Positions 1 to 64,000 are shown, counted from the stretch's first letter. The stretch: 64,000 nucleotides of DNA from an uncultured delta proteobacterium (GCA_963827685.1 CAWHBU010000002.1:1088001-1152000), one strand, 5' to 3'. Numbers and translations: made by a program. The notes: generated from the letters alone by a model not told the origin.

Positions 1-332
1 TCGTTCTTTCTTCATGCCACCCTCGTCATGTTTCAGATATCAAAACTAACATGACGAAAGAAGAAGTGGTCTCTACGTGGGGGAAAACAGACCATATCAC
101 TTATAAGACTGTTAACGGGAAGACTGCTGAAACTTGGCAATATCATTTTTCAAACACCAATTCTATTTGTTCGGTCACTTTTATTCAAGATAGAGTGGTT
201 AGTACCCAATGCTATCGGCAACCCCATCCTGAACCATATTATTACAGATACCCATACTACCCATACTATTATCCATATCCATACCGATATTACTACCCTT
301 ACTACTATCCCTATGGCCCTTATTGGAGGTAA
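1..332 (+). CDS. Lipoprotein with SmpA/OmlA(BamE)-like domain and Tyr/Pro-rich tail (5'-partial)
   Basis: The frame is open to the window edge: VLSSC-HPRHVSDIKTNMTKEEVVSTWGK. It has lipobox LSS-C, a BamE-like 'MTKEEV...G' motif and a YPYYYP-repeat C-terminus. Confidence 0.65.
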   Translation, partial: VLSSCHPRHVSDIKTNMTKEEVVSTWGKTDHITYKTVNGKTAETWQYHFSNTNSICSVTFIQDRVVSTQCYRQPHPEPYYYRYPYYPYYYPYPYRYYYPYYYPYGPYWR

Positions 333-578
333 CAAATGGCTTATACGTCCATAAATGTTTCAGACCGCAATCTTCCACATTAAGATCTGAATTGGATCGC
401 GGACAAGTAGGTGAAAGTTTCAAATTCGCCTTGTGACCGGCAAGATTTTCAAAAAATGCGGACTTCTTCCTGTAGTCAACGCCTGACAGATTTCGACCCT
501 AATGCAAAACTTCATTTGGTAATCGTTATCTGCAATACTGGCCTAAAATTGTCCTTCATATCTTGTGGTCATTGTTGC

Positions 579-607
579 TTGACATACAACGCCGTTTTTC
601 GTATTAT
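579..607 (+). promoter_or_regulatory. sigma70-type promoter upstream of ferredoxin-AOR
   Basis: TTGACA (579-584), 17-bp spacer, TATTAT (602-607). Followed by TTATCAAA direct repeats at 604, 630, 640 and 652. Confidence 0.55.
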
Positions 608-881
608 CAAACCACCCAAAAGAGAGTTCTTATCAAATCTTATCAAAAAAATTATCAAATCTCGAAAAAGAAAGCAAAGGAGTAGACTGGTTTTTTACAA
701 CAGGGAAGGATACAGTAAAATTAATGGAATTCAATATCAGCCATCTTCCCATTCGAGCCCTTCACATCGAAATGAAGATCTGGGAGGAGGAAAAATTTTA
801 TCAAAAGGTGATGGAAATGTTTTTGGCAAAAAAGAAAGATACGGATGAAATTAAATAGAATCAGTTCAAAAAGAGAAAAAT

Positions 882-1115
882 ATGGAAGGTAGAACTCCCT
901 TAAAAACTGACGGCTCCAGGTGTGCCCAATGTCTGAACTGCCAGCTCGTTTGCTCTATTACCCATGCAGGAATCTTTAACCCGGGGATGGCCAGGTTGAG
1001 AATTTCCGCAAGGGAGCCCCGCCAGATCGCATTCGAACCAGAATGCACTCAGTGTGGTCTATGCGCCCGCCATTGCCTTTACGGTGCGATTATCGCAGCG
1101 AAGGAGGAAGGATGA
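882..1115 (+). CDS. 2x[4Fe-4S] ferredoxin, AOR-associated
   Basis: CAQCLNCQLVC and CTQCGLCARHC motifs; ATGA overlap with the AOR start. Confidence 0.9.
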   Translation: MEGRTPLKTDGSRCAQCLNCQLVCSITHAGIFNPGMARLRISAREPRQIAFEPECTQCGLCARHCLYGAIIAAKEEG

Positions 1116-3010
1116 ACGGAGGATATGCAGGCCAGATTCTGCTGATCGACCTCTTTTCTGGCTCCTCAGAGAAACGACCCTTGGACCCAAGAAATTGTCA
1201 TCAATTTATCGGCGGCTTCGGTCTGAACAATCAGCTCTTTGCCGATTTGGCATTCGCAGGAAAAGATCCTTTCTCACCAGACAATCCGGTCGTCATCGGT
1301 GCCGGCCCCCTCATCGGCACGATGGCACCGGGAGCTTCTCGAATCATGGCCACAACGAAGTATCCTATGACGGGTGCAGTGGCTTCAGCTTCCGGATCCA
1401 TGACCTTCGGCGCGCAGATGAAGTGGGCCGGATACGACCACATCGTCGTCCGGGGACAATCGGACCGGCCGATTTATCTCTACATCCAGGACGAAACCCT
1501 GCAGGTTTGTGATGCCTCCGCGCTCTGGGGCAAGGATATTCTTCAAACAACCGAGGCTCTATGGGATAAGTATGGACCCTGCGGCATCATCGCCATCGGC
1601 CCAGCCGGTGAGAACCTTGTGAAATTTTCACTGGCCTTGGTGGATGGCACTGCAACGATCGGCCGCGGGGGTCTGGCTGCGGTCATGGGCTCCAAGCGAC
1701 TCAAGGCCATCGCGGTCAAAGGAACGAAGGGAATCCGAGTGGCCGACCCGAAAGGGTTCTTGAAAATAGTGGATGGGCTTTACAATAGGGCTAACAAATT
1801 CCCCCAGAGGGAAAATGTGGTCAAGTTTGGCATGATGTCCGGATGGCTGCCTGCGTTGGAGAGGGAGTTCCCTCACGCGCCAGAAAAGATTCAAATCCTT
1901 ACCCATCTCTATGGACCATCGGTTTATCAAAAATTCAAAAAGGCTCGAAGAGCCTGCCCTTCCTGTTTCATCGCAGATAAAGATGTCTTAGAGCTAAAAG
2001 AGAGTTGTGGCGAAACCTTCACCACTTACCCGACGAGCTTTGCCCTTATCCTACCCCTCTCCCATTATTTGTCTCAAATTTCCCCGGAGCATCTTCTTGA
2101 GATTTTCGACCAACTCAACCGTCAAGGAATAGACCTCTTCACCTTCGTGAAAATGGCCGATCTTCTGGTAAAGGTCTATGAAAAAGGAGGGATCGGGGAG
2201 AAACAAACCCAGGGGCTAGTTCCCACGAGGACATACGAATTTTTTCTTCAGCTTATCGATTTGATTTCCAGACGAGAGGGAATGGGTGATCTCATGGCCG
2301 AAGGGTGGAACAACATCCTGGAGGTCTTTGGGGAAACAGCCCGGAATGAAGTCGTCATTATCAAGGGACTGGAAACGATCTATGACCCCAGGGTCGCCGG
2401 GTTAGGCACGATGGAGTTTGAACAAGTCGTCTGCCCACGGGGCCCTACTTCAGCAACCTCTGGTTCACCCACGTATTTGCCCAATGCTCCGCTGGAAATG
2501 TTCGCCAGGCACGCCGAGCGCATGGGAGCTTCTAAAGAAGCGGTGGCCCGCATCTTACCCACGGCAGTGAACGTAAACATGGGGCGCCTTTCCCGGTACT
2601 CGGAAGACTGGTATGCTGTTCTCAGTTCCCTCGGTATTTGTAACCGTGCTCAGAACAATCGCTTCTACCATATTGGTCTTTGCAGCGAATTCTACGAGAA
2701 GGCAACGGGAATGGAGATGTCCCGCGAAGCGATGATGGAAGCTGCCGACCGTTCGTGGACCCTCCAACGGCTGCTCAACGCCCGCGAAGGGTTCTCAAAA
2801 AGAGATGATCTCATTCCCGACCAATGGTTCCAGCCACTGGAGTCGGAAGGAAAAAAGTTGCGAATGATGGACTACTTCGGGGGCAGACCATTGAGCCGGG
2901 AGGATCTATATCAGACCCTCGAGGACTATTACCAAGAAAGAGGTTGGGATCCAATCACAGGATATCCTTCCAAAGAGAAGCTCAAATCCTTGTGCCTGCC
3001 TACCACCTGA
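1112..3010 (+). CDS. aor: Aldehyde:ferredoxin oxidoreductase family (W/Mo-pterin) protein
   Basis: Starts MNGGYAGQIL after RBS AAGGAGG. Motifs GYDHIVVRG, IGPAGEN, GRGGLAAVMGSKRLKAI, SLGIC, YYQERGWD. Confidence 0.92.
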   Translation: MNGGYAGQILLIDLFSGSSEKRPLDPRNCHQFIGGFGLNNQLFADLAFAGKDPFSPDNPVVIGAGPLIGTMAPGASRIMATTKYPMTGAVASASGSMTFGAQMKWAGYDHIVVRGQSDRPIYLYIQDETLQVCDASALWGKDILQTTEALWDKYGPCGIIAIGPAGENLVKFSLALVDGTATIGRGGLAAVMGSKRLKAIAVKGTKGIRVADPKGFLKIVDGLYNRANKFPQRENVVKFGMMSGWLPALEREFPHAPEKIQILTHLYGPSVYQKFKKARRACPSCFIADKDVLELKESCGETFTTYPTSFALILPLSHYLSQISPEHLLEIFDQLNRQGIDLFTFVKMADLLVKVYEKGGIGEKQTQGLVPTRTYEFFLQLIDLISRREGMGDLMAEGWNNILEVFGETARNEVVIIKGLETIYDPRVAGLGTMEFEQVVCPRGPTSATSGSPTYLPNAPLEMFARHAERMGASKEAVARILPTAVNVNMGRLSRYSEDWYAVLSSLGICNRAQNNRFYHIGLCSEFYEKATGMEMSREAMMEAADRSWTLQRLLNAREGFSKRDDLIPDQWFQPLESEGKKLRMMDYFGGRPLSREDLYQTLEDYYQERGWDPITGYPSKEKLKSLCLPTT

Positions 3011-3037
3011 AAACAGCCCTACAGAGAAGAGGAATCC

Positions 3038-3288
3038 ATGGAAAAGTTAGGCCGTTACATCATTCGGACCTCTTTTTTCCAGGAGAGGATGACCTATCTT
3101 CCTGAGGAGTCCAAGGTGAGTTATGAATCCAAGGCCTGTCCTCGTCGGCGATCCAGGAACGGCCAAAGGGAGAAGGTCTTTGACGCTTTAGAATGGTTGG
3201 CTGCCATGGACATCCATAGCCGTACAAGGTAAGAACTGGTGGTGAGGCTGCAATCGTTCACCGTGGCGTAGGCTACTTGATTTCAAGT
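3038..3288 (+). pseudogene. IS91-family (Y2) transposase internal fragment
   Basis: MEKLGRYIIRTSFFQERMTY...KVFDALEWLAAM resembles the C-terminal half of IS91-type transposases; truncated on both sides. Confidence 0.7.
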
Positions 3289-3318
3289 TGACCTTCCCCT
3301 GAAAAAGTGGACATATAG

Positions 3319-4176
3319 TTAAGTTTCATTAAGGAGCTTTTCATACTGCTCTGGGCTCCTGTACCCTAATGCCGAATGACTCCTCTGACGATTATAAAAC
3401 ACTTCCACGTACTCAAAAATACTAAGCCTCGCCTCCAGCCTTGAACGGTACCGCTCACCATGGACCAACTCCGTCTTGAGCGTGCCAAAGAAAGACTCCA
3501 CATAGGCATTATCATAACAATTGCCACTTCTGCTCATACTAGGAGTCATGCCGTATTCTCTTAAAAGCTCCTGATAGGCATAGCTTGCATACTGCCTGCC
3601 TCGATCAGAATGGTGGATCAACCCTTCAGAGGGGCTTTGCCTGCCCACCGCGTCCCTGAGCGCAGCAGAAGCTAGCTCCTGAGAGAGCTTATCGCTCATG
3701 GACAGCCCAATGATCTTTCTGCTTTTCACATTCATCACTGCTGCCACATAGAGCCATCCCTCAGAAGTGGGCACAAACGTAATATCAGATGCCCATACCC
3801 CCTCTGTCTGCCTCTGGTCAATCAGTAAGTTTGCAGCCAAGGCATAATGATGCCGTGAATCGGTAGTCCGCCTGAATCTCTTTTTCTTCACTTCTGCCCA
3901 TATGGAGTGCTCTTTCATGATCCTGGCTACCCGGTTCTTCCCACATCTAAGACCCTGCTTATTGAGCTCCGCTGCGATCCGCGGACTCCCATAGAGCCTT
4001 CTGCTTTGAGTGTGGATCTCCCGTATGTGCCCCAGCAACTCCTCATCGTCTTTCTGACGTGTGCTCGGTTGACGCGTCTTCCACGCATAATAACCACTTC
4101 TGGATACCTTCAACACTTCACTCATACTCCTTATCTTGTAGGTCTCTCTGTGCTCTTCTATCAACCGATACTTCAT
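3319..4176 (-). CDS. IS3 OrfB (rve DDE transposase)
   Basis: WASDIT, HHSDRGRQY, SRSGNCYDNAYVESFF, YNRQRSHSALGY motifs. Confidence 0.95.
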   Translation of the reverse strand: MKYRLIEEHRETYKIRSMSEVLKVSRSGYYAWKTRQPSTRQKDDEELLGHIREIHTQSRRLYGSPRIAAELNKQGLRCGKNRVARIMKEHSIWAEVKKKRFRRTTDSRHHYALAANLLIDQRQTEGVWASDITFVPTSEGWLYVAAVMNVKSRKIIGLSMSDKLSQELASAALRDAVGRQSPSEGLIHHSDRGRQYASYAYQELLREYGMTPSMSRSGNCYDNAYVESFFGTLKTELVHGERYRSRLEARLSIFEYVEVFYNRQRSHSALGYRSPEQYEKLLNET

Positions 4177-4475
4177 CTGTTTCGTTTGGAGAATACGGCC
4201 AAGGCTTTTTTTAAAATGTCCCTCTCTTCCTTCACCTTTTCTAATTCCTTCCGGAGCCCCTTTATTTCCGCTTCCTCTGGCGTTACACGGCCCTTCCCTA
4301 CGAAGGCTTTATCCCCTTTAGCTAAGAACCTCCTCCTCCATAGATGAAGAAGATTGGGATGGATATCAAGCTCTCGGGCCACCTTGCCTACCGGCATCCC
4401 TTTCTCTGTGACCAACTGCACTGCATCTCGTTTGAACTCACGGCTGAAATGACGATTCTTTTCCCCCATACGCAC
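4173..4475 (-). CDS. IS3 OrfA (HTH), fused to OrfB by -1 frameshift
   Basis: FSREFKRDAV...VARELDI HTH; A7G slippery site in ILKKA. Confidence 0.93.
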   Translation of the reverse strand: MRMGEKNRHFSREFKRDAVQLVTEKGMPVGKVARELDIHPNLLHLWRRRFLAKGDKAFVGKGRVTPEEAEIKGLRKELEKVKEERDILKKALAVFSKRNR

Positions 4476-4812
4476 CTCCTGTCCAATGATACAAATTCTC
4501 AGGTGTGTCCATCAACTCGGGGGAAGGTCAAGTGGTAATCTACAATCGTCCTTAATGAAGAGATTTGAAGACTTGTAGATGGAACAAACATCCCACTTCT
4601 TTGACCCTTTCTGAAAGTTTCGGTTGACCAATTTTCATAAAATAGATATATTCCAATCAGGAATCAACAGGGTGGTGGTGCAGATATTTCTTCGTTTCCA
4701 GGAAAAAAAGCCTGGGGTCACAAAGAAACTTTCGTGAAATATAGGCAAAACCAAGGATAAAGATTCGACCCCGGAGCGCCACACTCAAGACATAAAACCG
4801 ACCGGATACTCA

Positions 4813-5115
4813 CTACCATTCAAAATTATAGTAACCCAGAGCTACATCTAAGAGCGCCCGCTGCGGCCCCCCCAGCCACAGTTGGAGTATCTTGACATCC
4901 CGCAGGTATTTCTCCACGTGATAATCAAAGGAATATCCGTATGAACCCATCAATTCCATGGTTTTGTGCGCAACCCAGATAGCTACGTTACAAACATATG
5001 CTTTTGCTCCAGAGCATTTCGAGAGCATAAATGGCTCTCCTGGACGGCCATAGAGCGCCACATTCTTGGACATCTTGAACACGTGCATGGCGTAAGCCCT
5101 TGCCGACTCAATCCT
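4813..5115 (-). pseudogene. Acyl-CoA dehydrogenase C-terminal fragment
   Basis: AKAYVCNVA...MELMGSYGYSFDYHVEKYLRDVKILQLWLGG is the ACAD C-terminal signature; the N-terminal domains are absent. Confidence 0.8.
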
Positions 5116-5184
5116 GTCAACCGGACGGTCAATAAACGTGGCTCTCGGTGAGCAGCAACGTTTAGGCTGAAGGAAGGAGGACTT

Positions 5185-5421
5185 ATGAAACAATGTTACC
5201 TATGCGGGGCAAGCTCAGATATACAGGAAGAATTCGACGGTTTCTTCGTCAAATGCACAGGCTCTTGTGGTCCATACATCATCACTCGGATAGCGCTGGG
5301 CGACCTCACCAAAATTTTTGGAAGGAAACAAAGCGTCATCGACGGGGTCAAGGTACTGCGGGAACAAGACAAGGTGCGTCGGATCAGAATTAGTCACGAT
5401 TCAGAATCATTCGTTCCCTGA
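5185..5421 (+). CDS. Small hypothetical protein, zinc-ribbon-like (CxxC...CxxxC)
   Basis: Strong RBS AAGGAGG; CYLCG and CTGSCG motifs. Confidence 0.6.
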   Translation: MKQCYLCGASSDIQEEFDGFFVKCTGSCGPYIITRIALGDLTKIFGRKQSVIDGVKVLREQDKVRRIRISHDSESFVP

Positions 5422-5639
5422 TCGTGGTTCTCGAAGACGCAGTTGAATAAGGTCGTTACCCTCTCTTTCAAACCGTAATCTTCAATTCCTGAATATGGTT
5501 CTTACTATTGACTTGTAGGTGGAGTCCGCAACCGGTTTTCCGGGGATTCCTTCCTGCAGAGAGATTGAAATCCTGATGGTCGAGTTAAAAAACGAATTCG
5601 ATAAAAATCTTTTAGGAGGGACTACCTTCCCAATTCTCA

Positions 5640-5668
5640 TTGACACCATGTTCCTAATCTAATACACT
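5640..5668 (+). promoter_or_regulatory. sigma70-type promoter of amrS copy 1
   Basis: TTGACA-17 bp-TACACT. Confidence 0.55.
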
Positions 5669-5718
5669 TCAATTAGTAGAAAAGTCTCTCGAGGCCTGAT
5701 ATGAAGGAGAATATGGCT

Positions 5719-6927
5719 ATGAGCGAACTTTGCACGAATCATTCCACCTTATTCAGTAAAGGAAGTGGGATATGGGGTGAGCACATTCCAGATCCGAAAC
5801 TGACAAAACGGGAGTTCTTGAAGTTTTGCGGGGCGAGTTTCTGTGTGCTCTCGGCCTCTCAACTCTTCGGTTTTCCGGAAACCTTGCGGGCGCAAACTGC
5901 TCAAAAGGGTCTCATTAAGACAAAGCTCTCTCCCTATTTCACTTCCCTGAGTGGAGGAGAAATCCAGTGTGAACTGTGCCCTAAGCGGTGTCATGTTTCC
6001 AAGGGGAAAAGAGGTTTTTGCAGAGTGCGAGAGAACCGGGATGGAAAATATTACAGTCTGGTCTACGGAAACCCCTGCGCAGTTCATTTGGACCCCATTG
6101 AGAAGAAGCCTTTTTTCCATGTACTTCCTGCCACTACTTCATTCTCCCTTGCAACGGCGGGGTGCAATTTCCAGTGCAAGTATTGCCAGAATTGGGAGAT
6201 TTCCCAAGCCTCCCCAGAAGAAGTGTATAGTTATGAGGTGCCCCCGGAAATTGTGGTGCAAAAGGCTAAGGAGATGGGTTGCCATTCTGTCGCTTACACT
6301 TATGTGGAACCTATGATCTTTTATGAGTACATGTGGGACATTGGACAACTTCTAAAGAAAGAGGGCCTTCTGAGCGTCTGCCATTCTAATGGCTTCATCA
6401 ATCCCGATCCACTTAGAAACCTGTGCAAGGTAATAGATGCAGCCAATATTGATCTGAAGGGGTTCACGGAGGCGTTTTATCGTGAAATGTGTAGTGGCGG
6501 GTTGGCTCCGGTGCTTGAAACCTTGAAGACCCTTAAGAAGGAGAAGATCCACCTGGAGATTACAAACCTCATCATCCCCACACAGAATGATGATATGTCG
6601 GTAGTGAGGGAAATGTGCCTTTGGGTGAAGAAAGAGTTGGGTGCAGATACTCCCGTACATTTCTCAAGGTTCTTTCCCCTGTACAAACTCAAAACCCTTC
6701 CCCCAACACCGGTTTCGACACTGGAGAAGGCCCGGACAGTGGCTTTATCTTCTGGCCTAGAATATGTGTATATTGGAAACGTACCAGGCCACGAGGGTGA
6801 AAACACTTTCTGCCCGGCATGCAAAAAAATGATCATCCAGCGGACAGGATTTATGGTTGGAGAGGTACATCTGAAAGGAGGGAAGTGCGGGTATTGCGGA
6901 AGACCGATACCGGGTATTTGGACGTGA
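5719..6927 (+). CDS. amrS: AmmeMemoRadiSam system radical SAM enzyme, copy 1, with Tat-like leader
   Basis: CELCPKRC, DPIEKKP, GCNFQCKYCQNWEISQ (CxxxCxxC), AYTYVEP, NIDLKGF, HFSRFFP, YIGNV, C-terminal Zn ribbon. Start 5719 chosen from RBS spacing and alignment to copy 2 (track start 5701). Confidence 0.93.
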   Translation: MSELCTNHSTLFSKGSGIWGEHIPDPKLTKREFLKFCGASFCVLSASQLFGFPETLRAQTAQKGLIKTKLSPYFTSLSGGEIQCELCPKRCHVSKGKRGFCRVRENRDGKYYSLVYGNPCAVHLDPIEKKPFFHVLPATTSFSLATAGCNFQCKYCQNWEISQASPEEVYSYEVPPEIVVQKAKEMGCHSVAYTYVEPMIFYEYMWDIGQLLKKEGLLSVCHSNGFINPDPLRNLCKVIDAANIDLKGFTEAFYREMCSGGLAPVLETLKTLKKEKIHLEITNLIIPTQNDDMSVVREMCLWVKKELGADTPVHFSRFFPLYKLKTLPPTPVSTLEKARTVALSSGLEYVYIGNVPGHEGENTFCPACKKMIIQRTGFMVGEVHLKGGKCGYCGRPIPGIWT

Positions 6928-7262
6928 GTACGAAAGGATCGAAAATAAATATCGAGAAAGGTTCTCAGGGAAAAATGGATAAGTTTTTACAATTTTATAT
7001 AGATTGATGTTCTTTAATTAACATCCTAAAAAACGGGTTTAAGTAAGGAATTCCATATGCAAATTTTCTGGAAGCAGGTCATCTATTGATGTTTTCATGA
7101 TCTCTAAAAGATCATTAGTAATGAAAGTAATGAAGGTCATTTTTTTTCCAATTATGGTTTAATGGCTGCCCCAAATATTCACTTCCAACAGTAAATAGGG
7201 CTTGGTATCAAAAAGAGGGAGTGCCATTTCCCTCATCCACTCTGACCCCTGGAGGTATAACG

Positions 7263-8756
7263 ATGGTCACCTGGAAACATATGCTCCTTCTTCTCCTGCT
7301 GCTCCTCTTTGTCTCTGTCTGCAATTCGCAGAATCGCTCCGAGGACCGTCAGCCCGCCGTCGCGGGCCAGTTCTATCCGGGCAGACCGGACGAGCTGAAA
7401 CGGATGCTCGACGAGCTGTTCTCCAAAGCCGTCGCACGCAAGGCCCTGCCGGATGTCGTTGCGATCATTGTCCCGCACGCAGGGTATGTCTACTCGGGGG
7501 AAGTTGCGGCTTCAGGGTTCAACCAGATCGATCCCGATAAGGTGTACGACAACGTCTTCGTCCTCGGGCCGAGCCACCATGTAGGGTTCGAAGGAGCTTC
7601 GGTCTATTGCTCTGGAAATTTCATTACTCCGCTCGGTACGGTGGAGGTGAATCGTGAATTGGGAGAGGAACTGATAAAAAAGAACACAATGTTCACGCGG
7701 CGGACCGATGCTCACGCCTACGAACACAGCGTCGAAGTGGAGATACCGTTTCTCCAGCATCAGCTGAAGAAGCACTTCCGGATCGTGCCGATCGTTCTTG
7801 GTGCCAACAGGCCGGAAACCTGTCGGAAGATCGGCGAGGTACTTCGGCCCTTCCTGAATGAGAAGAATCTCTTCGTGATCAGCACGGATTTCTCGCACTA
7901 TCCTAGGTACGACAACGCGGTCACCGTCGACAAGGCGACCGCCGACGCGATTGTTTCCAATTCGCCGGACAACCTGATAAAAACCGTGCGAAGGTATGAG
8001 GAGTCCGGCATGCCCAACCTCGCAACCTGCCTCTGCGGTGTGTCAGGGGTGCTGACGCTCCTGTCCATGACCTCACCGAGTGCGGATGTCATTTACCATC
8101 CAATCCAGTACAAGAATTCGGGCGATGTCCCGGTCGGCGACAAGGAACACGTGGTCGGTTACTATGCCATCGTAGTCACGAAGCAGGCGAAGCCGGACAA
8201 GGCCGCGTTTAAACTCGACTCAAAGGAAAAAACAGCGTTGCTGGCGATCGCGCGGCGCACGGTCGAAGGTTACATCCGCACACGCTCGGTTCCGGAGGCT
8301 GATCCTGCCATGCTGAGTGACGCACTCAAGACGCCGTGCGGGGCCTTTGTCACTCTCAATAAGCGCGGCATGCTGCGAGGGTGCATCGGCAGGTTCGATG
8401 CTAGTGAGCCGCTATACAAGGTCGTGCAGGAGATGGCGGTTGCGTCGGCGACGCAGGATTACCGGTTCAGGTCTGTAGAGGAAGGCGAGGTAAAGGATTT
8501 GAAGATCGAGATTTCGGTCCTGACGCCGATGAGAAAGATTAGCTCGATCGATGAATTCCAACTTGGCAAACATGGCATCTACATCCGGAAGGGATTCCGT
8601 TCGGGGACATTCCTCCCGCAGGTCGCACAGGAGACCGGATGGACGAAGGAAGAGTTCCTTGGCCATTGTGCGCAGGACAAAGCGGGAATAGGGTGGGAGG
8701 GATGGAAGGACGCAGACCTGTACGTGTACGAAGCACTTGTCTTCGGTGAAAAGTAA
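7263..8756 (+). CDS. amrB: AmmeMemoRadiSam protein B (Memo)-protein A (AMMECR1) fusion with signal peptide
   Basis: Memo motifs AVAGQFYP, PHAGYVYSG, GPSHH, EHSVEV, STDFSHY; AMMECR1 motifs LRGCIG, EISVLT, TFLPQVA. RBS GGAGG before ATG 7263; hydrophobic leader MVTWKHMLLLLLLLLFVSVCNS. Confidence 0.93.
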   Translation: MVTWKHMLLLLLLLLFVSVCNSQNRSEDRQPAVAGQFYPGRPDELKRMLDELFSKAVARKALPDVVAIIVPHAGYVYSGEVAASGFNQIDPDKVYDNVFVLGPSHHVGFEGASVYCSGNFITPLGTVEVNRELGEELIKKNTMFTRRTDAHAYEHSVEVEIPFLQHQLKKHFRIVPIVLGANRPETCRKIGEVLRPFLNEKNLFVISTDFSHYPRYDNAVTVDKATADAIVSNSPDNLIKTVRRYEESGMPNLATCLCGVSGVLTLLSMTSPSADVIYHPIQYKNSGDVPVGDKEHVVGYYAIVVTKQAKPDKAAFKLDSKEKTALLAIARRTVEGYIRTRSVPEADPAMLSDALKTPCGAFVTLNKRGMLRGCIGRFDASEPLYKVVQEMAVASATQDYRFRSVEEGEVKDLKIEISVLTPMRKISSIDEFQLGKHGIYIRKGFRSGTFLPQVAQETGWTKEEFLGHCAQDKAGIGWEGWKDADLYVYEALVFGEK

Positions 8757-9212
8757 CGCCGAGTACCGTGGGAATGACACTGAATTGCCTTTTTTATACA
8801 TATTACAAACAGTAATCGTTGACCTCCAGGTTTGTATCAGGGCGAAGACTTGGTAGGTGAAAGCTTTAACACGGCTTTTTTGATCGGCGGGATCTTGGGA
8901 AAATGAAGACTCCTTCCTGTAGTCAATGAAACGCCCCTCTTCCCTTCCAATGCAGATTTCAACCAGATACCTTCAGTTTGGGCAAAGTGCAGGTATTGGC
9001 AAGATATCCGCAGTTTAGAGTTTGAAATTCTCCATCGCCAGCTTATTTGTTTCTTCCTCCTGAAGTTGTGTATTTTAAATTTCGGCCCGGAATACTATAT
9101 CCCTAATATAAGTCAACAAATTCTCGCATTAAACTCCTTCAAGGTGGGTCTCATAAATTCACCTGAACAAACTTGCGAACAAAAAGATAATTTTTACAAT
9201 TAAAAATTTTTC

Positions 9213-9249
9213 TTGACAAATTAGTTTACTTCTGGTAAACCAAGTTTAC
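9213..9249 (+). promoter_or_regulatory. Promoter with operator palindrome for the XRE regulator operon
   Basis: TTGACA (9213-9218), 17 bp, TGn-TAAACC (9236-9241); palindrome GTTTAC-N5-GTAAAC (9224-9240) plus a third half-site at 9244-9249. Confidence 0.6.
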
Positions 9250-9251
9250 TA

Positions 9252-10356
9252 ATACAAACGCATTAAGTAATGTTACATAGCCTACGAATCTTTTGACAAG
9301 ACCATGAGCGAGTTGTTTTACAAACGACAGACCAAAGATTATCAAGGTTTTCAAACCAACGGTTGGTGGTGGATTCATAGCGAACACTGCGCCAAATCCG
9401 TTCTTGCACGTTTAATCCCGGTTGATACGGGGGTAAATATTCGATATGGAGCCTCGGATGTTTTTTAAGAAATTGTTCGATGGGATCGCCTCTGTGCCAG
9501 CGGGCCCTGTCGACATAAAGCCAAATGGTATATTCTTTAAACCTTCCATAGAGGTGGCGCAAAAGTTTGAGAAACCCTTCTCTATCCCCCCGTTTTGTCT
9601 GAATCATGCCATAGCGTCCAAGCAAAGGATTGACCCACCCAGAGATATTCAAACGGATACGATGCTGGCTGGTCGTGGGAATCTTAAGACGCTTTCCTTT
9701 TTTCGCCCAGCCCCGGCTAAGCCTGGGGTGCATCGTAAAGCCTGTCTCATCCTGGAATACAATTGTCTCTTTTGGCCCCAGGGACTCAAGTTTTTTTTAA
9801 AGCCCGCTGGAACTTTCGGGCTTCTTGGCTTTGTGCTTGAAGATAAGAATAACTCGCTCTCTTTAACCGATAACCCAAATGATGCATCCAGCGTTGGGCT
9901 TGCCGCACCTTCAGGTTTATCCCGAAAGACCGTTTCAGATGAATCGCAACCGTTGGCCCATCCCATTGAGTCCGGTTTAAACCAAATTCCCGCGGAGACT
10001 TCTCTAAGTGTCCCTCCAGCACCCTTTGAATCTTTGTCTCTAACCGTGGAGGCCTTCCCGATCTTGGCTTGGATTTTAAGAACTCTAAGCCGTCTTTGTT
10101 CACCCCGTGAATCCATCGGCTTAAACTCATCCGGGTCAACCCTAACACCTCGGTTATCCATCCCGGACGTTGCCCTTCAAGCACCAGGAGTAAGGCGGCT
10201 ATCTTTATGCCTATCCAAGCCCCTGATATTTGTTCGGCTAATGCTAATAAACGCTCTTTATTGGCCTCTTTATGCTCTAAGATTAATGTGGGATTTTTCA
10301 TGCCCACATATTAACATAAATAAACTGTTATGTCACTTTATTTAGGACGTTTGTAT
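9252..10356 (-). mobile_element. IS630-family insertion sequence
   Basis: Imperfect IRs ATACAAACG...ACATA at both ends; TA duplicated at 9250-9251 and 10357-10358. Confidence 0.92.
9263..10307 (-). CDS. IS630 transposase, two ORFs joined across an A8 run
   Basis: HTH ORF 10307-9786 (GRPPRL); the shifted frame reads KLESLGPKETIVFQDETGF...DRARWH...LPPYQPGLNVQERIW (DDE triad). Confidence 0.9.
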
Positions 10357-10361
10357 TAATT

Positions 10362-10916
10362 ATGGATGAACTAAAAATCTGTAGAAAGATCCATCAGATT
10401 CGTCTTCAAAATAAACTCACTCTCCTGGAGATTGCTCAAAGGACAGGTTTTACTAAAGGTTATCTTTCCTTGATTGAACGGGGGAAGAAATCTCCTCCCA
10501 TCGCCACACTGAGCAAAATTGCCCAGGCCATTGGTGTGGATATCGGGGCCTTTTTTGAACAAAGAAAACCCGAAAACAGTATCATTATTGCGAAGAAAGG
10601 AGAGGGGGAGATTGTTGTTCGGGATGGGACCATCTTTGGATACCGCTATGAGTCCATCGCTCCCACCAAAAGGTTGAAAACAATGGAACCTTTTATAATC
10701 ACCCTCCCATCTAAAAGCAAGGAGGAGAATCGATTTGATCATGAGGGAGAAGAGCTCTTTTATGTATTGGAAGGCCGGATTAATTTTTTCTATGGAGAGA
10801 AAAAATATTTTTTGGTAGAGGGAGATTGCATTTACTTCGATTCCAGTATTCCTCATCGGGGCGAAGGGGTTGGGAAAAAAAGTGCAAAAGCTTTAGTCGT
10901 CATTTATACGCCTTAA
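10362..10916 (+). CDS. XRE-family HTH plus cupin transcriptional regulator
   Basis: LTLLEIAQRTGFTKGYLSLIERG HTH; HEGEE...GDCIYFDSSIPH cupin. Confidence 0.92.
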   Translation: MDELKICRKIHQIRLQNKLTLLEIAQRTGFTKGYLSLIERGKKSPPIATLSKIAQAIGVDIGAFFEQRKPENSIIIAKKGEGEIVVRDGTIFGYRYESIAPTKRLKTMEPFIITLPSKSKEENRFDHEGEELFYVLEGRINFFYGEKKYFLVEGDCIYFDSSIPHRGEGVGKKSAKALVVIYTP

Positions 10917-10968
10917 AAGGTCTGTGTAGAGAAAGGCGAAAATCAACTTTAAAAAAGGAGGTGCGGTC

Positions 10969-12189
10969 ATGAAGAAAAAAGGATTTCGATTTGTTTTGGG
11001 ATTGTTTGGAATAGGACTGATACTGGGAGGGTTTCTAAACGGAGGGTCGGTGATGGCTCAGGATACAATCAAGATCGGAGCAGTACTCCCTCTCAGCAAG
11101 GCTGCTTTTGCTCAGGCAGGCGAGGAGCAGAGGCGGGGACTTCTGATGGCGTTGGAGGAGATCAATCAAGCTGGGGGCGTTCTAGGGAAAAAGTTGGAAC
11201 TGATTATCGAAGATGACACTGGAGAACCCTCTGTAGGTATTGCTGCCGCAGAGAAACTCCTTACTCGGGATAAGGTTGTGGCCTTGATCGGAGGCTATTC
11301 CAGCACCATTACATTCGCACAGCTCAATGCGATTCAACGGCTGGAGCCCTTCGTTGCATGGGTAGGGGCTTCTTCGACCAAGGTGGAGCACGAGTTCGGA
11401 CCAAAGCGATGGTTTTTTCATTATCATCCATGGGATTACCATCGTCAATCGACCATCCGGGATTTTCTCCTCACAATTTCACCTGGGCCCAAGACTGTTG
11501 CCGTAGCCTATGAGGACGGAATCTATGGTACGACTAGCCGTGACTATGTAGTGAAATATTTAAAGGAGAAGGGTTTCGAGATCGTCTTCGACAAACGTTT
11601 CAAGAGCGGCTCCTCCGATTTTACCCCAATGCTCACCAAGATTAAGAAGGCCAACCCAGATGTCTTCTATTGGGTGGCTTATGCTGGTGATACCACCCTG
11701 ATCATGAAACAGGCAAAGGAGATTGACTTAAACCTCAAACTCTTTCTTTCGGTAGCAATCAATTTCCCGCAATACAAAGAATCCCTTGGGGCAACCGGAG
11801 ACTATGTGGCGGGTGTTGATGTATGGATTCCAGGTATAAAACTCTCGGAGACGATTAAGTGGATGGAAAAGTTCAAGAAGGCCTACCCGGGACGGACCCC
11901 TGAGTATTGGGCCCCTCTTGCCTATACCAATTTAATGACTGTGGTGGATGCCATCAAGAGGGCAAGGTCGACGGAGAAGGAAAAACTGATCGCCGCAATG
12001 GAGAAAACCGACTATAACTCACCTTTGGGAAGAATGACCTTCAAGAAGAGCGAGGAAGGTGGGCTGCATCAGGCTATTGATGAACAGATCATTACCCAAT
12101 GGCAGGCGGGAGTTTCACAAGTGGTATATCCTGCCAATAAAGCGACTGGTAAATTGATCTATCCAACACCGAACTGGAAAAATCGCTAG
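10969..12189 (+). CDS. ABC transporter substrate-binding protein (LivK/HAAT family)
   Basis: Signal peptide; IKIGAVLPLS, EEINQAGGVLGKKLEL, DFTPMLTKIK motifs. Confidence 0.92.
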   Translation: MKKKGFRFVLGLFGIGLILGGFLNGGSVMAQDTIKIGAVLPLSKAAFAQAGEEQRRGLLMALEEINQAGGVLGKKLELIIEDDTGEPSVGIAAAEKLLTRDKVVALIGGYSSTITFAQLNAIQRLEPFVAWVGASSTKVEHEFGPKRWFFHYHPWDYHRQSTIRDFLLTISPGPKTVAVAYEDGIYGTTSRDYVVKYLKEKGFEIVFDKRFKSGSSDFTPMLTKIKKANPDVFYWVAYAGDTTLIMKQAKEIDLNLKLFLSVAINFPQYKESLGATGDYVAGVDVWIPGIKLSETIKWMEKFKKAYPGRTPEYWAPLAYTNLMTVVDAIKRARSTEKEKLIAAMEKTDYNSPLGRMTFKKSEEGGLHQAIDEQIITQWQAGVSQVVYPANKATGKLIYPTPNWKNR

Positions 12190-12202
12190 AAGGCCGCGCT
12201 CG

Positions 12203-12733
12203 TTGAGTAAAGAACCCCGCAGCAGAGCTGCGGGGCATTAAAATTCAAAACTTAATTGCTCCTGTTGCTGATACTTTATATAGCGACGTATGACTTCAGA
12301 GGTAACTTTGTCTCCAACAGACCGAACAAAATACCCATCACTCCAAAACTCTCCACCCCAAAGCTCTTTCTTCACCTCTGGAAACTGCTTGAACACCATT
12401 TTCGCCGAGATACTCTTTATGATCTGCACAATCTCTGCCGGACAATACCGAGGAGGGGCAGACAAAAATAAATGAACATGATCATCCTTTACCTCCATCG
12501 TATCTATCTCAAACTCGTACCTCTCCGATATTTGCTCAAAACTCATCTTAAGCCTTTTTGCCAACTCACCTCCCAATATCATCTTCCGATATTTGGGAAC
12601 CCATACCATATGATATTTCAAATCGTAGACCGCATGGCTTGTTCTTTTTATCGAGCTCATGCAGTACTTATACCATGTCTTATCGCTTCGCGAACCTGTT
12701 TTCATCCGCCCAGCAGAGCTGGGCGGTATTCAA
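12203..12733 (-). mobile_element. IS200/IS605-family element (tnpA only)
   Basis: Subterminal hairpins CCCCGCAGC-AGA-GCTGCGGGG (12215-12235) and CCGCCCAGC-AGA-GCTGGGCGG (12706-12726); ends approximate. Confidence 0.85.
12238..12660 (-). CDS. tnpA: IS200-family Y1 transposase TnpA
   Basis: YHMVWVPKYR, DHVHLF (HUH), KSISA, FWSDGYF, YIKYQ motifs. Confidence 0.95.
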   Translation of the reverse strand: MSSIKRTSHAVYDLKYHMVWVPKYRKMILGGELAKRLKMSFEQISERYEFEIDTMEVKDDHVHLFLSAPPRYCPAEIVQIIKSISAKMVFKQFPEVKKELWGGEFWSDGYFVRSVGDKVTSEVIRRYIKYQQQEQLSFEF

Positions 12734-12824
12734 CAGGTATTTTTTATAAATTCTAACTTTACCTAACTCTCTCTATTGTTAGGAAGAATAATGGGGTAAG
12801 GGGGAGAACGGAAAAGAGTTTATT

Positions 12825-13703
12825 ATGGACTGGGCTAGTTTCTTTCAGAGTCTTGCGAATGGAATTCTAATCGCAGGACTTTATGCGACAGTAACTTTGG
12901 GTTTAACCCTTGTTCTTGGAGTGATGGGAATTGTCAATTTTGCCCATGGTGAACTGGTCATGCTGGGGGCCTACAGCACCTTCTGGTTATATACCTTACT
13001 AGGAATTGATCCAATGCTGTCGATCGCCATGAGTGGTCTCATCCTCTTCTTCATCGGACTTTCCATCTACCGTTTCACCATCAGGCCGATCCTGAAGGAT
13101 CCTCCACTCAATCAGCTCCTCCTCACCCTTGGCATCTCCATCTTTCTTCAGAACTTAGCAATGATCCTCTGGAAGACGGATTCGAGGTCGGTCATCACCT
13201 CCTATTCCGGCATGTCACTCCATCTGGGAATGGTCCATGTCGGATTGACGCGTTTGATCACATTTTTGATTGCTGTAGTGTTGACGGTTTTCCTTGTCTT
13301 CTTTCTCTATAAGGCAAGGCCGGGGAGGGCAATGAGAGCAGTCAGTGAGAACAATACTGCTTCCTGGTTGATCGGAGTCAATGTTCAAAAAACGTATATG
13401 TTGGCTTTTGGGGTGGCGGCCGCCATAGCTGGAGCTTCAGGTGCATTGGTCAGTACCATCATGTATACATTTCCAATGGTAGGTTTTAAGTTGGGTCTGA
13501 AGGCTTTTTGTATTCTGATACTGGGAGGATTGGGAAATATCCCAGGCGCTCTTTTTGGAAGCCTAATATTGGGCTTGACCGAATCTTTTGTTGGGACCTA
13601 TGTTCCAGAAGGGTCTGGATGGGCTGAAGGGATCTCTTTTATTCTTATCATGATCATTCTCATCATTAAACCTACAGGGCTAGCTGGGACCCGGAGGGAG
13701 TGA
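12825..13703 (+). CDS. livH: ABC transporter permease (LivH-like)
   Basis: GLTLVLGVMGIVNFAHGE, GRAMRAV, LGGLGNIPGA motifs. Confidence 0.9.
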   Translation: MDWASFFQSLANGILIAGLYATVTLGLTLVLGVMGIVNFAHGELVMLGAYSTFWLYTLLGIDPMLSIAMSGLILFFIGLSIYRFTIRPILKDPPLNQLLLTLGISIFLQNLAMILWKTDSRSVITSYSGMSLHLGMVHVGLTRLITFLIAVVLTVFLVFFLYKARPGRAMRAVSENNTASWLIGVNVQKTYMLAFGVAAAIAGASGALVSTIMYTFPMVGFKLGLKAFCILILGGLGNIPGALFGSLILGLTESFVGTYVPEGSGWAEGISFILIMIILIIKPTGLAGTRRE

Positions 13704-14653
13704 AAGAAATGAAGCGTTCATTCTCTTTGAAAACAATGATTTTGCTGATAGCCCTGGCCATTTTTATGATCTTCTATCCCAAGCTGGTTGATTCCTATTT
13801 TCTCCATCTCACTGTAGCAACCTTCTTGGCGATGATTATGGCAAGCAGTTGGGATATTCTAGCAAGGACTGGACAGGTCTCGGTAGGTCAGGCCGGGCTT
13901 TTTGGGATAGGCGCTTATACAGCTGCCCTTCTCTACCAAAGAGTTCACCTTCCCCCTGTGCTGGGGATGCTGGCTGGAGCAATCTTGGCTATGATCGTTG
14001 CTGTTTTCCTTGGATATCTGACCTTACGTCTCCGGGGAATCTACTTCGCCATTACGACCATTGCATTTGCCGAGGCCTTGTCTGTGATCTGGTTAATGAC
14101 CCCAAGGGTAACAGGGGGAGCAATGGGTGTTTCCACCCCTCCTCTTTTTAATGGCAATCGAGAACACGCCTACTATCTCATTTTGCTTATCCTTGCTCTT
14201 GTTATTTTTGTAGTCTGGTTGATTGAAACATCGAGGCTTAATTTTGCCTTTACAGCGATTCGCGAGAATGAAGAGGTAGCGAATGTCATGGGCATCAATC
14301 CGACCCGGTATAAGGTTCTGGCCTTCATGATCAGCGCCTTTTTTACGGGATTTGCGGGAGGATTTTACAGTCACTATAACACCTATATCATCCCTTATGA
14401 AGTATTCGGCTTAGGCATCTCCATTGCCTGTCTCGTCATGCCGATCTTTGGAGGTCTCTATACCATTGCTGGACCAATCATTGGCACAATCTTGATCAAG
14501 GCGATTGAAGAATATTTGAGGGTTACTTTTTCTTATGGACATCAAATTGCTTACGGTCTGATTCTGGTGGCGGTCGTATTATTTATGCCAGAAGGGTTGC
14601 TCGGACTTTGGAAGGGAAAGATTCTTCCGTTCTTTGGCCGTGTTCGCCAATGA
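13700..14653 (+). CDS. livM: ABC transporter permease (LivM-like)
   Basis: GQVSVGQAGLFGIGAY, LRLRGIYFAITT, AIRENE motifs. Confidence 0.9.
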   Translation: MKEMKRSFSLKTMILLIALAIFMIFYPKLVDSYFLHLTVATFLAMIMASSWDILARTGQVSVGQAGLFGIGAYTAALLYQRVHLPPVLGMLAGAILAMIVAVFLGYLTLRLRGIYFAITTIAFAEALSVIWLMTPRVTGGAMGVSTPPLFNGNREHAYYLILLILALVIFVVWLIETSRLNFAFTAIRENEEVANVMGINPTRYKVLAFMISAFFTGFAGGFYSHYNTYIIPYEVFGLGISIACLVMPIFGGLYTIAGPIIGTILIKAIEEYLRVTFSYGHQIAYGLILVAVVLFMPEGLLGLWKGKILPFFGRVRQ

Positions 14654-14702
14654 TGGAAATAAAAAGAACTTTGTTGTTATTGAAAGGGAACGTTCGCGAA
14701 CA

Positions 14703-15461
14703 ATGGAGAACATATTTTTACTTCAGGTAAAAAAGCTCACCAAACATTTTGGCGGCCTTGCTGCAGTTCAGAATGTCAGTTTTGAGATTCGTCGTGGAGA
14801 GATTGTGAGCCTGATTGGCCCTAATGGTGCGGGCAAGACAACGATCTTCAATCTCATCTCAGGGGTCTACGCCCCGGATTCAGGAGAAATTCTGCTCGAC
14901 AATGAAAACCTTTTAGGCCGAAGACCTTTTGAGGTCTGCCAGAAGGGGATCGGGCGAACTTTCCAAATTATGCAACCCTTTCCACACATGACAGTTCTCG
15001 AAAATGTTATGACCAGTGGCTTATTCGGGAGAGTGCCGAAGATCTCTATGAGTCAAACAGAAGAGGAGAGCATGGAACTCTGCCAACTCGTGGGGTTGGG
15101 TGATAAACAAAAGGTCCTCCCAAGGAATCTTACCGTGGCAGACCAGAAGAGAATCGAAATTGCTCGGGCCCTTGCCGTCAAACCCAAACTCCTTTTACTC
15201 GATGAAGTAATGTCCGGCCTTACTCCCACCGAAACTGGTGAGGCGATTAAGTTGGTTCGTCGGCTGAGAGAAATTGGGACAACGATCTTTTTGATCGAAC
15301 ATGTGATGAAGGTCGTTATGGACATTTCGGACCGGGTCATTGTCCTTCATCATGGAGAAAAGATTTCAGAGGGAACGTCTACAGAAGTGGCAAATGATCA
15401 AAAAGTAATTGAAGCCTATTTGGGAGAGCATATAGATGAGTCAGGGGAGGCATCGTGCTAG
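14703..15461 (+). CDS. livG: ABC transporter ATP-binding protein (LivG-like)
   Basis: GPNGAGKTT, GIGRTFQ, LLLLDE, VIEAYLG; start set at the MENIF ATG. Confidence 0.9.
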   Translation: MENIFLLQVKKLTKHFGGLAAVQNVSFEIRRGEIVSLIGPNGAGKTTIFNLISGVYAPDSGEILLDNENLLGRRPFEVCQKGIGRTFQIMQPFPHMTVLENVMTSGLFGRVPKISMSQTEEESMELCQLVGLGDKQKVLPRNLTVADQKRIEIARALAVKPKLLLLDEVMSGLTPTETGEAIKLVRRLREIGTTIFLIEHVMKVVMDISDRVIVLHHGEKISEGTSTEVANDQKVIEAYLGEHIDESGEASC

Positions 15462-16162
15462 CTTTAGAACGAATTGATGTCTATTATGGGAATATTCAAG
15501 CCCTATGGCAAGTGAGCCTAAGTGTAAAAGAGGGAGAAATGATCGGGATTGTCGGATCGAATGGCGCTGGAAAATCGACGATCCTTCGAACAATCTCAGG
15601 ACTGATTAAACCCAAAAAGGGGTCCATCGAGTTTGACTCAAAACGGATTGATCCACTCAGCCCAGACGAGATTGTCCGCCGAGGAATCTCGATGGTTCCT
15701 GAGGGGAGAGAGCTCTTCCCGAGAATGAGCGTTCTTGAAAACCTTGAGCTGGGAGCTGCTTATATCAATAGGGCCTACACTCAAACAAAGGAGTCTTTAG
15801 GGTGGGTTCATTCTCTCTTCCCTATTCTTCAGGAAAGATCAAGTCAACTTGCAGGAACCCTGAGCGGCGGGGAGCAGCAGATGGTTGCTATTGGCAGGGC
15901 GCTGATGTCTCGACCCAAGATTCTCATGCTCGATGAACCGTCTTTAGGATTAGCTCCCCTTATGGTCGCCGAAGTCTTTAAAACAACTGCCAAAGTCAGT
16001 CATGAGGGAGTGACGATCCTTTTGGTCGAGCAAAATGTAAGGCAGAGTCTGAAAATGGCACACCGGGCCTATGTCCTTGAGAATGGCCGAATTGTTATGG
16101 AAGGAATGGGAAAGGATCTGATGACCAATAAGCATGTAAAGGAAGCCTACTTAGGATTATAA
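15455..16162 (+). CDS. livF: ABC transporter ATP-binding protein (LivF-like)
   Basis: GSNGAGKST, LSGGEQQM, LDEPSLGLAP, VEQN motifs. Confidence 0.92.
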   Translation: MLALERIDVYYGNIQALWQVSLSVKEGEMIGIVGSNGAGKSTILRTISGLIKPKKGSIEFDSKRIDPLSPDEIVRRGISMVPEGRELFPRMSVLENLELGAAYINRAYTQTKESLGWVHSLFPILQERSSQLAGTLSGGEQQMVAIGRALMSRPKILMLDEPSLGLAPLMVAEVFKTTAKVSHEGVTILLVEQNVRQSLKMAHRAYVLENGRIVMEGMGKDLMTNKHVKEAYLGL

Positions 16163-16190
16163 TTCTTTTTATTTTTTCAGGAGGTTTACA

Positions 16191-17459
16191 ATGGAGAAGA
16201 CCAGCCGGATTTCAGGATTTCACAAAATGGGTTTGGAGGAAAGGCTAAAGATCGTTCAAGGTTTCTCTGATTTAAAAGGAGAAGATCTTAAGACCTTGAC
16301 GAAAGAAGGGGCACTTAACTTTGAGACAGCCGACCGAATGATCGAAAATGTAATCGGAACCATACAGCTTCCGATCGGAATTGCCATGAATTTTCTAATT
16401 AATGGGAAGGAATACCTTATCCCAATGGCTATCGAGGAGCCTTCTGTTGTTGCTGCAGCAAGCAATGCTGCCAGGTTTGCAAGAAGCGGCGGAGGATTTT
16501 TTGTGACGAATACTGGTCCTGTTATGATCGCACAGATTCAGTTGGTCCACATCCCTAATGCCTATGCCACACGGATGGTTCTTTTTGAGAGGAAAGAGGA
16601 AATCTTGGAGGTAGCAAATACTCAGGATCCTATGCTGGTCAGCGTTGGAGGAGGTGCAAAAGATGTTGAGATCAGGGTCCTCGATACACCACTTGGTGAG
16701 ATGGTAATCATCCACCTGATCGTTGATACCCGTGACGCCATGGGTGCCAATGCTGTCAACACCATGGCCGAAGCATTGGCTCCCTTCATTGAGGAATGGA
16801 CAGGAGGAAGGGTCTATTTAAGAATCCTCTCTAACCTTGCAGATAAGAGGCTGGTCAGAGCCAGGACAAAGGTGACGAAAGAGGCTTTGGGTGGTGAAGA
16901 TGCTATTGACGGCATCGTCTATGCACAGGCTTTTGCCGAGGCTGATCCATACCGTGCAGCAACTCACAATAAAGGCATCATGAACGGAGTTATTGCGGTT
17001 ATTATCGCCACTGGAAATGATACCCGCGCCATCGAGGCAGGAGCCCATACCTATGCCGCAAGGTCAGGTCAATATAGCCCATTGACGACCTGGGAAAAAG
17101 ATGTTGATGGAAATCTTGTGGGAACCTTAGAACTTCCTATGGCTGTCGGACTGGTCGGCGGAGCGACAAAAGTGAATCCGGTCTCACAAGTCGCAGTTAG
17201 AATACTCGGTGTGAAATCAGCTGTAGAATTAGGAGAGATCATTGGCGCAGTAGGATTGGCTCAGAATCTGGCAGCCTTAAGAGTTTTAGCGACTGAGGGA
17301 GTTCAGAGAGGGCATATGTCACTTCATGCTAAAAACATAGCTGTGATGGCCGGGGCAACAGGGACTCTCATTGATGAAGTGGCAAAAAGGTTGGTCGAAG
17401 AGAAAAAGGTGAGGGTGGATCGGGCCAAAGAGATTTTAAAAGAGTTCAAGAAAGGTTAA
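16191..17459 (+). CDS. mvaA: Class II (degradative-type) HMG-CoA reductase
   Basis: ENVIG, EEPSVVAA, DAMGAN, THNKG, GLAQN, GHM motifs. Confidence 0.95.
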   Translation: MEKTSRISGFHKMGLEERLKIVQGFSDLKGEDLKTLTKEGALNFETADRMIENVIGTIQLPIGIAMNFLINGKEYLIPMAIEEPSVVAAASNAARFARSGGGFFVTNTGPVMIAQIQLVHIPNAYATRMVLFERKEEILEVANTQDPMLVSVGGGAKDVEIRVLDTPLGEMVIIHLIVDTRDAMGANAVNTMAEALAPFIEEWTGGRVYLRILSNLADKRLVRARTKVTKEALGGEDAIDGIVYAQAFAEADPYRAATHNKGIMNGVIAVIIATGNDTRAIEAGAHTYAARSGQYSPLTTWEKDVDGNLVGTLELPMAVGLVGGATKVNPVSQVAVRILGVKSAVELGEIIGAVGLAQNLAALRVLATEGVQRGHMSLHAKNIAVMAGATGTLIDEVAKRLVEEKKVRVDRAKEILKEFKKG

Positions 17460-17480
17460 GAAAGAGGGGTTAAGAAATAA

Positions 17481-18392
17481 ATGAAGCTTCCAAAATCAGT
17501 CGCTATCGTTGAGGTAGGACCTCGTGATGGACTTCAGAACGAGGGCCGTTTTGTTCCGACAGACCAGAAGATTGAATTGATCGAACGGCTCTCCGAGACC
17601 GGTCTCAAGCGGATTGAGATCACCTCTTTTGTTCATCCCAAAGCAATCCCCCAGCTTCAAGATTCAGAGGAGGTCGTAAGAAGAATCCGGCGAAAGCCGG
17701 GCATCATTTACTCCACCCTTGTCCCAAATGAGAAGGGTTTGGAAAGGGCATTAGCTTCAGGAGTTCAGGAGATTGCTTTCTTCGTCTCTGCTTCTGAAAC
17801 CCACAATCAAAAGAACGTCAAAATGTCTGTGAGCGAATCCCTCAGAGGATTTCGAAATATTGCTGAAAGGGCACTCGCCCATGGGATTCGAATGAGAGGA
17901 TATGTGGTGACGGCCTTCGGGTGTCCCTATGAGGGGAGGATAAAACCCGAAAGGGTTGAGTTCATTGTTGATGAATATAGGACTTTAGGCGTTCATGAAA
18001 TTGCATTAGGAGATACAACTGGAATGGCTAATCCAGTCCAGGTGAGTCGGACGGTGAGCAGAATTAGTCCCAGATTAGAGAAGACAGGCCTTGCCGTTCA
18101 TTTTCATGATACCCGCGGTGTTGCTCTGGCAAATATTCTGGCCGCTCTTCAGGAGGGAGTGACGGTTTTCGATGGGTCAATTGGGGGGCTGGGGGGGTGT
18201 CCTTATGCTCCAGGGGCTTCGGGAAATGTTGCGACTGAAGATTTAGTTAATATGCTGGAGGAAATGGGAATTGAGACAGGTATTGATCTCCAAAAATTGA
18301 TCGGTTGTGCCGAGTATGCCAGAACAATTACGCAAAAAGACCTTCGAAGTCATCTTCTCAGTGCAGGAACAATTTGCTGGGAAGGGACTTAA
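17481..18392 (+). CDS. mvaB: HMG-CoA lyase
   Basis: EVGPRDGLQNE, FGCPYEG, HFHDTRG, GLGGCPYAPGASGNVATED motifs. Confidence 0.95.
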   Translation: MKLPKSVAIVEVGPRDGLQNEGRFVPTDQKIELIERLSETGLKRIEITSFVHPKAIPQLQDSEEVVRRIRRKPGIIYSTLVPNEKGLERALASGVQEIAFFVSASETHNQKNVKMSVSESLRGFRNIAERALAHGIRMRGYVVTAFGCPYEGRIKPERVEFIVDEYRTLGVHEIALGDTTGMANPVQVSRTVSRISPRLEKTGLAVHFHDTRGVALANILAALQEGVTVFDGSIGGLGGCPYAPGASGNVATEDLVNMLEEMGIETGIDLQKLIGCAEYARTITQKDLRSHLLSAGTICWEGT

Positions 18393-18669
18393 TCTTTCCT
18401 CTTTTCCAGATTGTGGTGGGGATCTTTTTATCAGGGATTGACAATCCACATAGCAGGTGAAAGGGATAACCGAAGGGAACGAGGAGAAATTTATAGGTCG
18501 CGAATTACGATATCGAAGGAGTTTCAATATCTGCTATCTATCATCTGTTTCCGATATTTCAAAAAAGCCACGATCTGATTTTCATAAACTCAGCTGGGAT
18601 ACGTGATTTCTACCTGACCTTCCCCCGAGTTGATGGACACACCTGAGAATTTGTATCATTGGACAGGAG

Positions 18670-18972
18670 GTGCGTATGGGGGAAAAGAATCGTCATTTCA
18701 GCCGTGAGTTCAAACGAGATGCAGTGCAGTTGGTCACAGAGAAAGGGATGCCGGTAGGCAAGGTGGCCCGAGAGCTTGATATCCATCCCAATCTTCTTCA
18801 TCTATGGAGGAGGAGGTTCTTAGCTAAAGGGGATAAAGCCTTCGTAGGGAAGGGCCGTGTAACGCCAGAGGAAGCGGAAATAAAGGGGCTCCGGAAGGAA
18901 TTAGAAAAGGTGAAGGAAGAGAGGGACATTTTAAAAAAAGCCTTGGCCGTATTCTCCAAACGAAACAGATGA
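18670..18972 (+). CDS. IS3 OrfA
   Basis: Identical protein to 4173-4475; slippery AAAAAAAG at 18933-18940. Confidence 0.93.
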   Translation: MRMGEKNRHFSREFKRDAVQLVTEKGMPVGKVARELDIHPNLLHLWRRRFLAKGDKAFVGKGRVTPEEAEIKGLRKELEKVKEERDILKKALAVFSKRNR

Positions 18973-19826
18973 AGTATCGGTTGATAGAAGAGCACAGAGA
19001 GACCTACAAGATAAGGAGTATGAGTGAAGTGTTGAAGGTATCCAGAAGTGGTTATTATGCGTGGAAGACGCGTCAACCGAGCACACGTCAGAAAGACGAT
19101 GAGGAGTTGCTGGGGCACATACGGGAGATCCACACTCAAAGCAGAAGGCTCTATGGGAGTCCGCGGATCGCAGCGGAGCTCAATAAGCAGGGTCTTAGAT
19201 GTGGGAAGAACCGGGTAGCCAGGATCATGAAAGAGCACTCCATATGGGCAGAAGTGAAGAAAAAGAGATTCAGGCGGACTACCGATTCACGGCATCATTA
19301 TGCCTTGGCTGCAAACTTACTGATTGACCAGAGGCAGACAGAGGGGGTATGGGCATCTGATATTACGTTTGTGCCCACTTCTGAGGGATGGCTCTATGTG
19401 GCAGCAGTGATGAATGTGAAAAGCAGAAAGATCATTGGGCTGTCCATGAGCGATAAGCTCTCTCAGGAGCTAGCTTCTGCTGCGCTCAGGGACGCGGTGG
19501 GCAGGCAAAGCCCCTCTGAAGGGTTGATCCACCATTCTGATCGAGGCAGGCAGTATGCAAGCTATGCCTATCAGGAGCTTTTAAGAGAATACGGCATGAC
19601 TCCTAGTATGAGCAGAAGTGGCAATTGTTATGATAATGCCTATGTGGAGTCTTTCTTTGGCACGCTCAAGACGGAGTTGGTCCATGGTGAGCGGTACCGT
19701 TCAAGGCTGGAGGCGAGGCTTAGTATTTTTGAGTACGTGGAAGTGTTTTATAATCGTCAGAGGAGTCATTCGGCATTAGGGTACAGGAGCCCAGAGCAGT
19801 ATGAAAAGCTCCTTAATGAAACTTAA
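18969..19826 (+). CDS. IS3 OrfB
   Basis: Identical protein to 3319-4176. Confidence 0.95.
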   Translation: MKYRLIEEHRETYKIRSMSEVLKVSRSGYYAWKTRQPSTRQKDDEELLGHIREIHTQSRRLYGSPRIAAELNKQGLRCGKNRVARIMKEHSIWAEVKKKRFRRTTDSRHHYALAANLLIDQRQTEGVWASDITFVPTSEGWLYVAAVMNVKSRKIIGLSMSDKLSQELASAALRDAVGRQSPSEGLIHHSDRGRQYASYAYQELLREYGMTPSMSRSGNCYDNAYVESFFGTLKTELVHGERYRSRLEARLSIFEYVEVFYNRQRSHSALGYRSPEQYEKLLNET

Positions 19827-20385
19827 TCATGTGTCCACTTTTTCAGGGGAAGGTCAACCAGTAATCCTCAGCCCAAGATGTTATCGTTAAGCGATGACTT
19901 GTAGGTACTCCTCAATTTGGGGTTTCTCCAAATATCTTCGTCTGTCCTATCCAATTAAGGTTCCCCTTTCAATTCTCATTGACAGTCTTATCACAAGAAT
20001 CAAGACACTGTCTGAAAAAAATTCCTATAACCTCGACAAAATGTCACCTCACATTAAGACCTACCCTTAAACATATTTAAGATTAAGCGTTGAGCTTCAA
20101 ATAGTTATGTAACTCCCGTAATTAGGCTTCTTGTGGGCATACTTATTGCTCTGCAATCCTGGTAATCGCAATTTAGGAAGGGAGCAATTGGTGGCAATGG
20201 AAGCAAAGGCGAGAAGGGCTGAAAATTCTTTTTTGGAAACTAATTATTATCGGGAAACGGTTAAGGTCGCTTCCTTTTCAATTTTCATTGTGACCTTTTT
20301 TCTTATAGTCTTGCTCTCTCGTCTTATTTCTTCTCTATTCTTTATTCTGGAATATGCTTCCCGGCTATTAAGAAAAGTAAGACTC

Positions 20386-20778
20386 ATGGAGAGAGAAGAA
20401 AAGGAGATTAACTCCCATTCTGAGACAGACCCCGACCATGAAAGAAGAAAATATCCCAGGTTTAATGTGTATTGGCCGATCCAGTATAATCAAATTGGCT
20501 CATCCATCAGCCATGATGGTCGAGTAACGAATCTTAGCGAAGGTGGGATGTTAATCCGGTCTCCTAAGCAGATGAAGATTGGTCAACATCTAAAGTCAAA
20601 ACTTTCTTTCATTTCAGGTTCTCAAATTAATACAATCGAAATGCAGGCTGAGGTGGTGTGGAGGGACATTTATCCGAAGGAAGCGTGGGGAGATTATCGG
20701 TGCGGAGCGAAATTTCTCGATATCTCTGCAAGGGATAAGACTGAGCTGAATAATCTCTTGATGAGCGTTCCACAATAA
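20386..20778 (+). CDS. PilZ-domain (c-di-GMP-binding) protein
   Basis: ERRKYPR (RxxxR) and NLSEGG (D/NxSxxG), AEVVW, GAKF; start taken at MEREE. Confidence 0.85.
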   Translation: MEREEKEINSHSETDPDHERRKYPRFNVYWPIQYNQIGSSISHDGRVTNLSEGGMLIRSPKQMKIGQHLKSKLSFISGSQINTIEMQAEVVWRDIYPKEAWGDYRCGAKFLDISARDKTELNNLLMSVPQ

Positions 20779-20870
20779 TCACCTTATTCTCCCTAATGCT
20801 TGTTTTACCGAACGGTATTTCCATACCTCGGTTTTAGTGCGCGATAAGGGGAACGGCGATGCGCGATACG

Positions 20871-21001
20871 GGGGACGTAGTTCAAAATTAATACTTATTC
20901 CTCTCTCCTTCCATATTCTGAATGGGTTTAGCAATTGCTGTAGTGCGTCCCCCGAATGGCCGGGCGATCTCAGCCCTCGAAATCCCGAACTCATGACTTA
21001 A
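20871..21001 (-). pseudogene. Relic C-terminal HTH of a REP-associated tyrosine transposase (RAYT-like)
   Basis: The minus frame reads LSHEFGISRAEIARPFGGRTTAIAKPIQNMEGERNKY*, followed by ACGTCCCC; resembles RAYT C-terminal DnaA-like HTH tails. Confidence 0.45.
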
Positions 21002-21462
21002 ATCCTAATAATATGAGGGGTCGTAGGTTCTAAAGCAATTTGTTGGTAATTGCTTTCGATGGATTATCGGAATTAGTAAAATATGGATAAAGTGCTTCAG
21101 AACCCACGGCCCCTTTTTCTACATCCAGGAGCCTTTTGACGGCATCCTCTAAACTTTCCAGTCCTCTGCCCTTACCCTTTCCTCTATACAAAAACTCCCA
21201 TTCATTACGCACTCTATCCTCACTTTATTGACTTCTTGCAGCAACTGCAATACTATTAAAATTGTTAGGTCCTTGGATGGAGTGTGTCGGCTGGTCCGTC
21301 TTGGATAGCAGGAGGTTAGTATCAAAAACAAAATCAAAAGGTGTGGAAAAAGTAGGAAAGGCGGCGCATCCTTTCAGAGGACAACAACTCAGGCGGACCC
21401 AGGCTCTAAAACATTTTAAGACATATTAAATACCATCATGTTAATTCTTCCAAAATAGAGAG

Positions 21463-23121
21463 ATGCAAATCTGGAATCGTATCTGCGTTTGGCTGGACAA
21501 TCGTGAAAACCTGCTGCTGCTTGCCCTCATTCTGGCCCACCTGATTCCCATTTGGGTATTCCAATACTTTCCATCCCAGGATGGACCCACCCACATTGAA
21601 AACGCCAGTATTATCTTCGATTACTTTCATCCAGATCGGGCCGTTTTCCGAGAATACTACCTATTCAATAAAAACCTCGAACCCACTTGGCTCGGGCATC
21701 TCGTCCTGGTGGGCCTGATGGTTATCGTGCCGGTCTTCATCGTCGAGAAGATCTTCTTGAGCGGCTATATCATTCTCTTGCCTTTGTCGATTCGTTATGC
21801 GCTGGGTGCAGTTCGACCCGGCTCGGGATTCCTCACGCTCCTGATGTTCCCATTTATCTATAATTACCCATTGCATATGGGTTTCTACTCTTTCTCTTAC
21901 AGCCTGCCAGTATTCTTTTTTTCAATGGGCTACTGGATGAGGTACCGCGAGCAGTTCACACTGCGAAAGACGGTAAAGCTGGCCTTTCTTTCGTTGTTGC
22001 TCTACTTTTCTCACATCGTATCATTGGTGATGGCCTATGCAGGTATGACACTACTGACGTTGTGGCTTATGTCGTTTGACCTGATTCAAGATAAGCGTAC
22101 GCGGCAATTTGACTTCCAGGTGCCCTGGAAAGCATTCAGGAGACGAGTCATTCCTCTGGTTTTAGCATTTTTGCCGACGATTATTTTGGTCGTGTTTTTT
22201 CTTTTCAAGCAGGGATTGGAATCTCCAGAGATAGGAATAAGAAGGTCTTTTTATTGGCTATTTAAAGATCTGACACAAATTGAATCGCTGGTATCGTTCC
22301 AGAGAGAGGAGTCTTTCTGTTCTATAGGACTGGGGATTCTTTTTGCGGCTGTCTTCATCTACCTTGCAGTGTCGAAAATAAGGCATAGACGGTCAGATCG
22401 TTGGGACGGTCTTCTCACGGTAGTTCTTGGGTATGTCTTGATTTACCTTTTTGTTCCTAATGCAATGTCTGAAGGTTCTTTCATTACTGACAGGCTCAAC
22501 CTCTATCCTTTTTTTGCATTAGTTCTCTGGTTCGGGGTCCAGCCTTATCCTGGAAGCGTGAAGCGGGGAATCGTGCTCGTTGCGATGGTCATCACGGTGG
22601 CCTCATTAGGGTTGCACGCATTGAAATACTCGGAGCTCAATGATTATTTGGCAGAATACCTTTCGGGAATGCACCTTATCAAGCCCAACACAACTCTTTT
22701 GCCCCTGGCTTTCGACTCCCGGGGGCACGCGCCCGACGGAAGGGTTCTCTCACTGAAGGTCCGGCCTTTCCTCCATGCCTCGGGTCATATAGCAGCCCAA
22801 AGGCATGTCGTAGAATTCACCAATTACGAAGCCGGGACGTACAACTATTTTCCGACAATCTTCCGGTCAAATCTTAATCCGTATCTACATATTGGAATTA
22901 AGGACAGATCCATCGTATGGGAACCTCCTCAAGTAGATTTCCTCACCTACGCAGAACGTACCGGGGGACAAGTCGACTACGTACTTATTTGGGGTATTCA
23001 AGAACGTCAGCGAAATCATGAAGCGACAAAGTCGATATATCAACAACTCAAGAAGGGTTATGACTTAATTTATACCTCTCCAAGAACAGGATTGATGCAG
23101 TTATATAGACAAAAAAATTGA
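21463..23121 (+). CDS. Polytopic membrane protein, possibly GT-C-type glycosyltransferase
   Basis: About 12 hydrophobic segments, acidic first loop (SQDGPTH) and a soluble C-terminal domain. Confidence 0.65.
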   Translation: MQIWNRICVWLDNRENLLLLALILAHLIPIWVFQYFPSQDGPTHIENASIIFDYFHPDRAVFREYYLFNKNLEPTWLGHLVLVGLMVIVPVFIVEKIFLSGYIILLPLSIRYALGAVRPGSGFLTLLMFPFIYNYPLHMGFYSFSYSLPVFFFSMGYWMRYREQFTLRKTVKLAFLSLLLYFSHIVSLVMAYAGMTLLTLWLMSFDLIQDKRTRQFDFQVPWKAFRRRVIPLVLAFLPTIILVVFFLFKQGLESPEIGIRRSFYWLFKDLTQIESLVSFQREESFCSIGLGILFAAVFIYLAVSKIRHRRSDRWDGLLTVVLGYVLIYLFVPNAMSEGSFITDRLNLYPFFALVLWFGVQPYPGSVKRGIVLVAMVITVASLGLHALKYSELNDYLAEYLSGMHLIKPNTTLLPLAFDSRGHAPDGRVLSLKVRPFLHASGHIAAQRHVVEFTNYEAGTYNYFPTIFRSNLNPYLHIGIKDRSIVWEPPQVDFLTYAERTGGQVDYVLIWGIQERQRNHEATKSIYQQLKKGYDLIYTSPRTGLMQLYRQKN

Positions 23122-23147
23122 CGGGATATAGGGGACGGCTTCTCTTA

Positions 23148-23302
23148 TGAAGGCCCCCGACCACAAGCCGGGGCTTCCCGGGCACGTAGTGGCGAGCGGA
23201 AAGCGAGCAAAGGAAATATCGTTTTAATTGTGCCCCTTGAGCCCGCCTACCTGCCTACCGCAGGCAGGCAAGGCGGGGCTTGCGGGGCACTTGCCTGTCA
23301 AA
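23148..23302 (+). repeat. Hairpin MITE-like element (IS200/605-like ends), copy 1
   Basis: Homologous to 32837-32946 and 36508-36556; GGCGGGGCTTGCGGGGCAC...GTCAA end. Confidence 0.75.
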
Positions 23303-23306
23303 GCAA

Positions 23307-23362
23307 TCATTGCGAGGTGTCCCACTTTACCGGGACGGTGCAGAGGCTTCGTTCGCAATGAC
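23307..23362. repeat. TCATTGCGA...TCGCAATGA palindromic element
   Basis: Same terminal arms as 45707-45790. Confidence 0.65.
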
Positions 23363-23476
23363 GCCTTGCCATGGCAACTGATATATAACATTTGCCATAA
23401 TTCTGGTACCATTTGCATATTTTCAACGGGATGGTTAAGATTTTCAGATATCTCCCTTGGCACATGGAGGCGAAGT

Positions 23477-24118
23477 ATGGTCAAGAAAAAAGGTCTGCTT
23501 ATTATTCTCATTTTCGGTCTCCTGATGGGATGCAACGGAGCTCCTGTCCGTGAGGAGGTCAAAGTTGATCGCAGTCTTCCCGTAGGTAAGATTGAAAGGA
23601 ATCAATTTGTTGGGATTCGGTATCCATTTAAGATCTCGGGTCTTCCCCATTGGAAAGTAACGACTGAGATTCCAGATTTTATGGAGGGATTGGGTTACTC
23701 AAGACAAGGATTGGAATCGTCGCAGCTCTTCATTTTCAATCCCTCAACCCACTCGAACCTTCAGATTGATTTCCAACCAGCCGGCAGACGTGCAAAGTTT
23801 AGCCAGGCTATGATCGAAGCGCTGACAGGCATGGTGACAGAAGGGGTGAAATCCGAATTGGAGGAAGATTACGGAAAGGATCTTCGGGTGGAGTCCGATC
23901 CCACAGAACCGATCTCACTCAAGGGGGTCCAGTATGCAGCCAAGAAATACGTGACTTTCACCCTAAACGGGGTGAAGCGAGAGCAAGGATGGATTTATGC
24001 TTTTACAGAGCCGTACCAGATCTTTATCCTTTACGTGATATTGGAGAAAGAGACGACAAACGATCGCGCGGATATGAAGAAGATCTTAGATTCCTTCGAG
24101 GTCATACCGAAAAAATAG
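23477..24118 (+). CDS. Hypothetical lipoprotein
   Basis: RBS GGAGG; MVKKKGLLIILIFGLLMG-C lipoprotein signal. Confidence 0.8.
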   Translation: MVKKKGLLIILIFGLLMGCNGAPVREEVKVDRSLPVGKIERNQFVGIRYPFKISGLPHWKVTTEIPDFMEGLGYSRQGLESSQLFIFNPSTHSNLQIDFQPAGRRAKFSQAMIEALTGMVTEGVKSELEEDYGKDLRVESDPTEPISLKGVQYAAKKYVTFTLNGVKREQGWIYAFTEPYQIFILYVILEKETTNDRADMKKILDSFEVIPKK

Positions 24119-24287
24119 AAAAGAAGGAGATCATGTTCTCATCCACACAAGGATGAAACATGTGTGTAGGGTGGGTTCAGATAACGCACCGTTTAAAGGC
24201 GTCGCCCTTCACCATACGTCCGCGGCCCAAGACGTTGGCTTTCTGCCGCTTTTTCCCCCCTCAAATTGATGAAGATTGAGGTGGGAT

Positions 24288-25478
24288 TCACGTCCAAATA
24301 CCGGGGATAGGCTTTCCACAGTACTTGCACTTTCCAGCCTTCAAGTTGATTTCTCCAACCATATATCCTGTCCGCTGGATGACCATTTTTTTGCACTTTG
24401 GGCAAAAGGTGTTTTCGCCCTCGTGACCCGGTACATTCCCAACATAGACATATTCAAGACCCACAGATAAGGCTACTGCCCGGGCTTTATCCAATGTCGA
24501 AACTGGGGTTGGGGGAAGGGTCTTGAGCTTGTACAAAGGATAGAACCGCGAGAAATGGACAGGAGTATCCGCTCCCAATTCCTTTTTTATCCAGAGGCAC
24601 ATCTCTTTTATCACTGACATCTCATCATTCTTTGTAGGAATAACGAGGTTTGTGATCTCCAGGTGGACTTTTTTCCGCCTCAGCGTCTTCAATGTCTCAA
24701 GCACCGGAGAAAGTTCCCCACTACACAATTCGTGATAAAAATTCTCCGTAAATCCCTTCAAATCGATATTCGCTGCATCTAACACGTTGCACAGATTTTT
24801 GAGAGGGTCTGGATTGATAAAACCATTCGAGTGGTAGACATTCAGAAGTCCTGACTTCTTAGCGAGCGTACCAATGTCTATCATGTATTCATAAAAGATG
24901 GTCGGCTCCACATAGGTGTAAGCAACCGAACGGGCTCCTATCTCTTTCGCCCTCTTCACCGTCAACTCTGGTGGGACCTCGTAACTATCGACACCTTCCG
25001 GAGCGGCCTGGGAGATCTCCCAATTCTGGCAGAACTTGCACTGGAAATTGCATCCTGCTGTGGCGAGGGAGAAGGAAGTTGTGCCAGGAAGGAGATGAAA
25101 AAAAGGTTTCTTCTCAATCGGGTCTAAATGGACCGCACAGGGATTTCCATAGACCAGGCTGTAATATTTTCCATCCCGGTTTTCGCGCACCCTGCAAATG
25201 CCTCTCTTTCCCTTAGCCACGCGACAGCGATGAGGGCACAGTTCACACCGGATTTCTCCTCCATCGAGCGAAGTGAAATAGGGGGACAGCTTTGTCTTGA
25301 TGAGCCCCTTCTTAGCCATTTGTGCACGGGAGGTATCCGGAAGGCCGAGGAGATATCCAGCGGACAGTAGACAGAAACTTGTTCCACAGAGTCGAAGAAA
25401 ATCACGTTTTGAAAGTTGGAGATCGGGCCCAGGTTGGTCCCACCTCGATCTTCTATTGCTGATAATCGGTTCACTCAT
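24288..25478 (-). CDS. amrS: AmmeMemoRadiSam system radical SAM enzyme, copy 2, with Tat-like leader
   Basis: Close paralogue of 5719-6927; GCNFQCKFCQNWEISQ; leader SKRDFLRLCG...SRA-Q. Confidence 0.93.
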   Translation of the reverse strand: MSEPIISNRRSRWDQPGPDLQLSKRDFLRLCGTSFCLLSAGYLLGLPDTSRAQMAKKGLIKTKLSPYFTSLDGGEIRCELCPHRCRVAKGKRGICRVRENRDGKYYSLVYGNPCAVHLDPIEKKPFFHLLPGTTSFSLATAGCNFQCKFCQNWEISQAAPEGVDSYEVPPELTVKRAKEIGARSVAYTYVEPTIFYEYMIDIGTLAKKSGLLNVYHSNGFINPDPLKNLCNVLDAANIDLKGFTENFYHELCSGELSPVLETLKTLRRKKVHLEITNLVIPTKNDEMSVIKEMCLWIKKELGADTPVHFSRFYPLYKLKTLPPTPVSTLDKARAVALSVGLEYVYVGNVPGHEGENTFCPKCKKMVIQRTGYMVGEINLKAGKCKYCGKPIPGIWT

Positions 25479-25588
25479 GGTTTAGTCCCCTTCACGGATC
25501 ACGGGTGCACATACAGTTTAAATTACTTAGAATGGATTTGCCAGTCAATATTTTTTTCAATGGGCATTGTTCCTCAAAGGAGGACAGT

Positions 25589-25962
25589 TTAACTCTTCGG
25601 ACGAATGGTTTGCTCCTCCTCGTATCCTTGTTGAGATTCGATGATGACCTTCATGGCCGATTCACGGTTCTCCCAGCCTTCCACATCGGTTTTTTTCCGC
25701 TCCAATTCTTTATAAATTGAGAAGAAGTGTTCTATCTCCTTCAGTAAATGGGGTGGAACATCGGAAAGCTCTCCATGGTATTCCAGAATGGATCAGAAAC
25801 AGGAACCCAGAGAATCTTTTCATCCGGTCCCTTTTCGTCCTACACCGCAAACAACCCTACAGGGGTGGCTTCAACGATACAGCCGGGAAAGGTAGGCTCC
25901 CACACCAATACAAGGGCATCAAGGACTTCTCCATCCTTCGCTAAGGTTTTTCAAAATAAAAA
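25589..25962 (-). pseudogene. ppa: Inorganic pyrophosphatase (family I) pseudogene
   Basis: Minus strand reads [45 protein letters not shown]...DVPPHLLKEIEHFFSIYKELE...VEGW. Internal TAG at 25840-25842, frameshift near 25770, 5' end missing. Confidence 0.88.
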
Positions 25963-26198
25963 AGTTGGTCCTGTCAAACGTAATAAAGCGCATAGCAAAT
26001 AGATATTGCCCATGGCGCATAGACCAAAGAGCATAGCGACCATTGCCCACAAAGCGGAGGTCTTACTTAATAATTGGTTCTTTCCAAATGATGATGATTG
26101 GGCAAATCGGTGAATAGGTGACTTCGTTATCAGACAAATCTTCTTTCTAATTGGTAAAACTCCATTGTGTTGAATCAGGTTTCATGTTATAAAAGAAC

Positions 26199-26969
26199 AT
26201 GTTTTTGCCAATACTTCTTAGCTTCCTATTATTATTTTCGGTTCTCCCCGCTGGCTATTCCTATGGATTTGAAGCAAGGGGGCAAGAGTGCTCTAAGTGT
26301 CACACGCTTCAAAAAGAGGAAGCGAAGGATCTTCTCAAAAATACCATCCCCAATGTTGTCATTCTTGATATCCAATTAAGTCCTGCAAAGGGTTTCTGGG
26401 AGGTTTACGTAGAATCCATGGGCCGGAAGGGGTTGATCTATGTTGATTTCCGTAAGAAACATTTCTTCTCCGGGGCATTGATATCCATTGCTGAAAAGAA
26501 AAACCTTACTCAAGAGCGGCTCACGGACCTTAATAAGATCGATGTATCGCAAATACCCCTTGAGAATGCTCTGGTGATGGGCGATCAAAAGGCCAGAATT
26601 CGGGTCGTTCTCTTTACTGACCCTGACTGTCCCTACTGTGCCAAACTTCATCAGGAGATGAAGAAGATCATCGAAGAGAGGAAAGAGATCGCCTTTTATA
26701 TTAAGCTGTTTCCCCTGGTGAAGATCCATCCCGGAGCCTATGAAAAAGCAAAGGCGATCGTGTGTGAGAAATCGTTACCCTTTCTTGAGGATGCGTTTGG
26801 AGGGAAACCGTTGCCAAAACCAAAGTGCGAGACAACCGTCGTTGATGAAAATATAAGACTGGCTGAAAAACTGGGTATTTCAAGCTTGCCTGCCTTGGTC
26901 TTTCCTGACGGAAGGGTTATCTCGGGATACAAAGATGCTAAAACCCTACTCACCTTGATTGACAAATAA
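26199..26969 (+). CDS. dsbC: DsbC-family thiol:disulfide isomerase with N-terminal CxxCH
   Basis: Signal peptide, CSKCH, FTDPDCPYC, ISSLPALVFPDG. Confidence 0.88.
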   Translation: MFLPILLSFLLLFSVLPAGYSYGFEARGQECSKCHTLQKEEAKDLLKNTIPNVVILDIQLSPAKGFWEVYVESMGRKGLIYVDFRKKHFFSGALISIAEKKNLTQERLTDLNKIDVSQIPLENALVMGDQKARIRVVLFTDPDCPYCAKLHQEMKKIIEERKEIAFYIKLFPLVKIHPGAYEKAKAIVCEKSLPFLEDAFGGKPLPKPKCETTVVDENIRLAEKLGISSLPALVFPDGRVISGYKDAKTLLTLIDK

Positions 26970-27186
26970 GGCTGATTTGGATTTCAATCCTCTTTTTCCC
27001 ACCCCGATTTGAGATTGTCCATTACTTAAGAAATAACGTGACCGTGTCCGTGTTGCGTGTCCGTGAGAAATCAATTTTCACGGTTCGTGCCTGCACGCCG
27101 AGTGTCAAGCGTGGGTGATGAACCCGTCATGAAAAATTTCTCAGAAGGGAGAAGATAGGGAGAAAGCGTTTGTATCCCCTGGCTCT

Positions 27187-27822
27187 TCAGGGTATCAGGA
27201 TTCCGATCAGCGTCCCGATAACCCACCCAAAGAGTCCGATGAGTGGGTCCAAGATACCCAGAAAAAGGAAACCGATGATGATAAAGAACCCGTAAGGTTC
27301 TAGGCGGGTGAGGAAATGCGGGGTTTTTTCCCATAGGATTCCCATCAGTATCTTTGAGCCGTCCAGGGGGGGAATGGGAATCAAATTGAGAGCAGCCAGC
27401 GTGATGTTGATGCGGCTTACAATGTAACACACTTTGTAGACGAGGATGATGGCAATCCCCGAAGAAGATGCGGAAAAAAGTCGAATAAGCAACTGAGCGA
27501 CGAAGGCCAAGAGGATATTAGCGAGGATTCCGGCTGAGGAGACTAAGATGACACCCTTCCGCTGGTCCCTGAGATTGAGGAAGTTGACCGGAACCGGTTT
27601 GGCCCATCCAAAGCCCGCCACAAAGAGCGCGAGTGTTCCGATGGGATCGAGGTGGCTAAGCGGGTTGAATGTCAGCCGACCCGACCATTTGGCGGTCGAG
27701 TCGCCCATCCTGTAAGCCACCCAGCCGTGGGCCACCTCATGGATGATAATGGAAAAAAGGAGGGGAATGGCAACAAGAGCAAAAGTCAATGGATCTTGGG
27801 TCAGCAGCTTCAGAAGTCCCAT
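27187..27822 (-). CDS. Site-2 protease (peptidase M50)
   Basis: HEVAH, HLDPIG, GWAKPVP, NLIPIPPLDG motifs. Confidence 0.93.
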   Translation of the reverse strand: MGLLKLLTQDPLTFALVAIPLLFSIIIHEVAHGWVAYRMGDSTAKWSGRLTFNPLSHLDPIGTLALFVAGFGWAKPVPVNFLNLRDQRKGVILVSSAGILANILLAFVAQLLIRLFSASSSGIAIILVYKVCYIVSRINITLAALNLIPIPPLDGSKILMGILWEKTPHFLTRLEPYGFFIIIGFLFLGILDPLIGLFGWVIGTLIGILIP

Positions 27823-28031
27823 TTAACTTACCCCACTGTTTGACGTTTCAGTTTTCTGCCTCTCTATCAAACATTCTTCCTGGCCCTCCAACCCTTAGAG
27901 CAGCAGAGAGCTTTCTACAATAATACTTAAAATTTTACAACATACTGTGGCATAAATAAAGATGACCTCCTGTGCCATATGGCAACTTAGGTTAATGGTA
28001 GACAGCAGGTGGGAAATAGGAACAGGGTGGT

Positions 28032-28979
28032 TTAAGGGGCGTCCCTTCGCAGGGCTGCGGTGGAAGGGTTGAGCAAGACGTTCACGGCCCCTGGCATCAC
28101 AACAAAATGAAGTTCCTGTCCCAACTCCTCCTCGCCGTCAAAGTCAAGTTTTAAAGGTCCCTCCTCCGAACGCACCAGCACCGAGGCCGCGCGCGTGTGT
28201 TTGACATCCTCTCGTTCAAGGTGTGTCCCCCGATAAACGGCTTTAAAGGCGAGGAGAATACGAAGGCGGGACATCCCCTCGACCGTAATCACGTCGAACA
28301 TCCCGTCATTGATCAGAGCCTTGGGAGCGATCCACATCCCTCTTCCGAAATATTGCCCGTTGGCCACCACGACGAGATAGCAGGTTCCAGAATAAAATGG
28401 TTTACCGTCACAAAGAACGCTGACCCGTTGCGGTCTGTACTTCATGAGCGTGGCAATCGTGGCCTTGAGAAAGGTCAGAGAAGAGCGGCGGCGTGCCCGG
28501 TTCACCCGGTGATCCACCTCACCGCTGACGCCGGCGCTGGCGATGTTGAGAAACAGGCGCGCTGAAAGCTTGCCACCCGTTTGCATATCGAGATATTCAA
28601 CCCTTCCGAGGTCGCAGGGAACCGGATGGGCATGAGCCAGCCAGTCGACCGCCTCATGCGGGTTTTCGGGCATACCCAATGACCGCGACCAGTCGTGGCC
28701 GGTTCCTAAAGGGATACTGCCGAAGGCGACCTTCAGGTCAGGCCGCTCCGCCAAAGCATTAAGCACGAAGTGATTAGTTCCATCGCCGCCCAGGGTGATC
28801 AGGCGGCGGATGTCAGCCTTAGCAGCTGCATCGAGATGTCCGGCCAAGTCCTGCGGCCTGTGGGTGACCGCAATCAAGAGCTCCCCAAAGGCATCGAACA
28901 GCCTCCCTTCGATCTTCCTAAATACCCTTTGAGCGCTGCCGTTAGCCGAATGCGGGTTGATGACAATCAGTGTCCTCAT
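28032..28979 (-). CDS. Diacylglycerol/lipid kinase (YegS/DagK family)
   Basis: INPHS, GGDGT, IPLGTGHD, NGQYFGRG, DGE motifs; visibly GC-richer than its flanks. Confidence 0.92.
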   Translation of the reverse strand: MRTLIVINPHSANGSAQRVFRKIEGRLFDAFGELLIAVTHRPQDLAGHLDAAAKADIRRLITLGGDGTNHFVLNALAERPDLKVAFGSIPLGTGHDWSRSLGMPENPHEAVDWLAHAHPVPCDLGRVEYLDMQTGGKLSARLFLNIASAGVSGEVDHRVNRARRRSSLTFLKATIATLMKYRPQRVSVLCDGKPFYSGTCYLVVVANGQYFGRGMWIAPKALINDGMFDVITVEGMSRLRILLAFKAVYRGTHLEREDVKHTRAASVLVRSEEGPLKLDFDGEEELGQELHFVVMPGAVNVLLNPSTAALRRDAP

Positions 28980-29268
28980 TTTTCCTCCCGACCCTTTCAA
29001 TCACTTCTCAGATCATTCTTCCAGACCAAAGCTATTCCTTGGGCACATTAGCAGATTCGCCTAAACTTTTCAACTTCTGCGGATGAGATTCAAGGCCCCC
29101 TCTTCGCAGGCCATCGGTTTCCGATGATATGAGTGATTTAGTGATGGAGTGATCCTGTTTATTTTCTGCAAACTTGTCGTTTTTCTTGGTTTCTGCCAAA
29201 TCAAAAGAACTTTTTTTATTTGTATTTCTTTTTAAATCGCATATAATAATGGCGTAACTTCCAAGGAC

Positions 29269-29418
29269 ATGGAAGTTGTTCGTACAAGAACGTTGAAAGA
29301 AATCAAAAGCTGGAGAGACCCAATATCGGTGAAACTCCTAAAAGTCATCCGTGGAGGGCAAGATCATTGGGAAAGGTTTTTCCCCGCCTCTGAATTCATT
29401 TTTGAGCCAATCTTTTAG
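29269..29418 (+). CDS. Putative 49-aa small protein
   Basis: MEVVRTRTLKEIKSWRDP...FEPIF*; AAGGA immediately upstream and TTGTAT-16-TATAAT at 29220-29247. Confidence 0.35.
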   Translation: MEVVRTRTLKEIKSWRDPISVKLLKVIRGGQDHWERFFPASEFIFEPIF

Positions 29419-29529
29419 AAAGAAGATTGAGAGCAGGAGATCAATTTGCTTTTAAAATATTTTATGCTGTAATATAATAGACAAGCCAAGACCAAGGAGT
29501 CTGGCGATCACCAGAAAGGGGGAAGGACT

Positions 29530-29862
29530 ATGGCCTTTATTCGCAAACGACGGATTTGGTGGGAACCTGTTCCCGAAGCAACAAGCTATGTGGTGTATGT
29601 AAGCCAGGACCGCACAGACTTTGATCCCAATCACTTCTCGTGGGAGTCGACTCCTGGAATCATCTCAAAACCCGTTAATGGGGGGACCGAGTTAATCATT
29701 CCCGATGACTGGCCGGAGTTTCCCGCGGAACCGGGAACTTACTATATCGGGATTACCTCCAGAGATGAGGTGGGGAATCAAAGCGACCCTTTTTTATCCT
29801 TTGGCCAGTTCAAATTCCTTGCTTCGCCGGCCCCATCGAAGGGCGGGATCGAGAGCCTTTAG
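29530..29862 (+). CDS. Hypothetical protein, fibronectin-III-like
   Basis: WEPVPEATSYVVY...YYIGITSRDEVGNQS pattern; RBS GAAGGA. Confidence 0.7.
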   Translation: MAFIRKRRIWWEPVPEATSYVVYVSQDRTDFDPNHFSWESTPGIISKPVNGGTELIIPDDWPEFPAEPGTYYIGITSRDEVGNQSDPFLSFGQFKFLASPAPSKGGIESL

Positions 29863-30587
29863 AGGAACGGGCGTTACTGGTCGGATGGATTCATTACACA
29901 AAGAGCACTCTGGACTCCATCAAAACGCTTACAGAACTCTCTCAGGATAGATTTAGCGATCAGGAACTTGGTAGATTTCTTTACCGGATGATTGCCCAGG
30001 ATATCCACAAGACTGATCTGTTGGTGAACGGCCTTCTCAATTATTTCCAGGTCACCTCCCCGATCAAAAAAACGAATACCGTGAACCTTCTCATCGAGGA
30101 GGTGTTGAAGAAGCATCAGGTCCAACTGGAAGAAAAGGGAGTGAAGTTAATCAAAAAACTTGAAAAGGATCTTCCCGAAATCATCGTTCCCGATAAACAG
30201 TTGAGATTTATTCTGAATTCGATTCTTCAATATGCGGTGACCTCGATGCCTTCCCATGAGACGCTTGGATTTTTGACCCAATCCTTTGTTCTTCAAGAAC
30301 CCCATCCGAAACAAACCTTGCTCAGAAAAAGTGAGCCCTATGTGAAAACTACCCTATTTTTTACAGGTCTTGAGAAGCCAGTGGAACCCTTTGGGAGAGG
30401 AACGGGAATCGAAGGGATGCCAAAAGAGGATAGCCTGGACCTCATATTAAAATTGGTTAAGGATTTGGTTCATAGAAATCGAGGCGTGATGACATTACAG
30501 GGAGATGAAAAGGAGGCAAGGCAATCTATTTCCTTGGAATTCCCTGTCGAGAGAAGAACGGTGTTACATGATCCAAACAACAACTGA
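29859..30587 (+). CDS. Degenerate histidine-kinase-like protein (HisKA plus ATPase-like), start uncertain
   Basis: The frame is open upstream of ATG 29988 with H-box-like WIHYTKSTLDSIKTLTEL; QLRFILNSILQYA and DSLDLIL are degenerate N and G boxes. Confidence 0.6.
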   Translation, partial: LEERALLVGWIHYTKSTLDSIKTLTELSQDRFSDQELGRFLYRMIAQDIHKTDLLVNGLLNYFQVTSPIKKTNTVNLLIEEVLKKHQVQLEEKGVKLIKKLEKDLPEIIVPDKQLRFILNSILQYAVTSMPSHETLGFLTQSFVLQEPHPKQTLLRKSEPYVKTTLFFTGLEKPVEPFGRGTGIEGMPKEDSLDLILKLVKDLVHRNRGVMTLQGDEKEARQSISLEFPVERRTVLHDPNNN

Positions 30588-30643
30588 GTTTATCCTGAGG
30601 GAGATCCTATCTTTTTCGCCGGGAAGTTGAGAAGGGGAAATTC

Positions 30644-31273
30644 ATGGCTGAGTCGACAATCCTTGAAATGTTTTCCGATTATGTTTGACCCTGGTGTTAT
30701 TTCAGTACCGTGCGTATTGGGCAACTCAAGAAGCATTTTGATATCGACGTTCGCTGGACTGCTTTTCCTCTTCATCCGGAAACACCGGAACAGGGGCTTA
30801 CCCTTGAAGAGCTCTTCGCCGGGCAGCCCATTGATATTCAGAAAATCATTTCCCGTTTGAGACAGGTGGCTGACGGATTAGGCTTGCCTCTCGGAGATCG
30901 GAAAAAGACTTATAACAGCCGCCTGGCTCAGGAATTGGCGAAATGGGCAGAATCGAAGGGGAAGGGCGATCCCTTTCATGAAGCTGTCTTTCGCACTTAT
31001 TTTGTCAATGGGAAAAATATCGGCAGGGTGGATGAACTGGTGACTCTCGCGAAATCCATAGGTCTTCCGGAAGGGGAAGCCAGGTCAGTCCTGGAATCGA
31101 GAATCTTTAAGGAAGCCGTCGACTCCGACTGGTCGCGTTCTCGTGCCCTGGGAATTACGGCGGTCCCCACTTTCGTAGTCGACTATCGGTCTGTGGTGGG
31201 ATTTCAATCCTATGAGGTTCTCGAGCAATTCCTGAAAACCTGCGGTGTCAAGCAAGGCAAGGGCCCTGATTGA
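30644..31273 (+). CDS. DsbA/FrnE-like oxidoreductase, selenoprotein (UxxC)
   Basis: ATG 30644 with RBS reads MAESTILEMFSDYV-TGA(30686-30688)-PWCY in frame into the FPLHPETP...GITAVPTF thioredoxin fold; SECIS-like hairpin downstream. Confidence 0.9.
30701..30721 (+). promoter_or_regulatory. Candidate bacterial SECIS element
   Basis: CAGTAC-CGTGC-GTATTG stem-loop; loop about 20 nt after UGA with G at loop position 2. Confidence 0.6.
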
Positions 31274-31356
31274 TCATCCCAATTTAACTGAATCCTTCCA
31301 GGCAATGAAATAGCATATCGTCAGAAATATCAGAGACACGAACTTGGCAATCACTC

Positions 31357-32073
31357 ATGGGGAATAAGACGTTACGAGATCAGTCCACCATCGATCGAAA
31401 GGCCGGCTATTCAATATGGTTCGTATTCGTTGTGGCGATTTTCATTACCTGCTTGATCACGGCTAACATCGTAGCGGTAAAATTAGTTGAAGTATTCGGG
31501 TTCGTGTTACCTGCTGGGACGATCATTTTCCCTATTAGTTATATTTTTGGCGATGTGCTGACTGAGGTTTACGGCTACCGTCAGGCAAGAAAGGTGATAT
31601 GGTTGGGTTTCTCCTGCAACGTTATCGTGGTCGTTGCCATATGGATTGGACAGATGCTTCCTCCCGCTTCGTTTTGGGACGGACAGAAAGCCTATGAGTG
31701 TATCCTGGGTTACACTCCTCGGTTACTCGTAGCTTCCTTCCTTGCGTACCTTGTAGGAGAATTTGCTAACTCATTTGTTTTGGCGAAAATGAAAATGGCG
31801 ACAAAAGGACGCTGGTTGTGGACCCGTACCATTGGCTCAACGCTGGTAGGACAGGCATTGGATTCCTTAGTGTTTATGACCCTTGCCTTTGTGGGGACGA
31901 TACCTGGGGTGGCCCTTCTATTGGCTATTTTAACCCAGTGGCTTGTGAAATCAGCCTATGAGGCGGTGGTCACCCCCCTCACTTACGTCGTGGTGAGTTT
32001 CCTCAAAAGGAAAGAGGGGTTGGACGTATTTGATTATGGCACGAAGTTTAACCCACTCCTGTTCGGGGAGTAA
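31357..32073 (+). CDS. Queuosine precursor transporter (YhhQ/Vut_1)
   Basis: ANIVAVK, FPISYIFGDVLTEVYG, RTIGSTLVGQALDS; adjacent to queC. Confidence 0.92.
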   Translation: MGNKTLRDQSTIDRKAGYSIWFVFVVAIFITCLITANIVAVKLVEVFGFVLPAGTIIFPISYIFGDVLTEVYGYRQARKVIWLGFSCNVIVVVAIWIGQMLPPASFWDGQKAYECILGYTPRLLVASFLAYLVGEFANSFVLAKMKMATKGRWLWTRTIGSTLVGQALDSLVFMTLAFVGTIPGVALLLAILTQWLVKSAYEAVVTPLTYVVVSFLKRKEGLDVFDYGTKFNPLLFGE

Positions 32074-32134
32074 TCCTTCAAGCAAGACGAACCCAAACAA
32101 ATAAAATGACTCAGAACAATATCGTTGTCCAAAG

Positions 32135-32836
32135 ATGAGCAGCAGGAAAACGAAGAAGAAGGCTGTTGTTCTATTGAGCGGGGGCGTTGATTCCACGACC
32201 GCCATGGCCATTGCGTTACAGGAGGGTTATGAGATTTACAGCTTGAGCTTTCGGTATGGGCAGCGCCATGTTGTCGAGCTGGAATCAGCCCGAAGGATTG
32301 CTGAAGTCATGGGTGCAAAGAAGCATATGGTGATGGATGTGGACCTTGGAAAGATAGGAGGCTCGGCACTCACCGATCATATCGATGTGCCGAAAGGACG
32401 GGATGCAGCGGAAATCCGGCAAGAAATTCCAACGACTTATGTTCCGGCACGTAATACCATTTTTCTTTCCTATGCCCTGGCGTGGGCCGAGGTGCTCGGA
32501 GCTTCAGATATTTTTATTGGTGTGAATGCGATGGATTACTCGGGTTATCCTGATTGTCGCCCCGAATATATCAAGTCGTTTGAAGACATGGCTAACCTTG
32601 CTATCAAAGCGGCAGTGGAAGACAAAATGAAAATCCATATCAGAACGCCTCTTATCAGCATGACCAAGGCTGAGATTATTCGCAAAGGTGTTGAACTCGG
32701 GGTGGATTATCGCCTCACCCATAGCTGCTATGATCCGTCACCGGAAGGGAAGGCCTGTGGGCAATGCGATGCCTGTCTCCTTAGAAAGAAAGGTTTCAGG
32801 GAAGCCGGAATGTCTGATCCTGCGGCATATTCTTAG
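32135..32836 (+). CDS. queC: 7-cyano-7-deazaguanine synthase
   Basis: SGGVDS, YGQRH, YVPARN, YPDCR, SCY...CGQCDAC motifs. Confidence 0.96.
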
Positions 32837-32946
32837 TGAAGCTCCCCGCCCACAGGGCGGGGCTTCCCGGCAAGGTAATTTCATTTTATATTGTGCCCCT
32901 TGACCCCGCCTACGAGGCGGGGCTTGCGGGGCACGTTGCGGCCAAA
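32837..32946 (+). repeat. Hairpin MITE-like element, copy 2
   Basis: CCCCGCCCACAGGGCGGGG and CCCCGCCTACGAGGCGGGG hairpins. Confidence 0.75.
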
Positions 32947-33006
32947 TTTTAAGTGCTATGGACGGATTGAAGATAAGCACCTTGATGAGGGAGGACAAAA
33001 TTCAGT

Positions 33007-33477
33007 TCATACATTCCATTGAATGCCGTCTCTCGAATCCGGCCTTTCTTCTATGTTGACCAACCTGATGTTCTCCATACAGTCAGCCATACGGAAAATG
33101 ACAAGAACCATTTCCAGGATGACCCTATTGAAAATCACCGTCAAAAGGAATAATAGGGGAGCCCCGATCAGGAGCGCAAAAATTCCGAACCAGGCTGAAA
33201 CTTCAAACCCTATGATGATAAGAAGGAGGGCCATCAGGCCGGCAAATATCATCGATAAGCTATAGAGAAACTTCATCATTCTCGGACTCACAAATTGACG
33301 AAATGAAAAATCAAAAAGAGTCAGCAGAAAGCTAACTTTCTTAAGGACGGACACATTCTTCAACCCTCTCGCGCGTGAAAGTTTTTCCTCCAACTGGATG
33401 TCGTTCTGCGATTCTGCACAATTGACGCAGAACTTTGCATCGTTCTCATTGGACGCCCCACAGTTCGTGCAAAACAT
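33007..33477 (-). CDS. Zinc-ribbon plus DUF4282-like membrane protein
   Basis: MFCTNCG...FCVNC; LFDFSFRQFVSPRMMKFLY; RVILE. Confidence 0.85.
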   Translation of the reverse strand: MFCTNCGASNENDAKFCVNCAESQNDIQLEEKLSRARGLKNVSVLKKVSFLLTLFDFSFRQFVSPRMMKFLYSLSMIFAGLMALLLIIIGFEVSAWFGIFALLIGAPLLFLLTVIFNRVILEMVLVIFRMADCMENIRLVNIEERPDSRDGIQWNV

Positions 33478-33505
33478 ATCCGGTCCCCTCTAACATTTTA
33501 GAAGC

Positions 33506-34714
33506 TTAACTTACGGGTTTGATATCTATGATCTTCCAGTGGCCGTCTTCTCTCTTCAGGGTAACGTCCAGAACGGTTCTGCCGTTCTGCAGCCGCCCGC
33601 TCATTTTCTGAGAAGTTCTGACAAGCCACTCTAACCTGACATGGGCGGCATCACCGGAAATCGTCTGACTCTTCAAATCATAAGAAAGATCAAGGTAATT
33701 GTAATTTTCCCACATCTTGAGTGTATCCAGCCGCTTTGCTTCCGTGCCGTTAAAATTGCAAGAGAAACAGGACATGAAGAGATCGATGTTCTTCAGAAGG
33801 TTTGCCTGTCTAATATCTTCAAAGAGGGCCCCTATCTTTTCCGCATCGTTGCCTTCCATAGCGGCAGGTGGCTCGTTTGAAGAGGATGGGGTGGTAGGGA
33901 CTACAACGACTTCTTTTGAAACCAGTGTGCCGGACTCAGTGTGCTGTGGCCAAAGAATGTAGCCTCCTGCAACCATCAGAAGGATGATGACGCCCAGTGT
34001 CAGCAAGGGTAAGGGCCGAAGGAGATCCCCTACGAATCCAGGAGAGACGGCGCGTCCTCCCATTTTAGTAGGCAAGAGGGAGAGGATTTGCCGATATTTT
34101 TTCAAACTTTTCTCTCTCGATTTTATTTCCTTCCTCAATCCCTTCTTCTCTCTGACAAAATCGGGCTTTGTGACCGCCCCTAACTTATGAAGGGATTGAA
34201 ATTCTTCAAGCCTTTTTTGAATGGGTTTCAACTCATTTTCCAGAAAATCCATTTCTTCCGATGCCCTTTTCTTAATTGATTCAAGCTCCGCTTCAATCTC
34301 TTGATGCAGGGGCGACAGGGACTCCAACCGCTCCTTATAACGAACAAATAGAGGATCGAGGACATCATCGGATATTTTTTCCCGCTGTGCTTCCAGTTTG
34401 CTCATACAGGATTGTAATTCTTTCTCTTGTTTCAATAGTCTCAGCCACTCTCTTGAGCATTTCTTAACCGGTTTCTTTTCTAATGGGCGGGCATTCGCTT
34501 CTCGAGATGGAGTTCCCTGTATCAATAGAGAACCACATTTCCTGCAATAGTTTCCTTTCTTATAAAGGATTTGGCATTTGGGACAATAGAGCTTCACGTT
34601 TGTTCTCTCCTCTTCGGGAGGGGTATCTTCTATGGCCAAAAGGAAGCTTCCGCATTTCCCGCAAAATTCTTCCGCATCACCATGTTGGATGCTACATTGG
34701 GGGCAAATGACCAT
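33506..34714 (-). CDS. Double zinc-ribbon/coiled-coil/TM/NTF2-like protein
   Basis: Four CxxC pairs, long coiled coil, single TM, C-terminal ...LKREDGHWKI. Confidence 0.75.
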   Translation of the reverse strand: MVICPQCSIQHGDAEEFCGKCGSFLLAIEDTPPEEERTNVKLYCPKCQILYKKGNYCRKCGSLLIQGTPSREANARPLEKKPVKKCSREWLRLLKQEKELQSCMSKLEAQREKISDDVLDPLFVRYKERLESLSPLHQEIEAELESIKKRASEEMDFLENELKPIQKRLEEFQSLHKLGAVTKPDFVREKKGLRKEIKSREKSLKKYRQILSLLPTKMGGRAVSPGFVGDLLRPLPLLTLGVIILLMVAGGYILWPQHTESGTLVSKEVVVVPTTPSSSNEPPAAMEGNDAEKIGALFEDIRQANLLKNIDLFMSCFSCNFNGTEAKRLDTLKMWENYNYLDLSYDLKSQTISGDAAHVRLEWLVRTSQKMSGRLQNGRTVLDVTLKREDGHWKIIDIKPVS

Positions 34715-34763
34715 TTTCTGCTCCTGATTTCCCCTTTTGGTTAAGGATTAAGTAGCATTGAAA

Positions 34764-34779
34764 TGCATTTTATGTGCCA
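34764..34779 (-). promoter_or_regulatory. sigma54 (-24/-12) promoter
   Basis: Minus strand TGGCAC-ATAAA-ATGCA; palindrome TGGACAA-AAA-TTGTCCA at 34861-34877 is a candidate activator site. Confidence 0.6.
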
Positions 34780-34939
34780 TGAGATGGATAAATTTTTGCC
34801 TTCAGATTTCGAGGACTTTCCTTGTCATTGAAAAAACTAATTGAACAAAATTTCAGGGTATGGACAAAAATTGTCCATACCATTCTCATTCCCCCTTCCC
34901 AAGTCCCTGGAATTCGCGTAGAATTTAAGCTAAGGCTGC

Positions 34940-36109
34940 ATGAGTATGGAATACCGGTTTACCATTCGATCCATTGAAAGAATCTTCAAACAAAAATTCT
35001 CTTCTGCCACCAGCATCCGGTTGTTATGGAGGAGGAGAGATTCTTTCCAAACCCTCTTTGACGCTGTCAATAGCGCAGAGAAATTCATCTGCCTTCAATT
35101 TTATATATTCAAGAATGACGAGACCGGGATTGCCCTATCCGAACTGCTAAAACAGAAGAGCCACGAAGGCGTGAAGGTCTATATTTTGTACGACCACTTT
35201 GGATCCTTCGGAACTCCAAGAAGCTTTTGGAAAGACATGAGCCTGGCGGGCATTAAGATCAGGGCCTCCCATCCCTTTAAATGGACAGCACCCTTTTATT
35301 ACGTCCATCGAGACCACAGAAAGCTCATTGTGATCGATTCAAGAAAGGCCTTTACCGGTGGGCTCAACGTCGCCAATGAATACAGCGGCTTTCACCTCAG
35401 AAAGCGAAGCAGAGGTTGGCGAGATACAGGTATTCTGGTGGAAGGTCCGATCGTCAATGAGCTTTTCGATACGTTCAAAAAAAGCTGGACTACCTGGGGT
35501 GGAGAAAAGATTTTTTTTCGGGGGACCAATGAAAAGGCGCAGAACAAAGTGCCGAAAGACTCCGTTCCTGCACTCCCCATTTTCGTTTATTCCGGGAAGG
35601 GTAGAAAAAGAATGAGGAACCTTCTTCGCTACAGCATTGACCAGGCCCAAGCCAGTATTCTCCTGACTACCGCTTATTTCATCCCGAGCCGTAGGCTGAT
35701 CGAAAAGCTCGAAACAGCGGTGCGGCGAGGGGTGAAGGTGGAGCTCCTCGTGCCAGGCAAAAGCGATGTTCCTGCTGCCTCCTACGCAGGAAGGGCCTTC
35801 TTCTCAAGACTCTTAAAGAGTGGGATTGAAATCTACACTTACCTGGGAGAGATGCTTCATGCAAAGACCTATCTCTTTGACCAATGCTGGAGCATCATTG
35901 GGTCCACTAACCTCGATTACCAATCTCTTATGTATAACGATGAAGGGAATATTGGAATCTTGGATTCATCTTTTGCTTCAAAGATGACTGAGATCTTTGA
36001 AGAGGACCTAAGAAACTCTGCCCAAATAGATGAAGAGACTTGGCGCAAAAGGCCTTTCTTGGAAAAAATCAAAGAACACTTTTTCGCCCTTTTCCGAACA
36101 AGGCTTTAA
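34940..36109 (+). CDS. cls: Cardiolipin synthase / phospholipase D family
   Basis: Two HKD motifs: HRKLIVID and HAKTYLFD...GSTNLD. Confidence 0.92.
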   Translation: MSMEYRFTIRSIERIFKQKFSSATSIRLLWRRRDSFQTLFDAVNSAEKFICLQFYIFKNDETGIALSELLKQKSHEGVKVYILYDHFGSFGTPRSFWKDMSLAGIKIRASHPFKWTAPFYYVHRDHRKLIVIDSRKAFTGGLNVANEYSGFHLRKRSRGWRDTGILVEGPIVNELFDTFKKSWTTWGGEKIFFRGTNEKAQNKVPKDSVPALPIFVYSGKGRKRMRNLLRYSIDQAQASILLTTAYFIPSRRLIEKLETAVRRGVKVELLVPGKSDVPAASYAGRAFFSRLLKSGIEIYTYLGEMLHAKTYLFDQCWSIIGSTNLDYQSLMYNDEGNIGILDSSFASKMTEIFEEDLRNSAQIDEETWRKRPFLEKIKEHFFALFRTRL

Positions 36110-36507
36110 AATTCCTGGTTCCAGTTCATCAACCATCCGATTATCCATGAGTCGCTAAGTCATGAGGTCATTAAGAAGTAGCGGGGTCATCTCTCGCTGC
36201 CGACAGGGTTCATTGAGCCTTCGCAATAGGGGATGCTAATATTTGTCGAAGAGAAGGAGAGGAAAATCGAACCCCAGCCGATGCCCAGCCTATCAAAAAG
36301 TTGAGTAGCGGTGCAGGGATTTGGCCGGCCTGTGGGCTGAAACGGACACAATATGAATGAAGCTTCCTCTCCGAAAGCTCGGCTAAGACCTTCATCTCGG
36401 CCACTGCGAGTCTTCATCAATGGGTCTGATAAACTGTAAAGTTATTTCTTTCAACTCCTACTGTTCAAACTGAGATAAGTCTGAACGATTGCCTCAGCCA
36501 GCTGAGG

Positions 36508-36556
36508 GAAGCTCCCCGCCCACAGGGCGGGGCTTGCGGGGCACGTCCCGGTCAAA
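36508..36556 (+). repeat. Hairpin MITE-like element, collapsed copy 3
   Basis: The left hairpin of copy 2 is joined directly to the right end. Confidence 0.7.
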
Positions 36557-36559
36557 GTT

Positions 36560-37669
36560 CTAAACCGCCCAACCGTGGGAAGCAACAAAGCTAATAATGG
36601 TGAAAATGAGGCCCACAACGCCCGCTGTCAAGATGCCCAGGGTCGACCGGTATCGTTCCGAACCATATTCTCTTAGACTGAGGAAAGTCATGACAAGCAG
36701 TACACACCCCATCCCGATGATGGCCCAGACCGGGCCCGGATCTGCCGGCTCAAGGCTTGGGAGTCTAACCCTTAATGCAGGCACCAACGTTAGCACGAAC
36801 CATGAGGTTACCACCAACCCGATACCCCAGAATGAACAGATCACCCCAAGGAGCAAACGCCTGTCAGTGTGCCTCCGCGTCCGTAACCAAGCCCGGATGA
36901 AAGGGGCAACCGCCAGCAGTGCAACCGTCGGGCCGAGGATCGAAAAAAATGTCCTGAAATTGCCCACACCGGGCAGGAAAAAATGGATGAGGATAAGAAT
37001 CCCAAGTACAGCGGCAAGCCAGCTTCTCCGAAGCAACCGACGAAATCGAGGGTTAAGCGAAAATTTCATCGAGAGCACAATGGCCCCGGCAAAAATTCCG
37101 ATCGCAACCCCTGCAAAGATGTCGCTTGGGAAATGGAACCCATTGGCAACGCGAACTGCGCCCACCGTTAGAACACCAGCGAATGCAACTGGCCTCATGG
37201 CTGGGAAGGCAGAGGCGATTGGAACGAAAAACGCCGTCAATGAGGCAACGTCACCGCTCGGAAAGGACATTTTATTGCTTCCATCAGGCCGGGGACGTCC
37301 GATCACAAGTTTTATTGGGGTGACAACAAGACTTGCAAGAAGGATGGCGATGCATGCGGAAACCGCGACTTGCTTCCGCCGATGAATCGCCAGAAGGAAT
37401 CCGAGCAGAAAAAGGATCTCTCCCTTCCCGAAAACCCTTACTCCCTTCAACGCCTCCCACCAGAGAGGTGTAGCCACATGACCGACTTTGGAGATGCAGA
37501 GCATATCGCTCAGTATCTCATCGAAAGGCCATATCATGACTCCCGCAACGGCACTGGCAACGGCGAGGCCAAAGAGTCCGTAGCGAATAGGATGACGTGT
37601 CAAGGAGACATCGCCACCAGACTTAGCCTTTGTTACGTCGCCGGCGTTGTGGGTCATATAGGGTGCCAC
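36560..37669 (-). CDS. PAP2-family membrane phosphatase-like protein
   Basis: KLVIGRPRP, SFPSGD, RVANGFHFPSD motifs; extra C-terminal TMs. Confidence 0.85.
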   Translation of the reverse strand: MAPYMTHNAGDVTKAKSGGDVSLTRHPIRYGLFGLAVASAVAGVMIWPFDEILSDMLCISKVGHVATPLWWEALKGVRVFGKGEILFLLGFLLAIHRRKQVAVSACIAILLASLVVTPIKLVIGRPRPDGSNKMSFPSGDVASLTAFFVPIASAFPAMRPVAFAGVLTVGAVRVANGFHFPSDIFAGVAIGIFAGAIVLSMKFSLNPRFRRLLRRSWLAAVLGILILIHFFLPGVGNFRTFFSILGPTVALLAVAPFIRAWLRTRRHTDRRLLLGVICSFWGIGLVVTSWFVLTLVPALRVRLPSLEPADPGPVWAIIGMGCVLLVMTFLSLREYGSERYRSTLGILTAGVVGLIFTIISFVASHGWAV

Positions 37670-37886
37670 TGATTTAACCTATTAAAATAAAAAAGTTACT
37701 TTTGTCAATCAAATGGGTGCATTGTTCTAAGACATCAAGGATACTCAGTTAGCCTATCGATTACAGCTTGAATCTACACGATTTGGTCAAAATGTTGTTG
37801 ATAGTGATTACAAAAGGAAAGATGCAGGCAGGAGATTTAGAAGCCCCCCAAAAGGGAGTTTTGAAGTTTAAGCTGGAATCAGCCCC

Positions 37887-38363
37887 CTATTCTTTCTCTT
37901 CGCCTCTTTTGTAGTATTCGGATATTTTTGGAACCAGGCTTTGGGCTCTGAAGCTCAATTCATTCCTCCCTTCCCTTTCCAAATATCCGGCAATCGATTC
38001 GAGGAAGACTTGAACAGTAGCGGGCGGACAATGGAGTTTTATAGGCGGGATTTCTCCCAATTCGCTTTCAATGAGGTCCATCAGTCGTTGGACGACTTCG
38101 TCATCCGTTCCCAAAAAGAGTTTAGAAATTTCTTTACCTTTTATTTTTTCAGTTAACACCGAGGCGGAGGCAATGGTCACGGCACAGCCAAAAGATAAGA
38201 ATTTGGCGTCTTCAACAACTCCTTCTTTTATTCGCAGGTAGAGTTTTGTTGTATCTCCACAGACAGGATTATCGATCGCCCCCATCCCATCTGGGTTCTC
38301 AATTTCTCCGACGTTTTGTGGGTTACGAAAATGCTCTTTTATTTTCTCAGATAGTTCTAACAT
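37887..38363 (-). CDS. Fe-S scaffold protein (IscU/NifU-N family)
   Basis: HFRNPQNVG, NPVCGD, FGCA, KLHC motifs. Confidence 0.92.
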   Translation of the reverse strand: MLELSEKIKEHFRNPQNVGEIENPDGMGAIDNPVCGDTTKLYLRIKEGVVEDAKFLSFGCAVTIASASVLTEKIKGKEISKLFLGTDDEVVQRLMDLIESELGEIPPIKLHCPPATVQVFLESIAGYLEREGRNELSFRAQSLVPKISEYYKRGEEKE

Positions 38364-38462
38364 GTCAAGCTCACGGTTTTTTGTTTTCTGTTTTAGAAAA
38401 CCAAAACAAAAACTTCAAGGTTTAATATTCAGGTGGTCTGCAGACCATCTCTCTTTCTTGAT

Positions 38463-40502
38463 CTAATCAACTTCTTTCACAACAGGGGTCGTGGGCTTCG
38501 GAACTTCCTTTTTCTCCTTCAGGCTAGCATTATAATTAAGAAGCCATGCATCGTGGTCACCGACAAACCTTCGGAGAGCCTCCATTTGAAGCGGGTACGG
38601 AGAACAGGTCAGGGGATGCTTCTCCTCCGGGTCTTGTTTTAAGTCAAAGGCCCACCAGTTATTCTTCTTTAATGAATATTGGACTTTGATAAGATGGGTA
38701 TCCAACGATGAAATGGATTCTTCATATCCGTAAAAGAAGATAGATTTTCGCATCAGTTTATGGCTGAAAAGAGAATCTCCGTCAAAGACCCCTGAGGAAT
38801 ATGGAATTCTCATGGCGTCAAGAAGGGTTGGCAGTAGATCCACATGGCTTGTAGGAAACCCAACTACCTTCGGCTTAAAAAGTGCAGGTTGATAAAGGAC
38901 GGCCGGAGTTTCCAGGTTCTCATTATAGCTGTATCGATAGTGCATAAAATTATTTGGATGGTGTTGACCAAAAGCCTGGCCGTGATCCCCTACAATCACC
39001 AGAATGGTACGCTCCAGCAGGCATTGGTCCTGCAGATGTTTGTAAATACGCTTAATCATATGGTCCAAGAGATTTAGATTATTATAATAGCGGCTGATCA
39101 AACGCCCATCGTCTTTCCGTATGCGATAATCCTCACCATAATCAAAATATGGGAAGTGGGCGGCAAAGCTGATATAGATGCCCAGAAAAGGCTCTCTCGC
39201 TTGACTCAATCTCCGAATAAAGAAATCCACCGTTTGAATTTCGTCTCTTGCGATATAATGGCCCAGAGAATGAAACTCTTCCTTTATTTTAAATTTCAGA
39301 TTTTCATAGCTATGAATTTCTCTCAGTCCGCTATTTTTTACAAACTTCGTTGGAAAATACCAGGATATGGAAGAAGGGGTCACTAAAAAACTATCGTAGC
39401 CCTCACCCAGCCAATTATGAATGGCAGGGACTTCAGCATCCGGACGTGTGCCGAATGTCCCTCTGTTAAAAAAATCGTAAAGTCCACTGAATATTGAAAA
39501 TACTGCCTTGGTACTGACATTCGATGTCGTATAGTGTCTTTTTAAAAACCAGGCTTCTTTTGAAATTTCATAAAGAAATGGCATGGGCATTGGACTGCCA
39601 TTGCCGGTATCAAAAACGTATCGAGTCCCCACCGACTCCATGATAAAAAAAACAAGATTCCACGGTTGATTACTTTTGGCCGGAAGAAATTTCTCTGGCT
39701 CCAACGGATGATTTTCCATGGAACGAGAGAGCGGGATACCCGATCTATCTCCCTTGATAACGTTTATATTTGGATCTTTGGCAGATTGTGTAACGAACAC
39801 ATTTTCAGCCAAGTCGGAAAGGAGAAAAAGTGCTGGATTTAAGCGTATCTCGTCAGGAACATTTTGGGTTTTGTGATTGGCTACTAACAAAGAAAGCGAT
39901 AATAGAAAGATGACCAATACAATAGAAACCCTTGCCATCCAAGCCCTTAAACCAACCGGTAGCAGGAGAACCAGCCAAAAAAGTCCAAAAGGAAGAAGAA
40001 GAAATAGATAATCTCTTATTTCAACGAGCTTAAGAGTTTCGACGAGCGAAATGCCTGAAAATGTCTCCTTGATCACAGCAGTGTCGAACCCTGTCTGAAC
40101 ATCAAAGAGCAGGCGACCATGAACCCCGTGAACGAGAAGCACAATCATTAAAACAATATGTGAGAAGACAAGTCCTGAAATTCTTAAAATTGGAAATGTT
40201 TTACCTTGTTTGATGAAATATGCCATTCGGGACACAAGCCAAGAGAGCACGAAACAGACAAAGACTAAGGCAAGGTCATAGGGCAAATAAGCAAGGGTAA
40301 ACCACACCGGATGTTGTGCCGGATTAAAATCAAAGGGTCTGACCGTATTCGTAAACAGACCGATCGTGAGTTGAATCCGGTAAACGAACACAATCGCTAA
40401 CAGACAAATAAAAAGAGCAAAGGATGACTTGCTGGAAGAGAAAATGTTTGTGACCAAATCGGAGCACTTCCTTAGTAGGGCTTTCACTTCTATTTTGACC
40501 AT
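38463..40502 (-). CDS. LTA synthase/sulfatase-family membrane protein
   Basis: Five TMs, then NLVFFIMES, HFPY, VGDHG, SHVDLLPTLL. Confidence 0.87.
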   Translation of the reverse strand: MVKIEVKALLRKCSDLVTNIFSSSKSSFALFICLLAIVFVYRIQLTIGLFTNTVRPFDFNPAQHPVWFTLAYLPYDLALVFVCFVLSWLVSRMAYFIKQGKTFPILRISGLVFSHIVLMIVLLVHGVHGRLLFDVQTGFDTAVIKETFSGISLVETLKLVEIRDYLFLLLPFGLFWLVLLLPVGLRAWMARVSIVLVIFLLSLSLLVANHKTQNVPDEIRLNPALFLLSDLAENVFVTQSAKDPNINVIKGDRSGIPLSRSMENHPLEPEKFLPAKSNQPWNLVFFIMESVGTRYVFDTGNGSPMPMPFLYEISKEAWFLKRHYTTSNVSTKAVFSIFSGLYDFFNRGTFGTRPDAEVPAIHNWLGEGYDSFLVTPSSISWYFPTKFVKNSGLREIHSYENLKFKIKEEFHSLGHYIARDEIQTVDFFIRRLSQAREPFLGIYISFAAHFPYFDYGEDYRIRKDDGRLISRYYNNLNLLDHMIKRIYKHLQDQCLLERTILVIVGDHGQAFGQHHPNNFMHYRYSYNENLETPAVLYQPALFKPKVVGFPTSHVDLLPTLLDAMRIPYSSGVFDGDSLFSHKLMRKSIFFYGYEESISSLDTHLIKVQYSLKKNNWWAFDLKQDPEEKHPLTCSPYPLQMEALRRFVGDHDAWLLNYNASLKEKKEVPKPTTPVVKEVD

Positions 40503-40543
40503 GGCAAGAATTTTGAGTGCTGATTTTCAGTCTATGGGGTCGA

Positions 40544-40830
40544 TCAGGAGCTGTCCCTAGACTCGTTGAGAACAATTGTTTGCCTCCGGATCACATGTTG
40601 AAGTTGTCTCCGATCCGTATCCACATCCAAAGCGGTCTTTGAAATATTCCCTTTATTCCTTTTGAGGGCTTCTCTCAAAAGGCCCTGTTCACTCCATTCT
40701 CGGCCTTTCGCTTCAATTGCCATTTCTTTCCCAACTCTTCGCCGCCTCTGGGGACTGGAAACATTGGCTCTCCCCCCTTCCCCTCTCACTTCAGCTGGAA
40801 AATCTTCCACTTCAATCCGATTGGATCGAC
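40544..40830 (-). pseudogene. C-terminal Fis-type HTH relic of a sigma54 activator
   Basis: IEVEDFPAE...LLREALKRNKGNISKTA; no AAA+ domain. Confidence 0.6.
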
Positions 40831-40985
40831 CCAAGAGAGGAAGGTTTGTTGATGATGATAAACAAAATAGCTTCAAAGGTCAATCCTGCTTTGAAAAGAG
40901 CCGCCCCCGGGTTATCTATTGAAATCCGGCTTAAAATAATCTATGTTGATACCATTCGATTTGCCTTTCTTATATTTGATATTCC

Positions 40986-41915
40986 ATGAAAAAAACCCGC
41001 TCTAAGAAGATAAAATATTGGTTCGGGGACTTCTTGGGCGATCTCTTATTGGCCTTCTCCATCCCGACATTTCGTGTCGTTCCCTTAAGAATCGTAGTCT
41101 TCCTTGCAAGGATTTCAGGGATGATAGCTTTCTATCTGGTCAAAACATACAGGGATAGAGTTCTTAGTAATCTCTCCCTGGCCTTTGAAGGAGAAAAAGA
41201 TCTTAGTGAGATTACGAGGCTCGCCAAGGAGGTCTTCTTCAACTTTACACTCACGCCTTTCGAAACCATCTTTACGGCTGCCGCTCCTTCCGGCCAATTC
41301 ATCAAGAAAATCAAAATAACAGGTCGCGAATATCTGGATGCCGCATTGGCAAGGGGGAATGGAGTCATCGCCCTGGGTAGCCATTTGGGTGCCTTTACAA
41401 TATTGGGAACGAGGCTTGCCATAGAGGGCTATCCATTTAATGTCATCATCAATGAGGGTAATTTCAAAAGGGTGATGGGGAGGTTAGGAGACTATCAAAG
41501 AAGGTGGGGCCAGAAGCCCTTCTCCCCAAAACCTGCCACAACGTCCATCAAGAGATCTCTGAACTGTCTCCGTCGAAATGAGATCCTCTATCTTATCGCT
41601 GATGAACAACAGATTCGTGGAGGACTTCCTGTCCCATTCTTTGGCAAAACAGCTTATACCCCTCCTGGACCAGCTATCTTCTCTTTAAAGACAGGTGCTC
41701 CGATCTTGCCCATGTTCGTCGTGAGGGAAAAAGGGATCCCGCAGACCCTATTTATCGGAAGTCCCATCGAAATAGAACGGACATCCGATGAAAAGAAGAA
41801 TACAGAATTGCTGACCGCTAAATTTACAAAGGCCATCGAGGATTCCATCAGAGAATATCCCAGCCAATGGCCATGGCTGAATCGTCGCTGGAAATTGCCT
41901 TATCAAAGTCCCTGA
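40986..41915 (+). CDS. Lipid A late acyltransferase (LpxL/HtrB family)
   Basis: GNGVIALGSHLG, IADE, VPFFG, YPSQWPWLNRRWK motifs. Confidence 0.9.
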   Translation: MKKTRSKKIKYWFGDFLGDLLLAFSIPTFRVVPLRIVVFLARISGMIAFYLVKTYRDRVLSNLSLAFEGEKDLSEITRLAKEVFFNFTLTPFETIFTAAAPSGQFIKKIKITGREYLDAALARGNGVIALGSHLGAFTILGTRLAIEGYPFNVIINEGNFKRVMGRLGDYQRRWGQKPFSPKPATTSIKRSLNCLRRNEILYLIADEQQIRGGLPVPFFGKTAYTPPGPAIFSLKTGAPILPMFVVREKGIPQTLFIGSPIEIERTSDEKKNTELLTAKFTKAIEDSIREYPSQWPWLNRRWKLPYQSP

Positions 41916-41943
41916 AAATAGTTAAAGGCTGTTTCTGAGACTT

Positions 41944-42040
41944 TTGATTACACAGATTATTTAAGATTACACAGATTGAAAATGCATTGAAAAAAGAGAA
42001 ATCTCTTTAATCATTTTTGAAATCTGTGTAATCAGAGATC
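41944..42040. repeat. GATTACACAGATT inverted repeat cluster
   Basis: Two GATTACACAGATT units face AATCTGTGTAATC; second cluster at 47388-47487. Confidence 0.75.
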
Positions 42041-42088
42041 TCTGACAAAGATTTAATGAGTTCTCAGAGATCTCTCAAAAAGGCTCCC

Positions 42089-42117
42089 TTGACATGGGAA
42101 ACCAAGGGGTATAATAT
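42089..42117 (+). promoter_or_regulatory. sigma70 promoter of gmhA
   Basis: TTGACA (42089-42094) and TATAAT/TAATAT (42110-42117), about 10 bp before the ATG. Confidence 0.6.
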
Positions 42118-42126
42118 TTTGGTTCA

Positions 42127-42708
42127 ATGGAAAATATCATTCTGAAGCGATTTAAAGAAAGTTCCGAAGTCAAAACTCGTTTTCTCAAAGAAAACCTTCC
42201 TAAACTTCTCGATGTGATCAAATTGATCTCCCATACCTTCGAAGCAGGGAACAAACTCTTTTTCTTCGGAAATGGAGGAAGCGCCGCCGACGCCCAACAC
42301 CTGGCTGCGGAATTTGTCAATCGATATGTCATCGACCGTCCACCTCTGCCTGCTATCGCCCTCACCACGGATACCTCCATTCTGACCAGTATCTCCAATG
42401 ACTTTGCTTTTAACGAAATCTTTGCAAAACAACTCAGGGCCCTGGGCAAGGAAAGGGATGTCGCCATCGGCATCACCACGAGCGGAAACTCCCCGAATGT
42501 CATCAAGGCTTTTGAAATGGCTAAAGAGATGGGGATGAAAACGGTTGCCCTCACCGGAAATGATGGGGGGATCATCGCAAAAATGGTTGATTTCCCTCTT
42601 GTCGTTCCCTCCGCCAGCACCCCCCGCATCCAGGAGGCCCACATTCTCATTGGACACATCCTATGTGAAATGGTGGAACACTACCTCTTCTTCAAGGTGA
42701 ACCCGTAA
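42127..42708 (+). CDS. gmhA: D-sedoheptulose 7-phosphate isomerase
   Basis: GNGGSAADAQH, NDF, TTSGNS, RIQEAH motifs. Confidence 0.96.
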   Translation: MENIILKRFKESSEVKTRFLKENLPKLLDVIKLISHTFEAGNKLFFFGNGGSAADAQHLAAEFVNRYVIDRPPLPAIALTTDTSILTSISNDFAFNEIFAKQLRALGKERDVAIGITTSGNSPNVIKAFEMAKEMGMKTVALTGNDGGIIAKMVDFPLVVPSASTPRIQEAHILIGHILCEMVEHYLFFKVNP

Positions 42709-42870
42709 AACGAAGCTATTTCAGATTGCAGATTGGAGAATCTGAAATCTGAAATTTCGTAACCGTTTAACCACTTTAAAATCCCTCCTAACCTCCCTTT
42801 CATGAAGGGAGGCCTTGGGGTTTTCCCCTTTAAAAAGGGGGATATCGGTGTCATTCATTTTATTTGAACG

Positions 42871-43887
42871 ATGGACATCAAGTTTGAGCGATATCATCTC
42901 CAATCGGATCTCCGTTCTCCTCTCGAGGGATTTGAAACGATTTCAGTCCCAACCGAGGTCCGGATCGATCCCTTGACGAAACGGCGGAGTCGCATCATCA
43001 CCTGGGGCCTTCCCTCTCAGGGGAAATGGGATTTATCTAAGATGGGCGACGAGTCAAAGGGATGCTTCTTCTGCCCTGAGGATGTTTTTCAAAAGACTCC
43101 TCAGTTTATAAAAGAAATCATCCCGGAAGGAAGGATTTGTATCGGAAGGGCAGTCGGTTTTCCGGACCTCAATCCAGTCGGATCTTACGGAAGTGTCGTC
43201 GTCCTCTGTCGTGAGCATTTCCTCAATCTTAACCAATTGACGTCTGAAATTTACGAAGAGGGCCTTTCGGTTGCCATCGAGATCATTCGAAGAACAATGG
43301 CTTTTGATCCGGATACCCGCTACTGGCAAATCAGCCAAAATTTCCTTCTTCCTGGAGGAAGCACCATCCTCCATCCTCATCTTCAGGTCATTGGGGATCC
43401 CATCCCGACGAACGAGATGGAATGGTTATTAGATGCCAGTTCCTCCTACTACCAAAGGAATGGAACCTTTTACTGGAGCGATCTTATCCAGATTGAAAAG
43501 GAACTTGCAAAACGATATATCACCCCTATCGGGAAAGTCCACTGGTTCGTCTCTTTTGCCCCTGTCGGATTTAACGAAGTGTGTGGAAGTGTGGAAGGAC
43601 ATGAATCCGTAACCACTCTTGGTAAAGAAGAGATTGCCTCTCTGGCCAACGGGATCGTCTCCACCTTAAAGTATTATAACGAGAAAGGCCTCAATAGCTT
43701 CAATTTTTCTATCTACTCCATTTCCGGCGAAGTCCATTACCGACTTCTCACCCGAATCATCTCCAGAACCCCTCTCCAACCGTTTTACCTGAATGACTGG
43801 ACCTCCTTCGAGGTTCTTCACTCTGAATTGACAGCAAACATCATCCCTGAGGAACTCTGTCGTGAAATCCGACCCTACTTCGCTTAA
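42871..43887 (+). CDS. Galactose-1-phosphate uridylyltransferase-like (HIT/GalT) protein
   Basis: RIDPLT, CFFCP, GGSTILHPHLQ motifs. Confidence 0.85.
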   Translation: MDIKFERYHLQSDLRSPLEGFETISVPTEVRIDPLTKRRSRIITWGLPSQGKWDLSKMGDESKGCFFCPEDVFQKTPQFIKEIIPEGRICIGRAVGFPDLNPVGSYGSVVVLCREHFLNLNQLTSEIYEEGLSVAIEIIRRTMAFDPDTRYWQISQNFLLPGGSTILHPHLQVIGDPIPTNEMEWLLDASSSYYQRNGTFYWSDLIQIEKELAKRYITPIGKVHWFVSFAPVGFNEVCGSVEGHESVTTLGKEEIASLANGIVSTLKYYNEKGLNSFNFSIYSISGEVHYRLLTRIISRTPLQPFYLNDWTSFEVLHSELTANIIPEELCREIRPYFA

Positions 43888-44806
43888 GAGGGTGGCCTCC
43901 ATTGACGTCGGGACCAACACGATCCTTCTCCTCATCGCAGAGGTGGAGGAAGAGAACATAAGCCCTCTTTTTGAAATGGAGACTGTTGTTGGATTGGGTC
44001 AGAGAGTTCAAAGAAATGGAATTCTTATAAAAGAGGCAATGGATAGAGGCATTCAAACATTATCTCAATATTTAGAACGATGTCAGGCGATGGAGGTCAA
44101 AAAAATCTTTGCAGTGGGGACGAGCGCACTCCGGGAAGCCAAAAACGCTGACGATTTCATAAGATTGGTCAAGGAAAAACTCAATCTCTCCATTGAAGTC
44201 ATCTCCGGAGAAGAAGAAGCGCGACTCTCTTTTTTGGCTGTGGCAAAGGATCTTAGGGAGGTAAAAGAGCCTATCCTTGTGGTGGATGTAGGGGGAGGAA
44301 GCACAGAGTTCATCCTGGGCAGAGGCAATCAGATCGGTCAATGGATAAGCCTTCCACTGGGATCAGTTCGTTTCACAGAACAGTTTCTCCACTCAGATCC
44401 TGTTCAAGAAGAAGAATGGCAGAAGATGGAGAGAAAAATCCTGGAATTACTTGTCAACATTCCTCACTCACAAGAACCGCTATCCATGGTAGCGGTGGGA
44501 GGGACGGCAACGACTCTCGCATCTGTTGACCAGCGTTTGGAAGAATTCATCGCTGAAAAAATCCATCATTTTGTCTTAAAAAAAGAAGCCCTGAAAAATC
44601 AGCTTCTCCTCTACCGATCCAAAACCATTGATGAGCGAAGGAAAATACCTGGCCTTCCCGTCGCCAGGGCAGATGTCATCTTGGCCGGAGGAGCCATTCT
44701 TTATCTGGCGATGGAGCAGCTTAAATGTTCCTCTGTCTTAATCAGTTGCCAGGGGCTGAGATACGGTCTCCTTTATAAAAGGCTCAATCCAAATTTCAGA
44801 TGTTAG
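43862..44806 (+). CDS. ppx: Ppx/GppA phosphatase
   Basis: ASIDVGTNT, TSALREAKN, ISGEEEA, DVGGGSTE, RADVI, GLRYG motifs. Confidence 0.93.
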   Translation: MKSDPTSLKRVASIDVGTNTILLLIAEVEEENISPLFEMETVVGLGQRVQRNGILIKEAMDRGIQTLSQYLERCQAMEVKKIFAVGTSALREAKNADDFIRLVKEKLNLSIEVISGEEEARLSFLAVAKDLREVKEPILVVDVGGGSTEFILGRGNQIGQWISLPLGSVRFTEQFLHSDPVQEEEWQKMERKILELLVNIPHSQEPLSMVAVGGTATTLASVDQRLEEFIAEKIHHFVLKKEALKNQLLLYRSKTIDERRKIPGLPVARADVILAGGAILYLAMEQLKCSSVLISCQGLRYGLLYKRLNPNFRC

Positions 44807-44887
44807 ACTTCAGATTTCAGATTGAAAAATTCAGAATCGGAAATCGAAAAGGGCTTTTAGCCTGCTTTGGAAACCAGCTGTTTCAGA

Positions 44888-45211
44888 ACTAAACTACCCT
44901 CGCCTTCAAGGCGAGGGGTTTGAAATAACAGGTCGACTTGAAGTCGACTTTGCCCGTTCTCCTTCTTTCGTCCGTCATTCCTGCGCAAGCAGGAATCCCG
45001 TTCTTATTGGTTCCCTGCCTTCGCAGTGGCAGCGTCCTGGATTCCCGTTTTCACGGGAATGACAACGGTGATGCTATATTGTTCAGAGGCTCATGGTCGG
45101 CTTCATCTCAATCCCATGAAGAATATGTCACCAAGGGTGGCCGACCATTTCGCAAAATCTTTACTTCGCCTGAAGGCGAGGGGTTTCCACCATCCCCGAT
45201 GGTGACACTAA
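44888..45211 (+). mobile_element. Non-autonomous IS200/605-like element with a nested palindrome
   Basis: CCCTCGCC-TTCAA-GGCGAGGG and CTTCGCC-TGAA-GGCGAGGGG hairpins at the ends; nested GTCATTCC...GGAATGAC at 44974-45063; no transposase. Confidence 0.55.
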
Positions 45212-45283
45212 GTAATCAGTATGCAGCATGCAGTAAGCAGTTATTTTTTACTGCTTTCTGAATGCTGCCAACTGCTTTCTCTT

Positions 45284-45652
45284 TTACCTCAGATAATGAT
45301 AAAGCATATCCACTCGACCATGTTTCACCATATACATCCCAGAAAATTTCATGACCTCGCGAATCTTTGATCTATAATCACCATGATAACATTGGGTCTC
45401 ACATTTCTTGCACATGGGCTTGGGATCATGAGGGCACTTCAGCCTCATCGTCAAACCGTAATTGAGAAGCCTTGTGCAATCCGAGCAAAGCGAGATCTCC
45501 TTCTTTTCGATCTCTTTGATATCGAAAAGTTTGAATGAAAAAAGAGCCTTCTCTTCATTATGATTCTTTCTACAGTAGATTCCTACAAATTTCATTAAAG
45601 TCCGAATATCATCCTTCTCTTTCTCGGAGAACCCAACTTTCTTAAAACTCAT
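45284..45652 (-). CDS. YgbA-like (nitrous oxide-stimulated promoter family) protein
   Basis: IYCRKNH, LCSDC, CPHDPKPMCKKCETQCY, IREVMKFSG motifs. Confidence 0.88.
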   Translation of the reverse strand: MSFKKVGFSEKEKDDIRTLMKFVGIYCRKNHNEEKALFSFKLFDIKEIEKKEISLCSDCTRLLNYGLTMRLKCPHDPKPMCKKCETQCYHGDYRSKIREVMKFSGMYMVKHGRVDMLYHYLR

Positions 45653-45706
45653 CTTACCCGCCTCCGTTATTCATCCAATAACTATAGTGAACGCCTTAAT
45701 AAAGTG

Positions 45707-45790
45707 GTCATTGCGAGGAGCGAAGCGACGTGCCTGCGCGCTGAAGCGCTACGGCGCGCAGGCACGCACCTTTCAGGTGCTCGCAATGAC
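45707..45790. repeat. GTCATTGCGAG palindromic element with nested 13-bp stem
   Basis: GTCATTGCGAG...CTCGCAATGAC; inner CGTGCCTGCGCGC/GCGCGCAGGCACG. Confidence 0.8.
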
Positions 45791-45826
45791 CAATTGAGAA
45801 AGGGCTTCCCTTTTCTAAATCGGAAT

Positions 45827-45840
45827 TTGAGTTAGATCAA
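45827..45840. promoter_or_regulatory. FNR/Dnr-type box upstream of the ygbA-like gene
   Basis: TTGAG-TTAG-ATCAA versus consensus TTGAT-N4-ATCAA (one mismatch). Confidence 0.5.
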
Positions 45841-45934
45841 AAAATTTTCATAACAAATCAAGTTAACATGGAGTTCCTGGAAATAGCCTGTGAAAAACTC
45901 GAGGTTGAGGGAAAGGAAAGTTGCCTTATAGGAT

Positions 45935-47275
45935 CTATCTCCCGAGAAATAACCATCCTCCATCGAAATATCTTTTAGACATTAGGAAAGCCTGGACGAA
46001 TTGTGAGATATTCATAGCCCACCAGACCGAAGCCGGTCCGAACCCAAAGAGCACAACAAAGATATAGCTCAATGGGATTCTTACAAGCCATACACTCAGA
46101 GCAACCCGTATCATTACGCTTCGCGTATCCCCCGCTCCGTTCAGACCTCCACCCAGGATAATGCCCCAGGCCATAAATGGCTCACTGATCATGCTGATGT
46201 AAATGTATTTGGTGCTCTCCCTGATCACAATCTCATTGTTCGACAAGAACGAGGCGATCCATCGAGCATTCAAAATCACCGCAATAACCATGATCGTAAC
46301 AATTAGGACGCCAATCGCAGCGGTGATGAATCCGCTCCGAAAGGCATCTTCTTCTCTCTTTTCGCCCAGCATATTCCCAACGATCACCGCATTCGCCATG
46401 TTGAATCCGAAGACCGGAAGGTAGATGACAGATTCGATTCTGAGGCCAGTCGTCAGGGCGGCGAGAATTTCAATCCGGTGTTCAGGCAAAGCGCTCAATA
46501 TTAAGAAAAGAACCATTGAAGAGAGCTGCCACAACACCTGAAGCATGCCAATGGGCCAACCAATGGTGATCATTCTTTTTACCGGCTCGAGCGAAAATTT
46601 CTTCATCCCGTTCATCGAGCTTCTTACCTTCCACAGATTGACCATGCTCCCGATGAAGACACTCGAGGCAGTAGCTACAGCAATTCCTATAAATCCCAGT
46701 GGCGTATGAAAGACCAGAAAGAAGTTGAGACCGATGTTGAGCACACATACGAGAGCTTGGGTTTTCAAAGAATCTTTCACCCTCGCACACGACCTCAAAA
46801 TACCGTTGCAGTTGATGAGGAGGTAGTGGAAGAGTAAACCAGTCGCATAGATCTTAATAAAAGGAATACAATACGGTTTGAGCGGCTCGGGAATATTTAG
46901 AACATGAATGATCTGCGGACTGAATAGAAAGCCTGCGCCTGCAAGGAATATTCCCGCACCGGCTGCTCCGACGAGAGAAGAGAAAATGCTTTCGTTTAGT
47001 TCGGTTTTATCTCCGGAAGTGTGTAATCTGGAAACCACAGAGACTGTGCCGACGGTGAGGGCGTTGGCGATCACAATGAGAATGAAATAGAGTTGAATGA
47101 CAAAGCCATAGGCTGCTTGAATCTCCTTGCTCACTTTGCCCGCAATATAGACATCTGTAAGGCCGATGAAGAATTCAAAAACCATGATCAGCGTCAGTGG
47201 CCAGCTCAATGACCAGCTACGAGATAGGTACGATCTCATGTCTTCTCTTTTGAGGTATTCAAAAACCCTGACCAT
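45935..47275 (-). CDS. MATE-family efflux transporter
   Basis: About 12 TMs; LSWP, D...AG, NGILRS, GAGDTR motifs. Confidence 0.92.
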   Translation of the reverse strand: MVRVFEYLKREDMRSYLSRSWSLSWPLTLIMVFEFFIGLTDVYIAGKVSKEIQAAYGFVIQLYFILIVIANALTVGTVSVVSRLHTSGDKTELNESIFSSLVGAAGAGIFLAGAGFLFSPQIIHVLNIPEPLKPYCIPFIKIYATGLLFHYLLINCNGILRSCARVKDSLKTQALVCVLNIGLNFFLVFHTPLGFIGIAVATASSVFIGSMVNLWKVRSSMNGMKKFSLEPVKRMITIGWPIGMLQVLWQLSSMVLFLILSALPEHRIEILAALTTGLRIESVIYLPVFGFNMANAVIVGNMLGEKREEDAFRSGFITAAIGVLIVTIMVIAVILNARWIASFLSNNEIVIRESTKYIYISMISEPFMAWGIILGGGLNGAGDTRSVMIRVALSVWLVRIPLSYIFVVLFGFGPASVWWAMNISQFVQAFLMSKRYFDGGWLFLGR

Positions 47276-47387
47276 TTTCTTCCTCAGACACGCCAGAAAT
47301 CAGTTGAGCTATATTAGGAGGTTAGTTGAGGATAGAGATTTTGTCAAACGAAAATAGGGAGAGCTCTGAAAAATGATTCTACGCTCT

Positions 47388-47487
47388 CTTGATTGCACAG
47401 ATTTAAAAGAATGATTACACAGATTCTCTTTATATCCAATGCATTTCATATCTGTGTAATCGTTTCCTAATCTGTGTAATCAGAGAT
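47388..47487. repeat. GATTACACAGATT inverted repeat cluster, copy 2
   Basis: Two forward units and two ATCTGTGTAATC units. Confidence 0.75.
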
Positions 47488-47666
47488 TTCTGGATTTTTT
47501 CAGAAATCTCGTAGGGATGCTGTCTGTATTTTAAAGAGAGGACCGATTGGTTGGTCACGTTAGGGTGGTTTGCGATGACCTTCGAAAAAACAGAGGAGAT
47601 TGATGTCAAATCCCTTTGATTGTCGGCGGAGAGCCCTTGGCCATAGACGCTGCAATTATTTTGAAA

Positions 47667-48359
47667 TCAGATTTTCATTCCTGAAGCCATCTCTTCCAAA
47701 AGCTCTCGATTGAGGATCAGTATTTTATTTTTATTCACATCGATGACCCCCTTGGCTTTCATCTTTGATAAGGTCCTTGAAAAAGTCTCACTGATGGTAC
47801 CCAATTTTGAAGCCAGTTGGGTTTTACTCAAATCCAAATCAACCTCCTTGGGGTTCTTCCCATCTTTGGCTGATCTCAAAGAGAGATCAATCAGATATTT
47901 TGCAACTCTCGAGGAAACTTCTTTGAGAGAGAGTTCTTCGATGAGGGAGGCAAATTTTCTTAAAAAGTGAGAAAGGGAGACGATCATGTTGATGCTAAGT
48001 TGGGGATTCCTCTCGATCAATTGGATAAAATTCCTTTTCGGAAAGAAGAGAAGTTGACTATCCGCTAAGGCTTCTGCAAAGGCCGGATAACTCCCTTCGA
48101 GAAAGAGAGCTGCTTCTGCAAAGGCATCCGGTGCGGAGACCACATGAAGAATCTGTTCCTTGCCCTCCGGCGAAATCTTATAGAGCTTTACCTTGCCTGA
48201 AAGGATGACATAAAAACCCTTCGCCTCTTCCCCATCGGAAAAGAGAACTTCCTTTTTCCCAACCTGCTTGAGTAAGGCAATGCTCCGAATCCTTTTCAGG
48301 TCTTCTTCTTTCAACCCAGCAAAAAGAGGACACTGCTTTAATAGTTCAGTCGACATCAT
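47667..48359 (-). CDS. Crp/Fnr-family regulator (HcpR/Dnr-like)
   Basis: LSGKVKLYKISPEGKEQIL, FAEAA, LASKLGTISETFSR; no FNR Cys cluster. Confidence 0.92.
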   Translation of the reverse strand: MMSTELLKQCPLFAGLKEEDLKRIRSIALLKQVGKKEVLFSDGEEAKGFYVILSGKVKLYKISPEGKEQILHVVSAPDAFAEAALFLEGSYPAFAEALADSQLLFFPKRNFIQLIERNPQLSINMIVSLSHFLRKFASLIEELSLKEVSSRVAKYLIDLSLRSAKDGKNPKEVDLDLSKTQLASKLGTISETFSRTLSKMKAKGVIDVNKNKILILNRELLEEMASGMKI

Positions 48360-48455
48360 TTATTCCTCAAGCTTCAAATGCCAAAATCCCTGCCCGCGCC
48401 CGCCTGCGGAAGGCAGGCAAATGTGAAGCGAAACCTTCCATTCGCAAGACGAAAA

Positions 48456-49112
48456 TCATTGTCGGCTTTTTACCGCATTCTGAAGATCCAAGATGATCTG
48501 TCCTGAGATTTTTCCCATGGCTCTGCTCATCCCCTGGGCAAGAGCTGCGGGAGTCTTCTCTGTATAGGGTTCAACCACCTTATAATCCCGCTGGAAGATC
48601 ACCTTCTCAGCAGTATCTCTCTTCTTCAAATCAAGAAAGGTTACATGTAAACTGAGGACAGCCTTTCGGCCATCCTTTTCGCTGACTTCCAGAAATTCAT
48701 CCACCTGTCCTTCCAGGAGATACCGGGTTTCCTCGCTGTCATTGTAGGAAATGACTGCTCGAAAAAGGCCAGAATTTCTGAGATCACGAACCAGATACTC
48801 TGTGGCTATGTCTCCGGGTTTGGTCCTCCAACGATTATAGGGATCCACATTCCTGAGATTTGGTCCTTCCTTGTAAATCATCGCTGAAGTGTTAAAGGTT
48901 TGAGCGACAGAGAATTGTTCCACCCTAACCAATTCGCTGAACGAAGCTAACTCTTTTAAAATTGGCGAAGGGTATTCTAAAGTATACTGATTCACTATGT
49001 AAGAGGGCTTTGCGCCAAGACTGCAACTGGTAATCAGAACCATCGACAACAAAAGCAAGGCCAGGTTTAGCCATAGCCTGTTGTCTTCTATCCTTGGTGA
49101 TAGGGACATCAT
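48456..49112 (-). CDS. ABC transport auxiliary lipoprotein (PqiC family)
   Basis: Lipobox LITS-C; YNRWRTKP; last gene of the MCE operon. Confidence 0.85.
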   Translation of the reverse strand: MMSLSPRIEDNRLWLNLALLLLSMVLITSCSLGAKPSYIVNQYTLEYPSPILKELASFSELVRVEQFSVAQTFNTSAMIYKEGPNLRNVDPYNRWRTKPGDIATEYLVRDLRNSGLFRAVISYNDSEETRYLLEGQVDEFLEVSEKDGRKAVLSLHVTFLDLKKRDTAEKVIFQRDYKVVEPYTEKTPAALAQGMSRAMGKISGQIILDLQNAVKSRQ

Positions 49113-49119
49113 TTTCTCC

Positions 49120-50106
49120 TTACCTTTCTTGCTTTTCATTTCCTCTTCTGGGAGGAGGGGGCTGGCCGAAAAGGAGATCCGACGGGGTCGCGTAAACTCG
49201 GTCGATCAGCATCTCCAGAGATTCGGAGGCTCGTTTCAGGTTCTCACTGGTAGCCTTAATGTTATTCGTGATCGCAAGGCTTCTCTTATCCAAGCCTTCG
49301 ACCAACTGATTCATCTTCTTAGCCGCGTCCTTCGCCTCACCGAGGATGGCTTCCACCTCTCCGGAATTCATGATCTTATCCAGTCTTGCTGTGGCGCTCT
49401 CTATATTGGTTCCCGTTTTTCCGAGGTTCAACGCCTGCAGCTCCCTCTGGACATCAGAAACAAAGTTCTGGAGTTTAAGCAATGTATTTTTAACTTCCCC
49501 CACGGTTTCTTCCAGCCTTCCAGCGCCAAGTGTTTTCTCCACGCTCCCAACAACACTATTCAAACCTGCCACCGTGGATTCCAATACCTTCAAAGTCGAT
49601 TTGACTTGGTCCGAGATCCCCTCGGTATCGATCTTCTTCAAACTTTGAATGACATTGTCGATCCCGGTTAGGAGCTGTTTGATATCAGATGGTTTGGACG
49701 AGATAATGGGGTACTCTGAAGCAAAAGTGATCTTAGGAGAGAGGTCGGGTTCCCTTAGGTCCTTCCGGGAAAGCTCGACAAAGACAATTCCTGTGATCCC
49801 GGCAGCTTTCAACTGAGCGACATCATCGCGTTCAAGTTCTCCTCTAAGATTAATCTTCATGATGACTTCGATCAGTGTGTTATCAGGAGCCACTCGAATT
49901 TTTTCCACCCTTCCGACCTCGACCCCCCGATATTTGACAGCCGAATCTAATTGAAGCCCCTGAACGGACTCATCAAAATACGTCACATAGGTCGCTCCTT
50001 TCTCAAAATATTTGGAGGCGCCCAACCACACAACAGCAACCATCCCGATGAGGATGCCAATGGTCACAAAAAGTCCTATCATGAATTTGGAGGTTTTCCT
50101 CGCCAT
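49120..50106 (-). CDS. mlaD: MlaD/MCE-domain protein
   Basis: N-terminal TM; ESVQGL...VKYRGVEVGRV; helical tail; PSDLLFG. Confidence 0.92.
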   Translation of the reverse strand: MARKTSKFMIGLFVTIGILIGMVAVVWLGASKYFEKGATYVTYFDESVQGLQLDSAVKYRGVEVGRVEKIRVAPDNTLIEVIMKINLRGELERDDVAQLKAAGITGIVFVELSRKDLREPDLSPKITFASEYPIISSKPSDIKQLLTGIDNVIQSLKKIDTEGISDQVKSTLKVLESTVAGLNSVVGSVEKTLGAGRLEETVGEVKNTLLKLQNFVSDVQRELQALNLGKTGTNIESATARLDKIMNSGEVEAILGEAKDAAKKMNQLVEGLDKRSLAITNNIKATSENLKRASESLEMLIDRVYATPSDLLFGQPPPPRRGNEKQER

Positions 50107-50889
50107 CTAAGTTTCCTTCCCCTTTTGCTCTAACATGCTTCGATTGAAAAAGGCCTTCACTCGCGGATCGGTGGAGTTGTCTTTTAGCCATCTCGGATCG
50201 CCCTCCGCAATAATTCCTTTTGCCGCCTTATCGAGCATAATGATCCGGTCCACGATATTAAAAATCGATTCCAGTTCATGGGTGACAATGACCATGGTTG
50301 TCCCTATTCCTGCTCTGATGCTTTTGATCAGAGAATCGAGTTCCGCAGAGGTGATGGGGTCCAATCCAGCCGACGGCTCATCAAAGAAGAGAACCGTCGG
50401 ATCCAGGGCCATGGCCCTTGCAAGGCTTGCTCTTTTTTTCATCCCCCCGGACAACTCTTCAGGCAGGTGGTTCTCATAACCGGCAAGATCGACCATCCCA
50501 AGTTTCATCTTAACGACGAGGTCAATGGTCTCTGGGGAAAGATCTGTGTATTCCTGGACCGGCAAAGCCACATTTTCCGCCAAGGTCATGGATCCAAAAA
50601 GGCCCCCTGACTGAAACGCCACACCAATGTCCAGTCGTATTTTTTTCAACTGTCTTTCATCAGCCTTTGTCATATCGACCCCATGGACCACCACCTTCCC
50701 TGATGCGGTCTCATAGAGGCCGATCATATGTTTCATGAGGGTTGATTTTCCACACCCGCTCCCGCCCAGGATGCCAAAGATCTCCCCTTCATACACCTCA
50801 AAACTCACATTTTGGAAAATGGTATCCCCTCCGAACCGGGCTGTCAAATTCTCAACGACAATGATTGGTTTTCTGTCTAATCTTCGCAT
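50107..50889 (-). CDS. mlaF: Mla/MCE ABC ATPase
   Basis: GGSGCGKST, LSGGMKKRASLARAMALDP, DEPSAGLDP motifs. Confidence 0.93.
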   Translation of the reverse strand: MRRLDRKPIIVVENLTARFGGDTIFQNVSFEVYEGEIFGILGGSGCGKSTLMKHMIGLYETASGKVVVHGVDMTKADERQLKKIRLDIGVAFQSGGLFGSMTLAENVALPVQEYTDLSPETIDLVVKMKLGMVDLAGYENHLPEELSGGMKKRASLARAMALDPTVLFFDEPSAGLDPITSAELDSLIKSIRAGIGTTMVIVTHELESIFNIVDRIIMLDKAAKGIIAEGDPRWLKDNSTDPRVKAFFNRSMLEQKGKET

Positions 50890-50890
50890 G

Positions 50891-52021
50891 CTAAATATAG
50901 GTGAATAGGATGGCGAAGGCCGAATCGGTCACAATGATCAGAAAGATGGCAGCGACCACTGCTGAAGTTGTGGCCGCCCCCACAGCTTCTGCTCCCCCTC
51001 TGACCTGGAACCCTCTTTGACAACCAATCCCAGCAATCAACACCGCAAAAACGACTGATTTTAATAAGCCCTTGAAGATGGAAGTCATACTGATGACGCT
51101 CATCGTCTCTTGGACATAAGTATAAACTGTTAAATCGAGCCCAAGGACCCCCACGACCAGACCGCCGCCAATGCCAAAAAAGTCCGAATAGAGGGTGAGT
51201 AGGGGGACAGCGACCATTGCCGCCAGAACCTTGGGAACCGCAAGAAAGTGCGTGGGATCAAATCCCATAACCACCAGGGCATCGACTTCTTCGTTGACCT
51301 TCATCGTTCCTATTTCTGCGGCGAAGGCCGATCCTGAGCGACCTGCCACAATGATGGCCGTCATGATCGGCCCCAGCTCTGAAACCATGGCCACCCCTAC
51401 CAACGAAGCCACGAAGATATTGGCTCCAAACTGTTTGAGCTGCAAAGAGGACATGAAGGCGATAATCAGACCGAGGAGAAAGCTGAGGAGACCCACGATC
51501 GGAAGCCCCTCCGCCCCTGCCCTTTTCAAGTAGAAAAGAAAGTCTTTCCATCGGACGGAGCGAGGTTGCCTAAAGGAATGAATCAGCGCTGTGAGAAGAT
51601 CTCCTAAAAAAGTGATGATGGATACAAAGTCTTTGAAAATCTTGAGACTTCCATCCCCAATCTGTTCGATGACGTTCGATTTTTCCTCACCGACAAGAGG
51701 TTTCATGGTAAGGGCTTCTCTGTTGATCAGGCCCATGATTCTCTTTGCTTCTTCAGTCACATTAACAAACTGGAGGGAAATGGATCTGGCCTTTGCCCCA
51801 TACTCCAGCTGCAAAAGTCCAAGAGCTCCTGCACTGTCGAGATACTCTACCCTTGAGAGGTCTACCCTGAGGCTTCCGGGGGACATCTTATGGATCAGGT
51901 CGCCCGCTTCGGATACAAAGAGGTGTAGGTTCCCGATCTCGATCCGACCTGACAGAGAGAGAAAAACCTCTCCTGATCTTTCTCCCTGGATATGGATTGT
52001 ATAAGTCTTTTCAGTATCCAT
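50891..52021 (-). CDS. mlaE: STAS plus MlaE permease
   Basis: DLSRVEYLDSAG STAS; ELGPIMTAIIVAGRSGSAFAAEIGTM. Confidence 0.93.
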   Translation of the reverse strand: MDTEKTYTIHIQGERSGEVFLSLSGRIEIGNLHLFVSEAGDLIHKMSPGSLRVDLSRVEYLDSAGALGLLQLEYGAKARSISLQFVNVTEEAKRIMGLINREALTMKPLVGEEKSNVIEQIGDGSLKIFKDFVSIITFLGDLLTALIHSFRQPRSVRWKDFLFYLKRAGAEGLPIVGLLSFLLGLIIAFMSSLQLKQFGANIFVASLVGVAMVSELGPIMTAIIVAGRSGSAFAAEIGTMKVNEEVDALVVMGFDPTHFLAVPKVLAAMVAVPLLTLYSDFFGIGGGLVVGVLGLDLTVYTYVQETMSVISMTSIFKGLLKSVVFAVLIAGIGCQRGFQVRGGAEAVGAATTSAVVAAIFLIIVTDSAFAILFTYI

Positions 52022-52061
52022 CTATCTACAACGAAAGCGTCATGAATGTTTAACTGATATG

Positions 52062-52090
52062 GTTATACTGCCTAAGAATCTTTGTGTCAA
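52062..52090 (-). promoter_or_regulatory. sigma70 promoter of the mla operon
   Basis: Minus strand TTGACA-17 bp-TATAAC. Confidence 0.65.
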
Positions 52091-53136
52091 CCGCAACATC
52101 ATTTGCAGTCCAATACACTTGGTTAGGTGAGCAAACCTATAGGGTCAAATCCACCCTATGATACCATATGCCATCCCTGAAATAGAATCGATAAATTTAT
52201 AGACAGAAGGGGCAAGAAGTGGTAAAAAGGTAGGCGTAAGAAACCCAATTCCAAACAAATATGAAGTTCGTCTATTAATTGTTCGATGAATAAAGTAAAT
52301 ACAAAATCAATAAAATTAAAAACGGCAAGGGCATCAATAGTTGTCTTAATCCTGCTGGCTGTCCTGCTTGTTGACAATAATTTCGCTGAGTCACAGCCAC
52401 CGCCTTCCCAAACTCCACAAATCAAAGCCGAAGTAAAATCCAATGACACTATCAAACATCAAAACCCATCCAGCCAAACAGACAAAATGACCAATACACC
52501 TGTGTCCATTATCCCTAAAGTCACACCCAAAATCGAGAATGGGATAACTAAGAAAACAACAGAGAATCGAGAAGAGCAGGGACCCGAGTTCTGGCCTTCT
52601 TTCTTTGGGTTCAGGATTAAAATTACTGACTCCCTTTTGGTTTTCTTCACTGCCATTCTCGCGCTTTTTACTTGGTTCCTTCATAGATCGACTCGCAAAC
52701 TCTGGAAGGCCGGGGAGGAACAAATGAAGATCACGCGCGATAGTTTGGCTTTGGCACGAGAAGAATTTATTTCCGCACATAGGCCAAAACTTATCATTCG
52801 CAGTGTTACGTTTAAGCCACATGGCTTCCCGGTAATAGGAGAGCCAGTGCAGATTGAAGGAGTCGTCGTAAATATTGGGAATACTGCGACCGAAATAATT
52901 GAAAGCAGTATAACGGCCATTGTTGGCGACCAAATATTCGGCGCACGTACTCCCTTTGCACCTGCGTGTGACAATATTAATGGGGTCAAACTCGTTCCGG
53001 GTGGCGCTTATACTTTCTGGCTCACATCCGAAACAGTGGTTATTCAAAATTCCTCTGTATTGGTGTCTATAACCAGCGGTGCAAAAGTTATATACTTTTT
53101 CGGTTTTATCATGTATCGCGACGAAATTGGGAATAT

Positions 53137-54582
53137 GAGTCAATACCTTTTTTAGTTGAAATTCGATAATGGCTCCTTGTTGAGTTCATCAGGCCGCCTC
53201 CGCCACCTTCGGCATTTCTTGTTTTCCTCCCTGTCTCGCAATCTCCCTCTGGATAGAAATTCTTAACTGTGGAAGATATCTGTAACCCTTGACCTTTCTA
53301 AGTCTCGGCTCAATATCTAAAAGGGCTGCGGCTAACCACCGATGCTTCTGATCACTATTCTTCCAATAATCGACCTTGTCGGTCTTCTGACCAATGAGCG
53401 CCATCAAGGATTCGATACAGTTCGTGGTTTTAAAGCTGATCCCACATTCTCTAAGGAGTCCCAAACGATGCAGCGTCAAGGTCTCTTCACATCCTTCGTC
53501 TAAACTATTGACCGCCGATCGGTTGAGCAGCTGCAGTTCCTTACGAATCTTTAACAGTCTCTCCTTCGCCCTTTCATAGATGGGCTCCTCATAGGCCTCT
53601 TGAAGCTTCCGCCTCATCGAAGCCTGCATCGCCTTCGGAAGATAACTCACCACATTCTCCCGCTTGTGCCACTGGCATCGCTGCACCAAGGCTTTATTCC
53701 CAAAAACTTCATACACCGCTTTCCTCAACCCTTTCGATCCATCAATCACACATAAAAACCCTTCTTCCATCTCTAGCCCACGCTCCAGCAACCCCTGGAG
53801 CATTTCCCGGCCAACCCGCTCATTCTCCGTCCCCGCCTGAATAAATCCTAAAAGAATCTTCTCCCCTTTGACGGTAATCCCCAATACCAAAATCATCTCA
53901 TCTGCACCAAAACTCTTCCCATCCAGAATCAATGCTACAAAATCATACCCCTCCAATCGACGCTCGCAAAGCTCCTTGAGCGCTTTTGCGCTGACTCGAA
54001 TGTATCGCCTCGAAATCGTCGAACCACTCAAACCAAAAGCCTCCGGCACCGCTTCCGCACACTCCTCATAGTTCCGACAACTTAATCCATGGAGAACTCG
54101 TCTCAATACCCCTTCATCTGCCCCACGAGGCTCCTGTAACCGCTCATAACTCTTTAACCGTACCTCTTTCCCCCCACGCCTATCTCTCACCCTTGGCACC
54201 AAGATCGGAAGCTTCTGATCCGATAGATAAACTGACCCCCCTTGGCTCCCCCAACGATCATACCCAGGAACCCCCCGGCGCTTATATCTTTCCCCAGCTA
54301 AACTTCTGACTTCTTCCTCCAAAACCTCCTTCACATGCCACAACCCTACGGGGATCAATGCCTGGATTAACTCTATCTTCATATCCACATCCATCTGCTT
54401 CAATCCCCTATCACAAATCTCTTTCACCCGCGCCCGCCTAACCTTGACACCTCTACCAATCCGTAATATCTTCTCCATCACTGGCTCCTTTCTTGGTGGT
54501 TTTTCTTTTTCTTCCCAAAGTAAGAGATTACCACCATTTTAGGAGCCACTTCTCAAATTTCAACTAAATTTAGCACACCCTC
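53137..54582 (-). mobile_element. IS256-family insertion sequence
   Basis: 8-bp target duplication GGGAATAT (53129-53136 and 54583-54590); IR core TTTAGTTGAAATT at both ends. Confidence 0.95.
53189..54481 (-). CDS. IS256 transposase
   Basis: VPRVRDR, LILDG, VIDGSKGL, QRCQWHKREN, TTNCIES motifs. Confidence 0.95.
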   Translation of the reverse strand: MMEKILRIGRGVKVRRARVKEICDRGLKQMDVDMKIELIQALIPVGLWHVKEVLEEEVRSLAGERYKRRGVPGYDRWGSQGGSVYLSDQKLPILVPRVRDRRGGKEVRLKSYERLQEPRGADEGVLRRVLHGLSCRNYEECAEAVPEAFGLSGSTISRRYIRVSAKALKELCERRLEGYDFVALILDGKSFGADEMILVLGITVKGEKILLGFIQAGTENERVGREMLQGLLERGLEMEEGFLCVIDGSKGLRKAVYEVFGNKALVQRCQWHKRENVVSYLPKAMQASMRRKLQEAYEEPIYERAKERLLKIRKELQLLNRSAVNSLDEGCEETLTLHRLGLLRECGISFKTTNCIESLMALIGQKTDKVDYWKNSDQKHRWLAAALLDIEPRLRKVKGYRYLPQLRISIQREIARQGGKQEMPKVAEAA

Positions 54583-54702
54583 GGGAATATTCGCCGGACC
54601 GCTTTTTGCCGACAATATAATCCCCTCACTGAACACTTTATTGTTGTTAATGACCCCGATTATGAATACACTGATTAACAGCAATAATGAAATGAAAAGA
54701 CC

Positions 54703-54794
54703 ATCGAACAAAAGCATCCAGCCGACACCGAATAAGCGTGGCGAGCTTTTACCTTTGTCTTTGTAGCGGCCGCGGCTGATGCATCAGGTTCGGC
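54703..54794 (+). other. Integron attC site
   Basis: R'' ATCGAAC, 5-bp spacer, L'' CATCCAGC; L' GCTGATG, 6-bp spacer, R' GTTCGGC; one extra base in L''. Confidence 0.85.
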
Positions 54795-54803
54795 CACTGA
54801 TTA

Positions 54804-55526
54804 ATGATCGACAGACAGCACATAACCAATGAAATAAAGAGAACCGCGGAAGCGAACGGTGGCATTCCGCTCGGCACTGAAAGATTCTTTGCGGAAACCG
54901 GAATTCGCACCTCCGACTGGTTCGGCAAGTATTGGGCTAGATGGGGAGACGCTCTCATCGAGGCTGGATATAAGCCTAACGAGATGCAGGGCTCTTACGA
55001 AGATGACTGGGTTATTGAAAAACTAATCTCAGTTATCAGGGAATTGGGAAGGTTCCCATCATCCGGGGACCTCAGGTTAAAGGCAAAGCAAGAGAAAGAC
55101 TTTCCAAGCCACAATGTCTTTAACCGAGTGGGAAAGAAGGCTGAGCTTGTCAGGAAAACAATAGAATACTGCTGCAACAGGGGCGGTTTCGACAACGTTC
55201 TTAAAATTTGCGAGAAAATCGCAGTTACTATCCATTCCGAACCTAACGGTACACAGCAAAGACAAACAGAACTCGGTTATGTTTATCTGATGAAATCCGG
55301 GAGATATTATAAGATTGGGAGGACCGCATCTCTGGGAAGGCGAGAATACGAACTCGGCATACAACTTCCCGAACCGCCGAAAACAATTCATAGCATAAAA
55401 ACAGATGATCCGCCTGGCATCGAGGCTTACTGGCACAAGCGGTTCGAAGCAAAGAGAAAAGGCGGTGAATGGTTCGAATTATCAAAAGAAGATGTCGAAG
55501 CATTCAGGCGAAGAAAATTCATGTAA
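54804..55526 (+). CDS. Cassette gene: repeated helical N-terminal units plus T5orf172/MUG113 GIY-YIG-like nuclease domain
   Basis: GYVYLMKSGRYYKIGRT...EAYWHKRF...GEWF; N-terminal WGDALIEAG-type repeat. Confidence 0.85.
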   Translation: MIDRQHITNEIKRTAEANGGIPLGTERFFAETGIRTSDWFGKYWARWGDALIEAGYKPNEMQGSYEDDWVIEKLISVIRELGRFPSSGDLRLKAKQEKDFPSHNVFNRVGKKAELVRKTIEYCCNRGGFDNVLKICEKIAVTIHSEPNGTQQRQTELGYVYLMKSGRYYKIGRTASLGRREYELGIQLPEPPKTIHSIKTDDPPGIEAYWHKRFEAKRKGGEWFELSKEDVEAFRRRKFM

Positions 55527-55636
55527 ATGTCACCGAACAAGTCGTTGCGCTTCGCTCATCGCACCTGGCCCAGCGCCTGACGGTAGAAATCAATAATAGA
55601 ATAAACCAAACGGCAATTGGCGCCGAGTCAATATTA

Positions 55637-55810
55637 ATGGAAAAGGACGAAGCCCATAGGATCATCGATCGGATGCCACCAAACGCTACCTGGGATGATC
55701 TCATGCGGGAAATTTACGTCCGGGAGGCGGTTGAGCGCGGGTTGGCCGACAGCAAAGCAGGCCGGACTAAGGATGTGAAAGAGGTCCGTGCGAAGTTATG
55801 TGTTTTATAA
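55637..55810 (+). CDS. Small antitoxin-like protein (possibly 3'-truncated)
   Basis: MEKDEAHRIIDRMPPNATWDDLMREIYVREAVERGLADSKAGR resembles antitoxins paired with RelE/ParE toxins; no toxin gene follows. Confidence 0.55.
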   Translation: MEKDEAHRIIDRMPPNATWDDLMREIYVREAVERGLADSKAGRTKDVKEVRAKLCVL

Positions 55811-57443
55811 GAATCCTTTAGGTTTCTTGGGTTGGGGTTTTTCTTCAGGGAGGATATTCTCCTTTTCCTTCTTCTTATCTTCGACCTTGAATCCAGATTC
55901 CTCTATGATAAATTTATCGTCGCCAGGATCGGGTTTAAAGTCTAACTCAAGCTTCTTCGCTTCCTTAATATAGGAGCCATCTTTCAGACGAATCTCTCCG
56001 TTCGGCATGACGACAATAGCAGAATCTCCTTGGACAGGACATCTCTGTTCGCAGAATCCACAGCCATTGCATTTTGAAGCGACAACCACAGGACGTCGAT
56101 ATCCTTCTACAGGACGAAAGACAATGGCGTTATATGGACAGATTTCATCACAGATCAAACAGATCTTATTCTGAGCCCAGACCAGGCACATCTCTTTCCG
56201 TAAAACAGCCGTACCCACCTTGGCATGGGTTTTTTCTTCGAGTGATAGAGAACGGATTGCTTGTGTGGGACAAACCTTTCCGCAGACATTGCAATTCTGA
56301 TCGCATGGAGCCAAACGCGGGTCCATCTTCGGCGTCCACAGACCTGAGAATCCAGACTCCCAAAGACAGGGTTGTAGCGTATTTGTCAAGCAAGACTTCA
56401 TGCACTCCCCGCAGCGGATACAAGTGCGTAAGAACTCAGTCTCGGGAATCGCTCCAGGTGGCCGGATGAGTGGATGTTTACTCTGCTTGAGGGCGAAAGG
56501 AGTCCGCATGGCCAGAAACCCAACCCCCAACCCTCCTGCCAAGGAATAGAGGAATCCTCTGCGAGAAAAGTCGACCTGCGAATATTCTCCACCTAAGGAG
56601 AGAGAAGTTGGAAAGGTGATAGCATGTTGTGGACAAACTTTAGCGCACGCCCTGCATTGAATGCACTCTGGAAGACGAGTTCCTCTTGGATCCTCAGCGA
56701 CAGCTCCCATTGGACAGGTCTTCTGGCATTTCATACATTCATTACAATCTTCACTTATTCGGCGCTTGAAAAGCCCAAGAGGTGAGATCAAGCTGAGAAA
56801 AGCTCCCAATGGGCAGAGATAGCGGCACCAAAAGCGCGGGACGAGACGATTAAGAAAGATGATCCCTCCAAAGATCAGGAATGTGATGGCCGTCATATAG
56901 TAGACAGACTGAAAATAGTGTTGGTGAGATAAGGTGACCCACCCAAGGGCTCCAAACACAGGACGTAGCAGATCTAAGAACAGATTAATCAAGGTAGTTA
57001 CCAGAGGATAGATGAAGAAGGTATAAAAGCGTGTGAGAAGGGACATCGGGTCCATGAGGAAGGCTAAGGAGAGACCGGTCAGCGCAGCAACTATAAAAAT
57101 GACGAGTAAAAAGTATTTCAATCTTCGAAGGCTGGTTTCAGTCTTCAGGCCCAAACGTTTTTTCTTTCGAAAAAAAAAGAAAGTCTAAAAAATCAATCGA
57201 GGCCCCCATTGGACAAACATAGGCGCAAAAGAACCTGCCGATAACGAGCGTAGCCCCGATGGTGGTGAGGGCCCAAAAAGCTCGACCAATGATCTCTCTT
57301 GCCGCGAAAACAGCGTTCAGCCCCAATAGAGGATCTAAACGCAAATAAATATCTGCTGGTAGCCAATTGGGTAGCTTGTAGGTGGCAAAGATAAATAAAG
57401 TAGAGAAAAGAAGAAGAGAGAGGGCCTGGATGAGAGTCCTCAT
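55805..57443 (-). CDS. NapH/MauN-type membrane Fe-S protein fused to a NapG/MauM-like domain; frameshifted at a T9 run
   Basis: GRFFCAYVCPMG, RFWCRYLCPLG, IRPPGA, CIRCGECMKSC; frame break at 57170-57178. Confidence 0.88.
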
Positions 57444-58366
57444 ACCTTTTCCTTAAAAATTTTGAGTTGATCGATGTCGATCTTTCCAAGACCCTTTTGA
57501 TGAGCGACAAGCAGATGCTCAACCTGTCGACCCTTGAAGTTCTGCCCATACCACGGGACAACACTCACCCCATAAGAATCCACGGCAACAGGATCAATGC
57601 CAGCGATGATGAGATTGGGTTTCTTAACCTCTCCAGGCCCACCCGGTCCCCCAGAGACCAAAGCCCGAGTAGCATCAAGGATGGTAAGCTGAGGTTTGAT
57701 GACAGTCCCTAAATCGACTATAGCTTGATTAATGTTGTATTGAGAGTGGAAACTCTCTCTATCCCAAATGAGACCCATGAGTCCCTTCATGCCCATGCTC
57801 ACACCTGTTGCAGAATGAGACTTAGCCACAGGAATACTGATCAAAACAGAGTTGTCCAAAACCTCCTTAATGACCTCTACACGTTCCAACACCTTTCCTT
57901 GAGGAATCTTGATTTCGCGGAAGAACTTTCTTTCCTGAAGAGTGAGAACATGGACACCGGAGATGTTTTTACATGCATCGCGAATCCCTGCCCTTTCAAG
58001 GCAGAGTTCTGCTCTGTGCAGCGTATGATCTAAGACTAAGACTTGCGAAGCCCCTGCTTCGATACAAGCCTGAGCCACCGTTGCGACAACTAAGGGATGG
58101 GTGGTAGCGGCGAATTCAGGCGTTCTGGAAAAGGACATATTGGGTTTAAGGACGACACGCTGCCCTCTTTTGACAAATTGGGAAATTCCCCCTAAAGCCT
58201 CAAGGGCTTTTCTTGTCGCTGCGACGGGCTCACCGGAAATGACCGCTAAATCATACTCTTCTTTTCCGAATGAACGAGAAGGACTGCCGACAATGCCCAA
58301 AGCCATTCCTGCGGCAGCGGTTTTAAGAAATTTACGTCGTGTAATTTTTTGATCGTTTTTATCCAC
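57440..58366 (-). CDS. DUF362 Fe-S protein with Tat signal
   Basis: TRRKFLK; VVLKPN, TTHP, KSH, MKGLMG, DPVAVD motifs; GTG start with RBS. Confidence 0.88.
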   Translation of the reverse strand: MDKNDQKITRRKFLKTAAAGMALGIVGSPSRSFGKEEYDLAVISGEPVAATRKALEALGGISQFVKRGQRVVLKPNMSFSRTPEFAATTHPLVVATVAQACIEAGASQVLVLDHTLHRAELCLERAGIRDACKNISGVHVLTLQERKFFREIKIPQGKVLERVEVIKEVLDNSVLISIPVAKSHSATGVSMGMKGLMGLIWDRESFHSQYNINQAIVDLGTVIKPQLTILDATRALVSGGPGGPGEVKKPNLIIAGIDPVAVDSYGVSVVPWYGQNFKGRQVEHLLVAHQKGLGKIDIDQLKIFKEKV

Positions 58367-58427
58367 CAGTGCCCCCTTTTCCGTTATCAATCAATCCCTC
58401 CTAGCCTCCCTTTAGCAATAGGAATTT

Positions 58428-58490
58428 CTGTAGCGGCGGCATTTATTGCCGACGGAACCTATTCGCCCCCAGTAAATGGGGGCGCTACAG
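58428..58490. repeat. GTAG-type REP doublet
   Basis: TGTAGCGGCGGCATTTATTGCCG...CGCCCCCAGTAAATGGGGGCGCTACA. Confidence 0.65.
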
Positions 58491-58506
58491 ATTCCTCCAA
58501 AATGCT

Positions 58507-59712
58507 TCATGCAATAAATTCCATCGGAACCTCCTTTAAACGGACTACATCTCGAATCTTACCAGAAACGTTAAATCCACTGGAACATTTCACTGCGCAA
58601 TCAGAACAATCCTCACAAACCCTGTCGGGAAGATTCAGGGACAATATGAGATCTTGAGCATGTGCAAGATTACGATAGCCATAAGTATACATGTAAGCTC
58701 GCATTAGATCAGGGATAGGTAGGTGCTCCGGGCATTGTCCCAAACATTGCCTGCAACCCTGGCAATATAATCCCGAAACAGATGCCACTTTTTCCAAATC
58801 CTTCTTTTCGGGACCGGTGAGCGTGGGATTTTCCGCCACTGATAAATCAATATTCATCTCTTCAAATGTCGTGAATCCAGGGACGATGGTATGCACGTTC
58901 GGATCCTGTAAGACCCATTTGAGAGCCGCAGCGCTATTTTTCACAGTGGGCGTCTGTCTCGACCCGCCTCGGATTGCTTTCATCCCAACAATACCAAGAC
59001 CAGCCTGAGACGCTCTGGCGATAGCATTCCTCATCTCAGCATAATGCTTCTGTTGAAAATTATAGGATGTTAAAATCACATCGTAGATTTTCGAATCAAC
59101 GGCTGCATGAATGACTTCTGGCTCATTCATGTGAGTGGTGATCCCCACGAAACGAGCCTTCCCCTCCTTCTTAACCTTTTCCAATGCTTTCAAAATCGGT
59201 TCATACAGGGCCGATTCTCTCTTCCATACGTTGTGATGGTAATAAATGTCTACATACTCCAGCCCCAGATTTTTAAGGCTGATGTCCACTTTTTTTAGAA
59301 AGGCTTCTTCCGTTGCCTCTTCTGTATAGAGACCTGTTGTTTGATTGTTTGGGAGGCGCGCTTTGGTGGCGATGACGTAAGATTCCCGGGGACGTCCCTT
59401 GAGCACCTCTCCAATCATTCCTTCATTTTGACCTCTTTGATACGTTTGAGCGGTGTCCAGCATCACCATACCGGAATCGAGCGCCACCCGGACAAGGGCT
59501 GAATTATCGGTATTCATCACTCCCATGCTGATCACTGGAACCTTGATCCCCGTCTTTCCAAGGGTGCGATAAACAAATTTCCTCTCCCTCCCCTTCGCTT
59601 CAACAACCCTTAACTCCTGCTTCATATCGATCTTAGGAAGAAAAAATAATCCGCCAAACCCAGCGAGGGTTGATTTCATGAAATCTCTTCTACCCATCAA
59701 TTTTTTAAGCAT
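58507..59712 (-). CDS. Aldo/keto reductase with Tat signal and C-terminal Fe-S motif
   Basis: GRRDFMK; YRTLGKTG, LDTAQTY, IATK, GITTH; CQGCRQCLGQCP...CEDCSDCAVKC. Confidence 0.9.
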   Translation of the reverse strand: MLKKLMGRRDFMKSTLAGFGGLFFLPKIDMKQELRVVEAKGRERKFVYRTLGKTGIKVPVISMGVMNTDNSALVRVALDSGMVMLDTAQTYQRGQNEGMIGEVLKGRPRESYVIATKARLPNNQTTGLYTEEATEEAFLKKVDISLKNLGLEYVDIYYHHNVWKRESALYEPILKALEKVKKEGKARFVGITTHMNEPEVIHAAVDSKIYDVILTSYNFQQKHYAEMRNAIARASQAGLGIVGMKAIRGGSRQTPTVKNSAAALKWVLQDPNVHTIVPGFTTFEEMNIDLSVAENPTLTGPEKKDLEKVASVSGLYCQGCRQCLGQCPEHLPIPDLMRAYMYTYGYRNLAHAQDLILSLNLPDRVCEDCSDCAVKCSSGFNVSGKIRDVVRLKEVPMEFIA

Positions 59713-59746
59713 GGTCCCTCCTTCCCCAAAAGCAAAGCGCAGAGCT

Positions 59747-59795
59747 CCCCTCACCCTTCCCCTCTCCCCTGAGGGGAGAGGGTGGGGTGAGGGGT
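59747..59795. repeat. CCCCTCACCC...GGGGTGAGGGG palindrome
   Basis: Long GC-rich stem between operon genes; related CCTCCCTTT units at 42779-42842 and 58392-58425. Confidence 0.65.
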
Positions 59796-59797
59796 TT

Positions 59798-60697
59798 CTA
59801 TTTCTTCTGCTGACTCTTCGTTAATTCTTCCTCAAAAAGCTTTAGGTATTTTGAACGAAGAGACGTATCGCTAACATTAAGTATACCCCAGATGTATTTT
59901 CCTTTCCAGTACAGGTCAATTTCTCCATGATAAGGGTCAGGCAACGTGTAACGTCCTTCTGCAACATCCCTGGCAGGACTACCGGTTTGCTGAAGATATT
60001 TCTGAATCATCTCTTTGCAGTCGTTCTCTTCAACACCTTCGATGACAAAAAGTTTAAATTTCGTCCCGGAAAGCCCATAATCCGCAGTAAAGGCAGAATG
60101 TAAAAACGAATAACCCAGGAAATTTTTGTTAATAAATTTTTCGGAATTTTTTATTTTTCTCTCTTCGGGGAAAGCGGATAAAATGGGCGGGAGCGTTCCT
60201 TTCTCTCCTAAATTTTCGGCCACCTTTTTTGCAAAGGTTAGTAAAATCTCCTGATCTTCAGCGCCAGTATTGTAACTGTTTATCTTCACATAGTATGAAC
60301 CGGTCAAAAAGTTAAGGACATTGTTTTCAATATACCCTTGAGCCCCAACATTAATAAAGTTCGCATCAGGAAGACGCTCCTGACTGTAGATTCCGAAAGC
60401 ATGGATGGGGGTTTTATGTCGATAGACATCAACGATGACAGAGGCTTTCCTTTCATTCGAGTATTCTCCAACTCTCAATTCCTCAAAATCGTACATCAAA
60501 TAAAGATCCGCTGCTCCATCGATATATTCATAAAGAGTTTTGGGTGAAAAAGCTTGGATTTCCCCTGGCTGTTTCCAACCAGTTACCTCAGGAAAGATGA
60601 AGGTTTTCCAATCGGAACTAAATACCCACGCCGGACGGGATACTCCCGCCATTAAAGAAACGAACAATAAACAACCGATAAGGTATCCCTTTCTCAT
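59798..60697 (-). CDS. Exported hypothetical protein (DUF6599-like)
   Basis: Signal peptide; LYEYIDGAADLYLMYDF, AFGIYSQER motifs. Confidence 0.75.
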   Translation of the reverse strand: MRKGYLIGCLLFVSLMAGVSRPAWVFSSDWKTFIFPEVTGWKQPGEIQAFSPKTLYEYIDGAADLYLMYDFEELRVGEYSNERKASVIVDVYRHKTPIHAFGIYSQERLPDANFINVGAQGYIENNVLNFLTGSYYVKINSYNTGAEDQEILLTFAKKVAENLGEKGTLPPILSAFPEERKIKNSEKFINKNFLGYSFLHSAFTADYGLSGTKFKLFVIEGVEENDCKEMIQKYLQQTGSPARDVAEGRYTLPDPYHGEIDLYWKGKYIWGILNVSDTSLRSKYLKLFEEELTKSQQKK

Positions 60698-61013
60698 TGG
60701 TTCCCTTCCTTCCGGTTCAGATAAATTGACTCGTCACTATTTATCACCCACTAATCTAAATCATAAAAGGGAAGTCTGAGTTAATCAATAGAAAATCACC
60801 CTCCTTTTAGCCGCCAGGTAGACCCAGTCATTAAGAGGCAAAATTTTCTTTGCTAAGTATGGACTGCCTTGGTTGTTTTTTAACAGACTGTCTAAAAATC
60901 AACAAAGAATTCCTCTTATAACGAATAATCTAAAATAAGTCCCTTTACTGTGATTTTCCCCAACCATCTAATAATCCTGATGAAAGACAAATAAGATCTA
61001 TTGCCCTGGTAAC

Positions 61014-61029
61014 TGGCATAAGGATTGCT
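61014..61029 (+). promoter_or_regulatory. sigma54 promoter of the NifA-like gene
   Basis: TGGCAT-AAGGA-TTGCT, followed by RBS GGAGG. Confidence 0.75.
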
Positions 61030-61071
61030 CGTGTAATCTACATTCGTCTTCAAACTGGAGGTCAGACTTTA

Positions 61072-62685
61072 TTGATCGGAGTTGTCCCCACACTACCTCG
61101 TTCTGTGGCAGCCATCAAGAAAACCCCTACCCATCGGGACAAGCTTGTGATTTCCCTCGAAAGGAAGCTCAAAGAGTTCACGGTTCTTTACGAAATCAGT
61201 CAGCTGATTGGATCCACCCTGAACCGTCAGGAAGTCCTCTTAGATATTCTCGCTACATTCCATTCTCGCTTGGGAATGAACCGCGGAACGATCACCCTAC
61301 TGAATCCTGAAACAGGAGAACTGGAAATCTGGGCGGCCCACGGGATGACCGAGGAAGAGGTGAAAAGGGGGAGATATCTGGTCGGTGAGGGAATTACTGG
61401 AAAAGTCGTAGAGACGGGAGAACCTGCGGTCGTTCCTCAAATCGAAAAGGAACCACTCTTTCTAAATCGAACTCAATCGAGAAACGATCTCAAGAAGAGC
61501 GATATTTCCTTTATCTGTGTCCCTGTGAAGATGGGGTCTACCATTTATGGGACGTTAAGTGTCGATCGACTTTTCAATGAAGACATCGCATTTGAAGAAG
61601 ATGTTCGCCTTCTCTCCATCGTGGCCTCCATGATCGCTCAAGGCCTCAAGATTCAGCAGATGGTCCAGGATGAAAAGAAGCAACTTCTGAATGAGAACAT
61701 CACTCTCAGGGAGAAGCTAAAAGAGAGATATAGCCTTTACAACATTGTGGGCACAAGCAATAAGATGAATGAAGTCTTTCAAATGATTGAGAGGATCGCA
61801 AACACTGATGTAACCGTTCTCATCCGAGGTGAAAGCGGTACCGGAAAAGAGTTAGTGGCAAATGCCATACATTTCAACAGCCCTCGAGCCTCGAAGCCTT
61901 TCTTGAAACTGAACTGCGCAGCCCTTCCCGACACGCTCACCGAGAGCGAACTTTTCGGCCATGAGAAGGGAGCCTTTACGGGAGCTACTGAGCAGCGTAT
62001 GGGGAGATTCGAAAGAGCCGATGGCGGCACCCTTTTCCTCGATGAGATTGGAACGTTAAACCTTGTTGCCCAGGCAAAGCTTCTCAGGGTTCTTCAGGAA
62101 AGGGAATTCGAAAGGGTTGGAGGAAAACGAACGCTTCGGGTTGATGTGCGCATCATCACTGCCACCAGCAAAGACTTAGAAAAATCGATTGAGGAAGGAA
62201 CTTTTAGGGAGGACCTGTATTATCGGCTGAATGTGTTTCCCATTTTTATGCCTCCCCTCAGGGAGAGGAAAACTGACATTCTTCTCTTAGCGGACTATTT
62301 TGTTGAAAAATTCAACCAAAAACATAAGAAGGACATCCGAAGGATTTCAACTCCTGCTATCGACATGCTTATGCAATACCACTGGCCAGGCAATGTGAGA
62401 GAGCTCGAGAATTCTATAGAGAGAGCCGTTCTCCTCTGCACGGATCGGGTCATCCACAGCCACCACCTCCCCCCTACCCTCCAGACCGGAGAGCAATCCG
62501 GTACCATCCCCTCCCTTTCCTTTGAAGGAGCGATTCAAAACTATGAGAAAGAGCTGATCATCGATGCCCTCAAAAACTCCGGAGGAAATATGTCCGAGGC
62601 GGCCAGGCTTCTGAAAACCTCGGAAAGGGTTGTATCTTACAGCGTAAAAAAGCTTCGCGTTAATCCAAAGTCTTATCGTCCCTAA
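61072..62685 (+). CDS. GAF-AAA+-HTH sigma54 activator (NifA-like)
   Basis: GEGITG GAF motif; GESGTGKE, ESELFGHEKGAFTGA, WPGNVREL; Fis-type HTH. Confidence 0.93.
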   Translation: MIGVVPTLPRSVAAIKKTPTHRDKLVISLERKLKEFTVLYEISQLIGSTLNRQEVLLDILATFHSRLGMNRGTITLLNPETGELEIWAAHGMTEEEVKRGRYLVGEGITGKVVETGEPAVVPQIEKEPLFLNRTQSRNDLKKSDISFICVPVKMGSTIYGTLSVDRLFNEDIAFEEDVRLLSIVASMIAQGLKIQQMVQDEKKQLLNENITLREKLKERYSLYNIVGTSNKMNEVFQMIERIANTDVTVLIRGESGTGKELVANAIHFNSPRASKPFLKLNCAALPDTLTESELFGHEKGAFTGATEQRMGRFERADGGTLFLDEIGTLNLVAQAKLLRVLQEREFERVGGKRTLRVDVRIITATSKDLEKSIEEGTFREDLYYRLNVFPIFMPPLRERKTDILLLADYFVEKFNQKHKKDIRRISTPAIDMLMQYHWPGNVRELENSIERAVLLCTDRVIHSHHLPPTLQTGEQSGTIPSLSFEGAIQNYEKELIIDALKNSGGNMSEAARLLKTSERVVSYSVKKLRVNPKSYRP

Positions 62686-62686
62686 T

Positions 62687-62859
62687 CCGACAATTTTGTG
62701 GGTTTTCTCCTTTTTCCCAACAAAGTTGTTGCTTTCAATTTCTTCTCCGATTTCATATTTATCCTCGCTTCAACTTTTTGCTTCAATCAAAAATTGTTTA
62801 TTTTTAAAACCTTAGATTTCATTCTTTGGCGATAAAATCTCTTTGGCATCATTCTTGAT
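62687..62859 (+). promoter_or_regulatory. Candidate activator sites and sigma54 promoter for the amt operon
   Basis: ACAATTTTGT (within 62687-62702) and ACAAAGTTGT (within 62718-62731), AT-rich spacer, TGGCAT-CATTC-TTGAT (62844-62859). Confidence 0.6.
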
Positions 62860-62906
62860 TAAGATAAGAATCAAGAGAGCATAGTCGAAGGGGAAGCAGG
62901 AAAGAA

Positions 62907-63113
62907 ATGGGTCATATCGATAGAGTCGCTAAATCCAGATTAAACTCTGTTTCTTCGGGTAAGCTTCTAAAGCTGAAAGACGGTTTGTATAGACAGCTAA
63001 AGGAACGTGAATGGATGTTTAACAGAACGGAAAACAATTTGATCTTCCTCATTCATAAGGATGGAGCTTATGGCGTGGTCGTGAGAAATGAGGATATTGA
63101 CTGGAATGAATGA
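62907..63113 (+). CDS. Small hypothetical protein
   Basis: 68 aa, purine-rich RBS, directly behind the sigma54 promoter. Confidence 0.55.
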   Translation: MGHIDRVAKSRLNSVSSGKLLKLKDGLYRQLKEREWMFNRTENNLIFLIHKDGAYGVVVRNEDIDWNE

Positions 63114-63215
63114 TAAACCCAGCTCTCTGCACACAGGCGTCTTCTTTTGGCAGCAGAATAACGATGAATCAATATCTCATGCTGTTGACCAATACTCTCA
63201 AGGAGGTAAACACTT

Positions 63216-64000
63216 ATGGTAAAGCGATTTGTAACCATCATTATTTTAGGAGCTATGTTAGCCAGTTTGCTCATGATCGGGATTGGACACACGGAGGAAG
63301 CGGCCCCCGCTCCAGCTGCGGCATCAACCGCTCCTGCGCTCAAACCTGATCCGTCCGGTGCGAATACCGGCGGGGCGGCAGACGTGGTGGGGGCCACTGC
63401 TGGCGCACCGACTGCGGACGACATGAAGAAATGGGCAACCAACGAGCCGCTTGCCACGAAATTGGCAGATGTCGTGGGCCATAACAGGATCGCCATTAAT
63501 ATTGTATGGACACTGGTCTGCGGTTTTCTCGTCTTTTTCATGCAGGCGGGTTTTGCTTTGGTGGAGACCGGGTTTACGAGGGCGAAGAATGCAAGCCATA
63601 CCATGGCAATGAACCTCATGGTCTTTGTCTTTGGGGTGCTCGGTTACTGGGTCTTGGGATACGCTCTTCAGATGGGCGGTGTCGGCGCTGGGACCCTCGC
63701 CGGCGGAACAGGATTATTGGATGGTGAATTTACCTTGCACCTCTTCGGAAAGGACTTCGGGCTCTTCGGCACAAAGGGGTTTTTCCTGTCAGGTGTGACT
63801 TATGATGCATCGATTATCACACTCTTTCTGTTCCAGGTGGTCTTCATGGATACGGCGGCCACCATTCCGACCGGTGCCATGGCTGAGCGCTGGACGTTTA
63901 AGTCGTTCGTCATCTTCGGGTTTTTTATCTCTATGATCACATACCCGCTTTATGCAAACTGGGTATGGGGCGGCGGGTGGCTATCGCAGCTCGGCAAGAA
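63216..64000 (+). CDS. amtB: Ammonium transporter (3'-partial; absent from the ORF track)
   Basis: RBS AAGGAGG; MVKRF...WTLVCGFLVFFMQAGFALVETGFTRAKN...FQVVF...IPTGAMAER...YPLYANWVWGGGWL. Confidence 0.95.
   Translation, partial: MVKRFVTIIILGAMLASLLMIGIGHTEEAAPAPAAASTAPALKPDPSGANTGGAADVVGATAGAPTADDMKKWATNEPLATKLADVVGHNRIAINIVWTLVCGFLVFFMQAGFALVETGFTRAKNASHTMAMNLMVFVFGVLGYWVLGYALQMGGVGAGTLAGGTGLLDGEFTLHLFGKDFGLFGTKGFFLSGVTYDASIITLFLFQVVFMDTAATIPTGAMAERWTFKSFVIFGFFISMITYPLYANWVWGGGWLSQLGK

What the first reader, a model, noticed from the sequence alone, without database searches (positions are those of the whole stretch)
5719..8756. Apparently extracytoplasmic AmmeMemoRadiSam system: Tat-leader radical SAM plus signal-peptide Memo-AMMECR1 fusion
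Seen: AmrS starts with TKREFLK, a hydrophobic region and LRA-Q, matching the S-R-R-x-F-L-K Tat pattern with K in place of the first R. The adjacent AmrB-AmrA fusion independently carries a hydrophobic export leader. Known: this trio (TIGR04335/04336/04337) has no defined function and is usually assumed to be cytoplasmic and nucleic-acid related. Radical SAM enzymes need SAM and a low-potential reductant, and K-R Tat variants exist (e.g. TtrB). Inference: all three domains are exported, which implies periplasmic radical chemistry on a non-RNA substrate such as a protein cofactor. This is the best candidate for an undescribed system in the window.
Basis: partly seen in the sequence, partly recalled or inferred. 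Interest (0 to 1): 0.82.

Follow-up and report, generated by a model that had tools for sequence, protein, structure and literature searches.

The report
Exported radical-SAM and Memo-AMMECR1 enzyme pair
Two neighbouring genes encode an iron-sulfur "radical SAM" enzyme carrying a lysine-arginine version of the folded-protein (Tat) export signal and a Memo-AMMECR1 partner carrying an ordinary secretion signal, so this branch of a widespread enzyme system of unknown function probably works outside the cytoplasm, where such chemistry has not been described.

Summary
AmrS (5719..6927) has T-K-R-E-F-L-K, a weakly hydrophobic core and L-R-A|Q. The Memo-AMMECR1 fusion (7263..8756) has a strongly hydrophobic signal peptide. 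Both start codons follow good ribosome-binding sites, and the leader is under purifying selection (pN/pS 0.19-0.42). The leader is homologous to canonical RR Tat signals. Of 120 close homologues, 116 have KR and 3 have RR, and one orthologous leader differs essentially by RR. The window's copies sit in a well-supported clade made up of RR and KR forms. In 80 related loci, 55 AmrS genes carry an RR or KR signal; four of these have it split off on a small ORF. All 33 Memo-AMMECR1 partners beside a leader-bearing AmrS carry a signal peptide. TatC was found in 18 of 20 genomes with RR/KR leaders and in 2 of 10 with non-RR leaders. Recurrent neighbours and fusions are membrane redox conduits (NapH-like, FMN-binding, DsbD-like), Tat-DUF362, and a 14-helix SpeE-like protein. 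A Tat-DUF362/NapH-like pair and a second KR-AmrS lie in this window. Export is well supported in silico but unproven, and the substrate is unknown. This scan has noted the same theme on other genomes before. I found no paper describing it, but one key paper could not be read.

The parts
5719..6927 (+). AmrS-1: AmmeMemoRadiSam radical SAM enzyme with N-terminal leader (402 aa)
   Evidence: TIGR04337 377.8 bits, PF04055. Invariant Cys of CX3CX2C at residues 149/153/156, plus N-terminal and C-terminal Cys quartets. SD AAGGAG at 5704-5709. Promoter-like site at 5640-5668 (weak: 6 sites found against 4.5 expected).
5719..5892 (+). Predicted Tat-type signal peptide of AmrS-1, KR variant. Variable n-region (res 1-28), T-K-R-E-F-L-K (nt 5803..5823), h-region F36-F52, c-region P-E-T-L-R-A, predicted cut A58|Q59
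   Evidence: 116 KR + 3 RR of 120. (L161 has the same leader with RR). (best 11-residue hydrophobicity 1.84, which equals the median of 53 RR/KR leaders, against 2.92 for the partner signals). (pN/pS 0.19-0.42).
7263..8756 (+). AmrBA-1: Memo (AmrB) + AMMECR1 (AmrA) fusion with signal peptide (497 aa)
   Evidence: TIGR04336 254.5 bits, TIGR04335 165.2 bits, PF01875 + PF01871. SD GGAGG at 7251-7255. Closest solved relatives are MEMO1 3BCZ/7KQ8 and archaeal AMMECR1-like 1ZQ7/1VAJ.
7263..7328 (+). Sec-type signal peptide of AmrBA-1 (MVTWKHMLLLLLLLLFVSVC NS|Q). Cys20 follows a lipobox-like VSV, with a non-canonical V at -1
   Evidence: Of 120 homologues, 53 have a strict lipobox, 34 have a Cys with non-canonical -1 (this gene's class), and 29 have a hydrophobic leader with no matching Cys pattern. 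Best 11-residue hydrophobicity 3.57.
24288..25478 (-). AmrS-2: second leader-bearing AmrS paralogue (396 aa), S-K-R-D-F-L-R at nt 25392..25412, predicted cut S-R-A52|Q53
   Evidence: 82% identical to AmrS-1 over the core and its nearest neighbour in the tree.
57440..58390 (-). Tat(RR)-signal DUF362 protein (ITRRKFLKTAAAG). This family is a recurrent neighbour of leader-bearing AmrS elsewhere
   Evidence: PF04015 161.5 bits; TAT_signal 19.5 bits, below the cut-off of 22.7. The DUF362 cluster occurs in 15 of 81 AmrS loci. Best own-genome hit of the cluster HMM.
55805..57443 (-). NapH-like membrane polyferredoxin in two overlapping ORFs (57138..57443 and 55805..57154), directly downstream of DUF362; candidate transmembrane electron conduit
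   Evidence: PF12801 Fer4_5 in both ORFs plus 4Fe-4S dicluster domains. NapH-like modules are fused to AmrS in P0242/P0245/P0265 and lie near AmrS in L054, L070, L077, L094.
3319..4475 (-). IS3-family element (HTH_Tnp_1 ORF + rve ORF) upstream of the cassette
9263..10307 (-). IS630-like element (HTH ORF + DDE_3 ORF) downstream of the cassette

Best explanation
AmrS-1 and AmrBA-1 are the extracytoplasmic version of the AmmeMemoRadiSam system. Inferred sequence of events: AmrS receives its Fe-S clusters (and possibly S-adenosylmethionine) in the cytoplasm and folds there. It is then carried across the membrane by the Tat pathway, using a lysine-arginine variant of the twin-arginine signal, and is cut after L-R-A58. 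The Memo-AMMECR1 fusion crosses unfolded through Sec and may be lipid-anchored at Cys20. The two then work together on the outer face of the cytoplasmic membrane on an envelope-located substrate that is still unknown. Electrons would come from membrane conduits. In this window the candidate is the NapH-like polyferredoxin with Tat-DUF362; in relatives, FMN-binding, NapH-like or DsbD-like modules are fused to AmrS or sit beside it. The recurrent 14-helix SpeE-like protein, whose SAM-binding-type domain is predicted to face outward and which is encoded elsewhere in this genome, is the best candidate for the link to S-adenosylmethionine. What is shown: the signals exist, are conserved, are homologous to canonical RR signals, co-occur on both partners, and track the presence of TatC. 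What is inferred: export itself, the cleavage site, the electron and SAM routes, and that radical chemistry happens outside.
For: (1) Family membership.
(2) The leader is translated. A good SD precedes the upstream ATG, there is no in-frame ATG between leader and core, and pN/pS is 0.19-0.42 in all 15 pairs compared.
(3) The leader is homologous to RR Tat signals. Of 120 close homologues, 116 have KR and 3 have RR. L161 carries ITRREFLELCGTSFCALS...VRAQ, the same leader with RR. Of 133 representative cores at 50% clustering, 28 have RR and 1 has KR. The window's copies lie in a starred 12-row clade with RR 6, KR 5 and 1 fragment. Leader against no leader needs 12 changes on 218 tips, against a shuffled mean of about 71.
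(4) Tat-like physical traits. There is a long variable n-region. The h-region hydrophobicity median is 1.84 (n=53), against 2.92 for partner signals (n=34). A basic residue sits in the c-region.
(5) Co-occurrence. In 80 loci from many phyla I classed the AmrS N-termini by eye as 39 RR, 12 KR, 4 split, 19 hydrophobic non-RR and 6 leaderless. All 33 AmrBA fusions beside a leader-bearing AmrS have a hydrophobic leader (32 clear; L088 weak).
(6) Four of the four apparently leaderless AmrS genes beside signal-bearing AmrBA have a small ORF between the two genes. It encodes an RR signal plus the missing first strand (L032, L054, L061, L094).
(7) Phylum sample. Of the 30 best AmrBA-2-like genes, 15 have a signal-like N-terminus and 15 do not. 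Genomes of the first kind have at least 2 AmrS matches in 15 of 15; genomes of the second kind have at most 1 in 14 of 15. Of 20 extra AmrS paralogues fetched, 16 have RR, 1 has KR and 3 are leaderless. The 30 best leaderless-type AmrS genes all start at MKEAMLY-like cores.
(8) Machinery. The own genome has 3 TatC hits and 10 TatA/E hits above cut-off. TatC was found in 13 of 15 RR genomes and 5 of 5 KR genomes, against 2 of 10 genomes with non-RR leaders (Fisher p = 0.0003; related genomes are not independent and completeness is unknown).
(9) Fusions place AmrS behind extracytoplasmic modules. These include a single TM + FMN_bind with an S-G-A-T flavinylation-type motif + AmrS (P0262, P0266); a NapH-like CX3CP motif + basic stretch + one TM + AmrS (P0242, P0245); DsbD_2 + AmrS (P0253, P0257, P0265); and beta-propeller or CBM11 + AmrS (P0246, P0252).
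(10) Neighbours. The SpeE-like 14-TM protein occurs in 45 of 81 loci, Tat-DUF362 in 15, and DsbD_2 in at least 9. The positive-inside rule puts the SpeE domain of the own-genome copy outside: K+R sums are 23 on the inside loops against 5 on the outside loops.
Against: No experiment bears on any of this.

The first arginine is a lysine here. In this genome only the two AmrS genes have that, against 24 RR consensus ORFs, so the signal could be weakened or vestigial.

Pfam TAT_signal reaches its cut-off in 0 of 25 proteins tested. That set was the window's two AmrS, L161 and 22 RR relatives; only 3 sub-threshold hits appeared, all among relatives. NCBIfam listed no Tat-signal family for the protein.

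A radical SAM enzyme outside the cytoplasm needs S-adenosylmethionine and a low-potential electron donor. Neither pool is known there, and the supply routes I propose are guesses from gene context.

In 19 of 80 loci the AmrS leader is strongly hydrophobic without RR, and 8 of 10 such genomes showed no TatC. Sec export of an Fe-S enzyme is not known to be possible, so at least in those lineages the leader may mean something other than export of an active enzyme.

In this genome the SpeE-like gene is about 540 kb away from the cassette. The cassette sits between IS elements and next to a truncated gene, so it may be a recent, poorly integrated acquisition.

The lipobox of AmrBA-1 has a non-canonical V at -1.
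Confidence: 0.6

Rival explanations
1. The leader is a membrane tether or a vestigial Tat-like motif, comparable to the remnant twin-arginine motif of cytoplasm-facing nitrate reductase NarG (recalled). AmrS would stay on the cytoplasmic side, where SAM and reductant are available, and only the Memo-AMMECR1 fusion would be outside or in the membrane.
For: KR replaces RR in 116 of 120 close homologues, and only in AmrS within this genome. No curated Tat HMM hit. Non-RR hydrophobic leaders occur in 19 of 80 loci, mostly in genomes without detectable TatC. The triple fusion P0255 has an N-terminal helix followed by a KKNEK stretch, which by the positive-inside rule would keep its enzyme domains inside. 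There is also the chemical need for SAM and a reductant.
Against: A plain tether needs no S/T-R-R-x-F-L-K consensus, yet relatives keep exactly that. The signal is kept on a separate mini-ORF in 4 of 4 split loci. An A-x-A-like [AG]-Q site is kept in 120 of 120 homologues. The partner always carries a signal (33 of 33), which would put the two halves of one system, fused in other organisms, on opposite sides of the membrane. In NapH-like fusions one helix separates the cytoplasmic CX3CP motif from AmrS.
Confidence: 0.17
2. Both proteins are exported, but the radical SAM step happens once, before or during export. AmrS would use SAM bound in the cytoplasm for a single turnover, for example to install a radical or a modification on itself, on a bound cofactor or on the partner after export. 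There would then be no continuing SAM-consuming chemistry outside.
For: Tat moves folded, cofactor-loaded proteins (established knowledge). AmrS is most similar to activating enzymes of the PFL-AE type, which act once per target molecule. This removes the SAM-supply problem. In this genome the SpeE-like candidate SAM module is not linked to the cassette.
Against: Dedicated electron conduits (FMN_bind, NapH-like, DsbD_2) are repeatedly fused to or placed next to AmrS, and the SpeE-like protein is present in 45 of 81 loci. That is more machinery than a single-turnover enzyme would need. The partner goes through Sec unfolded, so it cannot be modified before export.
Confidence: 0.18
3. Gene-calling artefact: the real starts lie downstream of the leaders and both proteins are ordinary cytoplasmic AmrS and AmrB/A.
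For: GTG and TTG codons exist inside the AmrS leader. Canonical AmrS proteins start at the core. AmrBA-2-like genes elsewhere keep an internal Met at the leaderless start.
Against: There is no in-frame ATG between the leader and the first conserved Cys of AmrS-1, and none after the signal in AmrBA-1. Strong SD sequences precede the upstream ATGs. pN/pS is 0.19-0.42 with near-saturated synonymous sites in the signal. The frame is kept open and the motif kept in 119 of 120 homologues.
Confidence: 0.03

Closest known systems
Canonical AmmeMemoRadiSam system (NCBIfam TIGR04337 radical SAM enzyme, TIGR04336 protein B/Memo, TIGR04335 protein A/AMMECR1)
   Same: All three family models are matched well above their cut-offs. 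The Cys motifs of AmrS are invariant across leader-bearing and leaderless forms. Function is unknown in both.
   Different: The canonical form is leaderless. A leaderless AmrS was found in 144 of 151 genomes of this phylum, and the 30 best start at the core. Here AmrS has a 58-residue Tat-type leader, Memo and AMMECR1 are fused behind a signal peptide, and the recurrent neighbours are membrane redox and SpeE-like proteins. This genome has both kinds: the leaderless copy on contig C5 lies in a 48-row all-leaderless clade.
Pyruvate formate-lyase activating enzyme (PDB 3C8F/3CB8) and other glycyl-radical activases
   Same: Closest solved relative by sequence (E 4.5e-07 over residues 146-297). Weak hits to the PFLA, NrdG and YjjW activase models.
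   Different: All scores are far below those families' cut-offs. AmrS has extra N-terminal and C-terminal Cys quartets. PFL-AE is cytoplasmic and uses flavodoxin (recalled).
   Same: Long n-region, S/T-x-R-x-F-L-K consensus, weakly hydrophobic core, basic residue in the c-region, A-x-A-like site, and an Fe-S cargo that must fold first. The split loci, with the signal on a mini-ORF that supplies the first strand, resemble hitchhiking.
   Different: K replaces the first R. Curated Tat HMMs do not fire. As far as I could find, no radical SAM enzyme is among described Tat cargoes.
ApbE-flavinylated extracytosolic electron-transfer systems (NapH-like, DsbD and others; Meheust et al. 2021, eLife, PMC8238504; passages read)
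   Same: The same modules (PF12801 NapH-like with an N-terminal FMN-binding domain, and DsbD-type proteins) are fused to or sit next to leader-bearing AmrS. The paper says the reactions served by most NapH-like systems remain unknown.
   Different: The main text of that paper contains no occurrence of Memo, AMMECR1 or S-adenosyl. Its Supplementary file 1 was not opened and may list such clusters. In this window the NapH-like gene has no FMN-binding domain and is paired with Tat-DUF362.

Membership tests
AmmeMemoRadiSam radical SAM enzyme (TIGR04337) | Score above the curated cut-off (220 bits) over the whole model | tested here: met
   377.8 bits, model positions 3-333 of 349
AmmeMemoRadiSam radical SAM enzyme (TIGR04337) | CX3CX2C radical SAM cluster motif | tested here: met
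   C149, C153 and C156 are invariant in a 50-sequence alignment. PF04055 70.4 bits.
AmmeMemoRadiSam system | Radical SAM gene found together with Memo-family (protein B) and AMMECR1-family (protein A) genes | tested here: met
   The adjacent fusion matches TIGR04336 at 254.5 bits (cut-off 26) and TIGR04335 at 165.2 bits (cut-off 99). Triple fusions exist elsewhere (P0255, P0270, P0291).
Tat signal peptide | Twin-arginine consensus S/T-R-R-x-F-L-K | tested here: inconclusive
   T-K-R-E-F-L-K: six of seven positions fit, with K in place of the first R. Homologous leaders carry RR.
Tat signal peptide | Weakly hydrophobic h-region, basic residue in the c-region, A-x-A-type cleavage site | tested here: met
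   Best 11-residue window 1.84, against 3.57 for the Sec-type partner. Class medians 1.84 against 2.92. L-R-A|Q, with [AG]-Q kept in 120 of 120 homologues.
Tat signal peptide | Recognition by curated profile (Pfam PF10518 TAT_signal; NCBIfam TIGR01409, recalled name) | tested here: not met
   No hit at E<=1 for either AmrS of the window. 0 of 25 proteins tested reach the cut-off of 22.7 bits; 3 RR relatives score 12.9-17.5. The model is short: the window's own canonical TRRKFLK DUF362 scores only 19.5.
Tat signal peptide | Tat machinery present in the genome | tested here: met
   3 TatC and 10 TatA/E hits above cut-off
Tat signal peptide | Tat-dependent export shown experimentally | not testable with these tools
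   Needs reporter fusions or fractionation
Bacterial lipoprotein (AmrBA-1) | Lipobox [LVI][ASTVI][GAS]C at the end of the signal peptide | tested here: inconclusive
   V-S-V-C has V at -1. 53 of 120 homologues have a strict lipobox, and 34, this gene included, have a Cys with non-canonical -1.

The most novel reading that the evidence does not exclude
Radical SAM chemistry takes place outside the cytoplasm in many anaerobic bacteria. A Tat-exported AmrS, together with a secreted Memo-AMMECR1 protein, modifies an envelope substrate. It would be fed with electrons by dedicated membrane conduits (NapH-like, FMN-binding, DsbD-like, DUF362) and with S-adenosylmethionine by the 14-helix SpeE-like protein, whose SAM-binding-type domain faces outward. 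The same genome would run a separate cytoplasmic copy of the system. The mini-ORF forms would be the first strand-complementing Tat hitchhikers.
Probability: 0.4. Interest if true: 0.9.

Novelty: new variant of a known kind. Interest (0 to 1): 0.72.

Why it matters
Radical SAM enzymes are treated as strictly cytoplasmic, because they need S-adenosylmethionine, a low-potential reductant and oxygen-sensitive clusters. A large, conserved, multi-phylum branch with export signals on every component would overturn that assumption, particularly as it comes with its own membrane electron conduits and a possible SAM module. It would point to an unknown supply of SAM and electrons to the periplasm. It would also give the first real handle on the function of Memo and AMMECR1, whose human homologues are disease-linked but biochemically unexplained: an envelope substrate is easier to look for than 'some nucleic acid'. 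The KR variant seen here gives a clean, testable prediction (KR against RR against KK) in ordinary laboratory strains.

Tried and rejected
- **Complex prediction.** Mature AmrS-1 (residues 66-402) with mature AmrBA-1 (21-497), each with an alignment, gave no verdict. This says nothing either way.
- **Expression.** No RNA holder was listed among 22 runs for 5400..8900.
- **Curated Tat profiles.** No usable hit.
- **Literature.** I searched 'AmmeMemoRadiSam' (6 incidental papers, listing only), AMMECR1 + Memo + radical SAM, radical SAM + twin-arginine + periplasmic, AMMECR1 + Memo + dioxygenase, flavinylation + extracytosolic + radical SAM and radical SAM + Tat signal + exported. None describes an exported AmrS.
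  - The passage read in PMC10924467 only names a radical SAM gene as a neighbour.
  - The passage read in PMC13128918 uses Tat signals as tools; judging from its title and abstract in the listing, the radical SAM enzyme there matures an effector that is then exported.
  - Burroughs et al. 2019 (J Biol Chem, PMC6664185), the main comparative paper on Memo/AMMECR1/radical SAM contexts, is not held. I know only its abstract from memory, so it may already mention membrane or secreted forms.
- **Automatic leader classifier.** It mislabelled several loci. L018, L020, L053, L057 and L078 were called none or TM although they have KR or RR motifs. L027 and L092 had RR and KR swapped. L095 AmrBA was called SP although its ATG start is leaderless. 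The locus counts I report are therefore my own reading of the printed N-termini.
- **Haem-type CxxCH motif.** It is not present here: the sequence is C-P-K-R-C-H, and the H is not conserved.
- **Wrong coordinates.** Searches were sent with wrong coordinates and corrected.


Full report
**What is there.**
The interval holds two genes on the + strand.
- ORF 5701..6927 matches the AmmeMemoRadiSam radical SAM model TIGR04337 at 377.8 bits (cut-off 220). The match begins only at residue 79 of the ORF, so the first ~78 residues lie outside the family core.
- The best start is ATG 5719, 9 nt after AAGGAG at 5704-5709. A promoter-like site lies at 5640-5668, which is weak evidence (6 sites found against 4.5 expected).
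- ORF 7263..8756 (GGAGG at 7251-7255) is a Memo + AMMECR1 fusion. It matches TIGR04336 at 254.5 bits and TIGR04335 at 165.2 bits, with Pfam PF01875 and PF01871. It begins MVTWKHMLLLLLLLLFVSVC-NSQ.
- The cassette sits between an IS3-type and an IS630-like element, next to a truncated acyl-CoA dehydrogenase fragment.

**Are the leaders translated?**
- There is no in-frame ATG between the leader and the first conserved cysteine of AmrS-1, and none after the signal in AmrBA-1.
- I compared the 31 signal codons among six homologous genes: the two window copies, L016, L017, L156 and L161. pN/pS is 0.19-0.42 in all 15 pairs, with synonymous sites near saturation.
- The 'true start downstream' refutation therefore fails.

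**Is the AmrS leader a Tat signal?**
- Of the 120 closest homologues, 116 have [ST]-K-R-[ED]-F-L, 3 have R-R and 1 is an N-terminally cut fragment. All 120 keep the [AG]-Q site, while the n-region varies in length and sequence.
- One relative in the same phylum (L161) has the same leader with T-R-R-E-F-L-E.
- The 150 best representatives of 50%-identity clusters include many canonical signals, such as EDRRRFLK, TGRREFLA, YTRREFLQ and ISRREFLK. Of the 133 cores that passed my filter, an automatic pattern labelled 28 RR and 1 KR.
- On a FastTree of 218 AmrS cores, with leaders excluded, leader against no leader needs 12 changes, against a shuffled mean of about 71. The two window copies lie in a starred 12-row clade (RR 6, KR 5, one fragment). 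The genome's third, leaderless copy lies in a 48-row all-leaderless clade. KR is therefore a derived state of a canonical RR signal.
- The h-regions of 53 RR/KR leaders have a median best-window hydrophobicity of 1.84, against 2.92 for 34 partner signals. That is the usual Tat/Sec contrast.
- In the own genome a strict consensus pattern finds 24 RR ORFs and 2 KR ORFs, and the two KR ORFs are the AmrS genes of this window.
- Against: Pfam TAT_signal reaches its cut-off in none of 25 proteins tested and gives no hit at all for the window's proteins. NCBIfam listed no Tat-signal model. The same short Pfam model gives only 19.5 bits (cut-off 22.7) to the window's own textbook ITRRKFLKTAAAG on DUF362.

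**Do the two leaders go together?**
- A pattern scan of species-representative genomes returned 80 loci from many phyla. Reading the printed N-termini, I classed AmrS as 39 RR, 12 KR, 4 apparently leaderless but split, 19 strongly hydrophobic without RR, and 6 leaderless.
- A Memo-AMMECR1 fusion with a visible N-terminus lies in 34 of these loci plus the window. All 33 that sit beside a leader-bearing AmrS have a hydrophobic leader (32 clear; L088 weak). Many have a good lipobox. L095 is a leaderless pair, and L063 has a leaderless AmrS with a weak signal on the fusion.
- The four 'exceptions' (L032, L054, L061, L094) each have a small ORF between AmrS and the fusion. It encodes an RR signal followed by the first beta-strand that the truncated AmrS lacks, for example MLTRREFFRFFVIGGILSLFG...KEAMFWRKVD.
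- In a sample of 151 genomes of the window's phylum, a leaderless AmrS is nearly universal (144 genomes). The 30 best all start at an MKEAMLY-like core, and none has Memo or AMMECR1 within 1.5 kb.
- Of the 30 best relatives of the genome's second fusion, 15 have a signal-like N-terminus and 15 do not. Genomes of the first kind have at least 2 AmrS matches in 15 of 15; genomes of the second kind have at most 1 in 14 of 15.
- Of 20 extra AmrS paralogues that I fetched, 16 carry RR, 1 carries KR (in a genome of the window's own family) and 3 are leaderless. Related genomes are not independent, so these counts overstate the case.

**Does leader type follow the export machinery?**
- The own genome has 3 TatC and 10 TatA/E hits above cut-off.
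- TatC was found in 13 of 15 genomes whose AmrS has RR and in 5 of 5 with KR, but in only 2 of 10 whose AmrS has a non-RR hydrophobic leader. Fisher p = 0.0003.
- The completeness of these genomes is unknown, several are small, and kinship confounds the comparison.

**Context.**
- All-against-all clustering of ORFs in the 81 loci gives four recurrent neighbours:
  - a ~770-residue protein with a spermidine-synthase-type domain between two blocks of helices, in 45 loci (PF01564; NF037959 'fused MFS/spermidine synthase' 62.3 bits);
  - a Tat-signal DUF362 protein in 15 loci;
  - a CcdA/DsbD-like DsbD_2 membrane protein in at least 9;
  - a DUF6599 secreted protein in 4.
- Representatives also show AmrS fused behind:
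  - a single helix + FMN_bind with an S-G-A-T motif (P0262, P0266);
  - NapH-like modules, where one helix preceded by basic residues separates the cytoplasmic CX3CP motif from AmrS (P0242, P0245);
  - DsbD_2 (P0253, P0257, P0265);
  - a beta-propeller or CBM11 domain (P0246, P0252).
- Passages of Meheust et al. 2021 describe exactly these NapH-like/FMN and DsbD modules as extracytosolic electron-transfer devices whose client reactions are mostly unknown. That text contains no mention of Memo, AMMECR1 or S-adenosyl.
- The window itself holds three further components:
  - a second KR-AmrS at 24288..25478(-), next to a DsbC-like protein;
  - a Tat-DUF362 gene at 57440..58390(-), followed by a NapH-like polyferredoxin at 55805..57443(-);
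  - a DUF6599 protein at 59798..60697(-).
- The SpeE-like gene is elsewhere on the contig (C2:551826-554133). A simple hydropathy and positive-inside count (K+R 23 on one side, 5 on the other) puts its SpeE domain outside.

**How it most likely works.**
Shown: conserved, co-occurring signals of the right types, and a Tat machinery.
Inferred:
- AmrS is loaded with its clusters, crosses folded by Tat and is cut after A58.
- The fusion crosses by Sec and may be lipidated.
- The two act together on the outer face of the membrane. Triple fusions elsewhere argue that they work as a unit.
- Electrons arrive through NapH-like/DUF362 (this window) or FMN/DsbD-type modules (relatives).
- The SpeE-like protein links the system to S-adenosylmethionine.

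I put export at about 0.6. I put continuing radical chemistry outside, fed as described, at about 0.4. The main alternatives are a single-turnover 'activase' loaded before export, or a cytoplasm-facing tether.

**What does not fit.**
- The first arginine is lysine.
- Curated profiles do not fire.
- No SAM or low-potential pool is known outside the cytoplasm.
- In 19 of 80 loci the AmrS leader looks like a Sec signal, mostly in genomes without detectable TatC. Sec export of an Fe-S enzyme has no precedent. This class is unexplained.

**Known or new.**
- The families are known. The closest solved relatives are PFL-activating enzyme (E 4.5e-07), MEMO1 and archaeal AMMECR1-like proteins.
- I found no paper describing an exported AmrS in six searches. 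However, Burroughs et al. 2019, the key comparative study, could not be read.
- This scan has noted the same theme on at least a dozen other windows. What is specific here:
  - the KR variant;
  - two exported AmrS copies alongside a leaderless one in the same genome;
  - the IS-flanked cassette;
  - the Tat-DUF362/NapH-like pair in the same window.

I class it as a new variant of a known kind.

Noticed in passing
own genome C5:42441-43481 (L003 1501..2541, minus strand): A third, leaderless AmrS (346 aa) that is not next to any Memo or AMMECR1 gene. This type was found in 144 of 151 genomes sampled from the phylum, and the 30 best all start at the core. The genome therefore runs a cytoplasmic and an exported version side by side.
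   Followed up: yes
own genome C2:418424-419929 (L007 1390..2898): A second Memo-AMMECR1 fusion with a signal-like N-terminus (MRRCIYLIFLISFFLLAGSTTIAQ) and an internal Met exactly where leaderless orthologues start. By my reading of the printed N-termini, all 15 signal-bearing relatives I looked at keep such a Met just before the Memo domain. This could allow two start sites giving an exported and a cytoplasmic form. No leaderless AMMECR1 gene was found in this genome.
   Followed up: partly
L016, L017 (5270..6322, minus), L018, L020 (8188..9390, minus): A second radical SAM family, PflX-like with weak activase similarity, carries its own canonical RR Tat signal (METTRRDFIKRTLLLGG). It lies convergent to the KR/RR AmrS in the window's closest relatives. 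The own-genome homologue on C1 appears leaderless.
   Followed up: partly
window 26199..26969 (+): DsbC-like thiol:disulfide isomerase (DsbC_N + thioredoxin-like domains) with a signal peptide and a C-S-K-C-H motif near its N-terminus. It lies 0.7 kb from AmrS-2.
   Followed up: no
window 55805..57443 (-): The NapH-like polyferredoxin is read as two overlapping ORFs (57138..57443 and 55805..57154), each with a Fer4_5 CX3CP unit. This could be a frameshift, an assembly error or a true split.
   Followed up: no
window 58507..59754 (-) and own genome C2:1196670: Aldo/keto reductase with a 4Fe-4S dicluster tail and a canonical Tat signal (GRRDFMKSTLAG), present in two near-identical copies in the genome.
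   Followed up: no
window 59798..60697 (-); L050, L059, L077: A DUF6599 secreted protein recurs near leader-bearing AmrS/DUF362 loci in distant phyla.
   Followed up: partly
L024, L026, L029-L031, L033, L037, L038, L041, L042, L045, L048, L055, L060, L072, L073, L076, L084, L093: AmrS with a strongly hydrophobic, Sec-signal-like leader without RR (median hydrophobicity 3.01), mostly in Omnitrophota-type small genomes. 8 of the 10 genomes tested show no TatC. How an Fe-S enzyme would be exported there is unexplained.
   Followed up: partly
window 3319..4475 (-), 4813..5193 (-), 9263..10307 (-): IS3-type and IS630-like elements and a truncated acyl-CoA dehydrogenase C-terminal fragment bracket the cassette. 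The closest relatives of AmrBA-1 outside its own lineage are from Bacteroidota and Ignavibacteriota (about 65% identity). Both facts fit acquisition or rearrangement by mobile DNA.
   Followed up: partly
P0300 (representative protein): An AmrS homologue interrupted by an intein with a LAGLIDADG homing endonuclease domain, just after the radical SAM cluster region.
   Followed up: no
window 1043..3010 (+): Aldehyde:ferredoxin oxidoreductase family gene (AFOR_N + AFOR_C) upstream of the IS3 element.
   Followed up: no
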